A stretch of 64,000 nt of DNA from Candidatus Latescibacterota bacterium (GTDB lineage Bacteria; Latescibacterota; UBA2968; GCA-2709665): assembly GCA_965248435.1 (NCBI GenBank), contig OZ252100.1, forward strand, positions 5,504,001-5,568,000, in the 5' to 3' direction. Positions 1-64,000 of this stretch are shown here, one piece after another (the first letter of the stretch is position 1; every line of letters begins with the position of its first letter). The position numbers and the translations under genes were made by a program. The notes under the pieces were generated by a model, which ran no database searches, was not told the DNA's origin, and saw nothing but the letters and a program-made list of their open reading frames with translations.

Positions 1-2
1 TG

Positions 3-152
3 GTATTCGTTTACGGAATGAACCTCGGGCTGAAAGGGGCCTGGATGGGCTACAACGCACTGATGGTCGCCAGACTCGCGACGCTTTCCCTCCGCTATCG
101 GGGTAACCGGTGGGTAGGGAGCTTGGTTGAGCGGGCGGAACCGCCTCCTTGA
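3..152 (+). CDS. C-terminal end of a probable MATE-family efflux transporter (partial, runs off the left edge)
   Basis: Frame from nt 3 reads VFVYGMNLGLKGAWMGYNALMVARLATLSLRYRGNRW...stop; the GLxGxW...R...W tail is typical of MATE C-termini. Confidence 0.6.
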   Translation, partial: VFVYGMNLGLKGAWMGYNALMVARLATLSLRYRGNRWVGSLVERAEPPP

Positions 153-189
153 CCTGGAACAACCCCGCACACGGGTTGTCGGCTTTCCC

Positions 190-218
190 TTGACAGGAGC
201 AACATGAGCGGTTAAATT
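190..218 (+). promoter_or_regulatory. sigma70-type promoter
   Basis: TTGACA-N17-TAAATT upstream of the ORF at 296. Confidence 0.55.
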
Positions 219-295
219 TCAGTGCAAACTCCGTGTTTAAACGATGATATCGGTCCTGAGAAGCTGACTCGGAGTACCACCAGGGGGTATTCACA

Positions 296-1645
296 ATGGC
301 TTTGTTCGGAAAAAAGGAGAAAGAGGCCAAGGGAAAAGCGGCCCCTTCTGAAGGGCTGTCTTTCAACCGGGTGCAGGTTGTATCGAAGCCCGAGATCCTG
401 GCAAAGCTCCTCAAGGGCCTCAAAGAGGAGGTCGTCGAAACAGACGTCGCCAGGGAAAAACTGAAGGCGGCATCCCTGGTCAGTGGCCGGGGTCGGGGAA
501 CGATTTATAACTACATCATGTACAATTTCAAGAAGGGGCCAAGGCCGGTTGTGATCGTGAGTTCCCCAAGGTCTCAAACGGGGGGAAATTTCGTGCCCGC
601 GGACAACCCCCTCGAACCCGGGGAGAAGATCGAGTTCACATACACCATGTCGCTGCCCGAGGCGGATGGGAACACGCTCTATTTCAGCGGTCGGGGGGCC
701 TACCTACAGACGGCGATCTATATTCCGAATCCCGAGGACCCGAGCAAACCCTGGATCGCCTCGAGGGAGATCACCGAAAAGAAGAAGGGCGCAGGGGCCT
801 TGAAGCAAGGAGAGGAAGTCTTGCAGGTTCGAGTCGACCAACTGACGGTCTATCCCCACGGTCCAGAATCTTTCACGAGCGATCAGTTTGGTCCTTACGT
901 CTTTGCTCCAAAGCTCTATGTGCTTGCAGGGGGTGGGGTTTGGGCCAAGCGGGGCGGGGCTGGCTACTTTGAGGGAATCCCGGACGATCTGAGCAAGTAT
1001 CTGGAAAAGGTCGAAGAGATGAAAACGATTTCCGGAATTACCCTGGTCGAGTTCGGCGTGGATCAGATCACGATGCTCGTCAACGAGCGTATGCTGGTCG
1101 GGATCGAACATGACTCTCTGCTTCCGTCTGTCCTGAAAAAGCCGAATGATCACCTGCAGCAGATCAATTCCGGACTGGGATTCCTTCTGAAGTTCGAGGT
1201 CGGAGACGGGGTGAAAGAGCTGATTATGAGGACCTTTCCACAGAAGGTCGGGAAGGAAGTGGAGATATACCTGCCGCTTACCTTGGGTTTCCTCACCGAG
1301 GCGGAACCCCCGAAAGAACGCGCGGTCTTCCAGGTTTTCCCCAGAGATCTGATCGTAGAGATCAACCCGGCACGCCGTAAGACCGCGCCGGGTCTGAAGT
1401 TTGTCCCGCCTTTCACCCTGCACCCGAACGCCGAGGACCAGAATACCTATCGAAAGCTGATGGTGGCGATTGGCCAGCGGATGAAGGATGACAGCCGCCC
1501 TGAAGAGGAGCGAAACAAGCTGGCATCTGTTCAGGCGCAGGTCATGCAGCGTCGGGAACAGACCAAGGGTAAGTACGTCGACGAAAAGATGAAGAAGGCG
1601 TTTCAGTCAAGACAGGAGGCCAGGAAACGAAAGGATCAGGCATAG
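296..1645 (+). CDS. hypothetical protein (449 aa)
   Basis: Long ORF with a promoter upstream and a terminator downstream; charged helical C-terminus; no family recognised. Confidence 0.8.
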   Translation: MALFGKKEKEAKGKAAPSEGLSFNRVQVVSKPEILAKLLKGLKEEVVETDVAREKLKAASLVSGRGRGTIYNYIMYNFKKGPRPVVIVSSPRSQTGGNFVPADNPLEPGEKIEFTYTMSLPEADGNTLYFSGRGAYLQTAIYIPNPEDPSKPWIASREITEKKKGAGALKQGEEVLQVRVDQLTVYPHGPESFTSDQFGPYVFAPKLYVLAGGGVWAKRGGAGYFEGIPDDLSKYLEKVEEMKTISGITLVEFGVDQITMLVNERMLVGIEHDSLLPSVLKKPNDHLQQINSGLGFLLKFEVGDGVKELIMRTFPQKVGKEVEIYLPLTLGFLTEAEPPKERAVFQVFPRDLIVEINPARRKTAPGLKFVPPFTLHPNAEDQNTYRKLMVAIGQRMKDDSRPEEERNKLASVQAQVMQRREQTKGKYVDEKMKKAFQSRQEARKRKDQA

Positions 1646-1676
1646 AGGGCGTTCGAGCCCCTCAACCTATCCGACG

Positions 1677-1717
1677 AACCGCCTGGTTAGGAGGTTTTCC
1701 TACCCGGGCGGTTTTTT
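1677..1717 (+). terminator. Rho-independent terminator
   Basis: ACCGCCTGGTTAGGA...TCCTACCCGGGCGGT hairpin followed by a T-run. Confidence 0.75.
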
Positions 1718-1744
1718 GTAACCGCACCAAAGAGAGGGGGCAGC

Positions 1745-2720
1745 TTGAAAATCGTATTGTTACCACCTGCCGGTAAGGAGTTCAGCGATCGAGTGAAAGA
1801 GGTCGCGCCTGAGGCAGACATTGTGGTGCACCCTGACGAAGAAACGGCGGTATCGGCCGTTGCAGATGCCGAGGTTATCCTGGGAGCCGTTCCGCCTCGC
1901 GAGGTCTTTCAGGCCGCGAAGCGGCTGCGTTGGTTTCAGACCGTATCTGCCGGGATGGATCGACTGTTCAAGATCCCTGAGCTTCGGGAAGGGGACTTCG
2001 CCCTTACGAACGGGAGTGGTCCACGGGACCCAGGTGGCCGAACTGGCGTGGGCGTTCACCTTGGCGCTTTTCAAGCAGATCCCAGCATTTTCTCGTAGCC
2101 AAAGCGCCCGGGAATGGGAAAGAGAGACACACAGGCCAAAGGATCTTTGCGGATCGACGGTAGGGATTGTCGGTTTCGGAGGGATCGGTCGCCAGTTTGC
2201 GAAGCGAGCTCTGGCATTCGAAATGCGTGTCCTGGCGGTGGACGTTCAGCCGTCTTCAAAGCCAGAGAACATAGAGGCTCTGTGGGGCATAAATCGACTC
2301 GATGACCTGCTTAAGGAGGCCGATGTGGTCTTCCTGGCCTGTCCGCATACTCCGGAGACAGATAAGCTCATCGACGCCCGGGCGCTTCGGCTAATGAAAA
2401 AGAGCGCCTTCCTCGTGAACACCGCCAGAGGTGGGATCGTGGATGAGGCTGCGCTCGTTGCGGCGCTTCGCGAACGAGAGATTTCGGGGGCAGGCCTGGA
2501 TGTGTTTGAAGAAGAACCCTTGCCTGAAAGCAGTCCACTGTGGGAAATGGAGAACGTAATGCTCACGCCTCACGTGGCGGGTGGGTCGGTGCACAGGCCC
2601 GGGCGAGTGATCGATCTATTTTGTGAGAACCTGAGTCGTTACCTTGCGGGGTCTTCGCTTCTGAATGAGGTAGACAGGAAACTGGGGTACCCTCGTACGG
2701 ACCAGCGGGTGGGCTACTAG
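1745..2720 (+). pseudogene. D-2-hydroxyacid dehydrogenase, frameshifted near 2020
   Basis: N-half in ORF 1745-2098 (...SAGMD...LTNGSG); C-half in ORF 1821-2720 (HGTQVAE, GIVGFGGIG, NTARG, LDVFEEEP, TPHVAG); frames switch at AGTGGTCCAC. Confidence 0.85.
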
Positions 2721-2735
2721 CGTCCAAGGTGTTCA

Positions 2736-4070
2736 ATGGCAGAGATCAGACCGTTTCGTGGGATTCGCTACAACATCGACCGCATAGAGGATATGGCGCG
2801 CGTCGTCGCTCCTCCATACGACGTGATTGATGACGAGCTTCAGCGATCGCTGCACGAAGCGCATCCCCACAACATCGTTCGGCTCATCAGGGGTCTGGAC
2901 GAACCCAATGATTCCAGAACGAAGAACCGTTACACACGGGCGGCCGACTCCTACGCAGGCTGGCAGCGTGAAGGTGTCCTCGAGCGAGATTCCGAGGAGG
3001 GGTTCTATCTCTACAATCAGGATTTCGAAATTGCAGGTCCTGCAGGACCTGCTCGAAAGTCGAGGTTAGGGCTGGTCGCGCTCGTGAACGCCGAGGTCTT
3101 TGGTGAGGGTCAGGTCCTCCCACACGAGTATACCATGCCTGCGCCGAAGGCGGACCGGTTGGAGCTGATGCGCCACACGCAAGCGGCATTCGGCCAGATT
3201 TTTTCTCTCTATTCCGACCCACAGGGCGGCGTCCGAAGGGCCGTTAGGCGTCATCTGGAGACGCCACCCCTTTTCTCGTTTACAGATCCTGAGGGCGTAA
3301 CGCACAGTTTCTGGAGAATCACGGATCGGTCTACTATCGGCAAAGTGAGAGAGCGGCTGTCCTCCAAGCAGCTTTTCATCGCTGACGGACACCACAGATA
3401 CGAAACCGCAGTGGCCTACAAACAGGAACGCGCCGTAGCCGAAAAGGCAGGTGCAGAAGATCGAGCATACGAATACTCCATGCAGACACTGGTAAACATG
3501 GACGATCCGGAAGGGATGGCGATCAATCCGATTCATCGTGTCGTCTTTAATCTTGGCGAGGACGGGCCGAGCAAGCTGGCATCTGGACTGCGAGCGCTCT
3601 TTGAAACGGAAAGCCGCCTTTTCACTGGAGTCCAGGAAGTCCGGCAGGAACTCTTGAGAAGAAGGAGGCACGGACACCCGGTGTTCGCATTCGTGGGAGG
3701 GGGGGATCGGGAAGTCCATTACCTGCGTCTCAAGCCCTCGGTAGATGTATCAGAACTGGATCGAGGAGGACATTCCGATGCCTGGCAGAGCCTTGGTTCC
3801 GGGCTGTTGCAGCTCGTCCTTTCGCACGTTCTGGACCTCGATACCGAAACGCTGATTCGGGGCGAGAAAGTAAAATTCGTGAAGGTGGAGTCAGAGGTCA
3901 TGAGGCTGCTGAAAGAAGCGCCTGATCGGGCGGGGTTCTTCCTGAACCCTGTGGAGATGGGACAGTTACGCGAAGTCGTCCTGAGCGGAGAACGTATGCC
4001 CCCCAAGTCGACCTTTTTTTATCCCAAGGTCTACAGCGGTCTGGTCATTCAGGATCTTCAGTCATTCTAG
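2736..4070 (+). CDS. DUF1015 family protein
   Basis: IRPFRGIRY, APPYDVI, PHE, IADGHHRYETA and MPPKSTFFYPK motifs. Confidence 0.92.
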   Translation: MAEIRPFRGIRYNIDRIEDMARVVAPPYDVIDDELQRSLHEAHPHNIVRLIRGLDEPNDSRTKNRYTRAADSYAGWQREGVLERDSEEGFYLYNQDFEIAGPAGPARKSRLGLVALVNAEVFGEGQVLPHEYTMPAPKADRLELMRHTQAAFGQIFSLYSDPQGGVRRAVRRHLETPPLFSFTDPEGVTHSFWRITDRSTIGKVRERLSSKQLFIADGHHRYETAVAYKQERAVAEKAGAEDRAYEYSMQTLVNMDDPEGMAINPIHRVVFNLGEDGPSKLASGLRALFETESRLFTGVQEVRQELLRRRRHGHPVFAFVGGGDREVHYLRLKPSVDVSELDRGGHSDAWQSLGSGLLQLVLSHVLDLDTETLIRGEKVKFVKVESEVMRLLKEAPDRAGFFLNPVEMGQLREVVLSGERMPPKSTFFYPKVYSGLVIQDLQSF

Positions 4071-4162
4071 ATTGCCAACGAACGGTTGGCCCTGAACCAT
4101 CTATTGCAGAAGGGCGGTTCAATCCGAGACAGGGTAATTCTCCTAAAAGCAGGGGCAGATCG

Positions 4163-4192
4163 CGTAGGGGCACGGCAAGCCGTGCCCCTACG
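4163..4192. repeat. GTAG-type REP-like perfect palindrome
   Basis: CGTAGGGGCACGGC-AA-GCCGTGCCCCTACG, 14-bp arms, intergenic. Confidence 0.7.
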
Positions 4193-4263
4193 TCTACTCA
4201 AGGCACCTGAGCAGGTGTCAGCAGAAAGGTCCGGGTGATTTTATTAGCCTGACAGTCTTCGGC

Positions 4264-5091
4264 ATGGTGCTCGTTGCTGCGATCGCACACTCGGTATGGA
4301 ATTTTGCCGCAAGAAAGGTGGCTGGGAATGTGGGAGTGATCTGGCTCTCGGCCTGGGCTGCTGGCATTTTCTTACTTCCGTTTGCGATCGCCGTTCCCGT
4401 GTCTATGGAGTCCGTCGTGCGGGTTCTGCCTTTTGTGCTGGGAACAGGCATAATTCATTCGATCTACTTCCTGTTGATTGCCAAGTCGTATGAGAAGGGA
4501 GAGATCTCTTTTGTGTATCCCGTTGCACGGGGCACCGGTGTCGCTCTGACAGCAGTCTTGGCGGTGGTCATCGTTCGGGAAGAGATTTCGTGGACGGGTG
4601 GGCTCGGGGTCATCGCCATAACAGCGGGCATTCTCCTCCTGGGGCTGAATAGCTCACAGGCCGACGGAAAACTCGCGACGGGACTCTACGCGCTGTGTGT
4701 CGGTTCGACGATCGCTGGCTACTCCATCGTGGATAAATTGGGGGTTGAACGGATTCATCCTGTCTTGTATCTATGTGCAATTTTCCTTCTCTCGGGGCTG
4801 TTTTTGTCTCCGTATGTAATCGTGCGTCATACCCAGGTTTGTTTAGAAGCCATAAATGGACTCAAGAAATATATTCTGATCATAGGCTTGGGTTCGTTGA
4901 CATCATATTTGATCATTCTCTCCTGTTTTCAGATCGGCAATGTCAGTTACATCGTCGCCGTCCGGGAATTTGGGGTTGTGATCGGTTCAGCGTTGGGGTT
5001 TGTTTTCCTTAAAGAGGAGCTGACGCCAAGAAAGGGTCTGGGCATCGTTGTGATTACGCTGGGCATGATGATCGTGAAATTCGGTGGATGA
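4264..5091 (+). CDS. EamA/DMT family transporter
   Basis: About 10 hydrophobic segments; HSVWN, YPVARG, YSIVDK and AVRE motifs. Confidence 0.9.
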   Translation: MVLVAAIAHSVWNFAARKVAGNVGVIWLSAWAAGIFLLPFAIAVPVSMESVVRVLPFVLGTGIIHSIYFLLIAKSYEKGEISFVYPVARGTGVALTAVLAVVIVREEISWTGGLGVIAITAGILLLGLNSSQADGKLATGLYALCVGSTIAGYSIVDKLGVERIHPVLYLCAIFLLSGLFLSPYVIVRHTQVCLEAINGLKKYILIIGLGSLTSYLIILSCFQIGNVSYIVAVREFGVVIGSALGFVFLKEELTPRKGLGIVVITLGMMIVKFGG

Positions 5092-5276
5092 CGAGGGCTT
5101 CTCAGCCTCACGAATGACCAAAAATCGCTTTACAGGGTGTTGGGGCTTGCCTATCTTGGATATCACTGTCCAGGCTGAGATTTGCCTTAAGTGATTCTGA
5201 AAATATATTGTGGGACAATACACTACAGGCGTTCCCCGTTGGACTCCTTTCAAGTGTTTCCTGCCGGACCGATCAC

Positions 5277-7829
5277 ATGTCGAAACCCGCTCTCTTCGTC
5301 ATCCCGTTTTCCCGTCTGACCCGCTTTGGGCTGGGCGATGAAGAGGCGTGCCTCTCGAGGGGGGTAGGGGTTATCTCGAAGGCGCTCAGCCTGCTGGAAA
5401 ACCGCCCTGAATTTCACCTTCTGATAGAAACCTTGGTATTTGTCGACCACTATCTGAAGGTTCACCCCGAGGACGTGAATCGGGTTCGAAAGCACATCGC
5501 CGATGGTCGTCTGGAGGTGGGTGCAGCCTGGGCTGAGATCGGCCAGAATTTACAGATCGGGGAGGATCTGATTCGAAACCTGATCTATGGGAATCGATTT
5601 GCCGAGGAGACGCTTCACGTCACCCCCCGCGCGGTGCATGTGGGCGCAGCACCCGGATGGACCCCACAATTCCCGCAGATTGCGAGGAAGAGCGGGCTTT
5701 CGGAAGCCGTTTTTACGAGGTGCGGTCCAAGGGGAGAGTCGCTGCGTCGATGGGAAGGCCTGGACGGGTCGCAAATCGGGGTTTGGCACGCGGTGTTTGG
5801 CCACGATCTGCTCTGGGAGCGGGTTCGAGGGTCGAAGCGTGGAGGGGACGAGTTGAGGGAATTGGACAAGACCTCGCATCTGCCCATCCATTGGGGCAGT
5901 GAGTTGGTGCAGTTTTCCGAAGAGAGCCTGGATGCGCTTCAGGAATGGGCGAAAGCGGAAGGCGTGGAGATCACTCTAGGGACGTTTGGAACGTTTGCTG
6001 AGACGGAGCCTTTCCACGACTCGCTCCCCGTGTGGTCTGGAGAGATCCCCACATTACGTCCGTTCGTCGAATCCCTCTATCCCGGGGTCGTGCCTCTGGG
6101 TGTCCCAGCGGTGCACGCCCTCCTGAGGGCTGAGCAGATGGCCACGGCGGCACTTACGCTGTGTGGGCTCCCTTACCCGGCCGGCCCGATCCAGAAGACG
6201 TGGCTTCGACAGCTGAGTGCGATGGACCTCTACTTTGACGGTCCCGGGCTATCCGAGGTCCTCAGTCGAAAGTGGCAATCCCAACAGATGACCATCTGGA
6301 CGGCGGAGGAGGTCTTGCGGTCTGCCGAGATATGCATCGCGGAGGGCATACGGCCCCAAGAGGGTCCCCCGGGAACCCTCCCTATGGTGGTTTTCAACTC
6401 GCTTTCCTGGTCAAGGACAGATCTTGCAGAGGCGCACGCGGTGTTTTACGGTGAGTCCGATGCAACCGATTTCAGTCGCTACGAGAGATATAAGGTAGTA
6501 GACGCCGACGGCAAGACAGTCTCCACGCAGGAGCTTGAAAGCCGACAGACCGAGACTGCGGAGGTTCGATTCATCTTTATGGCCACCGACGTCCCCCCGA
6601 ACGGATATGCTACATACTACCTGATTCCGGATGTGCCTGAGTCGGGTCGGGTCGTGAATATCGAGTCGCCAGGAATGATGCATCCCGATTTTCCCGAGCC
6701 GAAATTCGTCATCGACGACGCAGAGGATCGGATCTCTGAACCCTACCGTGGAGTGCGGATCGGGCGCAGGCTGGCAAGCCGATTCTACACGCTGGATGTG
6801 GACGAGGTCACCGGGCGTGTCTCGCTGATCGACCGTAACTCGGACCGAATGCTCCTTGGAGGGATCCACCTGGTGGGCCGGGAAGAATCGATGAATGAGG
6901 GCCTCGACCAGTACGACTATACCGGGAGGCGCTTCGAGATGGATGTGGACCGAGTGGAGTTGGAAGAGAGCGGCGAGGTTCGTGCCACACTGGCGATCGA
7001 CGGGCGAATTCTGAATTCTCCCTTTCAGTCCAGGATAACCATTTACGGGGCCTTGAATCGGGTGGACCTCAGCGTGCGTCTCCAGTGGCAGGATGACAAG
7101 CCGGTTCGGGTCCAGGTCGTCTTCCCCGTGGAGTTTGAGGGTGAAACGGTTCATTATGGGGTAGCCTACGGCCACAATGAGCTTGAAAACGTAATGCAGG
7201 GATCCGATCCCTGGCGAAACGGAGATATCCGTCCCGAATCGTGGGCGAAGCAGCGCGAATGTCAGGGATGGGTCGCAATCGAATCCCAGGGTTTCGGCGC
7301 TGTGCTCGCCAGCAACAGGAGGGCGTTCGAGTTCGAAGCGGGCGAGATGCGGTCCGATATTTTGCGCTCCTGCCTCGACCCTTCTTCCTTTGCCTATCGG
7401 AGGGTATGGCGGTCCTATCCTCACGTTTGCACGAGTCATTACAGCATCAGGAGCTACACGGGAGATTTTAGGGAAGGTCTCGTCCACCGGGATGGTTGGT
7501 CTCTGAATCAGCCCCTCAGCGTCAGGGTTGTTTACGGTTCCGGGTGTGAGGGTGGCCTGCCAGACCAGTTGAGTTTTGTATCACTGGAGGGAGAAGGCGT
7601 CGTTACGACAGTCGTCAAGCCCGCGGAAGAAGGGGAGGGAATTGTCATTCGGGCTTTTGAAACCCTGGGCCGTCGCACATCTGCGAGTATTTCTTCCTAC
7701 TGTGAGATCGATTCGGCTACGGAATCGGATTTTCTGGAACGACCCATAAAGGTCGTGGATCCGAACTGTCTGGAATTTTCTCCGTTCGAAATCAAGACTG
7801 TTCGGCTTGTTTTAAGAGGGAGTGCATGA
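5277..7829 (+). CDS. GH38 alpha-mannosidase-like protein with degenerate active site
   Basis: GEDLIRNLIYG, PQFPQI, WEGLDGS, VVFNSLSWSR and C-terminal KPAE...IRAFET...PFEIKT are GH38-like; HxD metal ligands and nucleophile Asp appear absent. Start taken at MSKP. Confidence 0.75.
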   Translation: MSKPALFVIPFSRLTRFGLGDEEACLSRGVGVISKALSLLENRPEFHLLIETLVFVDHYLKVHPEDVNRVRKHIADGRLEVGAAWAEIGQNLQIGEDLIRNLIYGNRFAEETLHVTPRAVHVGAAPGWTPQFPQIARKSGLSEAVFTRCGPRGESLRRWEGLDGSQIGVWHAVFGHDLLWERVRGSKRGGDELRELDKTSHLPIHWGSELVQFSEESLDALQEWAKAEGVEITLGTFGTFAETEPFHDSLPVWSGEIPTLRPFVESLYPGVVPLGVPAVHALLRAEQMATAALTLCGLPYPAGPIQKTWLRQLSAMDLYFDGPGLSEVLSRKWQSQQMTIWTAEEVLRSAEICIAEGIRPQEGPPGTLPMVVFNSLSWSRTDLAEAHAVFYGESDATDFSRYERYKVVDADGKTVSTQELESRQTETAEVRFIFMATDVPPNGYATYYLIPDVPESGRVVNIESPGMMHPDFPEPKFVIDDAEDRISEPYRGVRIGRRLASRFYTLDVDEVTGRVSLIDRNSDRMLLGGIHLVGREESMNEGLDQYDYTGRRFEMDVDRVELEESGEVRATLAIDGRILNSPFQSRITIYGALNRVDLSVRLQWQDDKPVRVQVVFPVEFEGETVHYGVAYGHNELENVMQGSDPWRNGDIRPESWAKQRECQGWVAIESQGFGAVLASNRRAFEFEAGEMRSDILRSCLDPSSFAYRRVWRSYPHVCTSHYSIRSYTGDFREGLVHRDGWSLNQPLSVRVVYGSGCEGGLPDQLSFVSLEGEGVVTTVVKPAEEGEGIVIRAFETLGRRTSASISSYCEIDSATESDFLERPIKVVDPNCLEFSPFEIKTVRLVLRGSA

Positions 7830-8683
7830 GTCTAAGCGATCTGAGCGGGCAACCCTCCCTGAGCCGCCTGCTGGACCGGAGCGAGATTCCGTCTCGCGCA
7901 GTAGGTATCTTCTGGCTTGGGGGGCCTTCGCTTGTCCTGAAGAGCCCATCTCAAAGGGTCTATCTGTTTGATCCGGAATTTTCCAACTGGAATGGTCGTA
8001 TCCCCGTCGGGGCGATCGACGTGCGGCCTGACGTTGTGATTGGGACCGGAGTGAGCCGATCTGGCCTCGACATTTCTACGCTAACCCGTCTGGCTGCGGC
8101 CTTCCCGGAGGTGCGGTTCGTCGCCTCTGAGGCGAGCAGGGACGAGATGATCGGTCGATCGGGGCACGTTTCGGATGAGGTTCCCATTAATCCTGCACGC
8201 GTGCACGAAATAACATCTGGCGATCGCCTCAACGTCAGGCGCTTGGGGATCCGGGATTCGTTGTCTGTTGATTTCGTGCTGGACGAAGCACATCCACCAG
8301 AGGCAGCCCTGGACCTTGTCATAAACATTTCTGGAATCAGGCTCTGTCTGATTCGGGGATCCTGCAGCCCGGAGGGCCTGGAACGGCACGCGGCCAAAAA
8401 TCGTCGGATTGATGTCGTGATCTGGACCCTGGAGAGCGAAAATCTAGACCCGGTCTGCGAGGCGGTGGCCAAACTCCACCCCCGCAACGTGATCCCAATC
8501 GGCTACGATCGTCTGGCCGGGGGTGTATCGGTTGCGAAGCAGTTCAAAGCGGTTGTTAGCCTAGTTCGAGGTGTCAAGGTCTACCTGTTTCCGGAGGACT
8601 ATCTGGAAGGGTTTTTATATTCCAGGATCATGAGCCGGCAGGGATCGCAACAACGTAACACGAATCGGAATCGCCGAGAATGA
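7826..8683 (+). CDS. MBL-fold (UlaG-like) protein lacking the HxHxDH motif
   Basis: IFWLG, YLFDP, PDVVIGT and HPRNVIP scaffold; overlaps both neighbours (ATGA). Confidence 0.6.
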   Translation: MSLSDLSGQPSLSRLLDRSEIPSRAVGIFWLGGPSLVLKSPSQRVYLFDPEFSNWNGRIPVGAIDVRPDVVIGTGVSRSGLDISTLTRLAAAFPEVRFVASEASRDEMIGRSGHVSDEVPINPARVHEITSGDRLNVRRLGIRDSLSVDFVLDEAHPPEAALDLVINISGIRLCLIRGSCSPEGLERHAAKNRRIDVVIWTLESENLDPVCEAVAKLHPRNVIPIGYDRLAGGVSVAKQFKAVVSLVRGVKVYLFPEDYLEGFLYSRIMSRQGSQQRNTNRNRRE

Positions 8684-10971
8684 AAGCCCACTTCTATCTG
8701 GCGCTTTTGCCCCTCTTCGTCGAGACCACTTCCCCCGCGGCCCAAGACACGGATCCGAATCCTGGAATGTCGGATACGACGAACGCTTTCCTGAATGAGA
8801 TTCCCGTGGAAGCCGTCGTGGCCGAACTCGGAGATTCGCTTTATACACCCGCGGAGGGACGCGCGCGAATCGTAAGGGATCGATATGGCGTTCCTCACAT
8901 TTTCGGGAAAACAGATCTCGATGCGGCCTTCGGTTTTGGATATGCCCAGTCGGAGGATCACCTGATAGAAATGCTGTTGAATTATCGAGCAGCCGCGGGG
9001 AGGCGCTCTGAAATCCTCGGGCAGGAGCACCTGGAGGACGACTACAAGGCCCTCCTCTGGCGGATTCATACGGTGGCCGGGGAACGGTATGGATCGATTC
9101 CGGAATCTGTCAGGGCCTTCATCGGGGCGTTTGCGGAGGGAGTCAATCACTACATAGAGGTCCATGAGCCGGTGTTGCCGTCGTGGGTCGAACCGGTCAG
9201 CGGTGCCGATGTCGTGGCCCTCGGCCGCTGGATCAATCTCTATTTTGCCGAATCGGCTGGTCTTCCGGAACTGAAAAAGAAAGGCATTCGTTCGATATCT
9301 GAGGCGCCCATCGGATCGAATCAATGGGTCGTTCGCCCACCTCGATCCGCCACGGAAGGCCCGGTATTTGCCATGGATCTGCACCTTCCCTGGAGCAGTC
9401 CCTTACAGGTGTATGAAGCACATCTTGTGAGCCAGGAAGGCTTGAACGTGTCAGGTGCCACCTTTTTCGGCATTCCGGTCATCGTCGTGGGGCACAACGA
9501 TCGAATTGCCTGGTCGCTGACCGTGAACGAGGCCGACATTTTTGATCTGTACGAGGAGAAGCTGGACCCCGCCAATCCAAAACGCTACGTCTACGAGCGG
9601 GAAAAGCACCGGATGTCTTCCCGGCGAGTAAAGATCAAAGTGCGAAGTGGACAGGGCGTCATCGAAGCCCAGCGGGAGCTCCTGTATACACACCACGGGC
9701 CGGTCTACAAGGTCGTTGGAGATTGGGCCTATGCCGCCCGATCCAGCGTAGAAGACGTTGTGAACACGATCGGGCAGCTGTATGAGATGAACCGGTCGAA
9801 GGATCTGAAAGAATTCAAGAAGGCGATGGCTCGACTCGAATTGCCTATGTTCAACGTGATGTATGGAGATGTTGACGGTAACATCTTCTATGTCTTTAAC
9901 TCGAGGAGTCCGATTCGATTGGAAAGGTTTGACTGGCGTTCGGCCGTTCCGGGATGGACGGCGGAAACAGAGTGGCGTGGGGTGGTCGTTTTCGATCGGC
10001 TTCCGCAGATCACGAATCCGGCTTCCAATTTCCTCCAAAACTGCAATACGGCCCCCGACCTTGTTACCGTGGACAGCGGATTGGAGGCCGGTGCCTACCC
10101 CTCCTTCCTGGGCTGGGGAAGCGTAAACGACCGTTCCAGACGCGTGTTCAGCTGGCTTTGGTCAACGGCACAGATCGGTCCTGACCAGATAAAGGAGATG
10201 CTTCGGGACGAGTACCTGATCTCAGCAGAAGAACTGAAAGGGATTGTTCTCGGGGCGTACAATCGATCCTGGCAGGAGATCTACGATCCAGACGGCAGAC
10301 TCGCTTTGGCCGTCAATCTCTTGCGTGACTGGGACAACCGGGCCTCGGTCGAGAGCCGGGGCACGCTCCTGTTCTCTGCCTGGAAGGAGCGGTTTGACCC
10401 GCTCCTGGAAAGAATCCCGGCTGACCAGAGTCGAGCAACAGTGGTTCTAGAAAAGCTCGCACTCGAGGCGTTGCGCACGGCAGTCGAGTACTTGACAACG
10501 ACCTACGGGCGCCTTGATCCACTCTGGGGCGAAGTACAGGTGATCGAGCGGGGAAACCACCACTTTCCGGTCGGGGGTTCTCCCCCTGGGATGTCTTCTT
10601 TGCACGCGACCTGGTCGAAACGGGGCACTGACGGGTTGATGCGGGCATACGGCGGTTCGGCCTTCACGATGCTCGTCTCCCTTGATCAGCAGGTTGGGGC
10701 GTGGAGTCTGGTTCCCCACGGAAGCAGCGAAGACCCGGACTCCCCACATTATTCTGACCAGGCTGAGTTGCAGGAAAGTGGGACATTCAAGCCGGCATGG
10801 TTCAGTGAAACAGATATTCAGGCGAACATAGAATCCATCACAACGGTTCCGCTGGAAGAGGAAGAGGCCGAGTGGGCCACCCTCAGGGCGTTGTGGCGTC
10901 AGCAACAGGCTTCCGCACCGCCAGAAAACTCGCCTGCCGAGGGGAGCGGAGACGGGACGGAGCTAGAATGA
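8680..10971 (+). CDS. penicillin acylase family Ntn-hydrolase (peptidase S45)
   Basis: RDRYGVPHI, FGFGYAQSED, GSNQW (N-terminal nucleophile Ser), SPHYSDQ; probable signal peptide. Confidence 0.93.
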   Translation: MKAHFYLALLPLFVETTSPAAQDTDPNPGMSDTTNAFLNEIPVEAVVAELGDSLYTPAEGRARIVRDRYGVPHIFGKTDLDAAFGFGYAQSEDHLIEMLLNYRAAAGRRSEILGQEHLEDDYKALLWRIHTVAGERYGSIPESVRAFIGAFAEGVNHYIEVHEPVLPSWVEPVSGADVVALGRWINLYFAESAGLPELKKKGIRSISEAPIGSNQWVVRPPRSATEGPVFAMDLHLPWSSPLQVYEAHLVSQEGLNVSGATFFGIPVIVVGHNDRIAWSLTVNEADIFDLYEEKLDPANPKRYVYEREKHRMSSRRVKIKVRSGQGVIEAQRELLYTHHGPVYKVVGDWAYAARSSVEDVVNTIGQLYEMNRSKDLKEFKKAMARLELPMFNVMYGDVDGNIFYVFNSRSPIRLERFDWRSAVPGWTAETEWRGVVVFDRLPQITNPASNFLQNCNTAPDLVTVDSGLEAGAYPSFLGWGSVNDRSRRVFSWLWSTAQIGPDQIKEMLRDEYLISAEELKGIVLGAYNRSWQEIYDPDGRLALAVNLLRDWDNRASVESRGTLLFSAWKERFDPLLERIPADQSRATVVLEKLALEALRTAVEYLTTTYGRLDPLWGEVQVIERGNHHFPVGGSPPGMSSLHATWSKRGTDGLMRAYGGSAFTMLVSLDQQVGAWSLVPHGSSEDPDSPHYSDQAELQESGTFKPAWFSETDIQANIESITTVPLEEEEAEWATLRALWRQQQASAPPENSPAEGSGDGTELE

Positions 10972-11966
10972 ACGAGATGGCGTCTGGAAGAGGACCGCTG
11001 TTCATAGACCCGGATCCGGAGGCGGCCAGAGCGTTCTTCCGCCAGAAGCGTAATGCCAATACCCAGAAGGTGATGACGGTCAAGGAGGCAGTGTCTCGGT
11101 TCGTCAAGGACGGAGATTATGTTGCCTCTGGCGGATTTGGGACGAACCGAATAGCTACTGCGGCACTCCACGAGATTCTCCGTCAAGGGAAACGGGATCT
11201 GGGGCTTGCGGGCCATACGACGACGCACGATTTCCAGATTCTGACCGCAGGGAATCGTAATGGAGAGCAGGTTTTATCCCGCGTGGACGCAGCCTATATC
11301 GTGGGCCTGGAGGCCAGAGGGCTTTCTCCCCACGCCCGCCGCGTGATACAGGGTGGCGATGTGGAGGTTTGTGAATGGACGAATTATGCCCTGGCGTGTC
11401 GCTTCAGGGCGGCAGCGGCAGGGATACCGTTTATGCCCATGCGCAGCCTGCTGGGGACGGATACCTTCACCTTCAGCGCAGCCGTGGAAGTCGAATGCCC
11501 GTTCACGGGTCGAAAACTGACGGCCGTTCCCGCCCTTTTCCCGGATGTTTCGCTGATTCACGTTCACGAAAGCGATTCGGATGGGAATTGCCGGATTCTG
11601 GGCATCACGGTTGCCGACCTGGACATCGCGCGGGCCTCGAAACGGTTGATTGTGACGACGGAACGGATCGTCGATACGGCGGAGATTCGCCGGACGCCAC
11701 ACGCGACTGATATTCCAGCGTTCTGCGTGGATGCGGTGTGCCACGTTCCTTTCGGTTCCTACCCGGGAAACATGCCAGGAGAGTACTTTTCCGACGAGGC
11801 ACATCTTGCGCGGTGGATGGAGGAAGAGTCGGACCTGGTTGGCTTTGAGGCGTTCCTCCAAGAGTATGTTTATGCTGTTCCCGACTTCCCGGCCTACCTG
11901 GAGCTTTGCGGCGGCAGGGACCGCTTGCGTGAGCTGAGGGCCATCGAACATCTCGCGGAAGCCTGA
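10968..11966 (+). CDS. CoA-transferase subunit A (glutaconate CoA-transferase-like)
   Basis: EAVSRFVKDGD, AAAAGIPFMP, CPFTG, PDVSLIHV, PFGSYP. Confidence 0.9.
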   Translation: MNEMASGRGPLFIDPDPEAARAFFRQKRNANTQKVMTVKEAVSRFVKDGDYVASGGFGTNRIATAALHEILRQGKRDLGLAGHTTTHDFQILTAGNRNGEQVLSRVDAAYIVGLEARGLSPHARRVIQGGDVEVCEWTNYALACRFRAAAAGIPFMPMRSLLGTDTFTFSAAVEVECPFTGRKLTAVPALFPDVSLIHVHESDSDGNCRILGITVADLDIARASKRLIVTTERIVDTAEIRRTPHATDIPAFCVDAVCHVPFGSYPGNMPGEYFSDEAHLARWMEEESDLVGFEAFLQEYVYAVPDFPAYLELCGGRDRLRELRAIEHLAEA

Positions 11967-11987
11967 GTCACCCATAGGGCACTGAGA

Positions 11988-12755
11988 ATGGCCAACTATA
12001 ATGCGATGGAGTTGATGATCTGCGCTGCTTCGCGTCTCCTCGAGGACGGCGCTGTTGTGGGCGTAGGTACAGGGGCGCCGTGCGCGACGGCGATGCTGGC
12101 ACAAAAGACACACGCACCCAATCTGTTGGTTCTGTTCGAAGCAGGAGGCGTTGCCCCGCAACTTCCTTCGATGCCCATTTCCGTGGGTGACTCCCGGACG
12201 TTCTACCGGGGTTTGATGGCGACGAGCATGTGCGATATCATGGATGCCTGCCAGAGGGGGGGCGTCGACTACGCATTTCTGGGCGGCGCGCAAATCGACA
12301 GATTCGGGAACTTGAACTCGACGGTGATCGGCGATTTCGAAAAACCCAAGATCCGCTTTCCTGGCAGCGGGGGAGCGAACGACTTCGCCAGCCTGTGCTG
12401 GCGCACGCTTGTGATCACTCAGCACGACCGGCGTCGCTTTGTGGAGCGCCTCGATTTTCTGACCACGCCGGGTTATTTGACGGGTCCGGAAGCGAGAGAT
12501 GCAGCCGGGCTTCCAATCGGAACCGGACCGTATCGTGTGATTACCGATCTGGCCGTCCTGGGGTTCGACCCGGAGACCCGGGAGATGCAGTTGGAAAGTC
12601 TGCATCCCGGCGTTACCTTTGATCAGGTCCAGGAGCATACCGGGTTCTCACTCCGGCAGTCTGCGAGACTGGATGAAACGGAGCCGCCGAGGGCGGAGGA
12701 GCTTCGGATTCTCAGGGAGGAGGTCGACCCCGATGGCTATATTATTGGGCGATAA
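11988..12755 (+). CDS. CoA-transferase subunit B (glutaconate CoA-transferase-like)
   Basis: VGTG, FEAG, FLGGAQIDRFGNLNST, GSGGAND, SLHPGVT. Confidence 0.92.
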   Translation: MANYNAMELMICAASRLLEDGAVVGVGTGAPCATAMLAQKTHAPNLLVLFEAGGVAPQLPSMPISVGDSRTFYRGLMATSMCDIMDACQRGGVDYAFLGGAQIDRFGNLNSTVIGDFEKPKIRFPGSGGANDFASLCWRTLVITQHDRRRFVERLDFLTTPGYLTGPEARDAAGLPIGTGPYRVITDLAVLGFDPETREMQLESLHPGVTFDQVQEHTGFSLRQSARLDETEPPRAEELRILREEVDPDGYIIGR

Positions 12756-13567
12756 TGCTGGCGCTTGAAGACCGGGTTGGGGTTTCGACGCTTTGCTTAA
12801 AAGGGCTTGCGCCCACTGATGCGGTCGAGGCGACCCTGGAAGCTGGTTTCTCGGCCTTCGAGTTCACACCGATCACCTACGGTGGACCAGAGGTGTTTGA
12901 TGGGGATGGACGGGGAAAGCTTCGGGACCTGTTCAAATCATTCAAGCTGGTGTCCGTCCACTCCTCCGGGATGGGAGACGTTTGCAGCGAGGACACTACC
13001 ACACGGGAGCGGGCAAGGCGGCGATACATCGCGCTCGCCCGGTTTGCAGTCGACGTGGAGGCGGACATCCTGACGCTACATCCCGGAAGGGGACAAGACG
13101 GACCCGCTCGCGCTGAATCCTGGCGGGAGAACGTGGCGTTCGGACGCGAGTTGCTGGAGAGGGTTTCCGGACACGGGATCACCCTGGGATATGAACTGTT
13201 TGATGCTCGCGTGGCACGCGGGATCGGGAGCCCTGATTTCGGCGTGCTGTTCGACCTAGGCCACGCCGTGCGACGGGGGCCCGAGCTTGGGACATCAGAT
13301 GTGCTCGGTATGATGGGTGAGCTGGCGGAGCAGATCGTGCAGTACCACGTGCATGGTGTGGGCGAGCCCGGAAAGACCGATCACGTTCCATTTCACCAGA
13401 ACACCTGGCTTGACTATCGTCGTATCACGAGACATATCCAGGCTTCAGGTTTTTCGGGTCCGTTGATGCTCGAGATCGGAATCCGCCGGGAAGCCTGGCA
13501 GGAAAACCTCGAGGATTGTCGAGCTGCTCGTGAGGACCTTTTGGGCGCAGCAATACGACCCGAATAA
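12755..13567 (+). CDS. sugar phosphate isomerase/epimerase (AP endonuclease 2 TIM barrel)
   Basis: SVH, LHPG, YE, FDLGH, YHVH, DH and LE metal-ligand pattern. Confidence 0.8.
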   Translation: MLALEDRVGVSTLCLKGLAPTDAVEATLEAGFSAFEFTPITYGGPEVFDGDGRGKLRDLFKSFKLVSVHSSGMGDVCSEDTTTRERARRRYIALARFAVDVEADILTLHPGRGQDGPARAESWRENVAFGRELLERVSGHGITLGYELFDARVARGIGSPDFGVLFDLGHAVRRGPELGTSDVLGMMGELAEQIVQYHVHGVGEPGKTDHVPFHQNTWLDYRRITRHIQASGFSGPLMLEIGIRREAWQENLEDCRAAREDLLGAAIRPE

Positions 13568-13620
13568 GTTTACCTAGGAGTAAGGCTTGCTGGACCATCA
13601 CCTATTCAGGAGGGAAAGAG

Positions 13621-14598
13621 ATGAGGCTCGTGACTTATGCAATTAAGAAGGAGTCCTTCGTTGGCGCGCTGGTAGCAGACGACCGAATCGTGATCGATCT
13701 GAAGGCGGCAGATCAAGCTCTGGCCAGGAGGGAAAAGCGGAAAGCCCACCCCTTCTGGGCGGATATGCTGACGCTTTTGGAGGCGGGCACCAAGGGACGA
13801 AATGCGGCACGCAAGGCCGCTAACGCAGCGCTAAACGGTCTGGGCAGCCCGCCCAAGGCTAATGGAAAGACGGCCCACAACGCGAGCAGGGTCAAGCTCA
13901 GGGCGCCTGTTCCAAACCCTCGAAAGGTCTTCTGCCTGGCAGGGAATTACCAGGACCATATCGAGGAGAGTGGGACAAAAAAGATGGACATCCAGGACCA
14001 GGAGACACCCCGGGTCTTCATGAAGCCTCCAACCTCCACCGTCATCGGCCCGAATGACAGCATCCTGATCCCGCCGGTCGCTCGAGCCATCGACTGGGAA
14101 GGCGAGCTTGCCGTAGTCATCGGCCGGAAGGCGAAGGGGGTGGGTCCCGATGAGGCTCTAAACTATGTTGCCGGTTACACCGTGATGAACGACGTTTCCG
14201 AGCGCGACCTCGTGATCAAAGATCGCACGGACAGCAGGCCCATGGACAAGTGGTTTGACTGGCTGAACGGGAAGTGGCTGGACACGTTTGCGCCACAGGG
14301 ACCCTGCATCGTCACTTCCGATGAGATTCCAGATCCTCAGGTCCTGGATATCAGCACGTTTATCAACGGAGAGCGGAAGCAGCACAACAACACCGGACAG
14401 ATGCTTTACCCGGTGAACAAAATCATCGAATACATATCGGCGATCATTACACTCGAGCCTGGAGACCTGATCAGCACCGGGACGATTTCTGGTGTGGGGG
14501 CCACAACGGGCACGTTCATGAAGCCGGGCGATTCCGTCGAAGTGGAGATTTCGCAGATCGGGACTTTGCGAAGCAAGGTCGCGGCCAGCAAGAAGTAG
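13621..14598 (+). CDS. fumarylacetoacetate hydrolase family protein
   Basis: AGNY, FMKP, DWEGELAVVIG, NDVSER, GK.LDTFAP, PGDLISTGT. Confidence 0.93.
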   Translation: MRLVTYAIKKESFVGALVADDRIVIDLKAADQALARREKRKAHPFWADMLTLLEAGTKGRNAARKAANAALNGLGSPPKANGKTAHNASRVKLRAPVPNPRKVFCLAGNYQDHIEESGTKKMDIQDQETPRVFMKPPTSTVIGPNDSILIPPVARAIDWEGELAVVIGRKAKGVGPDEALNYVAGYTVMNDVSERDLVIKDRTDSRPMDKWFDWLNGKWLDTFAPQGPCIVTSDEIPDPQVLDISTFINGERKQHNNTGQMLYPVNKIIEYISAIITLEPGDLISTGTISGVGATTGTFMKPGDSVEVEISQIGTLRSKVAASKK

Positions 14599-14621
14599 AG
14601 CCGCATCTGTCGAAACGCATT

Positions 14622-14656
14622 TCAGCCCTGGGGGATGCTCGATCCCTCAGGGCTGA
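14622..14656. terminator. hairpin between convergent genes
   Basis: TCAGCCCTGGGGGAT-GCTCG-ATCCCTCAGGGCTGA. Confidence 0.6.
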
Positions 14657-14672
14657 TCTATTCCAATCCATG

Positions 14673-15638
14673 TCAATAAGCGTAGCGCTCAGGGTTCTGT
14701 TTCAGTTTCAACAGGAAGTCTTTGACAATCCCCTCCTGGTCGTACTCCGGCCTCCAATTCCATTCCTTGCGAGCATTGGAATCATCCAGCTTGAGCTGGA
14801 GCTTGTCCAATATCTGCTGAAGTTCTTTATTGAGTTCAAACTCAACATTTGCTTCGGGAATTCGGGATTTGACGATCTTGACCAATTCACTCGCACTCGG
14901 AGTTGGGGTTACCCCTGCCAGCACGTAGTTTGCCCTCTTGAGCTGTTCCATGGGCGCCGATGCCAACTTGGTAATGGCGCTTGCCGCGTCCTTGATGTAG
15001 ATCACAGGGATCCTGGTTGCGGGTTTTACCCGCATGGTGTAGGGATTCCCTTTTGCGCACTCTTCGATCACTTCGCAGGTGTACTGGACCCCTCCTGGAA
15101 TACGGGCCCCCGGACCTATGATAAAAGGATATCGTATTCCTCTGAAGTCCAGGCCATATCTTCGTTTGTAGAAGATACCCATGTGTTCTCCGAACACCTT
15201 CGTCGCCCCGTAGAAGAGGGTCGGGCGTTGAAGGGTATGATCATCGATGGTCTTTCCCTGAATGTCGGATCCGTATGTCCAAAGGGTGCCCGGAAAGAGG
15301 ACTTGCTCAACTTCAAAAAGTCTGGCCGCCTCCAGCACGTGGTGGGTGCCCATCGCGTTCGTTCGAAAGGCCGATGAAGGATCGATCTCGGAAGGCATCG
15401 AAAGCATCGCACCGAGGTGATAGATGATCCGGGGGCGAACTTTCTTCACTGCGTCCAGTACGTGACTGAATTCGCCCAGGTCTCCCCGAATGATCTCAAC
15501 GCGATTGAGCAGATCGTCTATTCGCTTCGTGAACGGATGAAGGTCGAACAGGAACAGGTCCGTGTCTCCGCGTTCCTCCAGAACTCGTACGACCTCTGCA
15601 CCCAAAAATCCCGTCCCGCCCGTGATAAGCGTAGCCAA
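14673..15638 (-). CDS. NAD-dependent epimerase/dehydratase (L-threonine 3-dehydrogenase-like extended SDR)
   Basis: LITGGTGFLG, YHLGAMLS, YGATK; probable TTG start at 15638 behind GAGGA. Confidence 0.88.
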   Translation of the reverse strand: MATLITGGTGFLGAEVVRVLEERGDTDLFLFDLHPFTKRIDDLLNRVEIIRGDLGEFSHVLDAVKKVRPRIIYHLGAMLSMPSEIDPSSAFRTNAMGTHHVLEAARLFEVEQVLFPGTLWTYGSDIQGKTIDDHTLQRPTLFYGATKVFGEHMGIFYKRRYGLDFRGIRYPFIIGPGARIPGGVQYTCEVIEECAKGNPYTMRVKPATRIPVIYIKDAASAITKLASAPMEQLKRANYVLAGVTPTPSASELVKIVKSRIPEANVEFELNKELQQILDKLQLKLDDSNARKEWNWRPEYDQEGIVKDFLLKLKQNPERYAY

Positions 15639-16144
15639 ATCAGATTTCCTCGGAAGTCGATTGCAGATGGATGGGCTGTCACACCAAAAGTAAGAAGGAT
15701 GTAAACAAAAAGAAAAGGAAAAAGGGGCTGGCAATTGGCCAGATTTGGTCTCTATCCATCTCTGATCTTGTTTGCATTAGGATGGTATATTTATGCGGGT
15801 GTGAGAAGCATACCCCCTCTGAGATGGAATCTGAACTCCTCGAGTAGACCGCCGAGTCTGATCGACCGGATTCGGATGTTTCGGGAGATTCTGCGTGGAG
15901 CAATAACCAGGAATAGAAAGTAAATTGGAAGCCCATTTCGGGAGAAATCATCGGACGCTCTTTCCAGGATTTGCAAAGCGGATTCGGATATCCGAGCACC
16001 TTCAGCAAACGTATCGCCACGAGGGGATTGAGAGGTTTGACCTTGCAAGAGAAAAGAAGCTGTCAGCAGAGTATCGTCCGGCCATGGTGAGTAGTTCCAC
16101 ACGACACCACGATGGGTCGATTATATTGGGAAACTAGGAATGTT

Positions 16145-16160
16145 TGGCACGCCTCTTGCA
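16145..16160 (+). promoter_or_regulatory. sigma54 (-24/-12) promoter
   Basis: TGGCAC-GCCTC-TTGCA, an exact match to TGGCAC-N5-TTGCW, about 200 bp upstream of the FapA-like gene. Confidence 0.75.
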
Positions 16161-16357
16161 TTTATAGATCGAATAAGTGCTGCGGGTTTAAGGATTTAAG
16201 TTTGGGTGTTGCGCCAGGTTTGCATTTTTAATATTTTGGAACCATTGAACTTACAACCTTTGAAATTCCGAATCCACACAGTTTCGAAAGCCCGGGAAGG
16301 CCATTGTCACAATTCTGACAGCACTGGGTAGATTTCAGCCATTTATGGGGTCCCACA

Positions 16358-18433
16358 GTGGCATCGGTCGACATAACTATATCTGAAGACGGTCTTCAAG
16401 CCAGCGTCGCCTCTATCGGCTCGAAGTCGACCCTCGAGGAGATCAGTGAAGCCCTGAGGGAAAAAGGCGTCGTCCACGGCGTCCGTTCCAGCGCGATCGT
16501 GGATGCCATAGCCGAAGCGACCGGTAAGCCCGTGGAGAACGTCGTGGTTGCTCAGGGCACCCCACCTAAGCCCAAGGTGCCCCCGGTGCTTGAACACAAA
16601 GTCGTGGGTGAGGGAGATAAACTGCCGGCCCTCAGGGCCGTTGGCAAGATACTAGGGCTGGAACAGACGAGCGAAATCCCGGAAGCGGCAAAGGACGCGA
16701 TGGCGCTGGCGGTCAAGAAGGGCGATCTGCTGGCGGTCAAATCGATTGGAGAGGTAGAGCCGGGCCGGACCGTCACCGATCAGGCGATCGAGGAGATGAG
16801 TGAGGAGCAACTCGGACTTCAGTTCCAGCCGGGGCCCGGCATCGAGCTTTCGTCCGACCGGACTCAGTACCTCGCGAAGCATTCCGGCTACGCGGGGGTA
16901 TTTGATGGAAAGGTCTCCGTGCTGCCACCGATCTGGATTTCCAAGGATGCGATGGCGGCCGCCTACCTAAACCTTCCCCTTCTAGAAAAGTCCGCGCCGT
17001 TCTCAAAGGCAGACGTCGAGGATGCCCTCTCGGCGGCCGGTGTGTCTACGGGGATCGACCAGGCAAGTGTCGAGGCTGTGGGCCAGAGCCTTTCAGAAGG
17101 GGCCAGTGATAAGCTGCTCATCCAGTTGGCATCCGGGACGCCTCCTGAACAGTCGGTCGATGCAGATCCGAAGTTCTCGTTTTCCACAGAGTCGCAGGCG
17201 GGTGGCGTTCGTCAGGACGGCTCCATCGATCTCAAAGCGCGGGAGCGGTTTCCATCGGTCAACACGGATGATCTGCTGGTCGGCTGTGGACCGCCGGAAG
17301 CTGGAACCCCCGGCATGACGGTGAAGGGCGAAGAGGTCGAGGTGGGAGAGCCTGTAGCGGTGGAGCTCGTGGCGGGGGAGAATGTGCGGTCAGACAAAGA
17401 CGGAGACATCGTCCAGCTCTTCTCACAAATCGATGGCGGTGCCAGTATAGAGACTGAAGATGTTGATAACGAGAACGGAAAACTCATTCGCTACACCGTG
17501 TCGGTGAGACAAGTTATAGAGGTTCCCGGAGATGTCAACTATGACACCGGAAACATCGATTTTAAGGGCAATGTGGAGATCAAGGGAACGGTCGTGAGCG
17601 GCTTCAAGGTCCAAGCGACGGGCGATGTGATCGTGGGGGAGGGGATCGAAGACGGCGTGGAGATCAAGGCCGACGGCAGCCTGACTGTCAAGCAGGGCAT
17701 CGTCGGCGCCGCTACGAAAGTTGAGACGAAAGGTAGTGTGACGGCCAAGTTTATACAGGACGCGACGATTTTGGCGGACGGAGACGTCGCCGCAGAAGTC
17801 TATCTTCGTACGGCCAACATTCAGGCAAAGGGCAGCGTGTCCGTAGAAGGCAAGGGAAAATCCGGCGGAATCATCGGCGGTGAGACCTGGGCTCTGAAAT
17901 CGATCGTGTCCAAGAACGTGGGCGCCGAGGCCAATAAGACGACCCTCCTGGCCGTCGGGGCGCTTCCGAAGCTCTTCGATCAGTACGAGGAGCGGAAAGC
18001 CGAGGCGGAGAAGGCTACGGATTCGAAGGAGGCGATTCTTAAGGCGATGGGTGTCGAAGCACTGAAACCTGACCTGATCAAACAATCCATCATGAAGAAT
18101 CCTCGAATGAAGGACAAGATCCTCCAATTCGTAGCTAGGGCAAATGAACTGGCGAAAACAGAAGCGGAGTGCATCGACGAAATGTACGCGCTGAGCACGA
18201 AGATGAAGGAGAGCGCCAATGTGGCTTATGTGGATGTCACGAGCGATGCACACGCTCGCGTGAAGATCCGGGTAGGAAATAAGGAGACGGCCCTGACTGA
18301 GGACGTAAAGGCTGCCAGGTTTCACCTCGATAAGTCGGGAGAGACAAATATGGTCGTTTGGACCGCGCTGTCAGACGTCGCCAAGCTGGAGAAAGCAGAG
18401 CAAAAGGAGAAGGAGGGAAAGGAGGAGAAGTAG
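16358..18433 (+). CDS. FapA/DUF342 family protein
   Basis: VAQGTPP, DGSIDLK, GDVNYDTGNIDFKGNVEIKGTV..GF.V.A.GD and GIIGG beta-helix motifs; N-terminal module appears duplicated. Confidence 0.88.
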   Translation: MASVDITISEDGLQASVASIGSKSTLEEISEALREKGVVHGVRSSAIVDAIAEATGKPVENVVVAQGTPPKPKVPPVLEHKVVGEGDKLPALRAVGKILGLEQTSEIPEAAKDAMALAVKKGDLLAVKSIGEVEPGRTVTDQAIEEMSEEQLGLQFQPGPGIELSSDRTQYLAKHSGYAGVFDGKVSVLPPIWISKDAMAAAYLNLPLLEKSAPFSKADVEDALSAAGVSTGIDQASVEAVGQSLSEGASDKLLIQLASGTPPEQSVDADPKFSFSTESQAGGVRQDGSIDLKARERFPSVNTDDLLVGCGPPEAGTPGMTVKGEEVEVGEPVAVELVAGENVRSDKDGDIVQLFSQIDGGASIETEDVDNENGKLIRYTVSVRQVIEVPGDVNYDTGNIDFKGNVEIKGTVVSGFKVQATGDVIVGEGIEDGVEIKADGSLTVKQGIVGAATKVETKGSVTAKFIQDATILADGDVAAEVYLRTANIQAKGSVSVEGKGKSGGIIGGETWALKSIVSKNVGAEANKTTLLAVGALPKLFDQYEERKAEAEKATDSKEAILKAMGVEALKPDLIKQSIMKNPRMKDKILQFVARANELAKTEAECIDEMYALSTKMKESANVAYVDVTSDAHARVKIRVGNKETALTEDVKAARFHLDKSGETNMVVWTALSDVAKLEKAEQKEKEGKEEK

Positions 18434-19002
18434 CGGAAGAAATACACTTGTAGCCGTTAACAGGCCCTTCTGGAGGCGAATCCGGGAGGGCTGTTTCATA
18501 TGCTGATGCGCGTGTGCCCCGAGGAATGAACTTGGCCTTTTCTGAGAGTTTGTATCTTAGAGCCAATGAGAATAGTTAGTCCACCGAGGTCTCGGATTCA
18601 TGGGAACTCCTCAACATCGTGAGCTATCTCTTGTGGTTGAGACGGGAGGGTTATATGAGAATAACCCCCTTTCAGCTCTCGTAGGTTAGACCTCTGAGGC
18701 ACTCGTTGGTCAGAGAATTCTCGATTTCTATGGCGATCCCGATCGAAATGTGCTGCTGTCCGAGGTCCAGCGAATTAAACCCTATAAGGAGTAAAAGCCA
18801 TTTTTCGAATCCGGCCCAAAGTGTTACATTAAAGGGAGAACCCACACACTGGAGAAAACGCGTAAACGGTTTAGCTCAGAGGCCAAGTTTTGGAGACGGG
18901 TATCAACGGCAGCCTCGAGTTCATATTTCATGTTTCGAAGATGCGTCCATATGCAGCTGCCTTTGTGTGTCGCAATTTGGGTGACGCATTGGGGAAGAAC
19001 CG

Positions 19003-20694
19003 ATGACACGCGGCTATCAGAAGAGAATGGTTCTTGGCGCCGTCCTGCTGGTCGCTCTTACCCTCCGCGTCTGGCCTCTGTCATTCCCTGCGGACTCACA
19101 TCCGGATGAGGAAAACTCTGTTGCGCGTGCATTGCGGATGGGACGAGATGGGCTCAATCCTCAGTGGTATAGGTATCCACCCCTCTATTTCTACATCCTC
19201 TTCGCAACCTTTGGCGGTCGTTATGCAGTGGAAAGGGTGATAGGGCTTGTAGATTCGCCTGAGCACTTCGCCGAGCAATACTTCGTTGCCCCGCTTTCCT
19301 TCTTCATCCAGGCCCGTGTGGTCTCGGCTCTCTTTGGTGTACTTGCTGTTTGGGCGCTTTATTTCCTCGCCCGTAGGCTGTCCTTTTCATCGAGGGCGGC
19401 GGCAGGGGCAGCATTCGTCTTGGCGGTATCTCCCCTGCTGGTGCGCCTTTCGCATTTTTCGTTTACGGACGGGCCGCCGTTTTTGCCTTTTCTCTTGTCT
19501 CTGGCCATGGCAGCTCAGCTGTTGAAGGATGGGGGTAAGTCTTGCGCCTTTTGGTCCGGCTTTCTCGCGGGCCTCGCAGCGGCTCTCAAGTACCCCGCCG
19601 GAATCGCGATCGTAGGCCTGATTGGTGCAGCTTTCAGTCGTCGGGGTAACAATTCAGCAGGACGTCTCATTTTATGTGGGTTGCTTGGCCTCGGTGCAGG
19701 ATTTCTGTTCGTCTGCCCTTGGGCTATGTTGAATTTTTCTGCTTTCTGGCAGGATATTGCCTTCGTCGGCGAACATATGTCACATACGTTGGGAGATCTG
19801 CCGAGGAGTCGTGGTTATATCCCCTATGTGTTGCAATATTTGCCGGAGGCACTGGGATGGCCGTTCTATCTAACTGGAATTCTGGGACTGACGCTGTGGC
19901 TTCGTCGGAATTGGAGATCCGCGGCCATCGTGGGTGGACCTGCTCTGGCCTATTGGCTGATTATGGGAATGGCACAGTATCATTATGCCAAGTTCAGTCT
20001 GCCCATGCTACCTGTATTTGCTCTGGGCGTTGCGTGGTTGCTTGACCGTCCTTCTTGGCAAGACCGATGGAAAGGGGCATTTGCCGCCGTTTGCCTTCTT
20101 CTATTCGCCATCCCTCCATTGAGCCACTCACTGAGTTGGAACCTGCAGCTATCGCTCCCGGACACTCGCGCTTTAGCCACCCAATGGATCGAGAGAAATG
20201 TTTCACCGGGAGTTAGAGTACTGTCGCAGTCCTACGGCCCTCGGTTGGCCTATACACCAGAGCGGGCACGAGAGATCGCTGAGTCGGTCTTTGCCCTGGA
20301 TCTTGAATCAGGTCAAAAGTTTTCTTTTCTGGCCAGTCATCCACCCTTGGGCCGCCCCGGGTTTCACGTTATCGGAATTCCCGTTTACAAAGGGTCTCAC
20401 GGATTCTCAGGCTTGGAGGATACGTGGTATGACGCAGGAAAAGTAAATGCCGAAAGAATAGAATGGATCGTTCTCAGCAGTTCCGTTTATGGTCGCTATT
20501 TGGGTCGCAAAACCTTTCCGAGGCAGGTAGCCTTCCACATCTGGCTCGATCAATGCTGGCAGGAAGCGGCCCGCTTTAGCAGTCACGAGCCGCCATTGAC
20601 GGTGCCAATCTTGAGTCAGAAGGGGCGCCTCGGGCCGACACTGCGAGTCCTCAAACGTATCGTTCCCCCGCCGGTAGGATGCCAACAGCTCTAA
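19003..20694 (+). CDS. GT-C membrane glycosyltransferase (GT39/ArnT-like)
   Basis: HPDE, YPPLY, ARVVSALFG and AALKY motifs; multiple TM helices; DTR.LA..WI C-domain. Confidence 0.85.
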   Translation: MTRGYQKRMVLGAVLLVALTLRVWPLSFPADSHPDEENSVARALRMGRDGLNPQWYRYPPLYFYILFATFGGRYAVERVIGLVDSPEHFAEQYFVAPLSFFIQARVVSALFGVLAVWALYFLARRLSFSSRAAAGAAFVLAVSPLLVRLSHFSFTDGPPFLPFLLSLAMAAQLLKDGGKSCAFWSGFLAGLAAALKYPAGIAIVGLIGAAFSRRGNNSAGRLILCGLLGLGAGFLFVCPWAMLNFSAFWQDIAFVGEHMSHTLGDLPRSRGYIPYVLQYLPEALGWPFYLTGILGLTLWLRRNWRSAAIVGGPALAYWLIMGMAQYHYAKFSLPMLPVFALGVAWLLDRPSWQDRWKGAFAAVCLLLFAIPPLSHSLSWNLQLSLPDTRALATQWIERNVSPGVRVLSQSYGPRLAYTPERAREIAESVFALDLESGQKFSFLASHPPLGRPGFHVIGIPVYKGSHGFSGLEDTWYDAGKVNAERIEWIVLSSSVYGRYLGRKTFPRQVAFHIWLDQCWQEAARFSSHEPPLTVPILSQKGRLGPTLRVLKRIVPPPVGCQQL

Positions 20695-20953
20695 CAAGCC
20701 ACCATAAAATATTGAGACACAGGTACATAAACCAAAAACACTGACATGCCTGTGGCAGGTGCGGGGATGTTGACGACTGATACATCCCGGGTTTTCTCGA
20801 TCTGGCCGACCTAAAGGCTTGACTGTGAGAGAGGCCACGCATTTCTTTACAATCACTCCGTTCACTACGCAGGGTCCTCATCGAGATGGCTGGCCGGAAA
20901 GTGGGAGTCAAGTTTAGCCTTCTTGGTTTATCTCCTCCGAAAAGAGAGCGTGT

Positions 20954-21439
20954 ATGCCGATTGAGAAAGACGCCCGATTGGGCAAAGGAGTAATCGTCCA
21001 CCATCCCGACCTCGTCAACCTATACGGGTGTTCGATAGGGGATGGTACTAAAATCGGTGCTTTCGTGGAAATACAGAAAGGGGTCGAGATCGGAAGCCGA
21101 TGCAAAATCTCCTCCCACACGTTCATATGCGAAGGCGTGATTGTAGAGGACGAAGTGTTCATTGGGCACGGCGTTGTCTTTATCAACGACCTGAATCCTC
21201 GTGCCACGACGGATGGAAGATCGCAGACCGAGAGCGATTGGGAGGTGATCCCAACTCGAGTTCATCGAGGTGCCTCCATCGGAAGTAACGCCACGATCCT
21301 ATGTGGCCTGACAGTTGGGCGAGAAGCCTTGATTGGCGCTGGGGCTGTGGTAACGAAAGACGTTCCCAATTACGCGACAGTTGTAGGGGTGCCAGCAAGA
21401 TGCGTCGGAGACACTAGGGAACAGGAAGGGAAATCATGA
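20954..21439 (+). CDS. hexapeptide-repeat sugar N-acyltransferase (WbpD/WxcM-like)
   Basis: NLYGCSIG, FVEIQK, HTFICEGV, GASIGSNATI, VVGVPAR. Confidence 0.9.
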   Translation: MPIEKDARLGKGVIVHHPDLVNLYGCSIGDGTKIGAFVEIQKGVEIGSRCKISSHTFICEGVIVEDEVFIGHGVVFINDLNPRATTDGRSQTESDWEVIPTRVHRGASIGSNATILCGLTVGREALIGAGAVVTKDVPNYATVVGVPARCVGDTREQEGKS

Positions 21440-22458
21440 TCAGGGTTGGTATCGTAGGTTACGGCTATTGGGGGCCTAATCTGGCGCGCAATTTCTCGGA
21501 AGTCGCAGATTCCGAAGTCATAGCGATCAGTGATCTGAACGCAGAACGATTAGGCGCGGTACAGAGGCGTTATCCGGCAGTGAAAATAACAACCGACTAT
21601 CGCGATCTGCTGGTCAATCCATCCATCGACGCCGTTGTGATTGCAACACCGGTTTCGACACACTTCGATCTGGCCATGGAAGCACTGCGGGCAGACAAAC
21701 ACGTCTTGGTGGAAAAACCGCTTACGACGTCCACAGAACACGCAAACCGGCTAATCGAAGAAGCCCACCGACGCAAGAAGATCCTGATGGTCGATCACAT
21801 CTTTGTCTATACCGGTGCAGTGAAAAAGATAAGGGAATTGGTGGACGATGGCAGACTTGGGAAGCCCTATTACTATGATTCCATAAGGATCAACCTTGGT
21901 TTGTTTCAACACGATGTCAACGTCTTGTGGGATTTGGCAGTACACGATCTTTCAATTATGGACTACATCCTGGGCAAGCAGCCTCACGCTGTATCGGCCA
22001 CAGCTGTTGCCCATGTAGCGGGCCAGCCCGCTGACATTGCGTATTTGACCTGCTTTTTCGAAGACAATTTGATAGCCCACATCCACGTCAACTGGCTATC
22101 GCCTGTAAAGATACGCCGCATCCTGATAAGCGGAGACAAACAGATGGCTGTCTACGATGACCTGGATCCCAGCGATAAGGTAAAGGTCTATGACAGCGGC
22201 ATTACCGTAGATAACTCTGTAGATCAAGAGGGCATTTATCAAATGTTGGTGGGGTATCGTACGGGTGACATGTGGGCGCCAAATTTGGATCGTACCGAGG
22301 CCCTATACGCCGAGGCGCAGCACTTCGTCCAGTGTATTCAAGATAATCAGCCGGCAATCACTAACGGCGAATCAGGTCTACGGGTCGTGCGAATCCTTGA
22401 AGCCGTAGACCGGTCTCTCGCCAAAGAAGGTGAGCGGGTTGACATAGACCTCACATGA
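21436..22458 (+). CDS. Gfo/Idh/MocA oxidoreductase
   Basis: GYGYWGPN, HVLVEKP, WDLAVHD. Confidence 0.92.
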   Translation: MIRVGIVGYGYWGPNLARNFSEVADSEVIAISDLNAERLGAVQRRYPAVKITTDYRDLLVNPSIDAVVIATPVSTHFDLAMEALRADKHVLVEKPLTTSTEHANRLIEEAHRRKKILMVDHIFVYTGAVKKIRELVDDGRLGKPYYYDSIRINLGLFQHDVNVLWDLAVHDLSIMDYILGKQPHAVSATAVAHVAGQPADIAYLTCFFEDNLIAHIHVNWLSPVKIRRILISGDKQMAVYDDLDPSDKVKVYDSGITVDNSVDQEGIYQMLVGYRTGDMWAPNLDRTEALYAEAQHFVQCIQDNQPAITNGESGLRVVRILEAVDRSLAKEGERVDIDLT

Positions 22459-22465
22459 TTGTCAT

Positions 22466-23473
22466 ATGATAAGAAAAGTAATGGTTACAGGTGGGGCTGG
22501 GTTCATCGGCTCTGAATTGGTTCGCCAGTTTGCCAAGCAAGGAACTGAAGTTATTGCTGTCGACAATCTGGTGAACGGAAAGCGGGAGAACCTGGAAGGT
22601 TTGTCGACCAGCCAAGTTCGATTGGCCACAGTCGATATCCGCGACACTGAGCATATGGTCTCGTTATCGGTCGACGTGGACATTTTCTTCCACTTGGCGT
22701 GCATGGGCGTGAGGCATTCTATTCACTCTCCAGATGAAAATCATGAAGTTAACGCGACGGCTACTTTGCATCTCTTGTCAATCGCAAAGGCAGCGGGCAT
22801 CAAACGCTTTGTGTATGTTTCGACATCTGAAGTATACGGTACTGCACGTTTTGTCCCAATGACTGAAGACCATCCCACGTTTCCTGAAACAGTCTACGGC
22901 TCGTCGAAGCTGGCGGGAGAATGTTATGCCCGTGCATTTCATCGAACCTATGGCTACCCGACGGTCGTCGTACGACCTTTCAATACTTACGGGCCACGTT
23001 GTCACCACGAGGGAGACAGCGGTGAGGTCATCCCGAAATTTATACTGCATTGTTTGTCCGATCGTCCAATGGTGATATTTGGCGACGGGACCCAAACCCG
23101 GGACTTCACATTCGTCAGCGACACGGCAAGGGGGATCCGAGAAGCCGGATTGTCCAATGACACCGTGGGACGGACGATCAATCTGGGCAGCGGACGTGAG
23201 ATAAGCATAAATGACCTGGCGCGCAAAGTGGCAGACGTGACCGGACACCCTGATGTACCCGTGGTTTACGATCCACCCCGCCCTGGTGACGTCATGCGGC
23301 TTTACGCAAATATTATCACCGGGCGTGAACTGATTGGATTCGAACCCGAAGTTACGCTCCGGGAAGGGTTAATCAAGGTAAAGGACTGGTATTTGAGTCT
23401 TAACCAACCGCCTGAGAGGTTGCTCGAAGAGGAAATCAGGCGAAACTGGGAGCTGAAGAGAAATGGCTCCTAA
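22466..23473 (+). CDS. NAD-dependent nucleotide-sugar epimerase/dehydratase
   Basis: VTGGAGFIGS, STSEVYG, YGSSK, RPFNTYGP, GDGTQTRDF. Confidence 0.93.
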   Translation: MIRKVMVTGGAGFIGSELVRQFAKQGTEVIAVDNLVNGKRENLEGLSTSQVRLATVDIRDTEHMVSLSVDVDIFFHLACMGVRHSIHSPDENHEVNATATLHLLSIAKAAGIKRFVYVSTSEVYGTARFVPMTEDHPTFPETVYGSSKLAGECYARAFHRTYGYPTVVVRPFNTYGPRCHHEGDSGEVIPKFILHCLSDRPMVIFGDGTQTRDFTFVSDTARGIREAGLSNDTVGRTINLGSGREISINDLARKVADVTGHPDVPVVYDPPRPGDVMRLYANIITGRELIGFEPEVTLREGLIKVKDWYLSLNQPPERLLEEEIRRNWELKRNGS

Positions 23474-24623
23474 AGGAAAGCGTCAAATACATATTGCAAA
23501 ACCCTGGATGGATAATCAGGAGGCTGAAGCAGCCAGGCGCGCGATCCAGTCCGGTTGGGTTACGCAGGGTCCCGAGGTCGCCGCATTTGAGGAGGAGTTT
23601 GCCGATTATGTTGAGGCCACTCACGCCTGTGCCGTGTCGAGTTGCACGGCCGCACTCCATCTCGCTTTGCTCGCGGCTGGTGTTCAATCCGGCGACGAGG
23701 TCATCACAGTCAGCCACTCCTATATTTCAACGGCCAACAGCATACGCTATTGTGGGGCAAAGCCAGTATTTGTAGACGTTCAGCCGGGGACATTCAATAT
23801 GGATCCGGCACTCGTTCAGAGTGCAATCACAAACTATACTCGAGCCATCCTCTGTGTGCATCAAATGGGAATGCCGTGTGATCTGAAGTCTATCCTGGAC
23901 ATCGCTAATCGTCACAAACTTATGGTGGTTGAGGATGCAGCCTGTGCCATCGGCAGCGAAATATGCTGGAATGGAACATGGGAAAAGATTGGGAAGCCGC
24001 ATGCGCACATCGCATGCTTCTCCTTTCACCCACGCAAAGTTATCACGACCGGGGACGGGGGCATGATAACCACATCCAATTCCGAGTTTGACAGGCAATT
24101 CCGCTTGATGCGCCAAAATGGCATGACGGTTCCGGATGCTGTACGCCACAAATCAAAGGAAATCATTTTCGAGTCTTATCCCGTACTGGGCTATAACTAC
24201 CGCATGACTGACATTCAAGCAGCGGTTGGGCGCGTACAGCTGAAACGGATTCCTGAAATTCTGAGCAAGCGCCTTTACCTGAAGAAACGGTACTCGGAAT
24301 TGCTGGAACTAACCCAGGTAACCTTACCTGAGGAGCCATCCTGGGCTCGCAGTAACTGGCAGAGTTACTGTATTCGTCTTCCCGAAGATTGCTCACAAAA
24401 ACGCGTAATGCAGGATATGTTGAATCTTGGAGTGGCTACCCGGCGAGGGATCATGTGCGCCCACCGGGAAGGCGCATACAACATAGATTCCGATTCCTTG
24501 CTTCTTCCTGAATCCGAACGAGCTCAGGATAACAGTATTCTACTTCCTCTATATCCGCAAATGAGTGAGAAAGATCAGGATGGCGTTGTTCGCGCATTGC
24601 GTTCTTGCATTTTAAAGAATTGA
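23463..24623 (+). CDS. DegT/DnrJ/EryC1/StrS sugar aminotransferase
   Basis: SSCTAALH, EDAA, FSFHPRK, GDGG, GYNYRM. Confidence 0.93.
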   Translation: MAPKGKRQIHIAKPWMDNQEAEAARRAIQSGWVTQGPEVAAFEEEFADYVEATHACAVSSCTAALHLALLAAGVQSGDEVITVSHSYISTANSIRYCGAKPVFVDVQPGTFNMDPALVQSAITNYTRAILCVHQMGMPCDLKSILDIANRHKLMVVEDAACAIGSEICWNGTWEKIGKPHAHIACFSFHPRKVITTGDGGMITTSNSEFDRQFRLMRQNGMTVPDAVRHKSKEIIFESYPVLGYNYRMTDIQAAVGRVQLKRIPEILSKRLYLKKRYSELLELTQVTLPEEPSWARSNWQSYCIRLPEDCSQKRVMQDMLNLGVATRRGIMCAHREGAYNIDSDSLLLPESERAQDNSILLPLYPQMSEKDQDGVVRALRSCILKN

Positions 24624-24710
24624 TTTTTTCGTTGCGAAACGGTGTTTGTGGACTTCATCAGGGCCGGGTTGCTGCATTCATCGAAAGACAGTGTGATTCT
24701 GGACGAGGCG

Positions 24711-25679
24711 ATGACGAATAAGATTCTATCCATCATCATCCCCGCATTCAATGAAGAAGAATGCCTCCCCGCTCTTTTGACAACTCTTGATAAAATAATA
24801 GAGAATGAATTGCATCACGTCGTCGTGGAAGTGATGATTGTTGATGATCATTCTACTGACAGTACATCGGACATTCTTGAGGGGAAAGCAGCAGACTATT
24901 CTTGGCTGAACTACATTCGTTTATTGAAGAACTCTGGAAGTCACGTTGCCATCTTTGCAGGATTAAGCGTCTGCAAAGGAGATATGGCTTTCATTATGGC
25001 GGCCGACCTACAAGATCCACCAGAAATCATTCCATTGTTCATTCAACAAATTGCGGTCGGCTACAAAATCGTCTTGGGAGAACGAGAAGGGCGGAAAGAT
25101 CCGTATTTGAGGCAGATCCTGTCTTCCGTTTTTAACTACTTCATGAGTCGCTTCGTGGCGCGCGATTTCCCGGTGAGAGGCGGTGATGTCTTCTTGATCG
25201 ACCGCGATATTATTGATGCTGTCCTGCAGTGCGAAGAAAAGAACGCCAACATCTTCGTGTTGATGCTGTCCCTATGCAAAGATGTCGGCGTCGTGAAATA
25301 TAGGCGACAAGAAAGGTATGCCGGCGTCAGCAAATGGAATGTGAGTCAATTATTTAAACTAGCGTATGACAGTATTATCATGGTCGGATATCTCCCCTTG
25401 CGGCTCGTCATGTGGGTGGGAATCCTCTCCTTTCTGCTTTCTGTTCTCATGGTTTGCTATCTGCTTATCGCTAAGTTGACTGGACTGATCCACGTGGAAG
25501 GCTGGACATCCATCCTGGCGGCAATTGTGGCCTTTGGCGGCATTCACATGATTTCGATTTCTATAGTGGGCGAATATCTTTGGAGGAACTTCGATCAAAC
25601 TCGGAAAAGGCCGATCTTTATAATTCAAAGGAGTCGGTTGTTGAATCAAGAATCGGTCCAGAACGATGAAACTGGCTGA
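24711..25679 (+). CDS. GT2 polyprenyl-phosphate glycosyltransferase (ArnC/GtrB-like)
   Basis: IIPAFNEE, VDDHSTD, ADLQDPP, two C-terminal TM helices, GEYLWR...KRP. Confidence 0.9.
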   Translation: MTNKILSIIIPAFNEEECLPALLTTLDKIIENELHHVVVEVMIVDDHSTDSTSDILEGKAADYSWLNYIRLLKNSGSHVAIFAGLSVCKGDMAFIMAADLQDPPEIIPLFIQQIAVGYKIVLGEREGRKDPYLRQILSSVFNYFMSRFVARDFPVRGGDVFLIDRDIIDAVLQCEEKNANIFVLMLSLCKDVGVVKYRRQERYAGVSKWNVSQLFKLAYDSIIMVGYLPLRLVMWVGILSFLLSVLMVCYLLIAKLTGLIHVEGWTSILAAIVAFGGIHMISISIVGEYLWRNFDQTRKRPIFIIQRSRLLNQESVQNDETG

Positions 25680-25731
25680 CCAATCTCCTCTGAATTGTCA
25701 GGATGGTGTATGATTTCTAGAAGGAATTGAA

Positions 25732-26736
25732 ATGCGAATCTTGTTTGTGGGTGGTACCAAGCGAGGTTATTTGACGCTGAGAGCACTTGTCAATATGGGT
25801 GCTGATGTCGCAGGAATCATTTGCCTACAACAACACGACCACGAACTGGAGCGATACGAGGAACCGATAAGGATTCTCGCTGAGGAGTTTGGGATTCCTC
25901 ACTACGGAACCAAATGGATGAAAGATCGGGACTACGTCGAGTTGATTGAGGAGATAAGCCCGGATATCGCTTTCGTGATAGGCTGCAGGATTCTGATACC
26001 CGAGGCAATCTATTCCATCCCTGCGATGGGTACTCTAGCTGTTCACGATTCCCTTCTGCCGGAGTACCGTGGGTTTGCCCCCATGAATTGGGCTATCCTG
26101 AATTGTGAAGATTACACCGGTGTCACGCTTTTCTACCTGAGTGAATTGATGGATGGGGGGGACATTGTTGCACAGAAGAAAGTCCCGATCGGACCGGAAG
26201 ACACCGCATCAACTGTAAGTGAGCGGGTTTGCCAGGCAACCGTGAATGTCGTTTTAGATACGTATCCCCTTATTGCCAAGGGGACATCTTCTAGGATCAA
26301 GCAGAACTATGGAGATGGTAATGTTGGATGTAGCCGCACACCTTCAGATGGGATGATAGACTGGGGCGACTCGACGCTATCCATCAGTAACCAGATCCGC
26401 GCTTTGACTTATCCGTATCCTGGTGCTTTTTCTTACTATGAGGGCAAGAAACTCAAGGTTTGGAAGGCAGACCCTCTGCTGGATTCCCCCGATTATGCCG
26501 GACGCATACCCGGCCGTGTCGTCAGCATATCCAGCCAAGAAGGCCACGCAGATGTACTCACGGGCGATGGAGTAATCAGGATTCTTGAGGTGCAATTCGA
26601 AGGCGAAAAGACGGTACCCGCGGCAAAAGTCATCAAGTCCATAAGAGACGCGCTGGGAGTACGTATCCCTGACCTAATTTCTCGGATCGAAAATCTTGAA
26701 CAGTTGATTGCGAAGAACTACAAATCTGAGAAGTGA
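25732..26736 (+). CDS. nucleotide-sugar N-formyltransferase (Fmt / ArnA N-terminal-like)
   Basis: HDSLLPEYRGFAP, GVTLF, DGGDI, IRALTYPYPGAF. Confidence 0.88.
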   Translation: MRILFVGGTKRGYLTLRALVNMGADVAGIICLQQHDHELERYEEPIRILAEEFGIPHYGTKWMKDRDYVELIEEISPDIAFVIGCRILIPEAIYSIPAMGTLAVHDSLLPEYRGFAPMNWAILNCEDYTGVTLFYLSELMDGGDIVAQKKVPIGPEDTASTVSERVCQATVNVVLDTYPLIAKGTSSRIKQNYGDGNVGCSRTPSDGMIDWGDSTLSISNQIRALTYPYPGAFSYYEGKKLKVWKADPLLDSPDYAGRIPGRVVSISSQEGHADVLTGDGVIRILEVQFEGEKTVPAAKVIKSIRDALGVRIPDLISRIENLEQLIAKNYKSEK

Positions 26737-26876
26737 TACCGGCAATAGAAGTTCCATTGAAGTGTTCGAACGCAACTCCCACCGAAGCAAATCACATCCG
26801 GAAGATCCGAATTCCCGAGTAAGGCGACGCCCTCCTGGAAGTTGATCTAGAAGGGCTATCAAGCGTAGTTTCCGTT

Positions 26877-26898
26877 TGGTGACCCCGAGGGGAGTCCA
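26877..26898 (-). repeat. att-like copy 1 of a tRNA-Glu-like 3' end
   Basis: TGGTGACCCCGAGGGGAGTCCA; reverse complement ...GACTCCCCTCGGGGTCACCA is a T-arm/acceptor 3' strand ending in CCA; identical 22-mer at 28674. Confidence 0.75.
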
Positions 26899-27143
26899 CC
26901 GGTATGCAACGCTTGTGATAGCTCGAAATCCAGCTCTATTGCTGATGGAGCTGCGTGACGCAGCTTAGTCTGGCACCGCCTGATCCGACGTCACTTCAAT
27001 TCCAGCAATCCCCTCCATAAGCATCTCTTGGCCGCCGTTCCTCGCCGTCGTATCTTGGGTTGCGATGTGCACCTATGTCACCATCCATAAGACACATTTG
27101 CTATCCACTGCTCTTCGCGGAAAACCAAAGGACGAGCCCAGCC

Positions 27144-28229
27144 ATGGACGAAAACCCTACGGTCAGCACCGTATTCGAGATCGAGCCGCCGGATCCACCC
27201 AACGACGGCATCATGTTCGTAGACCACGCCCGATCGGGCCGTAGTGGCCACCTGGGCCACGCGCTCGTTGAATATGCACCGGGGAAAATCCTGGCGTTCT
27301 ACTCCAACTGCTCGGATAGGAACGACGGACACACGGGGGACGGGTGGATGGAATACCGGCGTTCCGAAGACGGGGGACGAACCTGGAGCGCCGGCGAAGT
27401 GCTTGCCTACTCCAAGGCGGTCTACGACAGGAACGCTGGAAAGTCCGTCATGTGTGAGAATGCCGTGCGAGCCGACGACGGGGCGGTCGTCCTGTTCAAC
27501 CTGGAGTGCGGGAACACGGCCGAAGAGAAGTGGGCGTGGGCGCCGCTGGACGTTCCCACGTGTCTTCGCAGTACGGATGACGGCCGTACGTGGGGACCTG
27601 CGGAACCGATGGGCGATCAACCCGGCCGCATCTGGGATGCGATGGTTCACGACGGCAGCATCCTGGTTCTCGAGCTGTGCAACGACAGCTCGATCCAATG
27701 GTACGGCAACCTTCCCGAGCACTTCTACGGGCTCTATGCAAGCACCGATCACGGGCGCAGCTTCGCCCTGCGGAGCAAGCTGCCGCTCGAGATCCAGTGT
27801 CGGGGCTACGGCGCCCTGTCGATTCTCCAAGACGGCGGACTGATCGCCTACGTCTACAACATGGCCGACGAAAAACACCTGGACTACGTCATCAGTCACG
27901 ACGGCGGCTACACCTGGAGCGACGTGCAAACCGCGTTTTTTGAGAAGCAGATTCGAAATCCGCAGATGGCCCGCTTCAAAGGCGGATACGTCCTTCACGG
28001 ACGGAGCGGAGCCCAGGGAGAAGGGAGCGGACATTTCGTACTGTATACGTCGGACGACGGCATCCACTGGGACTCGGGACGCTACCTGCGGATGCAGGAG
28101 GCGCGCGCCGGCGCATACTCGAACAATTTACGCGTGCACAGCCCCGATGCACCGGAACGCCTGCTGATCCAGGCTTCCCACGCGTACGAAGGATATATGA
28201 CGAACATCCTGCACTGGTGGCTGACTTAG
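27144..28229 (+). CDS. sialidase/BNR (Asp-box) repeat protein
   Basis: Repeated SxDxGxTW boxes (SEDGGRTW, STDDGRTW, STDHGRSF, SHDGGYTW, SDDGIHW). Confidence 0.85.
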   Translation: MDENPTVSTVFEIEPPDPPNDGIMFVDHARSGRSGHLGHALVEYAPGKILAFYSNCSDRNDGHTGDGWMEYRRSEDGGRTWSAGEVLAYSKAVYDRNAGKSVMCENAVRADDGAVVLFNLECGNTAEEKWAWAPLDVPTCLRSTDDGRTWGPAEPMGDQPGRIWDAMVHDGSILVLELCNDSSIQWYGNLPEHFYGLYASTDHGRSFALRSKLPLEIQCRGYGALSILQDGGLIAYVYNMADEKHLDYVISHDGGYTWSDVQTAFFEKQIRNPQMARFKGGYVLHGRSGAQGEGSGHFVLYTSDDGIHWDSGRYLRMQEARAGAYSNNLRVHSPDAPERLLIQASHAYEGYMTNILHWWLT

Positions 28230-28289
28230 TGGAAGGTCCCACGGGCCTCAGATTTCGCCAGGTCACATGACTCTCGGAGGTCCGATGAC

Positions 28290-28592
28290 TCATCAAATTC
28301 ACCGACAGCGGCAGCGTGACGGTGAATGCGGCCACCGAGGACTGGCAACGTCATCGCCGTGTCCGATACCGGCAAGGGCATCCCCTCAGACGAACCACCC
28401 ACCATCTTCGACGAATACCGTCAGGCCGAAGGGTCCGAGAGCAGCGTGCAGAAGGGCACCGGGCTGGGGCTGTCGATTACGAAGAAATTCGCGGAGCTGC
28501 TGGGCGGGACGATCGGCGTGGTGAGCGAAGTGGGCAAGGGCAGCACGTTTACGGTGCGGGTGCCGGTTGAGTATGGCGACGGACAATCCTGA
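28290..28592 (+). pseudogene. histidine kinase HATPase_c C-terminal fragment
   Basis: IKFTDSGSV in one frame, then VSDTGKGI...GTGLGLSI...SEVGKGSTF in another; no N-terminal part. Confidence 0.8.
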
Positions 28593-28624
28593 CCGCTGAC
28601 CTCTGTCTTCTGCTCTCTAATCAC

Positions 28625-28661
28625 AAAGGCGCCCCTTCGGTCTGGCCGAAAGGGCGCCTTT
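28625..28661. terminator. GC-rich hairpin, probably a terminator usable in both directions
   Basis: AAAGGCGCCCCTTCGG-TCTGG-CCGAAAGGGCGCCTTT, directly beyond the CCA end of the att copy at 28674. Confidence 0.7.
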
Positions 28662-28673
28662 CATTGTCAAATC

Positions 28674-28695
28674 TGGTGACCCCGAGGGGAGTCCA
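28674..28695 (-). repeat. att-like copy 2 of a tRNA-Glu-like 3' end (left boundary of the large island)
   Basis: Identical 22-mer to 26877-26898; base composition and gene content change to its right. Confidence 0.75.
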
Positions 28696-28910
28696 AGCGA
28701 AAGCAACGCTTAAAGGACTTGTGTATCAGTTAGAAGTCTAGTGCTTGTCTCGGCTTGTTGCACACCGTGGCTTCATCCCCTCATAAGCCAGAACGATGCC
28801 CTTTCAAGTAATATAAGGGGAATCCAGGCCACAAAGAACCGTTTTTCCACCGTGCTTGAAGGCATAGTTGAGGGCCGCCGGTTCATCGGCCAATTACAGG
28901 AGATACACCC

Positions 28911-28939
28911 TTGACACTAGGTGTCGGACACTCTAAGAT
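28911..28939 (+). promoter_or_regulatory. sigma70-type promoter with overlapping GACAC/GTGTC palindromes
   Basis: TTGACA-N17-TAAGAT; the spacer region contains GACAC-TAG-GTGTC and GTGTC-G-GACAC. Confidence 0.6.
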
Positions 28940-29045
28940 ACCAATAAGGGAGGCATAGTCTCCCGATTTCTGTGAATCAATTTCGCTTCGGGATCGTGGG
29001 GCCGTGATCGGGTTGGCGCCAGTTGCATCCCGGAAGGAGAAGTAG

Positions 29046-30827
29046 ATGCGCCAAAATGATGAATTGGACCCGAAGGTCGCAGAGGTCCGGCAATACCTGA
29101 AACAGGGTTTCCCGGACAGTGAAATAACCGAGCAATCCAGCCAAGAAAACACCACTGGTTTCGACTACGGGGCCTACACGTTCAAAGTGGATACTGGAAA
29201 GAAGACTCACCTTCTGCGAGTATCAGACGAATACCTTTCAGATACAAGAGCTCGTTGTATTTTCCGACAGATGCAACAACGCCAGATTGCCGAATCGATG
29301 AAGACTGTCGTAGGGCCAGTGGGATTTGTGTTACTAGACAAAAGACATGCCAAGATCAAGAGAAAACTGCCCAAGCATGATAACCGGATTACCAAGGCCC
29401 TTGAGGCATTCGGTATGCAGAGGTTCGGAGAAAGACACTCCATCGGGACGCGGGTGGAATACATATTTGGCGAGCGACACTTTAATGTCTTTGAGGATAG
29501 GAAATTTTCCGAGTGCTTGAGTTCATACATTGAGGCTTGCAAATATCTCGAGAATGAAGAAACATTAAATGTCAGCCAAGAAGAAGGCGAGGGATTCAGC
29601 AAAAACCCCCTTCTTCCGATTAGTGAGGAGGAGATTGACTCTGGACTCGATCTAAACTGTCCTGCCTTTTTCCAACTCTTTCGCGATCAAGATTTCACTC
29701 TCTTGGAAGACTCGCTTGGGAAATCCCGGTGGAACTTCGGGAGGGCGTATTTTCTAGCTGGCCAGTATGACAGAATCGAGGGCTGTCCTCAGTGGGCTGA
29801 CCTCGAAAACACACCCATTGAAATGCCGGGAGTGAGTGAATTTCAGCCCTTAAAGTGGGGTGAGGTAATTAATGCCTGCAAGACGTTTAGTGAAGTTGGC
29901 ATGCACGGAAACCACCCCAGCATGATGGAACTATATGTTCGAACCGCAAGAATTTGTTCCTCCCTAAAACGTCGTTCAGATACCTTGCCAACGATTCGCT
30001 TGACAGGCGAACAGGGATCTGGAAAGGAATTACTTGCGAAAGCCATTTGCAGGTTGTCGGATAGAAAGGATTTCAAAACTGTGGACTGCTCTCAGCTGCG
30101 AAGGGAAACGGCTCATAGCGAACTTTTTGGTCACGAGAGGGGGTCGTTCACGGGAGCGGAGTCGGAAAGAAAGGGCCTGCTCGATGTTGAGGAAGGAAGT
30201 GCAGTATTTCTAGACGAAATCGGGAAACTGGATGAGGACGTCCAGAAGATGCTACTCCGCTTGCTGGAATACGGCGAACTCCGGCGGTTTGGAAGCGACG
30301 AAGTGCGCAAGCTTCGCGATGTGTTGTTCGTCTCTGCGAGCAGAGAGGATGACAAAAGTCTTCTGCCCGATTTGGGTGAGCGGCTCGCAGGCGTTAAGAT
30401 GTCAATTCCTCCACTAAAAGAGCGACTTGAGGACGTCCCTTTGTTGGTAAACCACTTCTTACAGGAATGTGGTCCGAACCCCGTAGATGAGTATCGGTGG
30501 CCTGTTGCCTTCTGGTGCACAGATCAGGTCCGATCCTACAGACTCAGTGTGCGGGAGCTTCGAAATATGGTTCGTGATCTTGTGCTTCGGTTTGAACCGT
30601 TGCAGCCTCTTGGGAATTTGAGAATGACTCAAAAGCGGAAGGACCGACTCGAATCGCTTGAGGAGGTTGTGAGGAAGACAGTAGAGAAAGGCGAAAAACT
30701 CGAATCAAAAACAGCGTTGGCAAAGGCGGCGGGTGTCCCCAGGGACGTTCTCTATGATTCCGCCATTCGGCCTATAGTCAACAGGTGGACGAGTGAAGGG
30801 AAATTCAAGCGGAAATCCAAGTCGTAA
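29046..30827 (+). CDS. sigma54-interacting AAA+ transcriptional regulator (bEBP-like) with unrecognised N-terminal region
   Basis: GEQGSGKE Walker A, SELFGHERGSFTGA, VFLDEIG, QKMLLRLLE, IPPLKERLEDVPLL, VRELRN; C-terminal HTH-like segment. Confidence 0.85.
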   Translation: MRQNDELDPKVAEVRQYLKQGFPDSEITEQSSQENTTGFDYGAYTFKVDTGKKTHLLRVSDEYLSDTRARCIFRQMQQRQIAESMKTVVGPVGFVLLDKRHAKIKRKLPKHDNRITKALEAFGMQRFGERHSIGTRVEYIFGERHFNVFEDRKFSECLSSYIEACKYLENEETLNVSQEEGEGFSKNPLLPISEEEIDSGLDLNCPAFFQLFRDQDFTLLEDSLGKSRWNFGRAYFLAGQYDRIEGCPQWADLENTPIEMPGVSEFQPLKWGEVINACKTFSEVGMHGNHPSMMELYVRTARICSSLKRRSDTLPTIRLTGEQGSGKELLAKAICRLSDRKDFKTVDCSQLRRETAHSELFGHERGSFTGAESERKGLLDVEEGSAVFLDEIGKLDEDVQKMLLRLLEYGELRRFGSDEVRKLRDVLFVSASREDDKSLLPDLGERLAGVKMSIPPLKERLEDVPLLVNHFLQECGPNPVDEYRWPVAFWCTDQVRSYRLSVRELRNMVRDLVLRFEPLQPLGNLRMTQKRKDRLESLEEVVRKTVEKGEKLESKTALAKAAGVPRDVLYDSAIRPIVNRWTSEGKFKRKSKS

Positions 30828-31088
30828 CTGATTAAGAATTGTTGGTTCGTCTCATCAGAATCGTGGTGTTTCGCCTCAATATTGTTGGAAGCGCGTCGAG
30901 ATTTGTTGGTGTATTGTTTAATTTGTGGATTCACACCGGAGGCAAAACGAATAAGAATATGCAAATAAACGTCTTATAAAGACAACGATCTGTTGGTCTA
31001 CGGTTTGATATGCTACGGCCCGGGAAATGTAAGTTCCCGGGTTTTTTCTTTTGCCCTCAAGTTCCCATTTCACTGTTACACAGGATCG

Positions 31089-31301
31089 ATGATGCAAAAA
31101 CTCTATCTGATTAGCTCCGCAGCAAGACGTGCCGGTGTCTCCCCGGATACAGTCCGCAACTACTGTCTTCGTGGGAACCTTCATCCCATTCGCGATAGCG
31201 CCGGGCGGCGACTGTTCACGGACCAGAACATTAAACGGATCCGTGAGATTTACCTGGAAAATGCAGGTCGTAGCTGCGCTGTCACTGGAGGCGGACAGTG
31301 A
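31089..31301 (+). CDS. MerR-family / excisionase-like HTH protein
   Basis: ISSAARRAGVSPDTVRNY...RDSAGRRLFT. Confidence 0.8.
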   Translation: MMQKLYLISSAARRAGVSPDTVRNYCLRGNLHPIRDSAGRRLFTDQNIKRIREIYLENAGRSCAVTGGGQ

Positions 31302-31432
31302 TGGCGGAGTTTCGGGAGTCGGCCACCTGTAAAATCATCGCGAGCTTCATCGTCAAAGCTCATCGTCGTAACAAGGTTAACCAGAAGCAAGGGACTCAAG
31401 AGAAACAGAACCAAGGGATGCGAGGAAAATGA
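31301..31432 (+). CDS. small hypothetical protein (43 aa), translationally coupled on both sides
   Basis: MAEFRESATCKIIASFIVKAHRR...; TGATG overlap with the upstream stop and ATGA overlap with the primase start; absent from the ORF track. Confidence 0.5.
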   Translation: MAEFRESATCKIIASFIVKAHRRNKVNQKQGTQEKQNQGMRGK

Positions 31433-33537
31433 GCCTACTTCAACACCACCTAGAAGACTTACTGAAATCCGGTCTCTCAGACGCCACTATCAAGGATTCT
31501 GGCTGTAGGTCTGCAACCCGAGAAGAGGCTAAGAAGATTCTGGGGTTTGACCCGGAGAGTGACGCCATGGTCTTCCCATACTACCTGGACAACGGTCATA
31601 CTTTCCTCAGGTTCAAACCCGACGTTCCCTACCGCGCACCAAATTGGGAGAAGCCGGCGAAATACTTGACACCAAAGGGAGCATCCAACCATCTCTACAT
31701 TCCGCCGAACCTTGATACGGAAGCCCTGCAAGACCCTTCAACTTCATTGCTCCTGACCGAAGGTGAAAAGAAGGCCCTGGCAGCCAACCAGGAGGGCTTT
31801 CCGTGCGTCGCTTTCGCTGGAGTGTGGTGCTGGAAGTCGAGAGATAAAGAGACGAGAGAGAGCTGGCCTATTGCTGATCTGGACCGAATCGTGTGGAAGG
31901 GGCGAGCGGCATACATCGTGTATGACTCCGACACTGCTCATAACTGGAATGTCAGGCTTGCGGAATGGAAACTTGCAGAGCACCTGGAGAGCCTGGACGC
32001 TCTTGTCAAGATCGTTCGCTTGCCGAGCGGCCCCAACGGTGAGAAACAAGGTCTTGACGATTTCTTGGTGAGTGCAGGCCGTGACCGGTTTGAACAACTT
32101 TTACTTGAGGCTGGTGATCCTGTGGAACCTGTAAGTGATTCTTGGCGTCCCTGGTTCAAAGTCAGTAAACGGGGTAGAACTCTCCTTCCTGGGGTCCTTG
32201 CCAGTATTCTGGCAGAGACAGAAAGGGCTGCCGAGGACTGGGACAAATGGAGGAAAGAAGGTAAGCCTGTAGATGTGGTAATGGACGAAATCAGAAGAAT
32301 AGCAGATGGAGCTTCGATCATCTTCGCTGCACGAGAGTTCTACATCTATACCCCGTCGAAGCCCGGTGTTTGGATGCCGGCGGACCCTGAGATCGTGAAA
32401 GGATGGGTCACAGAGATTATCGGTTCACACTTTGCCCGTATATCGGGTATACGCGATGTGCTGGAGCAGCTGCAAGGTTTGGCATTTCGCGATTCATCGG
32501 CCCTCAATAGTGAGTCTGGCTACCTCAACCTCCGAAATGGAATGCTGAACCTTGAGACTTATGAGCTTGAAAGTCATCGGAAGGAAGCGTATTCCACAAT
32601 CCAGCTAGACGTGGTGTTTGACAAGGAGGGCGACTGCCCCCGTTTCAAAAAGTTCCTAGACCAAGTCATCGTTGACGAAAACATGCAGCCTGATCGAGAA
32701 GCACAGGCCGTAGCGCAAGAGTTCGCGGGATACTCGTTAACAACAGACACTCGACACGAGAAAGCCCTCCTGTTGGAGGGAGACGGCTCAAATGGCAAGT
32801 CGGTACTACTGGGAATCCTGGAGAAACTGGTCGGCCGCGGGAACCTCTCGTGTGTGCCTCTTGAGCGGCTCGACGACCAGTTCCGTCTTGCGCAGTTGCA
32901 TGGCAAGCTCCTGAACTTGGCCGCAGAAGTCCCAGCCAGGGGCAGAAATATGATCAACGCAGATCTATTCAAGCAGATTGTTTCCGGCGATCTCGTGCAG
33001 GCCGCGAAAAAGTTCAAGCCGCCCTTCACGTTCCACCCGGTGGCGAAGCACATCTTCGCGATGAACACGCTGCCCCGGATTTACGACACCTCCCACGGAT
33101 TTTGGAGAAGGATCTTGGTTGTGAGGTTCCGCCGGACGTTCTCCGAGCCCGAGCAGGACAAGGACCTGGCTGCCAAACTGGGAGAAGAGATGCCGGGGAT
33201 CCTGAATTGGGCACTAGCGGGGCTTTGCATGTTGCGAGAACGGGGTCGGTTCACCGACGCGCTCTCAGTCCGGGAGGTCACGGAGGAGTTCCGAAGGCAG
33301 TCCAATCCTGTGTCGGCATTCGTTGAGGAATGTTGCGAGGTTGGGGATCCAGAGTGGTGGACGTCGTCAACAAAGTTGTATGATGCCTACAAGGCGTGGG
33401 CTGACGAGAACGGCCTGAAACCGCTCGCCTCGAATTGGTTCGGGCGGGATCTTCCTCGCCACGATACTCGGATACACAAGTCCAAGGCCCAGGGCGAACG
33501 TGGATGGGAAGGGATAAAGCTCATTTTTGGACAGTAA
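31429..33537 (+). CDS. DUF3854 (TOPRIM) primase fused to P4/D5-family SF3 helicase
   Basis: LTEGEKKA, GVWCW, VYDSD, GLDDFL; NLRNGML; GDGSNGKS Walker A; NTLP...GFWRR. Confidence 0.9.
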   Translation: MSLLQHHLEDLLKSGLSDATIKDSGCRSATREEAKKILGFDPESDAMVFPYYLDNGHTFLRFKPDVPYRAPNWEKPAKYLTPKGASNHLYIPPNLDTEALQDPSTSLLLTEGEKKALAANQEGFPCVAFAGVWCWKSRDKETRESWPIADLDRIVWKGRAAYIVYDSDTAHNWNVRLAEWKLAEHLESLDALVKIVRLPSGPNGEKQGLDDFLVSAGRDRFEQLLLEAGDPVEPVSDSWRPWFKVSKRGRTLLPGVLASILAETERAAEDWDKWRKEGKPVDVVMDEIRRIADGASIIFAAREFYIYTPSKPGVWMPADPEIVKGWVTEIIGSHFARISGIRDVLEQLQGLAFRDSSALNSESGYLNLRNGMLNLETYELESHRKEAYSTIQLDVVFDKEGDCPRFKKFLDQVIVDENMQPDREAQAVAQEFAGYSLTTDTRHEKALLLEGDGSNGKSVLLGILEKLVGRGNLSCVPLERLDDQFRLAQLHGKLLNLAAEVPARGRNMINADLFKQIVSGDLVQAAKKFKPPFTFHPVAKHIFAMNTLPRIYDTSHGFWRRILVVRFRRTFSEPEQDKDLAAKLGEEMPGILNWALAGLCMLRERGRFTDALSVREVTEEFRRQSNPVSAFVEECCEVGDPEWWTSSTKLYDAYKAWADENGLKPLASNWFGRDLPRHDTRIHKSKAQGERGWEGIKLIFGQ

Positions 33538-33652
33538 TGGACAGCATGGACAGTACCCAACCTATTGTAGTGGTTTTTTTGAAAAGAAGCAGAGAAAGAG
33601 TATAAAAGAAGTAATAGATAGAGAAATGCTGTCCATGCCGTCCTGTGCCGTC
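33528..33652. repeat. putative iteron-type replication origin
   Basis: TGGACAG x3 (33528, 33538, 33547), an A/T- and purine-rich spacer, then inverted copies CTGTCCA, CCGTCC, CCGTC. Confidence 0.6.
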
Positions 33653-33666
33653 TGGAGATAGAAATT

Positions 33667-34224
33667 ATGGCGATCCCTGATTTCCTACAGAAGTTTGTGA
33701 ACACGGTTGAGCCTGAACCGCCTGAGCCGTTACATCTCGCTTCCACCGCTGTCCCCCTGAGTGAGGGCAAAGGGCCTGTGAGGGTTTATTCCCGGATTCT
33801 GGATACGGAGGTATGCGTCATCCCTGATGATTGGGAGCAGGAAATGGATGCGCCTTCCTACACGCATTCCGAGCTGGAAAGGCTGAACCAGTTTAATGTC
33901 TCAGCGGAGGAACTTCGAGACATCCACCGGATAAGAGAGGAGTTGGGCGGGGAGATTGTTGATCCTGAGGACGGAATCCTAGAAAAGGATTGGAAGGCCA
34001 GGGTACAAAGGAGACTTGATCAACTATTCAAAAAATATCGGCATTCTCCCGCACCAACCCGGGACGAGGAAGAAAGATCCAACTATGTCTACACCGCCCC
34101 TGAAGCCGAAGGATGGAGCACGCACAGATGGGGACAGCCAGAACCAGTGGGTCGGGGGATCGATGAGGCTGCCGCGGTCGAAGACCTATATCTCAAAGAG
34201 AGCAAGGATGGAGAAGAGAAGTGA
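33667..34224 (+). CDS. hypothetical protein
   Basis: 185-aa ORF with GGAG RBS, directly after the putative origin. Confidence 0.65.
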   Translation: MAIPDFLQKFVNTVEPEPPEPLHLASTAVPLSEGKGPVRVYSRILDTEVCVIPDDWEQEMDAPSYTHSELERLNQFNVSAEELRDIHRIREELGGEIVDPEDGILEKDWKARVQRRLDQLFKKYRHSPAPTRDEEERSNYVYTAPEAEGWSTHRWGQPEPVGRGIDEAAAVEDLYLKESKDGEEK

Positions 34225-34455
34225 TCTACACAGAGAACTCGCAATCAACACATCACATTTCAATGTTTTGGAGGTGGAAAGCCAATGCGACCCCGACTGC
34301 CGCCTAAGATAGGATAACACAAGAACGAAGCCGCGAACTTTAGCGAAAGTTGGGCAGGGTCACCAACCTTCGTTGCGGCCCTGCCCACATAGAGTGAAGA
34401 TCCTCATAGATCGATACACTCGCAAACTAAAGGACGGGTGAAACAGAGAAACGCC

Positions 34456-35055
34456 ATGGGCGCAAAGAAACAGAGAACCTATCACGAATCCATCAAGGCC
34501 GCAGTCGTTGCGGATCTGGTGCTCCATAAAGGCTCAATCAGAGAGATCGCCGAGCGTCACAAAGTTGAAGCCGGTACCGTGCGGCAGTGGAACACCACGA
34601 TACGAAAGCAGGTTGAGCTGATCATGGGGCTGGTGAGCCAGAAGGTCGCCCGCGGAGATGAGGATTGGGAGAGAGAACTTCCAAGGCTGCAAATTCGTGC
34701 GGAGAAGGGATTCTGGAGACATTTCGTAAACTCAATCGAGGCCCTCGAGGTAATATCGGAGGTGAGCAAAGATAAAGACTGGCTCAAAGCACAAACCGGA
34801 GCTGAGATTTCCCCCATTTATGACCGTCTTGAAGGATCCGTGCTCAGGACTATGGCTGGACAGGAACGGAGAGCACGGGAACTTGCAGAGCGAGAGGCGG
34901 CTGGCAGAGAAGCAGGCGAGCGCGGGTCAGGTGCCGTACCAGAAGTGGGTGGCGGAGAACCTGAAGATCATCAGCGAAGAGGGGCAACTGATCCCGCTGG
35001 TCTACACGTCGAGTCAGAGCAAGATCAACGAGACGTGGGACAGAGCGAAGACTGA
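34456..35055 (+). CDS. putative terminase small subunit (N-terminal HTH)
   Basis: SIREIAERHKVEAGTVRQW HTH; lies directly before and overlaps TerL. Confidence 0.55.
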   Translation: MGAKKQRTYHESIKAAVVADLVLHKGSIREIAERHKVEAGTVRQWNTTIRKQVELIMGLVSQKVARGDEDWERELPRLQIRAEKGFWRHFVNSIEALEVISEVSKDKDWLKAQTGAEISPIYDRLEGSVLRTMAGQERRARELAEREAAGREAGERGSGAVPEVGGGEPEDHQRRGATDPAGLHVESEQDQRDVGQSED

Positions 35056-36658
35056 ACAGGAGCACCTGCGCCTGCTGATCCTGAAGTGCCGGCGCATCCG
35101 TGCATCTACGTGCGTGGCGTCTAGGGTTTTCGAGCGCGGCCTGCGGTCTGATTTGAAGGGGCAGGCTCTAACTCTGGCAAGCGATGAGCGGATCACCGAT
35201 GAGTTGTATTGGATCACTCGAAGATTCCGTGATAACCTCATGGACTGTCCGCCCCAACTCTACTCCAACCGCAAGGAGATCATCTTCGCACCGCCGGTGG
35301 ACTTTAGGTTCACCTACCAGGCCGGGCATGAATACGCTGGAACGGCAGCCACCCTGCACGTAGTTCACATCACCGAGCTTGCCAAGTGGCGAGATGCACA
35401 GACCACGATGGGCGCGCTTATGCCGGCGGCTTGGAAGGCAGACGTTGTTGTTGAATCCACGGCCAATGGAATGCTGGGTAAGGGTGAATACTTCTACAAC
35501 ATGTGCAAACGTGCTATGGCCGGAGAAAACGAATGGGAATTTTTGTTCATCCCTTGGTTTGAGCACGATGAGTACCTGATTCCGGCTTCGCAGGCTCGGT
35601 TCGACCGAATCATGGATGAACCGTTGGGAGACGAGGAGCGGGCGTTACAAGACGCCTATGACTTGACCGATGAGCAACTTGCTTGGCGTCGGAACTTCAT
35701 TGCCACGGATTACTCTGGTGATGTTGATATGTTCCGCCAGGATTTTCCCTCTAGCATCGATGACGCGTTTCTGCGAGTCGAGGGCCGCAGAGTCTTCCCG
35801 ATCCAAACGTGCCGCATCAACAAACTCAAATCCGCAGAGCCCAAAGCCGTTGGGCGGCTGTATTGGAAAGTGAAGCCGGTGCTCGATTCGTCTGGCAAGT
35901 GTGTGAATAGGAAAGACCTGGAGGTAGAGTTCGGGCACGACGAGAACGGACCCCTTAGGGTGTGGGCTTTCCCTCCCACGGAAGATGAAGTGATTACACA
36001 CAGATTTGTTGGCGCCGCCGACATTGCGCGAGGGGTTGAAGGCGGGGACAGTAATTCCGCAGTGATTCTTGACAGGTTCCACCACCGCATCGTCGCTACA
36101 TGGCACGAACTCTGTGATGCGTCGCTTTTCGGGGAATACCTAGCGCGATTGGCCGTCTGGTATGGGGCCGAGATAGCCCCAGAAAACAACGATGCCGGCC
36201 ACGCCACGGTGGTCAAACTATTGGACTTGCTGGGGAGCGATGGTGCGTGGGCAAGTCGAAAGTATGAACCCGGATCCAACCTCAAGGAGTTCGAGGCAGC
36301 GAAGTGGGGTTGGAAGACTACACACGCAAACCACGAGCTCATGGTTCAAGGGCTTCTCGACGTGATCCGGGAAGACCAATGGGTAGACCCAGACGAAGCC
36401 TTTTGGACAGAGGCGATAAACGTTGTCCGGGAGCCATCGGGCAAAGCTCACATTACGGGGATGGACAGGGTTGCATGCAGGTGCATCCTTGCGATAGTGG
36501 ACAGGCTGTTGCCGATGGCCAAATCAGGGACGGAAAAAGTGGAGAGAAAGGACTCCTACAAGAAAAAGAGGAGGCTTTCTGATGAAGAGGAGAGGGCAAG
36601 AAGGATTATGAAGACGATTGGGATCAGACCGTATAAGCGGGATTGGAGGGCGATGTGA
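34820..36658 (+). CDS. phage terminase large subunit
   Basis: LILKCRRIRAST (Walker A-like), HITE (Walker B), VESTANG, FIPWF, AADIARG..GGD and APENN RNase H-like nuclease motifs; true start may be TTG 34883. Confidence 0.85.
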   Translation: MTVLKDPCSGLWLDRNGEHGNLQSERRLAEKQASAGQVPYQKWVAENLKIISEEGQLIPLVYTSSQSKINETWDRAKTEQEHLRLLILKCRRIRASTCVASRVFERGLRSDLKGQALTLASDERITDELYWITRRFRDNLMDCPPQLYSNRKEIIFAPPVDFRFTYQAGHEYAGTAATLHVVHITELAKWRDAQTTMGALMPAAWKADVVVESTANGMLGKGEYFYNMCKRAMAGENEWEFLFIPWFEHDEYLIPASQARFDRIMDEPLGDEERALQDAYDLTDEQLAWRRNFIATDYSGDVDMFRQDFPSSIDDAFLRVEGRRVFPIQTCRINKLKSAEPKAVGRLYWKVKPVLDSSGKCVNRKDLEVEFGHDENGPLRVWAFPPTEDEVITHRFVGAADIARGVEGGDSNSAVILDRFHHRIVATWHELCDASLFGEYLARLAVWYGAEIAPENNDAGHATVVKLLDLLGSDGAWASRKYEPGSNLKEFEAAKWGWKTTHANHELMVQGLLDVIREDQWVDPDEAFWTEAINVVREPSGKAHITGMDRVACRCILAIVDRLLPMAKSGTEKVERKDSYKKKRRLSDEEERARRIMKTIGIRPYKRDWRAM

Positions 36659-36895
36659 AGAGTACAAGATTGGAAACTGTGGGGCGGATTTCATAATGAT
36701 TTGGGCGGCGGGTTAAGAGGGCTCCAAGCCTCCCACGGCGGCCAGACCAGCCAGGACAGCCAACCATAGCGAAAGAGCCTAGAAAGACTTTTCCTATGAC
36801 AAGATTCTTGTTTGGTGCGGTCATCACCAATTAGTCTCGCCTAAGCATTTATAAATAAATATGTTAAGCGAAATAGGTTCAATCTTGGAGACGGA

Positions 36896-36911
36896 AGGCA
36901 CGAGATTTGCA
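36896..36911 (+). promoter_or_regulatory. sigma54-type promoter upstream of the TAC triad
   Basis: AGGCAC-GAGAT-TTGCA with an AT-rich IHF-like tract at about 36843-36868. Confidence 0.55.
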
Positions 36912-36941
36912 AAGGGAAAGTCCCTAAGAATTTCGTTTGCC

Positions 36942-36970
36942 TTGCCGATTTATATTACATATAGTATACT
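36942..36970 (+). promoter_or_regulatory. sigma70-type promoter upstream of the TAC triad
   Basis: TTGCCG-N17-TATACT. Confidence 0.55.
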
Positions 36971-37050
36971 TTCTCTGTGAAATATTCCCCACCATTTTCA
37001 CGCATATCTAGGAGGATCTATATGAAAACACCTGCTCTGGGTAACCATGG

Positions 37051-37335
37051 ATGGCCAAACTTGATGATTTACTCGTAAGGTGGAAGCTGGACCCACCCAC
37101 AGATGCCCCAGTCAGAGATGTTTGGAAGGTTCTGGAGGCATATTTTGCCGAAGTTGGGTGGGGTAGGAGTAGCCATATCAAAGCCCGAGACTCAGCCCTG
37201 ATCCGCACCCCCGGCTGTGGGGTCACAGGAACGCTTGACATTCCTACTATAAAGGGGCGAAGGGTGGCCAAAGTCTATCTTAAGGCGATTGTGAGCGCAG
37301 TCGAAATAATAGAGACAGAGGGATCGTCACAATGA
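37051..37335 (+). CDS. HicA-like toxin
   Basis: 94 aa; KVLEAY...GRSSHI (catalytic His position)...IPT.KG..V.KVYLK; ATGA overlap with the next gene. Confidence 0.7.
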   Translation: MAKLDDLLVRWKLDPPTDAPVRDVWKVLEAYFAEVGWGRSSHIKARDSALIRTPGCGVTGTLDIPTIKGRRVAKVYLKAIVSAVEIIETEGSSQ

Positions 37336-37862
37336 AGCCCATTGAATATTACCTGAATCTGAACTACGGCATCGAGATCAAGCGGGTATCAGATGAGGAT
37401 GGTGGAGGCATAAGGGCATGCATTCCTAGGCTTGGCCGTTTCGCTGCGGTGGGACACGGCATAGATGTGATGGAGGCCCTTGGAGATCTTGAGGAAAGCA
37501 AAAAGGACTTGCTGGTGTATCACCTTGAGCACGATCTACTAATCCCAGAACCAGTCGATGAATTTGACGATTTGAGATCTTATAGTGGTCGATTCGTAGT
37601 AAGACTCCCATCAGACATGCATCGCCGACTTGCAGAATCCGCGAAGGCCAATAACACGACAATGAACCAGTACTGTACTACGCTTCTGGCTATGAATTAT
37701 CCCCTCGAACGGGTTAAGTCAGAAATCAAGGAGATGTGCGAAAGTGTCCGGGATGTTGTTGATCACATTTGGGATGATATACTAATCGTAAATGGGTATG
37801 AAGATGCCAAAGAACAGGACAAATCCGACGACCGCCCAGCCTTTGGAGTGCAAGCAGCCTAG
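37332..37862 (+). CDS. HicB-like antitoxin with RHH domain and C-terminal extension
   Basis: EYYLNLNY.IEI, IPEP, YSGRFVVRLPSDMHRRLAESA...MNQY; about 55-aa tail ending ...VQAA. Confidence 0.85.
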   Translation: MKPIEYYLNLNYGIEIKRVSDEDGGGIRACIPRLGRFAAVGHGIDVMEALGDLEESKKDLLVYHLEHDLLIPEPVDEFDDLRSYSGRFVVRLPSDMHRRLAESAKANNTTMNQYCTTLLAMNYPLERVKSEIKEMCESVRDVVDHIWDDILIVNGYEDAKEQDKSDDRPAFGVQAA

Positions 37863-38301
37863 TAGTGAGGGAACGGAGGAAGGGCTGTCTCCTAGAGAGT
37901 TTCGAGGCTACCTTGAAGGCATCGAATTGGTGGGGATCAGCCTCAAGAGCCTCTCGGCTCAAGTAAACGATGAGCTGCGCGGCGAGAGGGTTGGTGGTGT
38001 CAATTTCAAGGACTCCCAAGAATATGCGCAGTTCGAAGGTGGATTCAAAATCAGATACACTGGCACCTTGTCGGTTCGAGCTAAAAGGAAGGTCTTTGTA
38101 AAGATCCAGACCGTCTATGAGCTTGATTTTACCTCACGTGCGGATCTTCCCGATGGCTTTTTTCAAATTTACATGCAAGAATCTCTGCCTCTTCAGGTCT
38201 GGCCGTTTGTGCGTCAAACATTCTACGATATTACTGCCCGTATGAATCTCCCAACCCTGACACTTCCGCTTCGCAAAACGTCAGGAATCGGATCCCGCTA
38301 G
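37792..38301 (+). CDS. SecB-like chaperone
   Basis: VWPFVRQTFYDITARMNLPTLTLP matches the SecB signature (xPYxR..I...T...G.PP..LP); start uncertain. Confidence 0.75.
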   Translation: MGMKMPKNRTNPTTAQPLECKQPSSEGTEEGLSPREFRGYLEGIELVGISLKSLSAQVNDELRGERVGGVNFKDSQEYAQFEGGFKIRYTGTLSVRAKRKVFVKIQTVYELDFTSRADLPDGFFQIYMQESLPLQVWPFVRQTFYDITARMNLPTLTLPLRKTSGIGSR

Positions 38302-38341
38302 TTCATGTTCCTGATCCTTATCTTCCTGGATCATCCCCCGA

Positions 38342-38460
38342 TTAGCCGCGATGTTTCCGAACAGCACGAAGCAACGACAGTATCTCCCTCCTCAGCTCAG
38401 GCGGCGTCGCCTCAAATTCTTCCAGCCACCGGGCCCTGGCTCCGGCTGTAGGCGTAAATA
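38342..38460 (-). pseudogene. 3' remnant of a paralogue of the XRE repressor at 41432-41881
   Basis: Reads RWLEEFEATPPELRREILSLLRAVRKHRG-stop versus EWLEEFEATPPELRREILSLLRAIRKNYG in the intact gene. Confidence 0.85.
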
Positions 38461-38498
38461 GCAGGAGGCCGGAGGTTCAAATCCTTTCGCCCCGACCA
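38461..38498 (+). repeat. tRNA-Pro-like 3' half (att remnant)
   Basis: GCAGGAGGCCGGAGGTTCAAATCCTTTCGCCCCGACCA: variable loop, T-arm, acceptor strand and CCA; no 5' half. Confidence 0.75.
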
Positions 38499-38590
38499 CA
38501 TCCTACATTAAGCGGGTAGAACGACTTGGGGGGATCATACTCGCCGGGTCTTTCTGCCCGTTTTTTTATCTACGCCCTGTCTACAACGTA

Positions 38591-39652
38591 GTGGGGTTTC
38601 GCTGGACCGGAGACAGTATGGACCTTCCCGATGTGACCAACATGAGTTACAAAGGATTTGAGATCAGCTGCTTTGCCAACCCACGGAGGGGGACGCGATA
38701 CAGCTATTGTGCGTTTGTGTATCGAGAGCCCGGCCATGAGCTGCTCTTCAGAGTTGAGGCGTATACCACACACGCCCATATGGCGGCGCAAGACCGTTCA
38801 GAGGAGAGTCGCCATTGGGCAGAGAGACTGCTTGAAGTGAGCATGGATGTCGCAAAGGGCCGGGTTGACCTCGGAGAGTACGAGGTTGGGCAACTATACG
38901 AGCAAGAAGTTGCATATGACGATCAGGAGGACGAGCTTCTGCCTGTCTTATCCGGCGACACGATTTCGCACTTGCAGATAGGCAAACTGATTCTACGGAG
39001 CTTGGGCGACCTCAGGGAGAGGTCCGGAGAGAGCTACCGGAAGGCAAGTCTCAACGTTAGTGGTCTCTGTACGGTGTTGGGCATCGATCAGAATCAATAC
39101 TACCTTTCGGTTGAAAACTTGCTTGCTGACAATCTGATCGAAGCCAGACATGAGAGAGAGAAGTCAATCAAACACGGTGAGCTTTTTATTTCTGCGAATG
39201 GCGTGAAGGCCCTTGCAGGGGGGCTTGGAGAATCCAGACTATCCCCCACAGTTGGAGCATTTGTCTCGGAAACCCGGCTTCAGGAGCTTCGCGATCTGAA
39301 ACCGGTGAAGTTTGACTTTCGGAAACTCATTCGCCTCTGCGAGGAGTTGAACGAAAGCTACTACGCTGGCTCTTACTTCTGTGTAGGCATGACAGTACGT
39401 GCTATAATGGATCACATCCCGCCGATTTTTGGGTTTACGTCTTTCCTCAGTTTCGCAAACCAGTATGGAGGCAGTAAGTCCTTCAAAGATCTAATGAAAC
39501 GGCTCGAAGAGACCTTCAGAAAACTCGGTGATGCATACCTTCACACGCAGATAAGAAACTCAGAGACTCTCCCGAACGAAAACCAGGTGGAGTTCAGGTC
39601 TGAGATGGATATGCTCCTTGCAGAGATTGTCCGGGTTTCGACCCAAGTGTAG
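38591..39652 (+). CDS. hypothetical protein with C-terminal HEPN-like domain (defence candidate)
   Basis: C-domain EELN...VRAIMDHIPPIFG...RKLGDAYLH resembles a HEPN R-x-H arrangement. Confidence 0.55.
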   Translation: MGFRWTGDSMDLPDVTNMSYKGFEISCFANPRRGTRYSYCAFVYREPGHELLFRVEAYTTHAHMAAQDRSEESRHWAERLLEVSMDVAKGRVDLGEYEVGQLYEQEVAYDDQEDELLPVLSGDTISHLQIGKLILRSLGDLRERSGESYRKASLNVSGLCTVLGIDQNQYYLSVENLLADNLIEARHEREKSIKHGELFISANGVKALAGGLGESRLSPTVGAFVSETRLQELRDLKPVKFDFRKLIRLCEELNESYYAGSYFCVGMTVRAIMDHIPPIFGFTSFLSFANQYGGSKSFKDLMKRLEETFRKLGDAYLHTQIRNSETLPNENQVEFRSEMDMLLAEIVRVSTQV

Positions 39653-39900
39653 TCTCCAGAAAGTGCGGATCGATCCCAGCGAAGAGGCTGCAAAAGCCGT
39701 TTGTGAGTCGAACCCAGTGGACAGTTCGATCACAACACATATCCCTGGAAAGACCGGCTCCAGCCATACGCCCCGGGAAGTCTTGGATGAGCAGCGTGAT
39801 CGAGATCGCGTAGGAAAGGAGGGATGCCAGAACGATTCGTGTCCCTCCGAACCGGTTGCGTTTCGTAATGAGTTGATAAGGTGAATGGAGGAGGCAACAG

Positions 39901-40869
39901 ATGAGGCACATTTTGTTGCTGGGTGCCGGGTTTAGCAGGAACTGGGGTGGGCCGCTTGCCAGCGAGGTCTTCGAGCACCTCCTGGCGATTCCCGAAATCC
40001 AGCAGGATCCGTATTTGGGCCACTTGCTGTGGGAGACCAGCAAACCCAAGGGCGGTGGTTTCGAGCAGGCACTCGATAAAGCGAAGCAGGATGCTTCCAG
40101 CGATGTAGAGAAAGTACCGAGCCTGGAGGCTTTGCGGAACGGTGTGTCTGCCGTCTTCGATGTTATGAATCGGGGTTTCTTCGAACTTTTGGCCATTGAG
40201 CCAGAAGTTCGGACGTTCCTGTCGAAGTTCGATGCGATATACAGCCTCGATCAAGACGTCCTGTTGGAACATCACTACCTGAAGCATCTGGACTTAATAG
40301 ACCCAGACAGATGGACGGGTGCTCAGATCCCAGGGATGAGGCGGATACCCAGCAACGACACACACCCGTCCTGGGGAAAAGACACCTGGGTGCCCAATGA
40401 CGACCCGAGTGAGTTCGTTGTTTCAGATAGACTCCAACCGCTTTTTAAGCCCCATGGCTCTTCGAATTGGGTCGATGAAGAGGGTGGTGAAATGCTGATT
40501 GTTGGTGGCAACAAGGCAGGAGCGATTAAGGAACACCCAGTGTTGGATTGGTACTTCAGGAAGTTTGAAGAGGACATTACCTCGGAAGCGCGGCTCTTCG
40601 TTATCGGATACAGCTTTGGAGACAATCACATCAACGAGCAGATAATAAAGGGAGTCGGAGACGGGCTGAGGTTCTTCGTTTTGGATCCGCTTGGGAGCGA
40701 GGTGGCGAGACAGGCGAACCCATCCTACGGTGCGATGGTTATGGATAAAAGTGCCGAGGAAATGGCCTTCGAGGAAGGACTCATTGGCGCATCGAGGCGC
40801 AACCTCCGAGACATCTTCGGGGGTAACGATCCAATCTCGCACGCCAACATCATGAGTTTCTTCAAGTGA
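39901..40869 (+). CDS. SIR2-like domain protein
   Basis: LLLGAGFS, SLDQD (N->D at the TxNxD position), KPHGS, VIGYSFGDNHIN. Confidence 0.85.
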   Translation: MRHILLLGAGFSRNWGGPLASEVFEHLLAIPEIQQDPYLGHLLWETSKPKGGGFEQALDKAKQDASSDVEKVPSLEALRNGVSAVFDVMNRGFFELLAIEPEVRTFLSKFDAIYSLDQDVLLEHHYLKHLDLIDPDRWTGAQIPGMRRIPSNDTHPSWGKDTWVPNDDPSEFVVSDRLQPLFKPHGSSNWVDEEGGEMLIVGGNKAGAIKEHPVLDWYFRKFEEDITSEARLFVIGYSFGDNHINEQIIKGVGDGLRFFVLDPLGSEVARQANPSYGAMVMDKSAEEMAFEEGLIGASRRNLRDIFGGNDPISHANIMSFFK

Positions 40870-41021
40870 AGTGGCTAACCGGGAAAGGATGGCAGACAGG
40901 CCGTCCCGTTTTGTGACACGGCCGTCGCTCCTTAGATCGTCCCCATCCGTAACCTGTATCGATATGCACCTTCGTACGCCATGGGGGGCAGGGAGGAACG
41001 TTATGGCGAAAACGATTACAA

Positions 41022-41240
41022 CCGTCATTGAGCCACAGCCGACCGCGCTTCGGCTGTCTGGCGGGCACCTTTAGCCCCTCCTGACGCCAGATCCGCTCCA
41101 CCCGCTTGTGGTTCACCCGCCAGCCGTCACTCCTGAGCAGGGCCGTGATCCTGCGGTAGCCATACCGCCCGTATTCGCTGGCCAGAGAGACGATGCTCGT
41201 GGTCAGAAGCTCCTCGTCGTCTGGCTTGGAAGCCCAATCC
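41022..41240 (-). mobile_element. IS3-family transposase OrfB fragment
   Basis: YGRYGYRRITALLR..GWRVNHKRVERIWRQEGLKVP..QPKRGRLWLNDG; no DDE core. Confidence 0.88.
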
Positions 41241-41431
41241 GGCATAGGTGAAAGTGTCATCCCGTTTTTCTTCCTCGATCCAGTTCCAAAATGTTGCTGA
41301 GCCAGTAGCTTGGATAACTTCGCGGCGGCTTCTACTAAGACCGGCCATACCTGATAGCCGAGTCCGTAAGTGTTGGCCATTGGCTCACCTGTGTGATCTT
41401 CCGGCTCTGGAAGGCTCGCAGCAAGATTTGC

Positions 41432-41881
41432 TTAAGCTTCACCATCAGGTTCCTTTGGTTTACCCCCTGTTTTCCCGTAATTCTTCCTAATAGCGCGAAG
41501 CAATGAAAGTATCTCCCTCCGAAGCTCAGGCGGCGTCGCTTCAAATTCTTCCAACCACTCAGCCCACTCTTGGCGTCTATTGTAGTTGTAGGCAGGCGAA
41601 TCCTCCATGAAGACCGCCCCAGCGGAGAGCGAGTGCATTTGGACTCGTTGCTCCAGGTCGGCGTCGGATCGGGATGATCCCTCCCCAATAATTGCACCGA
41701 GATCAATGGGCAGGACCGCATGTATACGCAGGAGAGTCTTGAGCTCCAGGTTGTCCGAATTGACGTATCTCGAAACTCTCTTCTGAGTCACCCCTAACTG
41801 CTCCGCAAGCCAGACTTGGGTCTTTCCGGCCTCCTTTAGTGCCTTCCTGATCACCTCTCCGATTTTCATACGCTCCGCCAT
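41432..41881 (-). CDS. XRE-family (CI-like) repressor
   Basis: IRKALKEAGKTQVWLAEQLGVTQKRVSRY HTH. Confidence 0.85.
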   Translation of the reverse strand: MAERMKIGEVIRKALKEAGKTQVWLAEQLGVTQKRVSRYVNSDNLELKTLLRIHAVLPIDLGAIIGEGSSRSDADLEQRVQMHSLSAGAVFMEDSPAYNYNRRQEWAEWLEEFEATPPELRREILSLLRAIRKNYGKTGGKPKEPDGEA

Positions 41882-41935
41882 ATCCTGAAATTACGACAAT
41901 ATAGGTCTACTACCAAGCCCTTAAGTCATTTTTGC

Positions 41936-41964
41936 TTGCACCTATACGCTAAATTAGGTATATT
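41936..41964 (+). promoter_or_regulatory. divergent sigma70 promoter with an operator-like palindrome
   Basis: TTGCAC-N17-TATATT; imperfect inverted repeat TATACGCTAA/TTAGGTATA across the spacer. Confidence 0.55.
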
Positions 41965-42015
41965 TCACGCAGTATTATACCTTTTGCATACTACTTCTCT
42001 AATAAGGAGGATACC

Positions 42016-42186
42016 ATGAGAAACGGCATCAAAATACTCCGACCCTACAAGGCCATGCGGCGAAAATGCCTAGAATGCACCGCCGGGAGCGTTAGGGAGG
42101 TGCGCCTCTGCCACATGTCGGACTGCCCGCTCTGGCCCCATCGGATGGGAAAGAGGCCGACCCCTGAAATACTGGAAATCGCATAG
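42016..42186 (+). CDS. small Cys-rich phage-type protein (56 aa)
   Basis: TAAGGAGG RBS; MRNGIKILRPYKAMRRKCLECTAGSVREVRLCHMSDCPLWPHRMG...; four Cys; absent from the ORF track. Confidence 0.75.
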   Translation: MRNGIKILRPYKAMRRKCLECTAGSVREVRLCHMSDCPLWPHRMGKRPTPEILEIA

Positions 42187-42484
42187 AAAGGGAAGTTTCT
42201 CAGAGGCACCCCATCCAAGACAGACCGAGGTGGATTTTCGATGAAAATCGCGACGCTCGTGCAGGGTTTTGAGATTCCGTGGGAAGGGAAGGCTGAACCC
42301 GCAGGCACGCCGAGGGTAGGGTGTGGGAGTATGAGAATTACAGTCGTTCTTGTCTCAAATCGCGATGTCCAAAAAACCTCATCGAAATCCCCTGCGTAAC
42401 TACCTGAATTTACTCAGTCCATTTTTTTTGAATCTGATGTCCAACAAACTGATGAATTGTGGACACCCCGAAGGAGGAGGAGCC

Positions 42485-43066
42485 ATGGACAGAAAAAGAA
42501 AGCGGGCGGCAATATACGCTCGCGTATCCACCCGCGACCAAGATCCCGACCTTCAGCTCAGAGAACTGGAATCATATGCTGAAAACAGGGGATTCGAGGT
42601 CGTAGGCCCCTTTGCAGACCGTGAGAGCGGCACCAGCACAAATCGTGAGGAACTGAACCGGCTCTGGAAGCTGGTGAGAGCGCGGAAGGTGGATTTGGTG
42701 CTCGTCTGGAAGTTCGACCGATTCGCCAGATCCATGAAGCAGCTCGTCGATGCGCTCGAGGAGTTTCAGCACCTGGGGGTGGACTTCGTGAGCCTGACGG
42801 AGCAGATCGATACATCCTCTCCAGCGGGCAAGTTGGTGTTTCACGTTATGTCGGCTATCGCAGAGTTCGAAAGGGAGTTGATCTCAGAGAGGGTCCGAGC
42901 CGGTATAGCGAAGGCTAGGGCACAAGGGAAGGTTCTTGGTAGGCCGAGGATTGATGAGAAGGTGGCTGAAGAGATACGCAGGCTGCATAGGCAAGAGAAA
43001 CTCAGCCTGAGAGAGGTAGGAAAGAGGCTATCAGTGTCGAAAAGTACTGTTGAGAACTATGCTTAG
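42485..43066 (+). CDS. small serine recombinase (resolvase/invertase)
   Basis: IYARVST, DRESG, VWKFDRFARS, AEFERELISERVRAG, C-terminal HTH; GGAGGAGG RBS. Confidence 0.93.
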   Translation: MDRKRKRAAIYARVSTRDQDPDLQLRELESYAENRGFEVVGPFADRESGTSTNREELNRLWKLVRARKVDLVLVWKFDRFARSMKQLVDALEEFQHLGVDFVSLTEQIDTSSPAGKLVFHVMSAIAEFERELISERVRAGIAKARAQGKVLGRPRIDEKVAEEIRRLHRQEKLSLREVGKRLSVSKSTVENYA

Positions 43067-43380
43067 GCGGGGCCGCACCTACTTGATTCCAGAGGTTGCT
43101 TCAACACCTCTCGCAACAACTTCCCCGGCCTGAAATGCACCTTCCGTCGAGCTGGAACGTTGACCAGCTCGCCCGTCCTCGGGTTGTGCGCGTTAGGCTT
43201 TGCCCTAGTTTGTTTCACACTGAGAACTCCAAAACCACGGGCCTCGATTCGCTCACCGTTGATCACTGCCTCAGCCAGTTCTCGGAAAAAGACATCCACG
43301 AACCGCTTAGCCTTCGTTTTGGTCATTCCCAGTTCGCCAGCCAGAGTGTTGGCCAAGTGCGTTTTGGTGGTCGTGGGCAA
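43063..43380 (-). CDS. HU/IHF family DNA-binding protein
   Basis: IEARGFGVL, NPRTGE.V.VPARRKVHFRPGK. Confidence 0.9.
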   Translation of the reverse strand: MPTTTKTHLANTLAGELGMTKTKAKRFVDVFFRELAEAVINGERIEARGFGVLSVKQTRAKPNAHNPRTGELVNVPARRKVHFRPGKLLREVLKQPLESSRCGPA

Positions 43381-43564
43381 GCCTCCCTCCGAAAAGTTTC
43401 CAGAAGATAGTAGTATTGAGCCGCTAGTTGCCGCGTGTAGATTTGTGTGTAAGGTTCAACACCATCGGGATGTAGCGAAATCCATCCAAGTTCTGCTCCT
43501 CCCTTTCTTTCTCGAATCCTAGCCCTTCATATGCTTTAACTGCATTGGGCGGCGTTGGCTCGAT

Positions 43565-44278
43565 TCAATCCATGTGTGAGCGAACGATGTGAGTGAACTC
43601 CGACCAGTCGCGTACCTCCGCATCAGCGGCATCAGAAAGTGGTCCGCCTGAGGTAGACTGATCAGGGTTATACCAAATTGACCATAGCCCGGCGGATCTT
43701 GCTCCGGCGATGTCAAACTCTGGGCTATCTCCGCAAAACCAAGCTTGATGTGAACCTATGTGGAGCTTGGCAATCGCTACCTCAAAGAGGAGCGGATGGG
43801 GCTTCCGTATCCCGTAGTCCGCACTCGACAAGACAAATGAAAACGCATCCTTCAGACCGTGCCGTTGGAGTTCCCATTCCAGGACCGGTCCAGAAAAGGG
43901 ATTGTTGCTTACCACTCCCATCTTGATTTTCAGTAGCTTCAGCTCGTCCAGAGCGTAAACTATCCCAGGTTCGGGACTGTAGCGCACTGCTCCCTTCCAA
44001 AACTCCAATTCCATCTCCGAGAAAGAGAGGTTGAATCTGAGTCCGAGTTTATCGAATAGAATCCGCTGAAACGCCTGAACTGGAAATTCAACCATCCCGA
44101 GTAGATTCTCTACCCTAGAGTCCAATCGGTCTGCCTCTTCTTGGACTTCCTTTCCCGTCAAAACGTTAGGAGGGATTGCGAAATCAAGAAGCCTGGCGTT
44201 GCCAGCTTCGGGATCAAACCGGCGGTTACCGAGGATGGTGTCATGAAAGTCGAAAAGGATGGCGACCGGACGGTCCAT
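43565..44278 (-). CDS. HAD-family hydrolase (last cassette gene)
   Basis: FDFHDTI, VVSN, RKPHP, GDSPEFDIAGA. Confidence 0.88.
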   Translation of the reverse strand: MDRPVAILFDFHDTILGNRRFDPEAGNARLLDFAIPPNVLTGKEVQEEADRLDSRVENLLGMVEFPVQAFQRILFDKLGLRFNLSFSEMELEFWKGAVRYSPEPGIVYALDELKLLKIKMGVVSNNPFSGPVLEWELQRHGLKDAFSFVLSSADYGIRKPHPLLFEVAIAKLHIGSHQAWFCGDSPEFDIAGARSAGLWSIWYNPDQSTSGGPLSDAADAEVRDWSEFTHIVRSHMD

Positions 44279-44315
44279 CACTTTGGATTTCCAGAGAAGA
44301 TTGAGTGACAATGCC

Positions 44316-45238
44316 GCGTAACGTTCTCGGGCCTTTGCGAACCCCGAAGGGGTTGTGCGAAGGTGCGACTGCACCGAGCCGGTAGGGTCAAGGAATGGCG
44401 CGCCAACATTAGGGTTCGGTGGCTATTCCAATGCTTTCGCATTGGGCCTCAGTCCGGCTCCCATCGTCACGGTTCCATCCCCTGCCACTTCAAACCGTAC
44501 GTGAGGTTCTCCCTCATACGGCTTTCCGACAACCTATCCTCCTGAGGCATTCGAGGTTTCAGACCCTTCAGTCCTTCACAGCCTGCCACATCAGGCCAGA
44601 CCGAAAGTCCTTTCCCCCTTGACACTCAGGTATAGCCTGCGCTGGAGTTGTCGTGAGCTTGTGGTTCGGTGTGGTTGGACCCGATCCTGTCGGGCCATGC
44701 ACCATCACTTACCTCCCCGCTCGGCACGGTTAAAGCAGAGGTCCTTCCCTCCGGTGCAGTTATGTTGTCTACACCATCACAGGTAATATGACCTCCTCCG
44801 ACTTCTCACACGGCATCCCTCCAGACTTCACGATTCGTCGCTTATACCAGAGGTCACGGAAGCTGTGGGCCTCCGACCGTATGAGACCTCCCTTGTTCCA
44901 CCACCAACTGTACCCACATTCCGCTCCCCCTACGCCGGGGAGTCCTTCGAGGCTGCATCTCCAGAGTCTTCGCCTCTTCCATGGCCTTCGCGTCCGTGCG
45001 ATCGCTCGGCTCTCCCTGGTTCCCATTATCGGGGCTAACATATCGACGCTGCAGGATTCCCTTTATGGTACGGACTGCAGGGTTGCACCTCCTTCACAGA
45101 GGCATACTCCGCTTCAGCACACCCGGTCACCCGGAAGCACTGGGAGCTCGCTACTCGGCTCTCTGGCGATTACCGAGACCGGACTTTCACCGGCAAGTTG
45201 ATGATGACTTCAAGGCACACCGCACGGGCGTGTTATGC
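44316..45238 (-). repeat. attC site 1, interrupted by a group II intron
   Basis: GCGTAAC at 44316 and GTTATGC at 45232; internal hairpins match the other three attC sites. Confidence 0.75.
44382..45225 (-). mobile_element. ORF-less group II intron (non-IIC, class E-like) with internally deleted IEP
   Basis: 5' GTGCGGTGTGCC; domain V GAAAGCCGTATGAGGGAGAACCTCACGTACGGTTTG (AGC triad); long domain VI ending GACCCTAC; IEP relic SRQLQRRLYLSVK at about 44620-44660. Confidence 0.85.
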
Positions 45239-45262
45239 GAAGCTGGCGAGTTCGCGTGCGAC

Positions 45263-45880
45263 CTATTTAGGACGCCACTTCAGAGAGTTCTTCTTGAGAA
45301 GGTTCTTTGCATCCTCAAGCATCTGATTTACGCCTTCGACAGCATCTATTCTTGCCGAACTCCGTAGTGCTTCGCTTATAGGAGGACGCCAATCTTTGCC
45401 GCTAGTACCGAGGGCAACTGCTTTTTGGACGGCCAATTTGTAGTTTTGCCGTATGTGTTCGAAGTGATTCTTGCAGTGTATGCGGCAATCGCGCGGATGA
45501 AATCCAGCGAACTCTTTGCCTTCTGACGTCTCGATGATTCTGAGCAGTACATCGTCAGGAATGCTGGACATATCACTCCAGCTCTGATGTGGAAGACCCG
45601 GAAGGCTTGGTAGTCTGCCAGTACTCGTATCGTCAGCGGCTTCCGCAGCCTTCTTAAGGGTTCTGAGACCGACCTGCACCTCCTCCTGTATTGACTCCAG
45701 AATTGCTACTCCTAGTTTGCTATAGGTTCGTCGTCGTCGCCACTCTCCGAGCCGGTCAACCGCAATGTAAGTCACTAGTGCGACGAGTATGGGGAGAAGC
45801 ATCTTCTCCAGAAAGAACACCAGTCCTACCGGCAGCAGGTTTTGTGTGGCTCTAAGAGTATCTAGCGTTGCAGTGTCCAT
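45263..45880 (-). CDS. hypothetical membrane-anchored cassette protein
   Basis: ORF fills the space between attC1 and attC2; N-terminal TM segment. Confidence 0.7.
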   Translation of the reverse strand: MDTATLDTLRATQNLLPVGLVFFLEKMLLPILVALVTYIAVDRLGEWRRRRTYSKLGVAILESIQEEVQVGLRTLKKAAEAADDTSTGRLPSLPGLPHQSWSDMSSIPDDVLLRIIETSEGKEFAGFHPRDCRIHCKNHFEHIRQNYKLAVQKAVALGTSGKDWRPPISEALRSSARIDAVEGVNQMLEDAKNLLKKNSLKWRPK

Positions 45881-45920
45881 TCGGATCACCTGAATCCATG
45901 TAGAGTCTTGCGCCAGTTTC

Positions 45921-46014
45921 GCATAACGTTCCCGCCACTTGCGAACCTGCCTATGGCGGGTTGCCGTCAGGCCAAGGCGCGAATGCGCCGGAGCCGCAGC
46001 CCGTCGTGTTATAG
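45921..46014 (-). repeat. attC site 2
   Basis: GCATAAC...GTTATAG, 94 bp, imperfect palindrome with two internal hairpins. Confidence 0.8.
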
Positions 46015-46067
46015 GCCGTGCCAACCCTAGTCGTATCTGAGAACTCGGCGTGGAGGATCAGTAAGTT

Positions 46068-47132
46068 CTAGAAGAAATATCTTAGAACTGATGTAGCTGA
46101 TTGATTGCACCAAAATTGCGCTATCAAATAGTCTTTGCTTCTCGCATCGAGATTATACGGTTGGTATCTGAGTATAGAACTCAGAGCAAAGGAGAACAGG
46201 TAGTCCGAAAGCAGTGGATGCCAGCGGATTGTAGATCCAGCCAACTCGACAGGGAAGGTGAACAACCAGTAGTGATCAGCGACACTGTCATAGACCGTTG
46301 GAATGGCGTAATCCGACAACTCTCTTGCTGCATCGCTCCTTACCTGTTTCATCGCCGTGGCTCGTGTCGATTGGGTGTAGGCAATGGCTTTGCCTCGGAC
46401 GATGGAATTCCGTCCGAGAAGTATAGCATTGACACGAAATGAATCCAGCCAGTCCTGCCTATCGAAATCCGTAACGCGCCTGCGGTCAACTATCGATAAA
46501 AAGGATCCCAAAGGAGACGATAGCATGCGTTGAGCGTTAGTCTTGTCCGCAAGCATCTCGAACCAGCATTCCTGATTGTTAAGTCGGAGAAGTGACTGAG
46601 TGCGAAAGACGTCCGGTGTAATCTTGTGCAGCTTGTGCAGTTCATCAGAAATATCGTTGCAATGACCAAGCACCTCCTTTAGGCTGATTCTAATACTACT
46701 CCTGTGTGGCCATTTTGTAGATGTTAGAGCCTGGTACATATGAGAGAACACATTCTCGCCTCTTTTTGTCGACGGCGGATGGATTTCCAGCTCATAGTCA
46801 GGAATGGTCACGGCACTCTGGACCGGAGCCCTCAATCCATGTAGTATGGACGCCGTCACGATCTTCTTGAAAGAAAAGACCTTCTTCAGCACCAGGAACG
46901 CTTTGGATAGGTTGAGGAAACTGTAGTAATAGAGTAGCCCGCCAGTTCGCCAGTTCGCTTTTCGCGCATCAAGGAAATACGTGCAGGCTTGATCAATGAG
47001 CGGACTTATGTTGCGCGGTTTCCTTGTATGGCGCAACATTACCAATTGCTGGCAGACCTGCTCAACGATGTCCTGAGATGTTATAAGGTTCTCAACAGGC
47101 TTGGATAGGGGAAAGTAGAGCTGAAACGCCAT
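46068..47132 (-). CDS. YaaC-like protein (cassette)
   Basis: LLYYYSFLNLSKA, HGL and LSSILRYQP motifs. Confidence 0.7.
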   Translation of the reverse strand: MAFQLYFPLSKPVENLITSQDIVEQVCQQLVMLRHTRKPRNISPLIDQACTYFLDARKANWRTGGLLYYYSFLNLSKAFLVLKKVFSFKKIVTASILHGLRAPVQSAVTIPDYELEIHPPSTKRGENVFSHMYQALTSTKWPHRSSIRISLKEVLGHCNDISDELHKLHKITPDVFRTQSLLRLNNQECWFEMLADKTNAQRMLSSPLGSFLSIVDRRRVTDFDRQDWLDSFRVNAILLGRNSIVRGKAIAYTQSTRATAMKQVRSDAARELSDYAIPTVYDSVADHYWLFTFPVELAGSTIRWHPLLSDYLFSFALSSILRYQPYNLDARSKDYLIAQFWCNQSATSVLRYFF

Positions 47133-47174
47133 AGCTTTGCTTCTTATTTAAGAAGAGATCCTGGTTGGCATGGC

Positions 47175-47337
47175 CTATAACGTTCTCGGGCTTTTGCGAA
47201 CCTTGCCGACCTGCGAAGCAGGCTGGCAAGCGGGTTGCCCTGATGTTCTCCCCCTTAACGCAAACCCGCGTGACAGAGGCAAGGTTGCCAGAGGCCGGAG
47301 GGAGCGAAGCGACTGGAGCGAAAAGCCCGTGTTAGCA
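47175..47337 (-). repeat. attC site 3
   Basis: CTATAAC-GTTCT-CGGGCTTTTGCG...CGAAAAGCCCGT-GTTAGCA, 163 bp. Confidence 0.8.
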
Positions 47338-47411
47338 GAAGTCGCATCTGCCCGCCTCTCTCTGGCCAAAAGATCAGGGCGAGAATAAAACGCGCTCGAT
47401 TGCCGTGGTTT

Positions 47412-48044
47412 TTACTTCTGTTTTTGCTGTATGAAATGCCGACTGATCTCCGAAGCAGCGTGCTCTGCAAGCTCCTCTGGTGGTCGTAGGCCGTCCACCA
47501 CCAAGTCCGCATTTGCACCTACCTGTTGCTGCCGAGTGTAAAAATAGTGAAGTCCCACCTCCAAATATCTACGTAGACTGGCAATAGCATCCGCGCCGTT
47601 CGACGCATCTCTCAATACCATTCGCGCAAGGGCGACATCAAGGGGAATGTCGATATGCACAACGTAGTCAATCAAAGGGCGAACTTCATCTCGGTCGCGT
47701 CCCCAAGGCTCCTCTAAGAGAATGAACGGTGCCGGCTTGACACTTCTGCATCCGTGATCTGGTGGTTGGACCGACTGGCCCTCTTTCAGTACTCGAAGGT
47801 CTGCGGCTAGTTTTGGGACAGTGAGACGCTGGTTTGGATCCCCACCATCCTCAAGCCACCGGAGGAAACTGTTCTCCACGGGTTCGTCGTCGTCATAGGC
47901 CGAGAACCATTTTTGAACCGAATTGTAGGTGTCTAAGTATAGAACCGTGGAATCTGTCATTAGCTCATGAATTTTCCCAACAAGAGTCGTCTTTCCTGCA
48001 CCAGCAGGTCCGCTTACCACAATCACATGACTTTTACTATCCAT
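47412..48044 (-). CDS. P-loop kinase (uridine kinase/AAA-like; cassette)
   Basis: VSGPAGAGKTT, YLD, PLDVALAR. Confidence 0.8.
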   Translation of the reverse strand: MDSKSHVIVVSGPAGAGKTTLVGKIHELMTDSTVLYLDTYNSVQKWFSAYDDDEPVENSFLRWLEDGGDPNQRLTVPKLAADLRVLKEGQSVQPPDHGCRSVKPAPFILLEEPWGRDRDEVRPLIDYVVHIDIPLDVALARMVLRDASNGADAIASLRRYLEVGLHYFYTRQQQVGANADLVVDGLRPPEELAEHAASEISRHFIQQKQK

Positions 48045-48128
48045 TGTTAAAATTTTCCAAAAAGGTGATTGCTGGTTTTCTTGGTTTTGCGCGTTGTGGT
48101 GTCTTTCTCGGTAGGGTGGGGCGATTTC

Positions 48129-48214
48129 TGCTAACGTTCTCGGCACCCACGAACCCGCGGAGCGGGTTGGGCGAAGGGGCGGAAGCCCCGGAGCCGTGGG
48201 TGCTCGTGTTAGCC
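48129..48214 (-). repeat. attC site 4
   Basis: TGCTAAC-GTTCT-CGGCACCCACG...CGTGGGTGCTCGT-GTTAGCC, 86 bp. Confidence 0.82.
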
Positions 48215-48384
48215 GTCTGCGCAGATTCGGGTTCGCTCCTATCCAGGGCCTAAGGTTTGGTCAAGTTCCATGGCATATCTCAGCTCACGAAGGGAAGTGT
48301 CCTTTGTGTTGTGGAAACTGTCGTAAATACAGATCCAGTAGAATTTGGACATTGTCTCGTCTTCCGATTGTCAGGTTTGGGGGA

Positions 48385-48957
48385 TCAAATTCCGATTAGG
48401 CTGCGAGTGAGTCCGGAATGACCCCAATGCACTGCAAAGCATAGTATCAGAAACCAGAATGCGAACGTGCCTGGATACAGCAAGTCAAAGGCCATGGAAT
48501 GCGTGATATGTTTGGAGATGCGGGGTGGAAGCGGGTTTTTCATCCACGCCACTTTGGGGCAATCAGGAAGAGGTTCTGGTGGAACTTCTGTCTCTATCTT
48601 GTTGGGCTTAACTTTGCGCTGTCTGCTAAAGAAACCATTGTACCAATCTGGTCCCGTAAGTTTCCAGTAGCGATGTTCAATGTCTATTCCTCGCATTGCC
48701 AAGTTGGTGTACAACGCCCGGGTTCTTAGCTCCAGAATCCACGCACATAGACTTAGTAGACAGCCAAGCCCCGCGACTGGAATGCGTGAGGACCAGTTGT
48801 CCTGTAGGATGGCAGGTACCAGGAATCCAGTGGCTGCCAGGAAAAATCCAGCGATAACGAAACGAGTTGAGACTTGAGATGTGTGGTACGCAACTACTGC
48901 GTTGTACTCCGTTCTTGCGTTTTCCTGAATATCGGTGGGCGATGGTACAACTATCAT
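48385..48957 (-). CDS. hypothetical membrane protein (three TM segments)
   Basis: GGGAGG RBS before MIVVPS; hydrophobic segments. Confidence 0.7.
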   Translation of the reverse strand: MIVVPSPTDIQENARTEYNAVVAYHTSQVSTRFVIAGFFLAATGFLVPAILQDNWSSRIPVAGLGCLLSLCAWILELRTRALYTNLAMRGIDIEHRYWKLTGPDWYNGFFSRQRKVKPNKIETEVPPEPLPDCPKVAWMKNPLPPRISKHITHSMAFDLLYPGTFAFWFLILCFAVHWGHSGLTRSLIGI

Positions 48958-49037
48958 GTTAACCTCCCGCTGATGCTGGGGCGAATGCCTTGGCACGAAT
49001 CTGACTCATTTTGATTTTACTGGTGGGTTTCCAGGAC

Positions 49038-49463
49038 TTACCCGCGAAACACTCTTTCATTATGCCAAGCAAGGAAATCTTCTCCAGGCTGTTCCGCGGC
49101 AGTCTCAGGTTTCCTCTGACGAGAGCGAATGCCCTGCGCGCGCCAAATCGTCATCATGATTCTACTGACGATATTCGGAGAGAAGAGAGATGCAAACACA
49201 ATGGGAATGATTCCCAAGAGATTACCCGCAGCGACAGTGTAGCCACCGAGAATTAGGAGCGTCAGCACTAAGAGTTTTCTAAAATAACCTAGAGGTAGCC
49301 ATGGCCTTGAAGCAAAACCTGCTAGTTGGGCCTTTATTAGCCTAATTTTCTCTTGCTGCTCTTGTGTGAGATGTGGTTTCGCCTCTAGCTTACGCACTAT
49401 CTCCAAGAGCTCTATTGCTTGAGTTGCTTCATCTTCAGATTTTGACAAACCATTCTCCTTCAA
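49038..49463 (-). CDS. hypothetical membrane protein
   Basis: 141-aa ORF with two adjacent TM segments. Confidence 0.55.
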   Translation of the reverse strand: MKENGLSKSEDEATQAIELLEIVRKLEAKPHLTQEQQEKIRLIKAQLAGFASRPWLPLGYFRKLLVLTLLILGGYTVAAGNLLGIIPIVFASLFSPNIVSRIMMTIWRAQGIRSRQRKPETAAEQPGEDFLAWHNERVFRG

Positions 49464-49539
49464 CGCAAACCGCAGACGTCAGAATCTTCCCTTTTGCGTG
49501 AATAGCATCTTGTGGACGTATCTTCACAATAAACCTCTT

Positions 49540-50060
49540 TTAGAATCCGTGCATCATGGACCAGGGTAAAACCCGCACAATAGCGGTCTCAAATGAGGGC
49601 GATGGGATGGAGGTCTCCCCTTGCCCAGTAACATCTATTCTATGAGGAGCTGTATAGGTTGGCAGAAATGTCGCCTTTCTTTTGCGAAGGAGGCAATATG
49701 TGTCATGGGGCGATTGATGAAGATCCTCCGATAGCTGGCTCAAAGTCTTACCAAAGAGGACACGTGCGTCTTCTTTTTGTAGAAGATTTTCGAGTTCATC
49801 ATGTCGAAGATCAAATTCGGAGACGACGTCATTAAGCGATCTTCCCGCTAGGTCGCTTTCAATTTGAGTAGGTTTGGTTTTCATAACTCGCAAATCTGAA
49901 TCCACATGTTTTTCATCTTGAATAACGATGTCCTGCACTGGAAGGTCACTGGACTGGTCTGTTGAAAATTCTTGCTCCTTACCAGGCTTTCCAAATACCA
50001 GCCAGAGGATGACGGATAGAGCGAAGATAATGATTAATACCCATCTCAGATGATCTTCAT
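49540..50060 (-). pseudogene. membrane-anchored hypothetical protein with a 5' frameshift
   Basis: ATG AAG ATC ATC TGA is out of frame with LRWVLIIIFALSVILWLVFGK..., which continues into ORF 49540-49938. Confidence 0.5.
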
Positions 50061-50215
50061 ACTGATCCCTGAGCCAAACTACCTATCGGAGTCACTAATA
50101 GGACGAAGATTACCCATTTGGCAAGGCCCTTCAAGATCCGCATACACCATTACTCCATTCTGTAGGCGAACCAAAAGCGAAAACCCAGAAACCATCCTTG
50201 CAAGCGCAGCCACCT

Positions 50216-51532
50216 TTACGATGCGATCATATCCCTGAGTGCTTGGATAACGCCTTGGATCAGCGTGGCAACTTGGTCCCGCTCTGGATACGTGGAATCT
50301 AATTCCTGTGCTAAGGAATACGGGATGAATGCATATACTTCTACGCCTAGTGAAACGTCTACGTAGGTCCTGTTGGAATCCCCAAAGTAGAGATTCCAAT
50401 CTGCCCGTTCTTTCCAGTCATCCCCTACAAGACCCACGAGTGTTTCAGATAGTCTGGACCAATCATCTTTGACCCATCTGCCGGCAAGAGTTTCAAAGCC
50501 GTCAATTGTGTGTGTAGAGTAGGCTTCCTGACTTCTCTCTAGAGGCATCTTTATCCAAGTCACGCCTCTGTTGAAATGACCAAATTTGACATACGGCTCA
50601 ATTGTAAGCCTAAATCTGCGGGTACCTACTTCTAGAGAGCTTCTAACCAACCACGGCAAGCTCTCACCCGAAGTAAATAGATGGCTTCCCTGTGCCTTTG
50701 TGTCGCCGGGCCACACTCCTACGCTGATTGAAGGGGTGCCATCTGGATCAGGCATTGGATAAAGATTGATCTCACTTGCCCAACCGAAATCCACCGCGAT
50801 AGCAGCCCTATCGCCGGTGTCAACCAATGGGCTTTGAAAGGCATTGACCTTGGCAATGTACAAGCGTTTATGTATCTGGTGGAAGTTCGGATCCTTATCA
50901 TCCGTAGCAAACGCTAGATAGGAGAAATTTCGAACAGGGAACCACGTTGGGAAATTGGCTGAGAGGAACTCAATATAGTCCTGGACGAAAATGTTTGGGG
51001 AACCTAAGCTCATGTGGTAGCTGTGAATCTTTTGAAACAGTTCAACCACATCGGCCCAAGAGAGAGAACGTGTATAACTATTGAACTGATGAGGTTCATA
51101 CTTTTCTGTCGCCTTCAGAATCTGATTCTGTAACTGAGCGAAGCAGTCTATCTGTTGCAGTTTCACCTCGATTATCACAACTATGTTTCTGACGGTTATT
51201 CGGATGTCAATTATCGGCTTTTCCGCACCCTCGGCAAAGACGTCGCCCGTCAAGTCCAAACGTTCTGGCGTTAAAGTGACTCCGACAATGTGTTCGAATC
51301 CCTCCAGACCGCTCGCGGGAACCTGCAAGTCTATGTCTATCTTGTCATCGCTTGTTAGATTCTCTACTGACTGTTCATACACTTCAACAGGAACTACCAT
51401 TCGCATAAACTCAATCAGCATTGCAGGATCGTTGCGAAAAACTAAGGCCAGTCCCCGCGAGAGATTGTTCTCCAAGGTTGGATCACTTCCGCCGTCGGAG
51501 AAAAATCGGAATAAATTTAGGTGTGCGTTCAT
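50216..51532 (-). CDS. PD-(D/E)XK nuclease-like protein
   Basis: LENNLSR, IIDI...IIEVK, SWADV pattern; start taken at MNAHLNLF. Confidence 0.6.
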   Translation of the reverse strand: MNAHLNLFRFFSDGGSDPTLENNLSRGLALVFRNDPAMLIEFMRMVVPVEVYEQSVENLTSDDKIDIDLQVPASGLEGFEHIVGVTLTPERLDLTGDVFAEGAEKPIIDIRITVRNIVVIIEVKLQQIDCFAQLQNQILKATEKYEPHQFNSYTRSLSWADVVELFQKIHSYHMSLGSPNIFVQDYIEFLSANFPTWFPVRNFSYLAFATDDKDPNFHQIHKRLYIAKVNAFQSPLVDTGDRAAIAVDFGWASEINLYPMPDPDGTPSISVGVWPGDTKAQGSHLFTSGESLPWLVRSSLEVGTRRFRLTIEPYVKFGHFNRGVTWIKMPLERSQEAYSTHTIDGFETLAGRWVKDDWSRLSETLVGLVGDDWKERADWNLYFGDSNRTYVDVSLGVEVYAFIPYSLAQELDSTYPERDQVATLIQGVIQALRDMIAS

Positions 51533-51677
51533 ACCGTACCCTATGTGGATCAAATTGTGGGTGCTTTGGCACTCTTTTACTTTTCCAACCCAGGGCTTCC
51601 TTTGGCGTCTCACTCGGCGACTCCGACCTGGCCCTGAAGTCTCGTGCCCTAGACGTGCATACCCCTCCGTCTTTGTG

Positions 51678-52205
51678 TCAGCCCTGTTCCTGGGAACGCC
51701 GCCATAATTCAAGCAACATCCGGTTTTCCGTCAGACCCAATCGAGAATCTCGGACTTGCAAATACCTTACCGTTCCCTTGCCAAATCTACCCCCCTGCCT
51801 GTTCAAAGGCGGCTCAGTGGCTGCGATTAGAATTGCTTCCATGTGGTCAAGAGCGGCTGAGACCTTAGCTCCCGCCCTAAGTTTCTCGGTAGACAGTTGG
51901 CCGCTGTTTAGCACCCGTCTTAGTCCGAACCAGGAAAAGTGATCCCATCGGTCAGCGAGGACATCCTTGCGGTGTCGCTTGAGGCGATTAAGTAGACGTT
52001 GGTCCTTTGACCCGGTTTGGCCGACATAGATCACGTTGTGCCCTGAGTACAAGACATATATGCCTATCTGTCGTCTGAAGTCGACCGGTTCAGAAGAGCG
52101 CGCTCTGGCAGGAACCCCGAAAATGGCTCCAGGTTGATTACCTCGTCCCCAGAATACGTCCTCTTCCTTCCAGAACAAGCCATATGACTGGATAATGCCT
52201 GGCAT
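51678..52205 (-). CDS. GIY-YIG nuclease family protein
   Basis: GIYVLY...IYVGQT...RL..H...EAILI...PPLN. Confidence 0.85.
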   Translation of the reverse strand: MPGIIQSYGLFWKEEDVFWGRGNQPGAIFGVPARARSSEPVDFRRQIGIYVLYSGHNVIYVGQTGSKDQRLLNRLKRHRKDVLADRWDHFSWFGLRRVLNSGQLSTEKLRAGAKVSAALDHMEAILIAATEPPLNRQGGRFGKGTVRYLQVRDSRLGLTENRMLLELWRRSQEQG

Positions 52206-52261
52206 CTGATCTCGTATCGTATCCTATCATGAGGTGACCTCTTGGCTAATCAGCCCGTCTT

Positions 52262-52933
52262 CTAGAAGTCCTCCAATCTAAGGGCCTCAGTCTTCAATTT
52301 ACCAAGACTATAATCAACAGATTCAGTGACTTTGATTGCCTCATCTCCCAGTTCTAGATAAGAACGCGATCTGGGACCAATCACCTGGTAGGCTTCTCCA
52401 CCGAGATCCTCGAATTGGGAGGAAATGAGCATCCCAACTCTGGGAGCGTACCGGGCTTCTAGGGTTCCGATTCGCGCCGAGCTATCTTCGTTCCTAAAGA
52501 AAAGCGAGCGGGCAGAGAGAATACACGCGGGGTTGTCGTTGCTATTGTTGTCAAGCAACTTGACGAACCCTGTGGAGAATTGCACGTTACTATCTGATTG
52601 TGGCTCGCCAACTCCCATGAGTATGTGAGACGTACCGTCGCTTCCAATTATCTCGATGTTGTTTGCTCTGATTCTGTCTGCGTAAACGTTCCCCACTAAG
52701 AACTCGCCGAACTTGCTATCGAGATTACTAACTCGGCCTGCTACAGTAGCATCAGATTGGAAAGTGAGAATCGCGATCATTCCGGTGATCATTAGAATTA
52801 AGACTCCGCCCACGGCGGAAAGGAAAACTTGGAAGATCCGCAACCTGGCTTCCAAGGAGTTCAATCTCTCCTTCAGCGTTGCTTCAACGGATAAGACCTT
52901 TGCCTCCAGGACAGCAGTTTCCATCAATTGCAT
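52262..52933 (-). CDS. hypothetical protein (coiled coil, TM segment, beta-rich domain)
   Basis: GAGG RBS; 223-aa ORF. Confidence 0.65.
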   Translation of the reverse strand: MQLMETAVLEAKVLSVEATLKERLNSLEARLRIFQVFLSAVGGVLILMITGMIAILTFQSDATVAGRVSNLDSKFGEFLVGNVYADRIRANNIEIIGSDGTSHILMGVGEPQSDSNVQFSTGFVKLLDNNSNDNPACILSARSLFFRNEDSSARIGTLEARYAPRVGMLISSQFEDLGGEAYQVIGPRSRSYLELGDEAIKVTESVDYSLGKLKTEALRLEDF

Positions 52934-52972
52934 GAGAAACCTCGCTAGTATTAGATGGTTATGAGACCGGCT

Positions 52973-53971
52973 TTAGAAATCAGCATCGTCATCAGGTCTG
53001 ATCTTCAGCCCGAACGAAATAGGGAAGTGGTCGCTGAAGGTCCTCCTCCAATCGGCGAACGTATCCGAGTTGCCAGGAAGGAAGATGTCGGCCTTTTTCT
53101 GTGAGATGTGACCTCTAGCTCCTTTGTTCACTAGGATGTGATCGATGACGCTCTTAAGAGCCTGGTCCATACGCGTAGAATGGAAGTCTGGAGTGATAAG
53201 ATTTGTGTAACCCTTGAACCTCAAGTGCGTGTATAGTCCTTTCGAAAATCGGAGATTTCCCGCACTCGTTCTGGCATAGGGATTATCATTGAAGTCGCCC
53301 AGTATGATTCTGTCGCTCTCCTTGATCTCGTGAGCCAGCAGTGAGTTTCGCAGGTTGTACTCCAGTAGGGTCACAGCGATTAGGTGATTCTCATCGTTGG
53401 CCTGCCCTGACTTAAGATGAAGGTTTACGATTGCGAAGTCGTTCGCGCCCTCCTCGTCTTTGATGGCTTCGAAGTATCCGATCAAGGGAACGCGAGGGAA
53501 CAAGGGGGATCCCGCTAGGTCTGGGTTCTCGATGTCCATGGCGTAGACATTGAGGAGGTTTACTCTGCTCTTGTTCCACAGGAAGCCCACGAACATGTTG
53601 GCGTGTCCGCTGGGTATCTGGTCCACCCAGGGGAGGTAGTAGGCCCAACTCGATCCAAGTTCTGCAACGATTTTGTCCAGAGGTCTGGACAAAGAAAAGT
53701 CTCCATCTTTGTGCGTTATTGACGCCTCCTGGAACGCCACAATGTCGGAGTTCAGCGTGTCTTTGATCAGCTTTGCAATGGCTTTGAGCTGATCATCGGT
53801 CCGCTTCTCAAGATCCCTTCGTCCGAAACCACCTGCAAATCCTCTTCCGTCCCCTCCAAGCGTCTCGATATTCCAGGTTGTAACTGTTAGGTGATCCTGG
53901 CCTCCAGCAGTTATCGGTATAAGAGCCAGAACCATGCCTAAAAAGGCATGTTTAAGAATAGGCTTTCGCAT
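52973..53971 (-). CDS. secreted endonuclease/exonuclease/phosphatase family protein
   Basis: Signal peptide; TWNIE, AFQE, HLKS, ILGDFN, IDHI, SDHFP. Confidence 0.9.
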   Translation of the reverse strand: MRKPILKHAFLGMVLALIPITAGGQDHLTVTTWNIETLGGDGRGFAGGFGRRDLEKRTDDQLKAIAKLIKDTLNSDIVAFQEASITHKDGDFSLSRPLDKIVAELGSSWAYYLPWVDQIPSGHANMFVGFLWNKSRVNLLNVYAMDIENPDLAGSPLFPRVPLIGYFEAIKDEEGANDFAIVNLHLKSGQANDENHLIAVTLLEYNLRNSLLAHEIKESDRIILGDFNDNPYARTSAGNLRFSKGLYTHLRFKGYTNLITPDFHSTRMDQALKSVIDHILVNKGARGHISQKKADIFLPGNSDTFADWRRTFSDHFPISFGLKIRPDDDADF

Positions 53972-54314
53972 TTGACCACTCCCTAATTGTCTAGTCTTGC
54001 TTCAGGAACTCCCGTCACCTCCGCCAGAGTTGGAAGAGAACTCGCCAAGAGAACCACAAGTGTTTGACAGCGGATGTTCATCTTTACCTCCGCAATAGAA
54101 TGATTTTCACTTGAAACATGAAAAAAACCTTACCATCTCCACCCTTGGGGAGCCAATTCAACATTTTTGATCATATGGTTTCGACAATGACATTATTGCC
54201 TCTGGAGGGTCTTAACTTTCAGAGTCAGAGACGATAGGGGGGCGTGTTCACGGGTTCACTTTGCTGGGCTTGTCAAAAGCGTCATTTTTGGCTGATACAA
54301 GACGGGTCTATTGG

Positions 54315-54536
54315 TTATTCCTCCTTTTGTCCCGCATCTCCATCTTCTTGAAGCGGCTGTTCGTCAGGATCGATTGGCAGCCAGGGCACTTTCAATAATG
54401 CCTCAATAATGTTATCCTTGGGTGGATCTTCTGACTCATCTTGTCTGCTCGAATCCTCATCATGTTTGCCTTTCTCTTCGTCCTCTGGATCTAAATTACC
54501 TCTGCTATCACTTTCCATTCCTAGTCTCCTAATCAT
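54315..54536 (-). CDS. small acidic hypothetical protein
   Basis: D/E-rich 73-aa ORF downstream of rmuC. Confidence 0.35.
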   Translation of the reverse strand: MIRRLGMESDSRGNLDPEDEEKGKHDEDSSRQDESEDPPKDNIIEALLKVPWLPIDPDEQPLQEDGDAGQKEE

Positions 54537-54563
54537 TAGGGCGATTCACTGCGATTTCCATTC

Positions 54564-55562
54564 CTAGTCACTCGTTTCGGTTAATTCAAGAGCCCGAGTT
54601 TCTGCGCTTACTTCAAGGCTCGTAAGTCCTGCGCTGATTTTGCTTAGATGAGCACGCATCTCGTCACGGGAGTTGCCCATCATGATAACCGCTCTTGACA
54701 GCCGCCCCTCGAGCTCATCCTGCAATGCCTCTATGTTTGACTGCACACTCTGGACGTATGCGTTCAACCTTTGCACGTCCACCGTTTGCGAGGTTTTGAG
54801 AATTGTCTGAAATACCAACAGTAGATACGGCACAAACATGCTGTAACTCACAAGTACAACATTTATCTGGAATGCTTCAACCTGTATCCTGGCACATAAA
54901 TCGTAGATTGCGTCAGGTACCGCCGGGACTGCAAAGTCTACCGTGATATTCGGATCGATATACTTCCTGACTTCCTTGGCTTTAGCCAGAACTGCTTTTT
55001 CAATATCGCTTTTCAACTTCTGCTGCTCATCTAGGTTCTCAGTTGCCAGAAACTGTTCCAGCAAGTTGGTCGCTGCCCATTTGCTGTCAATCGGCAGCAC
55101 GAGATTATTGGGTAAGCGCAGTCCAAACTCAACTGTCTTATTACCAACCTTGAAATCCCGCACCTGCCACTCTGATGGCAATTGGGCAAAGACAACTTCA
55201 ACGATATTCTCCCCGGCCACGCCTTTAGTCTGCGTACCAGCGATAATCCCTTCAAGACGCCGTATTGATTCTGATGTTTGGCGTTCCAGGTCTTGCCGCG
55301 CTTTTGCATGTGCTTGGATTGATGCCAGATTCTCGCGGGCTTGTTCTAGGCCGCTACGAATAGCCGATGTTGTCTCGACGAGGCTCTTTGCCGCAGTACC
55401 AGTTTCGACCAGTTTCGTTTCAAGCGCATTGATGTTTTGACTCGTTTGACTCTGGTTCTGCTCAACAGTCGATATTCTCCCTATTAGTCCTCGCAACGTC
55501 ATGAATGTAACGAGGAGTATACCAAGTAAGACTATTAGCAGTATCAGAACGAGAAAGTCCAT
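54564..55562 (-). CDS. rmuC: DNA recombination protein RmuC family
   Basis: N-terminal TM and coiled coil; KG.AGE, LPIDSK, KYIDP..T.DFA. Confidence 0.8.
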   Translation of the reverse strand: MDFLVLILLIVLLGILLVTFMTLRGLIGRISTVEQNQSQTSQNINALETKLVETGTAAKSLVETTSAIRSGLEQARENLASIQAHAKARQDLERQTSESIRRLEGIIAGTQTKGVAGENIVEVVFAQLPSEWQVRDFKVGNKTVEFGLRLPNNLVLPIDSKWAATNLLEQFLATENLDEQQKLKSDIEKAVLAKAKEVRKYIDPNITVDFAVPAVPDAIYDLCARIQVEAFQINVVLVSYSMFVPYLLLVFQTILKTSQTVDVQRLNAYVQSVQSNIEALQDELEGRLSRAVIMMGNSRDEMRAHLSKISAGLTSLEVSAETRALELTETSD

Positions 55563-55679
55563 TTCCTTGACTCCGGTCCAATCCAGTCCTACTTGGCGCC
55601 CCCTCACGAAGACGCGGTCACACTAGGGAACGAACTCAATTGAGAGCGCAAAAATATTCCGAGATGGCATTCCGAGAAC

Positions 55680-57767
55680 TCACATCCGCATATCATCTAG
55701 AAATTCAGATGCCGGATCGACACTCGTGACAAGCAAATGGTCCCTTGCACGCGTGCATGCGACGTAGAGCAGATGCCGCTCGGTGTCATAGACTTCCTTC
55801 AGATCAGCGTCGTCGCCAACCGTCTCGATACGCTCCTGCAAAGGTATCACCTCGTCATCGCAGGCCATTACGACCACAGCCCGGAACTCCAGACCTTTGG
55901 CAAGGTGCATGGTGCTGACTGAGACATGGCCGCTGGTGGTTTCGACGTGTTCATCGAGAACCTTGAAAACAAAGCCCGCTTCCTCTACAGCAGCTCGAGC
56001 ACGATCCAGTTGCGCTGAGGATCTGACGAAAACGCCGAACTCGTGTGGCAACACACCATCCTTTGCCCGCTCTGCAATCCAGATGCCGACAGCCTCGCTT
56101 TCCTCGCCTTCACTCTTGAATGAGCGCATCGTCGGCGGTGGGCCGTTGAATACGGAAACCGTATCGCTCCGATCCTCGCCGTTACCATCCACGTCTGTCA
56201 CCACCGGGGCGAGCAGGCGGTCCGCCTGCGTCCGGATCTGATGAGAAGTGCGGTAGTTGACCCGTAAAGTGGGCGAGCGTCCCCGGATGTCCACTCCGAG
56301 GGCTTTCCACGAATATGGTTGCTGGAAGATGCGCTGACCCAGGTCGCCGGCAAAAAAGAGTGCGTTGGGCCGACCACCGCCCAAGGCGGCGAAGAACCGG
56401 AGATGGGTGACGCTGATGTCCTGCGCCTCGTCCACGGCCGCGAAGTCGAAAACCACGTTCTCACTCTTCGAGAGCGCGCGTGCCAATGAATCGAACAGCT
56501 CCGCGTGGGTGATCAGTTGGCGCGCCTGTAGCCCCTCACGGATGCCCTCGAAGATAGACCAAAGCACTGTGCGCTGCGCCTCTGGAAGCCGCGTCTTTCT
56601 ACCAAGGCGCACAACATCTCGATAATTCTCCCAAGTCTTCAATTGCCACGAGTCTACCACCTGCTCCCATTCCGTGAGCAAGAAATGCTGGCTGAACTTG
56701 TGGTCATCCACGTCGCTCGCTGCCTCCTGGATCAGCTCGCGCAGCACTTCACGGCTGGCAATCGTCGCCTGCCCGACATGCGCTTTGTAGAGCCGCAGGC
56801 CAATAGTGTTGAGTGAGTAAACGTCAATCCGTTCTGCAAGCCGTGGCTCGCTGCTCAACAGCCGTCTCAGCCTCGTATGCAGCGCATTAGCCAGCGTGCC
56901 TGAGAAGGTCGTCAGCAACACGCGGGCGTCGGGGTGCGTGCGTGCCAAATGTGCAGCACGGTGCAATGCAACGATTGTCTTACCAGTGCCCGCCGAACCG
57001 GAGACTCGCGCTGGACCTGTGTAATCCCGCTCCACCCATTGCCGCTGCTCCGGATGAAGGAAGACAGCCCATTTCTCCCAAGGGTAATCGAGAGCGGCCT
57101 CCAACTCCTCCACATTCGACATGACCCGAAAGCGGCGTTGGGAATCCGGATGATCGAAGGGATCTGCTGTCGGTACGGCCGGCTCAGGCGGGCGGGGCTT
57201 TCCGCCTGTTGCAAGTTCCAACAATGCCTCGGAAGCCTCAGCGGGAAGGTAGTCTACTAAAGCCAGCAGTGTGCCCTCGGTGGCCTCCTTGACGTCATTG
57301 AGCCACTCGGCGGGAACACCATAGCCGAGTAGTTCATCATCCGACACCCCGGTAAGAATAGGCTGCTCCTCGACTTCAGCCTCCGGCATCACAGCAAGTT
57401 CTGTCTGCACATAGACCGGAACAATGATTTCCTTCACCGTCTCCCGAACCTCGACCAATTGCGCTGCGCCCGTCTTCGGGTGCGTCTCCAACTTGCGCCG
57501 TTCTGCCCAATCATACGCTTTGTCGTGGTGGTCAACGTAGCAGAGCAGAAGGTTTGCGTCGCTCTTGTGAACAATTAGACGGATGTCCCTGCTGACCCGC
57601 ACCGACCAGAAGTTCTTGTCCTTCGCCTTGTCAAGCTTGTGGAAGCTCATCGCGGGATTGGCCGGGTTGAGTTGCAAGTCGAAAGCCGTCGTCTTGACGG
57701 CCTTCTGCTCGTCGCCGGACAGGCGGGCAAGGCTATCGGTGAAGGTGTCAGCGATGCGGAAGTCCAT
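55680..57767 (-). CDS. UvrD-like SF1 helicase with RelE-like N-terminal domain
   Basis: N-terminal FWSVRVSRDIRLIVH; GSAGTGKT, VDEAQD, GDLGQRIF, NYRT, HLAKGLEF, LYVACTRARD. Confidence 0.88.
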   Translation of the reverse strand: MDFRIADTFTDSLARLSGDEQKAVKTTAFDLQLNPANPAMSFHKLDKAKDKNFWSVRVSRDIRLIVHKSDANLLLCYVDHHDKAYDWAERRKLETHPKTGAAQLVEVRETVKEIIVPVYVQTELAVMPEAEVEEQPILTGVSDDELLGYGVPAEWLNDVKEATEGTLLALVDYLPAEASEALLELATGGKPRPPEPAVPTADPFDHPDSQRRFRVMSNVEELEAALDYPWEKWAVFLHPEQRQWVERDYTGPARVSGSAGTGKTIVALHRAAHLARTHPDARVLLTTFSGTLANALHTRLRRLLSSEPRLAERIDVYSLNTIGLRLYKAHVGQATIASREVLRELIQEAASDVDDHKFSQHFLLTEWEQVVDSWQLKTWENYRDVVRLGRKTRLPEAQRTVLWSIFEGIREGLQARQLITHAELFDSLARALSKSENVVFDFAAVDEAQDISVTHLRFFAALGGGRPNALFFAGDLGQRIFQQPYSWKALGVDIRGRSPTLRVNYRTSHQIRTQADRLLAPVVTDVDGNGEDRSDTVSVFNGPPPTMRSFKSEGEESEAVGIWIAERAKDGVLPHEFGVFVRSSAQLDRARAAVEEAGFVFKVLDEHVETTSGHVSVSTMHLAKGLEFRAVVVMACDDEVIPLQERIETVGDDADLKEVYDTERHLLYVACTRARDHLLVTSVDPASEFLDDMRM

Positions 57768-57771
57768 TACA

Positions 57772-60111
57772 TCAGACCTTGAAAACCTTCATCACTTCGT
57801 CGCCCAGGTGGTTGATCACCTTCACAGCGATTCGTCCGCTCTTCGGTTTCTCGAATGGGCGTGAGGTGTCGCTGTTGAGGGTTGCCCAAGCCTCGGGGTC
57901 GATTTCGGCCTTTAGCGTAGTCTTGAGGGCGCGGTATGGGTCGTTGGCACCGAGGAAGTAGGCATGGCGAACGAAGAAGCTCTCTTCGTTGTAGTCTGCA
58001 TCGATGAACCAGCAGGCGATGCCATCCGCGCCATCGCTAACAACCTCGCCAGTTTGTGGCTTAAAAACGTCCACGCCATTCACCTTCACCTTCAGCTTGT
58101 CCTCGTCTTCGGTAAGGAGAGTGATGTCGGGCTCGCCGAATATGACAAAGAGGTTGCCCTTCCCGGTGTTCTTGAGGTCTTCGGCCATGTGCAGATCGGC
58201 ATTCATGCGGGCCTTGAGCACGGGCAAATGGCCCAGCTTGCTGAACTCCGTGGCGTGCGCCTCATAATTAAAGGCGCAGGTGATCAGCACATCGAATCCG
58301 GCATCACCCGATTCTCGGGCGGCCGCAACAAGATCGGCGCGCTGGACGGTGCCGAACTCGGGGCCGATGAAGATTGCCGCGCGTTTCTCTGTCTCGCCTT
58401 CAAGGTATCCACCTTCGGCGCATACTAGATCGCCAGGCCACGGGTTAAGGCCGGTGAATGTGATCCTGCCCTCTTTGTGGGCCTGCTGCACACCCGCAGT
58501 CTTAAGGTTCTCCAGGATCATCTGCGGGAAGGACTGCTTGGCCCCGCCATCTTCTCTCAACGAGTCGATCAACTCGTCGTTCTCATCCACGCTCAGCACT
58601 CGGTGGGGGCTGAGGCTTTCGACTGTGAAGGGGCCAGCCACACGGACCGTCTTCTTGTCGTCGTATGGCTTGTCGTAGAGGTATTCAAATTCAGCCTTGG
58701 CGGCGATGGACTTGTCGATCTCCTGCTGCCGGCCAATGCGAGCCTGCCACCAGTCGGCGTGCAGCGTCTTCGCCGCGTCCGGCCACTTGGGATCGGCATC
58801 GCGGGGGATCTCCCACTCCTGCCAGGTCTTCTTGAGCGTAGCGTTCAGCGATTCACGCAGCGGCTCCAGCTTCGCCTGCCACTTCTCCCAGATGACATCG
58901 ATCTCGGCGTTGTTGGCGATGGACTTGAGCGTGATGTGCGGTACCCGCTCATAGACGAAGCCGTGGCGGATGTTCCCATGCACGGGCTGGGAACTCGGCG
59001 CGGTTCGGGTGACTTCGGCATCCTTGAGCTGGCCATCGCGAGAATCGGCCAGCAGGTAGAATGAATAGCGCGCGCCCATGATGCGGGCACGGGCCAGCGT
59101 CAGCGCCACGCGCGAGGTGTCAATCGTGATCCAGCGACGGCCCCATTGCTCGGCGACATAGGCGGCGGTGCCGGAACCGCAGGTCGGATCAAGCACGAGG
59201 TCGCCGGGGTCGGTGGTCATGAGGATGCAACGTTCGACAACACCCGGCGCGGTTTGGACCACGTATGTCAGTTCGCGACCGATTTGCACGCTCTCCCAGC
59301 GGTCGTCGATTGGGAGAACCGGAAAGTCATCTACAAACCGCTTATACCACACCGTGACACCCTGTTGGACAATCCGGCCGGCGAATTGGAGGCGTTTACA
59401 CCCCAGTTCAGGGTCGGTTTTCCAGTGCTTTCCATGCCGCAGTGGATATTCTCTTCCACGAAAAGTGAAGGGTTTAGGTTTAGAAGGGACACCATCTGAA
59501 AGCAATGTTGTTAATCGACACCGCGCGCCTTCTGGAATTTCCACCTCACCGCGGATTGCCTTCGCCGGGATCCGCTGCAAATCACCATCGGGCGTCTCAA
59601 CATAGTCATACCGATCGAGCGACGTAGTGCCCTTGCGCCGCTCCCGAAACAACTGTCTGAACTTGGCGATCGATTTCTGTTTGGCGTACCACACGATGTA
59701 GTCAACAGTTCCGGGCAGCATATTACCTGCCAAGCTTCCGGTCTTCTGGAAGTTTACCAAACAGACGAAGTTCTCCTCGCCGAATACTTCATCCATCAAT
59801 GCGCGCACACGATGTACGTTTTCATCGCCGATCTGCACGAAGACTGAACCGGCCTCAGTCAACAAATCCCTCGCAACCGTGAGCCGATCTCGCAGATACG
59901 TCAGATACGAGTGAATCCCATCTCGCCATGTATCGCGAAACGCCTTTACCTGTTCCGGCTCCCGGGTGATATGGTCAGCCTTACCGTCCTTGACTTCGCG
60001 GCTCGTCGTGGACCACTGGAAGTTGCTGTTGAACTTGATGCCGTAGGGCGGGTCGAGATAGATGCACTGCACTTTGCCTCGCAGGCCCTCACGCTCGGTA
60101 AGGCTTGCCAT
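57772..60111 (-). pseudogene. type III R-M Mod-like adenine methyltransferase, 5'-truncated
   Basis: IYLDPPYG, LVLDPTCGSGT, IAVKVINHLGDE; begins at MASL, just past where the family GDSL motif would lie. Confidence 0.8.
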
Positions 60112-60113
60112 GA

Positions 60114-60863
60114 AGGGGGGTTCTTTGGGGTGATATGAGTCCTCGTAATATCCTTGTGCAGAGAACAGAACAGGATGTGTCCTATCACATCTTTGATTTC
60201 GAAAAGACTCAGGTCTTGAACGAACCTATTTCCATCGAAGATCGGCAGGGACATTGCCGGGGGCAAATTTGCGCAGAGGAATTAAGCATCATTTGTACAG
60301 TTGATGAAGTTCAGGAGTGTTTTCGTAGCTACTTTAACCCAAAGGAGTGGGATTTTGAATCAGAAGAAGGCTTGCCATTTCCGGAGCGCCCGGAAGTAGC
60401 GGATATCCTGAATCGACGGGATATTCGTAGTGTCACACTAGGAAAGTATAATCGCACAGATCGTGAAATGATGAGTGCACGTATTCCATATGCCTGTCCA
60501 GCAACGGGAGGACGTAAATATCCCGGTCAGCTAAACTTTAAGGTTGAACATTACCTTAGTTGTGCTGGTTACGATAATGCTAGACATTATGAATGCAAGA
60601 CAACTGAGATCTTAATTGCTGCCAAACGGCATAATTGTCATGATACTATTGTGGATTTATTAGCCGGAGCAACCGGTCGGGTTGAATCCGCATTTCTGAA
60701 GGCGGAATTTGAGGGTATTCTTGAGAGAGGTTCGATAGAGTATCTAGAGCCTCCGAAACAAGCCATTAAGAAACTGATGCATATCATTGATGAGCTTTAT
60801 CGGACGCGAGAAAACGAGGATGTCTTTCGGAGTTTGTCCGACAGGGCCAGGGAGAAAGTTTAA
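60114..60863 (+). pseudogene. protein-kinase-like / phosphotransferase protein, 5'-truncated
   Basis: In-frame RGVLWGDMSPRNILV (catalytic loop) and IFDFE begin right at the junction; no N-lobe. Confidence 0.65.
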
Positions 60864-61885
60864 TGGAATCATTTGGTCAATATATACGGAACCGAATTAG
60901 AGTTGAAGTGGATGTAACAATTCGTCTGGGGCCGATCGAGTTCCGTTTGGTGAGTAATGTTCCTGAATTCCCAACATTGCAATTCTTTAGCAAGACTGCT
61001 CAGAAACTGCATAATGATGAGGATATAGCATTTGAGTTGTGGTGTGTATCACTGGAAAAGATCTCTATTAATTGGGATTACATACTGAAACAAATTGACC
61101 ATACTTGCAGGGGAAAAGGGTTCTCTAAGGGATACTACGCGACCGATCATTTTGGCTCACCAATTTACCTTGTCACCCGAGGACGGCGTTTCTATGTATT
61201 TGGTGAACAATTGGAACGTGTAGTTTGGCCCTACTTTGTCAAATATTTTCTACTTTTGCATTCAATCGATGATGAATCGCTGCATCTCAAGGGTGCGGCT
61301 TGTGCAATTAAAACGGCTGGCACGCTTCTGCTTGGCCGGGGAGGAAGCGGGAAGACAGTCTTCCTTACTCAACTGTGCGAACACGGGGCGGGATTTGTGA
61401 CCAATTCTCACGCTGTAGTTAAGGAATGTCGCATTACAGGCGTTGCCAGTTCGATACGTATCCGATCTGGGCCGTTGTTCTCCAGTTTTGGAGACAAGGC
61501 CGAGCGGAAACCAGCCCTTGAAACCGGGGAAGTTATCATTGATCCCTACGATGTATTCGATAACTACAACACTTACGATTCAGTAGAGATCAAGAATTTG
61601 TGTATTATCGATTTTCATCATTCTGGTCATCACGTCATTAAAGAGGTTGTGGAGCAAGATATCTACAACTATGCTGAACAGTTTTCTTTGGCAATTAATG
61701 TGTATCGTTTGGAGGAGGATCTGCTGGACCTTTACAAAGGTGATTATAGGGAGTTCTCTGAAGTTTATGAAAAGATGAAGATCCAACTCAAGAATCTCAT
61801 ACATCAAAGCAACTGCTATTACATCAGCAGCGATATGTTTAAGGAGACATATCGGAATGAAGTTCTTGACTTACTCTCTAAATAA
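60863..61885 (+). CDS. P-loop kinase, HprK/FomB-like
   Basis: LHLKGAA...TLLLGRGGSGKT...FVTNSH. Confidence 0.65.
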   Translation: MESFGQYIRNRIRVEVDVTIRLGPIEFRLVSNVPEFPTLQFFSKTAQKLHNDEDIAFELWCVSLEKISINWDYILKQIDHTCRGKGFSKGYYATDHFGSPIYLVTRGRRFYVFGEQLERVVWPYFVKYFLLLHSIDDESLHLKGAACAIKTAGTLLLGRGGSGKTVFLTQLCEHGAGFVTNSHAVVKECRITGVASSIRIRSGPLFSSFGDKAERKPALETGEVIIDPYDVFDNYNTYDSVEIKNLCIIDFHHSGHHVIKEVVEQDIYNYAEQFSLAINVYRLEEDLLDLYKGDYREFSEVYEKMKIQLKNLIHQSNCYYISSDMFKETYRNEVLDLLSK

Positions 61886-61900
61886 GTGAGGATGTAGTCA

Positions 61901-62401
61901 TTGTCTACTTCATCAAAATACATTATTTCAATTTCTGACTTGAGTTTGCTGCGCACTCAGTTGGCAAAACAAACAGTTGTGTTGGGAACTGGTTGTTTCG
62001 ATTTACTACATGTTGGACATCTACACTTTCTTATAGAGGCACGTAAGCAAGGTGAAGTTTTGGTGGTAGGAATCAATAGCGATGATTCAATAGGCATAAT
62101 AAAGGGGCCTCACAGGCCAATTCAAAAGGAAGATCAACGTTCTGAGCTTATAGGGGCTCTCCGGTATGTTGATTATGTTTTTATCTACGATGATGTTGTT
62201 GCGGATAGCTGCATTCTTAGATTGAAGCCGGATATCTACGCCATTGGTGAAGAGAGTGTAGAGACTTATCCTAGCGAACTTGCTGCGGCAAACAGTATCG
62301 GAACACGCATACATGTTGTGAGACGAATACGATCTGCGTCAACAACATCGATCGTTGAAACTGTTTTGAGTCAGAACGAAAAAAAATCTCAGGATGTCTA
62401 G
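61901..62401 (+). CDS. cytidylyl/adenylyltransferase (RfaE/TagD-like)
   Basis: GCFDLLHVGH, VVGINSD, KGPHRP, STTSI. Confidence 0.9.
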   Translation: MSTSSKYIISISDLSLLRTQLAKQTVVLGTGCFDLLHVGHLHFLIEARKQGEVLVVGINSDDSIGIIKGPHRPIQKEDQRSELIGALRYVDYVFIYDDVVADSCILRLKPDIYAIGEESVETYPSELAAANSIGTRIHVVRRIRSASTTSIVETVLSQNEKKSQDV

Positions 62402-62416
62402 CGATGAAAGGAATCA

Positions 62417-63718
62417 TTGCCCGATGTGCATTTTGCAGAAACCAATTCGTTGAAAACCATTGTTACGCGAGATGCAATAATGTCACGACCGTGTTCTAGT
62501 CTTCGAATCAATAGATCAGAAGAGCTTTTGCAGCGGGCCGAAACCTGCGATGCATGGGCTGCCACGCGCCAGAGAAACTATTATTCCATTGAGAAATCAT
62601 ATCCAGTATATGCAAGCCATGCTAAAGGGTCACATGTTTGGGATGTTGACGGAAACTGCTACATTGACTACACATTGGGATATGGAACAGTTGTACTCGG
62701 CCATGCAGACTCAAGAGTGACCAATGCGGTAGTAAAGGAACTCGAAAGCGGTAGTTGTCTTTCTCCGTTGTGGAAACCGGCCCAGGTTGAGTTAACGAGC
62801 CTTCTTTCTTCTGTAATCCCCGGAGCAGAGATGGCTTTTCTGATGAAAACGGGCTCAGATGCAACCAGTGGTGCGCTTCGACTTGCGCGAATTTACACTT
62901 GTCGTGATAAAGTTGTTCGGTGGGGTTACAATGGATGGCATGATTGGGCAACGCCACGTCCTATGGGTGTTCCTCCATCAACTCGAGCAGAAACACTCAA
63001 TTTTGACTATAACGATACGGCATCACTCAAGGCGGTATTTGAAGAAAATCCGGACCAAATTGCCTGTGTCTTAATGATGCCTTTTGAACTGGACGCGCCA
63101 TGTCCAGGCTTCTTACAGGAGGTTAAGGCTATCGCGCATGAGTACGGCGCGCTATTCGTGCTTGATGAAATGCGATCCGGCTTCCGTATGGCGCTTGGTG
63201 GAGCTCAAGAGTATTTTGGCGTACAGGCTGATTTGGCGACATATAGCAAGGCAATGTCGAATGGCTATCCTATTTCTGCTATTGTTGGGCGACAGGAAAT
63301 TCTTCGAGGTGTTGGTCGCACAAAAATGACATCTACGTTCTTTACAAGCTCTGCCGAAATGGTCGCTGCTATGACAACCATCTCTATACTAAGGGAAACG
63401 GATGCGCTTTCTCATATATGGGCGATGGGTAGGATGCTTCAACAAGGCCTTAGTGTCCTTGTCGATGAACTTGGTGTTCCTGCTCAGGTTGTTGGTTTTC
63501 CACCACTTCCCTTTATGCAATTTACTATAGCCGATGATATCAATCGTGAACATGCTAAATCAGTATTCTATTCGGAAACAACAAGATTGGGCGTCATGTT
63601 TCATCCCAGCCATCACTGGTATATATCCGCTGCACATACTCCACTAGACATCAGACATACGCTTGATGTGTGCAGAAAGGGTTTTGAAGCGGTAGGGCAC
63701 GAAATCGTTGAAGCTTAG
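62417..63718 (+). CDS. class III PLP aminotransferase (GSA-aminomutase-like)
   Basis: WDVDGN.YID, KTGSDA, GYNGWHDW, DEMRSGFR, SKAMSNG. Confidence 0.9.
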   Translation: MPDVHFAETNSLKTIVTRDAIMSRPCSSLRINRSEELLQRAETCDAWAATRQRNYYSIEKSYPVYASHAKGSHVWDVDGNCYIDYTLGYGTVVLGHADSRVTNAVVKELESGSCLSPLWKPAQVELTSLLSSVIPGAEMAFLMKTGSDATSGALRLARIYTCRDKVVRWGYNGWHDWATPRPMGVPPSTRAETLNFDYNDTASLKAVFEENPDQIACVLMMPFELDAPCPGFLQEVKAIAHEYGALFVLDEMRSGFRMALGGAQEYFGVQADLATYSKAMSNGYPISAIVGRQEILRGVGRTKMTSTFFTSSAEMVAAMTTISILRETDALSHIWAMGRMLQQGLSVLVDELGVPAQVVGFPPLPFMQFTIADDINREHAKSVFYSETTRLGVMFHPSHHWYISAAHTPLDIRHTLDVCRKGFEAVGHEIVEA

Positions 63719-63807
63719 TCTCTCCTGGAGATCGAAGCACAAAATAATCATTCATCGTACAATTGGCTCGGGAATGCGAATACACTTACGAACTGGAACC
63801 TAGCATT

Positions 63808-64000
63808 ATGGCAGACTCTAGACAGAACGTATTAAGCCCATCTGACACTGAACAAGCCACCCGTAAGCAGCTGTTGCAAATGTTTGAGGGTACTCCCATC
63901 CCTCGAGAACTGATATTGGAGAATTTGGAGCTATATTTGCGTCCTCAGAGGATTTCTGAAATTCTTTCCCTCCAGCGAATTTATGCGAAAATTCTGGATG
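63808..64000 (+). CDS. TylF/MycF-related methyltransferase, N-terminus (runs off the right edge)
   Basis: TPIP..LI.ENL.LYL.......IL....IY.KILD pattern. Confidence 0.5.
   Translation, partial: MADSRQNVLSPSDTEQATRKQLLQMFEGTPIPRELILENLELYLRPQRISEILSLQRIYAKILD

What the first reader, a model, noticed from the sequence alone, without database searches (positions are those of the whole stretch)
44316..45238. ORF-less, non-IIC group II intron inside an attC site, on the same strand as the cassettes
Seen: an intron of about 840 nt (GTGCG start, full-length domain V with AGC triad, long domain VI ending CCCTAC) splits attC1 just after its R'' box; only the relic SRQLQRRLYLSVK of the IEP survives. Established: known attC-targeting introns are group IIC, have a short CGC-triad domain V and insert in the bottom strand, opposite to the cassette genes. 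Inference: a different intron lineage (class E-like) uses attC as a target in sense orientation, so it would be co-transcribed with the array and could be spliced or mobilised in trans, perhaps controlling cassette excision.
Basis: partly seen in the sequence, partly recalled or inferred. Interest (0 to 1): 0.8.

Follow-up and report, generated by a model that had tools for sequence, protein, structure and literature searches.

The report
ORF-less group II intron in attC
A mobile self-splicing-type intron that has lost its own enzyme gene sits inside an integron-type recombination site, and its RNA guide sequences are built to pair with that site, which shows a second, different way for introns to colonise gene-cassette arrays.

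Summary
An 839-nt ORF-less group II intron lies on the minus strand (45220-44382), the same strand as the flanking cassette ORFs, inside an attC-like site (45238-44316).

The true 5' splice site is GTGTG at 45220. Intact paralogous attC sites in the same genome and EBS1-IBS1 covariation both show this.

The intron is not IIC. It has a 34-nt domain V with an AGC triad and a 5-nt loop (an IIE/IIF hallmark), a roughly 106-nt domain VI supported by covariation, and an Rfam D1D4-4 domain I. Class F looks more likely than E but is unresolved.

EBS1 (CGCACGG) pairs with the attC L'' box and EBS2 (UGUUA) with the R'' core TAACA. Insertion is exactly at the L''/central-region boundary. Siblings in another Latescibacterota genome and in metagenomes sit at the same attC position with matching EBS1 changes and share the same ORF deletion, so this is one old non-autonomous lineage.

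The window's genome has no group II RT, and 14 matching attC targets are empty, so this copy is stranded. Splicing and any effect on cassette excision are untested. Prior art from 2021 reports IIB introns beside attC, so this is a new variant of a known kind.

The parts
44316..45238 (-). attC-like site 'a', split by the intron. R'' GCATAAC at 45238-45232 and R' GTTACGC at 44322-44316.
   Evidence: Read. It belongs to the same repeat family as three uninterrupted sites in the window. The family's 3'-arm motif has 30 copies in the genome against 0 in the reversed-pattern control.
45231..45235 (-). IBS2 candidate TAACA, which is the core of the R'' box.
   Evidence: It is complementary to UGUUA at intron positions 181-185. 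The same EBS2 motif occurs in L009, L143, L148, L149, L155, L144 and L147. All of these whose 5' exon is available carry TAAC there.
45221..45227 (-). IBS1 CCGTGCG, which is the end of the 5' exon and the attC L'' box.
   Evidence: It forms 7 Watson-Crick pairs with EBS1. The empty paralogous sites contain these bases.
44382..45220 (-). ORF-less group II intron, 839 nt, GUGUG...CCCUAC.
45063..45196 (-). Domain I 5' part, matched by Rfam RF02003 (group-II-D1D4-4).
   Evidence: 82.7 bits against a gathering score of 49.
45036..45040 (-). EBS2 candidate UGUUA.
   Evidence: It lies in an unpaired stretch in the single-sequence and consensus folds.
44994..45000 (-). EBS1 CGCACGG, in a terminal loop of domain I.
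   Evidence: It is homologous to the loop that covaries with the exon in G097 and G098 (CGTAAAC/GTTTACG and CGTGAAT/GTTCACG), and in L009, L143, L144 and L151.
44618..44656 (-). Relic of the IEP N-terminus (SRQLQRRLYLSVK) in the domain IV remnant.
   Evidence: It matches the L147 IEP N-terminus. WIN aligns to L147 up to about nt 587 and resumes at nt 1813, a deletion of about 1.2 kb.
44492..44524 (-). Domain V: AGC triad, 2-nt bulge and 5-nt loop GAGAA.
   Evidence: Six of its 13 pairs show changes on both sides across 8 family members.
44384..44489 (-). Domain VI, a long irregular hairpin with a bulged A at 44388, seven nt from the 3' end.
   Evidence: RNAalifold and pair counts: 93% of cells paired against 30-46% in slid controls.
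44323..44381 (-). 3' exon: the central part and L' arm of attC 'a'. Its first base C is the IBS3 candidate.
   Evidence: It continues the empty-site sequence of paralogous attC sites. 21 of the 23 non-redundant family copies have C at +1.
43565..44278 (-). Downstream cassette ORF, a HAD-family hydrolase.
   Evidence: PF13419 at 1.4e-19.
45263..45900 (-). Upstream cassette ORF of unknown function, with stop codon TAA at 45265-45263. The ORF listing extends it to 46024, but that part overlaps attC 'b', so the true start was not fixed.
45921..46014 (-). attC-like site 'b', uninterrupted.
47175..47337 (-). attC-like site 'c', uninterrupted.
48129..48214 (-). attC-like site 'd', uninterrupted.

Best explanation
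This is a non-autonomous copy of an En-less, IIB-like (class E/F-type, probably F) group II intron lineage that homes into integron-type attC sites on the cassette-sense (top) strand. The copy has lost its RT ORF by deletion.

The intron RNA recognises the 5' arm of the attC by base pairing. EBS2 (UGUUA) pairs with the R'' core TAACA, EBS1 (CGCACGG) pairs with the L'' box CCGTGCG, and the first 3'-exon base is C. It therefore reverse-splices exactly between L'' and the central region of the site. In effect the two guide sequences copy the attC's own L' and R' arm.

The RT needed for insertion came from an autonomous relative of the L147 type (1991 nt, with an RT-maturase ORF of about 434 aa). 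The ORF-less form then spread as a parasite of such relatives among attC sites of different genomes.

In this genome no RT is left, so the copy is stranded. It can no longer move. It would be transcribed with the cassettes if the array is transcribed. It keeps an intact-looking ribozyme and may still self-splice, which would restore the attC sequence in RNA only.

At the DNA level the R and L boxes stay intact, but the variable central part of the attC is lengthened by 839 bp. This should lower, though perhaps not abolish, recombination at this cassette junction.

Shown: anatomy, boundaries, pairing, lineage, absence of an RT, and empty targets. Inferred: retrohoming in trans, splicing, co-transcription, and the effect on recombination.
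For: Boundaries. Twelve of 14 uninterrupted paralogous sites in the same genome read ...TAACACGNCCGTGCG followed by C. Eight of them continue GCGGCT.. as the window's 3' exon does, and L162 matches it over more than 25 nt. The 3' end GACCCTAC is shared by all 25 hits (23 non-redundant copies), and their flanks diverge right after it.

Guide pairing. EBS1 sits in the same loop (intron positions 219-221) in WIN (CGCACGG/CCGTGCG), L009 (GCACGG/CCGTGC), L143, L148 and L149 (TGAGTG/CACTCA), L155 (same EBS1, exon CATTCA with one G-U), L144 (TTTAGCC/GGCTAAA) and L151 (CACTAA/TTAGTG). Ten of 12 distinct intron-exon combinations reach 6 or more contiguous pairs, and L150 and L154 do not. In the other sublineage, G097 has CGTAAAC/GTTTACG and G098 has CGTGAAT/GTTCACG.

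attC context of the EBS2-bearing clade. WIN, L009, L143/L148, L155 and both L144 sites show R'' and/or R' boxes.

Lineage. WIN, L009 and L143 share the same deletion endpoints against L147 but are only 76-81% identical to each other.

Structure kept. There are compensatory changes between WIN and L009. In D1-D3, 54 of 100 predicted pairs show double changes. In D5-D6, 18 pairs show double changes against 1-6 in slid controls, and 0 of 500 shuffles reach the observed covariation score.

No RT in G000 (97.5% complete, 2 contigs). TIGR04416 gave 0 hits. The G098 IEP gave 0 hits at E<=0.01. tblastn with the L147 IEP gave a best E of 2.6. There is only one intron copy and one D5.

The intron-containing allele is tiled with 0 differences by contigs of run X1, which is probably the source sample.
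Against: No direct evidence of transcription or splicing. None of the 4 laid runs has a contig joining the exons, and these are contigs, which cannot show rare forms.

The attC identity rests on architecture and genomic distribution. IntegronFinder's covariance model could not be run. No integron integrase above the NCBIfam cut-off exists in this genome (best 195.5 bits against 265). The attC sites next to the bona fide IntI of G098 belong to another sequence family.

attC 'a' has an L' (GCAAAGGCC) that pairs poorly with its L''.

The EBS2 pairing is only 4-5 bp. The G097/G098 sublineage lacks a UGUUA motif, and EBS2 was dispensable for splicing in the IIE/IIF introns tested by Nagy et al. (PMC3753933, passages).

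Half of the 12 ORF-less G097 copies are not in attC sites, so attC homing is a preference of that sublineage, not a strict rule.

By GC skew, the top strand here is the leading-strand template. That is not the strand En-less introns usually prefer (n=1, and the segment may have moved since insertion).
Confidence: 0.75

Rival explanations
1. Ordinary retrohoming intron whose homing site merely happens to lie in a repeated sequence. On this view attC as such is not recognised, and the association is a by-product of the target being multi-copy.
For: Recognition is by plain EBS/IBS pairing, as in any IIB-like intron. Six of the 12 ORF-less G097 copies sit in non-attC DNA that carries a similar short motif. 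A further sublineage (G058/G106/G107) has unrelated targets.
Against: Two sublineages with different EBS1 sequences hit the same structural position (the L''/centre boundary) in attC sites with different sequences. EBS2 of the WIN clade matches the one nearly invariant attC element, TAAC. Clade members occur in attC sites of unrelated contigs, twice in L144.
Confidence: 0.15
2. Retained (domesticated) element. On this view the host keeps the ORF-less intron because it locks two cassettes together, or tunes expression of the downstream HAD cassette through splicing.
For: The ribozyme helices look intact although the genome has no RT. The insertion spares the R and L boxes and only lengthens the central region.
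Against: Only 1 of 15 matching sites in the genome is occupied. The intron lies in an intergenic attC, so nothing depends on its splicing. The structure could simply not have decayed yet. No expression data exist.
Confidence: 0.08
3. A group IIC-attC intron, the known attC-targeting kind.
For: It is in an attC. Among solved structures, the relatives' IEP is closest to IIC RTs (GsI-IIC at 3e-48 against T.el4h at 1.9e-37), and it lacks an En domain.
Against: It is in sense orientation on the top strand, whereas IIC-attC introns are on the bottom strand, antisense (PMC3001079, passages). Its domain V is 34 nt with AGC and a 5-nt loop. EBS1 is 6-7 bp and an EBS2 candidate is present, whereas IIC introns lack EBS2 and part of EBS1 (PMC3753933, Introduction). 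The ribozyme is about 650-750 nt without the ORF, against about 400 nt for IIC.
Confidence: 0.01

Closest known systems
Group IIC-attC introns (S.ma.I2 and relatives)
   Same: They are group II introns with En-less IEPs that use integron attC sites as insertion targets and sit between a cassette ORF and the rest of its attC.
   Different: IIC-attC introns insert into the bottom strand, antisense to the cassettes, and recognise the folded stem-loop with a short EBS1 and no EBS2 (PMC3001079 and PMC7923331 passages; the role of the stem-loop is partly recalled). The intron here is sense, on the top strand, IIB-like of the E/F type, with EBS1 against L'' and EBS2 against R''. It is inserted at the L''/centre boundary and is ORF-less.
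UHB.I2 (IIB1/CL1) and H.ha.F1/F2 (class E IEP) of Sonbol & Siam 2021
   Same: They are non-IIC introns associated with integron arrays or CALINs. UHB.I2 is in the same orientation as the cassettes, and their IEPs lack an En domain.
   Different: By the text I read, UHB.I2 lies immediately after an attC, with poorly conserved exons, and H.ha.F1/F2 are 5'-truncated fragments downstream of attC-like structures. No EBS-to-attC-box pairing, no insertion inside the attC, no ORF-less lineage and no repeated independent insertions were described. Their supplementary figures, which show the exact positions, could not be opened.
Class F (and E) bacterial group II introns, e.g. Pe.th.I2, Ge.ur.I1, Ni.ha.I1/I2
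   Same: They share the 5-nt DV loop, IIB-like architecture, a small ribozyme, an En-less RT-maturase, and (for F) a long structured D6. A Nitrobacter hamburgensis X14 plasmid intron shares RF02003, the 5-nt loop, the ...GACUCUAC end and a 47% identical IEP.
   Different: attC targeting has not been described for these classes, within the limits of my searches. Whether the plasmid copy is Ni.ha.I1 or I2 was not verified, and no tree with reference IEPs was made.
ORF-less bacterial group II introns mobilised in trans (Thermosynechococcus) and the orphan C.te.I1
   Same: These are deletion derivatives that depend on a relative's IEP. C.te.I1 is cited as the sole known ORF-less bacterial intron in a genome without any IEP (PMC4424553, passages).
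   Different: Here one ORF-less lineage is spread over different genomes and metagenomes at 76-81% identity, always in or at attC-type targets, and the window's copy is a second case of an orphan without an IEP in its genome.

Membership tests
Group II intron ribozyme | Domain V with a catalytic triad and bulge, and domain VI with a bulged A near the 3' end | tested here: met
   RF00029 at 43.2 bits against a gathering score of 40. AGC triad, bulged A at 44388, and covariation in 8 members.
Group II intron ribozyme | GUGYG 5' end, AY 3' end, and a domain I whose EBS1 pairs with the 5' exon | tested here: met
   GUGUG...UAC. RF02003 at 82.7 bits. 7-bp EBS1-IBS1 pairing, with covariation across copies.
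Group II intron ribozyme | Splicing (ligated exons, lariat or linear intron) | tested here: inconclusive
   No contig joins the exons in 4 runs. Contigs cannot show rare forms, and the RNA runs hold only relatives.
Group IIC-attC introns | Insertion in the attC bottom strand, antisense to cassette genes | tested here: not met
   The intron and both flanking ORFs are on the minus strand. The definition comes from PMC3001079 passages.
Group IIC-attC introns | IIC ribozyme: very small, shortened EBS1, no EBS2 | tested here: not met
   6-7 bp EBS1, a UGUUA EBS2 candidate, and a 34-nt DV with a 5-nt loop. The definition comes from the Introduction of PMC3753933.
Class E/F (IIE/IIF) introns | 5-nt loop in domain V instead of a GNRA tetraloop | tested here: met
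   GAGAA in WIN, GAGAU in G097/G098 and GCAAA in G106/G058. The feature is named in the Introduction of PMC3753933.
Class E/F (IIE/IIF) introns | Alpha-prime motif at the tip of a stem-loop in DId3, and an extra bulge loop in DId3 | not tested
   I did not assign alpha/alpha-prime.
Class E/F (IIE/IIF) introns | IEP with RT and X domains but no D/En domain | tested here: met
   In relatives: RVT_1 plus GIIM only, 441 aa. The L147 IEP ORF is about 434 aa. The window copy has no IEP.
Class F rather than E | Long, highly structured D6 (described as a tendency of IIF), and an IEP clustering with class F exemplars | tested here: inconclusive
   D6 is about 106 nt with covariation. The IEP is 47% identical to a Nitrobacter hamburgensis plasmid IEP whose intron shares the RNA hallmarks. 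No reference IEP set was available for a tree, and close clade members L146 and L151 have a D6 of ordinary length.
Integron attC site | Inverted R''(..YAAC) and R'(GTTR..) cores flanking an imperfect palindrome with L''/L' boxes | tested here: met
   GCATAAC and GTTACGC match in 6 of 7 positions. The folded bottom strand of the rejoined site pairs the R boxes. L''/L' pairing is weak in site 'a' but good in sites 'c' and 'd'.
Integron attC site | One site after each ORF in co-oriented arrays | tested here: met
   Four sites follow four minus-strand ORFs in the window. The genome holds 30 copies of the 3'-arm motif in about 7 clusters, against 0 in the control.
Integron attC site | Recognised by the IntegronFinder attC covariance model, or recombined by an IntI | not testable with these tools
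   The model is not available. No IntI above cut-off exists in this genome, though bona fide IntI genes exist in G097 and G098.
Non-autonomous (ORF-less) group II intron | Internal deletion of the IEP ORF relative to a full-length relative | tested here: met
   WIN 1-594 and 666-839 align to L147 1-587 and 1813-1991.
Non-autonomous (ORF-less) group II intron | A related IEP in the same genome, able to act in trans | tested here: not met
   No hits. It is met for the other sublineage in G097, which has a full-length copy in L055.

The most novel reading that the evidence does not exclude
A class F-like group II intron lineage has made integron attC sites its dedicated homing niche by RNA mimicry of the attC's own 3' arm, with EBS2 resembling R' and EBS1 resembling L'. 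It inserts at the one place, the base of the variable central structure, that leaves the integrase recognition boxes intact.

Its ORF-less derivative would then travel with cassettes and persist without any RT as a self-splicing insert. That insert would damp excision at its junction, and through 0.8-kb identical copies it would give arrays portable homology for rearrangement, as the recombinant-looking exon combinations of L143, L149 and L155 hint.
Probability: 0.25. Interest if true: 0.8.

Novelty: new variant of a known kind. Interest (0 to 1): 0.62.

Why it matters
Reviews list attC targeting as a speciality of one IIC sublineage that reads the folded bottom strand. Here a different ribozyme class reaches the same niche by ordinary exon-binding-site pairing on the other strand, so attC colonisation has evolved at least twice by different means.

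The work also adds a widely spread ORF-less bacterial lineage, and a second orphan without an RT in its genome. Both are kinds of element that surveys based on RT genes miss and that reviews call rare.

Because the insertion spares the R and L boxes, the locus gives a natural test of how the length of the attC central region limits cassette recombination.

The guide-to-box pairing gives clear, cheap predictions for mobility and recombination assays.

Tried and rejected
Intron start at GTGCG (45225). Rejected. With that start no EBS1 could be found at a homologous place in WIN and L009, and the rejoined attC lacked an L'' box. The empty sites settle the start at 45220.

3' end at ...CCCTAAT (44408), as the Rfam alignment places it. 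Rejected. Homology among copies runs to ...GACCCTAC.

A crude scan for attC palindromes in the window recovered only site 'd', because it was too strict.

Tying the window's attC family to a bona fide IntI failed. The loose 3'-arm motif is absent within 18 kb of the IntI genes of G097 and G098, and the G098 IntI-adjacent sites are another family.

Mapping the Rfam D1D4 models to intron classes through papers gave no mapping.

The genome-contig scan with the IEP alignment found 552 relatives, and the best 80 loci were kept. Nearly all are MAGs of Planctomycetota, Acidobacteriota and others. None is a named class exemplar.

RNA evidence. The RNA runs hold only relatives' sequence, and no joint across the intron was seen. 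X15 record 16 bridges the 5' exon-intron junction of a close relative, but an RNA library can contain DNA. The small-share runs say nothing about habitat.

Replication-strand logic. By cumulative GC skew the origin is near 3.0 Mb and the terminus near 0.22 Mb. The top strand at 5.55 Mb is then the leading-strand template, so there is no support for the lagging-template preference (n=1).

No sigma-70-like promoter was found, and terminator-like sites are not enriched in 43400-48400 (0 against 2.8 expected, and 4 against 5.0 expected). This neither shows nor excludes co-transcription.

Novelty searches: (full-text library only). I found no description of E/F-type or ORF-less introns inside attC sites.

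What I saw of each paper:
- PMC7923331: abstract and sections 5, 7 and 10 (part 1).
- PMC4424553, PMC3552965, PMC3001079, PMC8876359, PMC12350094 and bioRxiv 2024.12.10.627823: passages only.
- PMC3753933: passages and the Introduction.
- PMC12584367: abstract and outline only.
- Simon et al. 2008 (PMC2525955): not held, so what I say of it comes from others' citations.
- Supplements were closed. Those of PMC7923331 (attC positions of UHB.I2 and H.ha.F1/F2) and of PMC3552965 (intron lists) may bear on the novelty and class claims.

The statements on attC architecture (variable terminal structure, extrahelical bases, and the effect of central length on folding) and on the lagging-strand preference of En-less introns are recalled, not from a call.
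Full report
WHAT IS THERE. Rfam finds two group II intron pieces on the minus strand: RF02003 (group-II-D1D4-4) at 45196-45063 with 82.7 bits, and RF00029 (domains V/VI) at 44526-44408 with 43.2 bits. The neighbouring ORFs are on the minus strand too. They are a HAD-family hydrolase at 44278-43565 (PF13419, 1.4e-19) and an ORF ending at TAA 45265-45263. Four intergenic sites on that strand share an attC-like build (...YTAAC ACG ... GGTTCG ... CCGAGAAC GTTA...): 48214-48129, 47337-47175, 46014-45921, and the interrupted one at 45238-44316.

BOUNDARIES. The 3' end ...GACCCTAC (44382) is shared by all 25 3'-end hits in related genomes (23 non-redundant copies), and their flanks diverge directly after it. 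The Rfam alignment's end at 44408 is an inner D6 hairpin.

The 5' end is not the GTGCG at 45225. With that start I could find no EBS1 at a homologous place, and the rejoined attC lacked an L'' box. The loop homologous to the EBS1 of better-sampled relatives reads CGCACGG in the window intron. This pairs perfectly with CCGTGCG if the intron begins at the next GUGYG, GTGTG at 45220. In L009 the loop GCACGG pairs with the exon CCGTGC.

The decisive control is in the genome itself. The pattern TAACANNNCCGTGC has 14 other exact matches, all on the strand of attC arrays. In 12 of the 14 the next bases are G then C, and 8 continue GCGGCT..., exactly as the window's 5' exon to 45221 plus its 3' exon from 44381 do. 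L162 matches for more than 25 further bases. The intron is therefore 45220-44382, 839 nt, GUGUG...CCCUAC.

WHAT KIND OF INTRON. Domain V is 34 nt with the AGC triad, a 2-nt bulge and a 5-nt loop (GAGAA). Domain VI is a hairpin of about 106 nt with a bulged A seven nucleotides from the end (44388). Across 8 family members the D5-D6 structure has 93% of cells paired against 30-46% when the 3' partners are slid. It has 18 pairs with changes on both sides against 1-6, and no shuffle of 500 reaches the observed covariation score. In D1-D3, 54 of 100 predicted pairs show compensatory changes in a 10-sequence alignment, three of whose rows diverge after about column 170. WIN and its 80.6% identical sibling L009 (79% by BLAST) differ by compensatory changes such as CUCGG/CCGAG against UGGGG/CCCCA.

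[quoted passage not shown] Full-length relatives encode RT-maturases without an En domain: the G098 IEP is 441 aa with RVT_1 plus GIIM only, and the L147 IEP ORF is about 434 aa. Among solved structures the G098 IEP is nearest to IIC RTs (3e-48), then T.el4h (1.9e-37) and LtrA (2.5e-21). That comparison does not discriminate among En-less classes.

On plasmids, the G098 IEP is 47% identical over its full length to an RT on Nitrobacter hamburgensis X14 plasmid 1. The intron around that RT also hits RF02003 (102 bits), has a 5-nt DV loop and ends ...GACUCUAC. Ni.ha.I1 and Ni.ha.I2 of that species are class F/g3 in Toro & Martinez-Abarca (PMC3552965, passages), but I could not verify that this copy is one of them. 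I therefore file the family as E/F-type, with F more likely. It is not IIC.

THE ORF WAS DELETED. L147, a metagenome contig, holds a 1991-nt full-length member of the same clade. WIN aligns to it over 28-594 (L147 29-587), 666-748 (1813-1894) and the last 20 nt. About 1.2 kb, nearly the whole ORF, is missing. L009 and L143 have the same endpoints and an alignable filler, yet WIN, L009 and L143 are only 76-81% identical to each other. This is one ORF-less lineage that kept spreading after the deletion.

TARGET RECOGNITION. In the window the 5' exon reads GCATAAC-A-CGC-CCGTGCG. EBS1 (44994-45000 on the plus strand, intron positions 221-227) pairs with the last 7 bases. UGUUA (intron positions 181-185), in an unpaired stretch about 35 nt upstream of EBS1, is complementary to TAACA, the core of the R'' box. 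The first 3'-exon base is C, as in 21 of the 23 non-redundant family copies.

A metagenome scan with a D1 pattern of the window type gave 13 contigs. Counting WIN and L009 there are 12 distinct intron-exon combinations. Ten of them have 6 or more contiguous pairs between the exon end and a site in the EBS1 region, while L150 has 5 bp with two G-U and L154 has none. In six combinations the site is the same loop at positions 219-221: WIN, L009, L143 (shared with L148 and L149), L155, L144 and L151. A 6-bp match somewhere in the 65-nt search space is not rare by chance, but a match in the same loop is.

The motif AUGUUA(A/G)CCC marks a clade (WIN, L009, L143, L148, L149, L155, L144, L147). Every member whose 5' exon is available carries TAAC 2-4 nt upstream of IBS1.

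The 3' exons are attC remainders ending in R' boxes in WIN, L009, L143/L148, L155 and the first L144 intron. L144 carries a second intron in the next attC. L149 has an attC-type 5' exon but an unrelated 3' exon.

A second sublineage also sits at the same boundary. It comprises G098, with three identical 1987-nt full-length copies, and G097, with one full-length copy and twelve 749-nt ORF-less copies that are 99-100% identical. Its target is TAACA-N4-GTTTACG|C, where GTTTACG is the L'' box of those attC sites, and EBS1 covaries with it (G097 CGTAAAC, G098 CGTGAAT against GTTCACG). Of the twelve ORF-less copies, four have clear attC 3' arms, two have partial ones and six have none. All twelve have the short 5' motif. 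This sublineage has no UGUUA. A third sublineage (G058, G106, G107) has other targets.

IS THE SITE AN attC? The architecture fits: inverted ..TAAC/GTTA.. cores, L boxes, lengths of 86-163 nt, and one site after each co-oriented ORF. The 3'-arm motif occurs 30 times in the genome against 0 for the reversed control, in about seven clusters. The formal test, IntegronFinder's model, could not be run.

This genome has no integron integrase above the NCBIfam cut-off. Its best candidates are six copies of a 283-aa XerA/IntI-like recombinase (NF040815 at 219 bits against 220; TIGR02249 at 195.5 against 265; model positions 177-236 are unmatched). Four of the six lie 2.3-5.3 kb upstream of attC clusters on the same strand. 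True IntI genes exist in G097 (366.7 bits) and G098 (351.7 bits), but the attC sites beside the G098 gene belong to another sequence family. The window's four sites are thus a CALIN-like cluster. The record title of L057, which is the same contig as G097:C3, names a Candidatus Latescibacterota MAG, and G097 is in the window genome's class.

STATE OF THIS COPY. The genome (5.67 Mb, 2 contigs, 97.5% complete) has one intron copy and one D5. It has no group II RT by TIGR04416 (0 hits, with the control genomes positive), by the G098 IEP (0 hits), or by tblastn with the L147 IEP (best E 2.6). Fourteen matching targets are unoccupied. The copy is stranded.

Contigs of run X1, probably the source sample, tile the intron-bearing allele without a difference. 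No contig in X1 or in three RNA libraries joins the exons. An RNA-library contig of another study covers 45043-45248 with 8 differences, so close relatives sit at the same kind of junction elsewhere. Transcription and splicing here are not shown. No promoter-like site, and no excess of terminator-like sites, lies in 43400-48400.

HOW IT MOST LIKELY WORKS. Shown: a IIB-like E/F-type ribozyme whose two guide sequences are complementary to the R''-L'' arm of attC sites, inserted on the sense strand at the L''/centre boundary, as a deletion derivative of RT-bearing relatives, and now without any RT.

Inferred: it arrived by reverse splicing and reverse transcription supplied in trans, in this genome's ancestor or in a donor of the cassette. 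If the array is transcribed it is part of the transcript and may self-splice, as tested IIE/IIF introns do in vitro (PMC3753933).

At the DNA level it leaves the R and L boxes intact but lengthens the central region by 839 bp. From what is known of attC folding (recalled), this should reduce recombination at this junction. The insertion strand is the leading-strand template by GC skew, which does not fit the usual preference of En-less introns. That is a single case, and the segment may have moved.

COMPARISON AND NOVELTY. Group IIC-attC introns insert into the bottom strand, antisense (PMC3001079). A 2015 review lists attC insertion as a property of class C only, and calls ORF-less bacterial introns rare, with one known orphan (PMC4424553, passages).

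Sonbol & Siam 2021 (PMC7923331) already linked IIB introns to integrons. They reported a CL1 intron in sense orientation immediately after an attC, and 5'-truncated introns with class E IEPs in a CALIN. So 'non-IIC, sense' is not new in itself.

I did not find the following in print:
- insertion inside the attC at a fixed structural position;
- guide sequences matched to the R'' and L'' boxes, with covariation;
- two sublineages doing this;
- a dispersed ORF-less lineage;
- an orphan copy beside 14 empty targets.

I rate this a new variant of a known kind, with interest 0.62.

Noticed in passing
G000:C1, six places outside the window (e.g. L002 1180-2031 minus; 1448658-1449452, 2071970-2072764, 3850047-3850841, 4843434-4844228, 4651479-4652273, 5171594-5172388): There are six near-identical copies of a 283-aa XerA/IntI-like tyrosine recombinase (NF040815 at 219 bits against a cut-off of 220; TIGR02249 at 195.5 against 265; the IntI-specific region is unmatched). 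Four of them lie 2.3-5.3 kb upstream of attC clusters, co-oriented with them. This may be an integron-like platform with an atypical integrase.
   Followed up: partly
G000:C1, attC clusters near 0.98, 1.44, 2.06, 3.86, 4.95, 5.33 and 5.55 Mb: The genome holds 30 copies of the attC 3'-arm motif. With the origin near 3.0 Mb and the terminus near 0.22 Mb, the large arrays (0.98-2.07 Mb minus, 3.85-3.87 Mb plus) are co-directional with replication. The small clusters at 4.95, 5.33 and 5.55 Mb, including the window, are head-on.
   Followed up: partly
L143/L148, L149, L155 (metagenome contigs): Introns that are 99.9-100% identical carry mixed exon pairs. L143/L148 have 5' exon A with 3' exon X, L155 has 5' exon B with X, and L149 has A with an unrelated non-attC Y. 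This looks like recombination between intron copies, or repeated homing.
   Followed up: partly
L055 about 526-3259 (G097:C3, about 1186425-1189158): A 749-nt ORF-less intron abuts a 1985-nt full-length intron with the same 5' end (...GACCCTAC directly followed by GTGCGCCGTGC...). This is a tandem pair at one homing site.
   Followed up: partly
window 44410-44475 (inner part of domain VI): Summed contig depth here is very high: 10759 for one 171-nt contig in RNA library X15 against about 5-10 for the rest of the intron, and 2720 in X1 against 33-58. It is probably many family members collapsed onto the conserved D5-D6. A stable RNA fragment is not excluded.
   Followed up: no
window 44323-44345 and 45221-45229: The L' arm of attC 'a' (GCAAAGGCC) fits the L'' of sites like 'c', not its own L'' (CCCGTGCG). 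Paralogous sites with the same L'' have L' CGCACGG, which is identical to the intron's EBS1. The occupied site may be chimeric.
   Followed up: partly
L010 and L021 (G037:C2): There are two copies of a fragment matching positions 6-46 and 237-542 of the query (numbered from the GTGCG at 45225) at 85% identity. The D1 part between them is missing, so this is a degenerate derivative.
   Followed up: no
L144 1131-1226 and 2099 onward: A metagenome contig carries two introns of this family in successive attC sites, in the same orientation. The first has a shorter D6.
   Followed up: partly
window 39901-43066 and 46068-60111: Cassettes encode a YaaC-like protein and a P-loop kinase. A serine resolvase (42350-43066, plus strand) and a SIR2-like protein lie past the HAD end of the cluster. 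On the opposite side, at 52973-60111, are an endo/exonuclease, RmuC, a UvrD-type helicase and a DNA methylase, a defence-island flavour.
   Followed up: no
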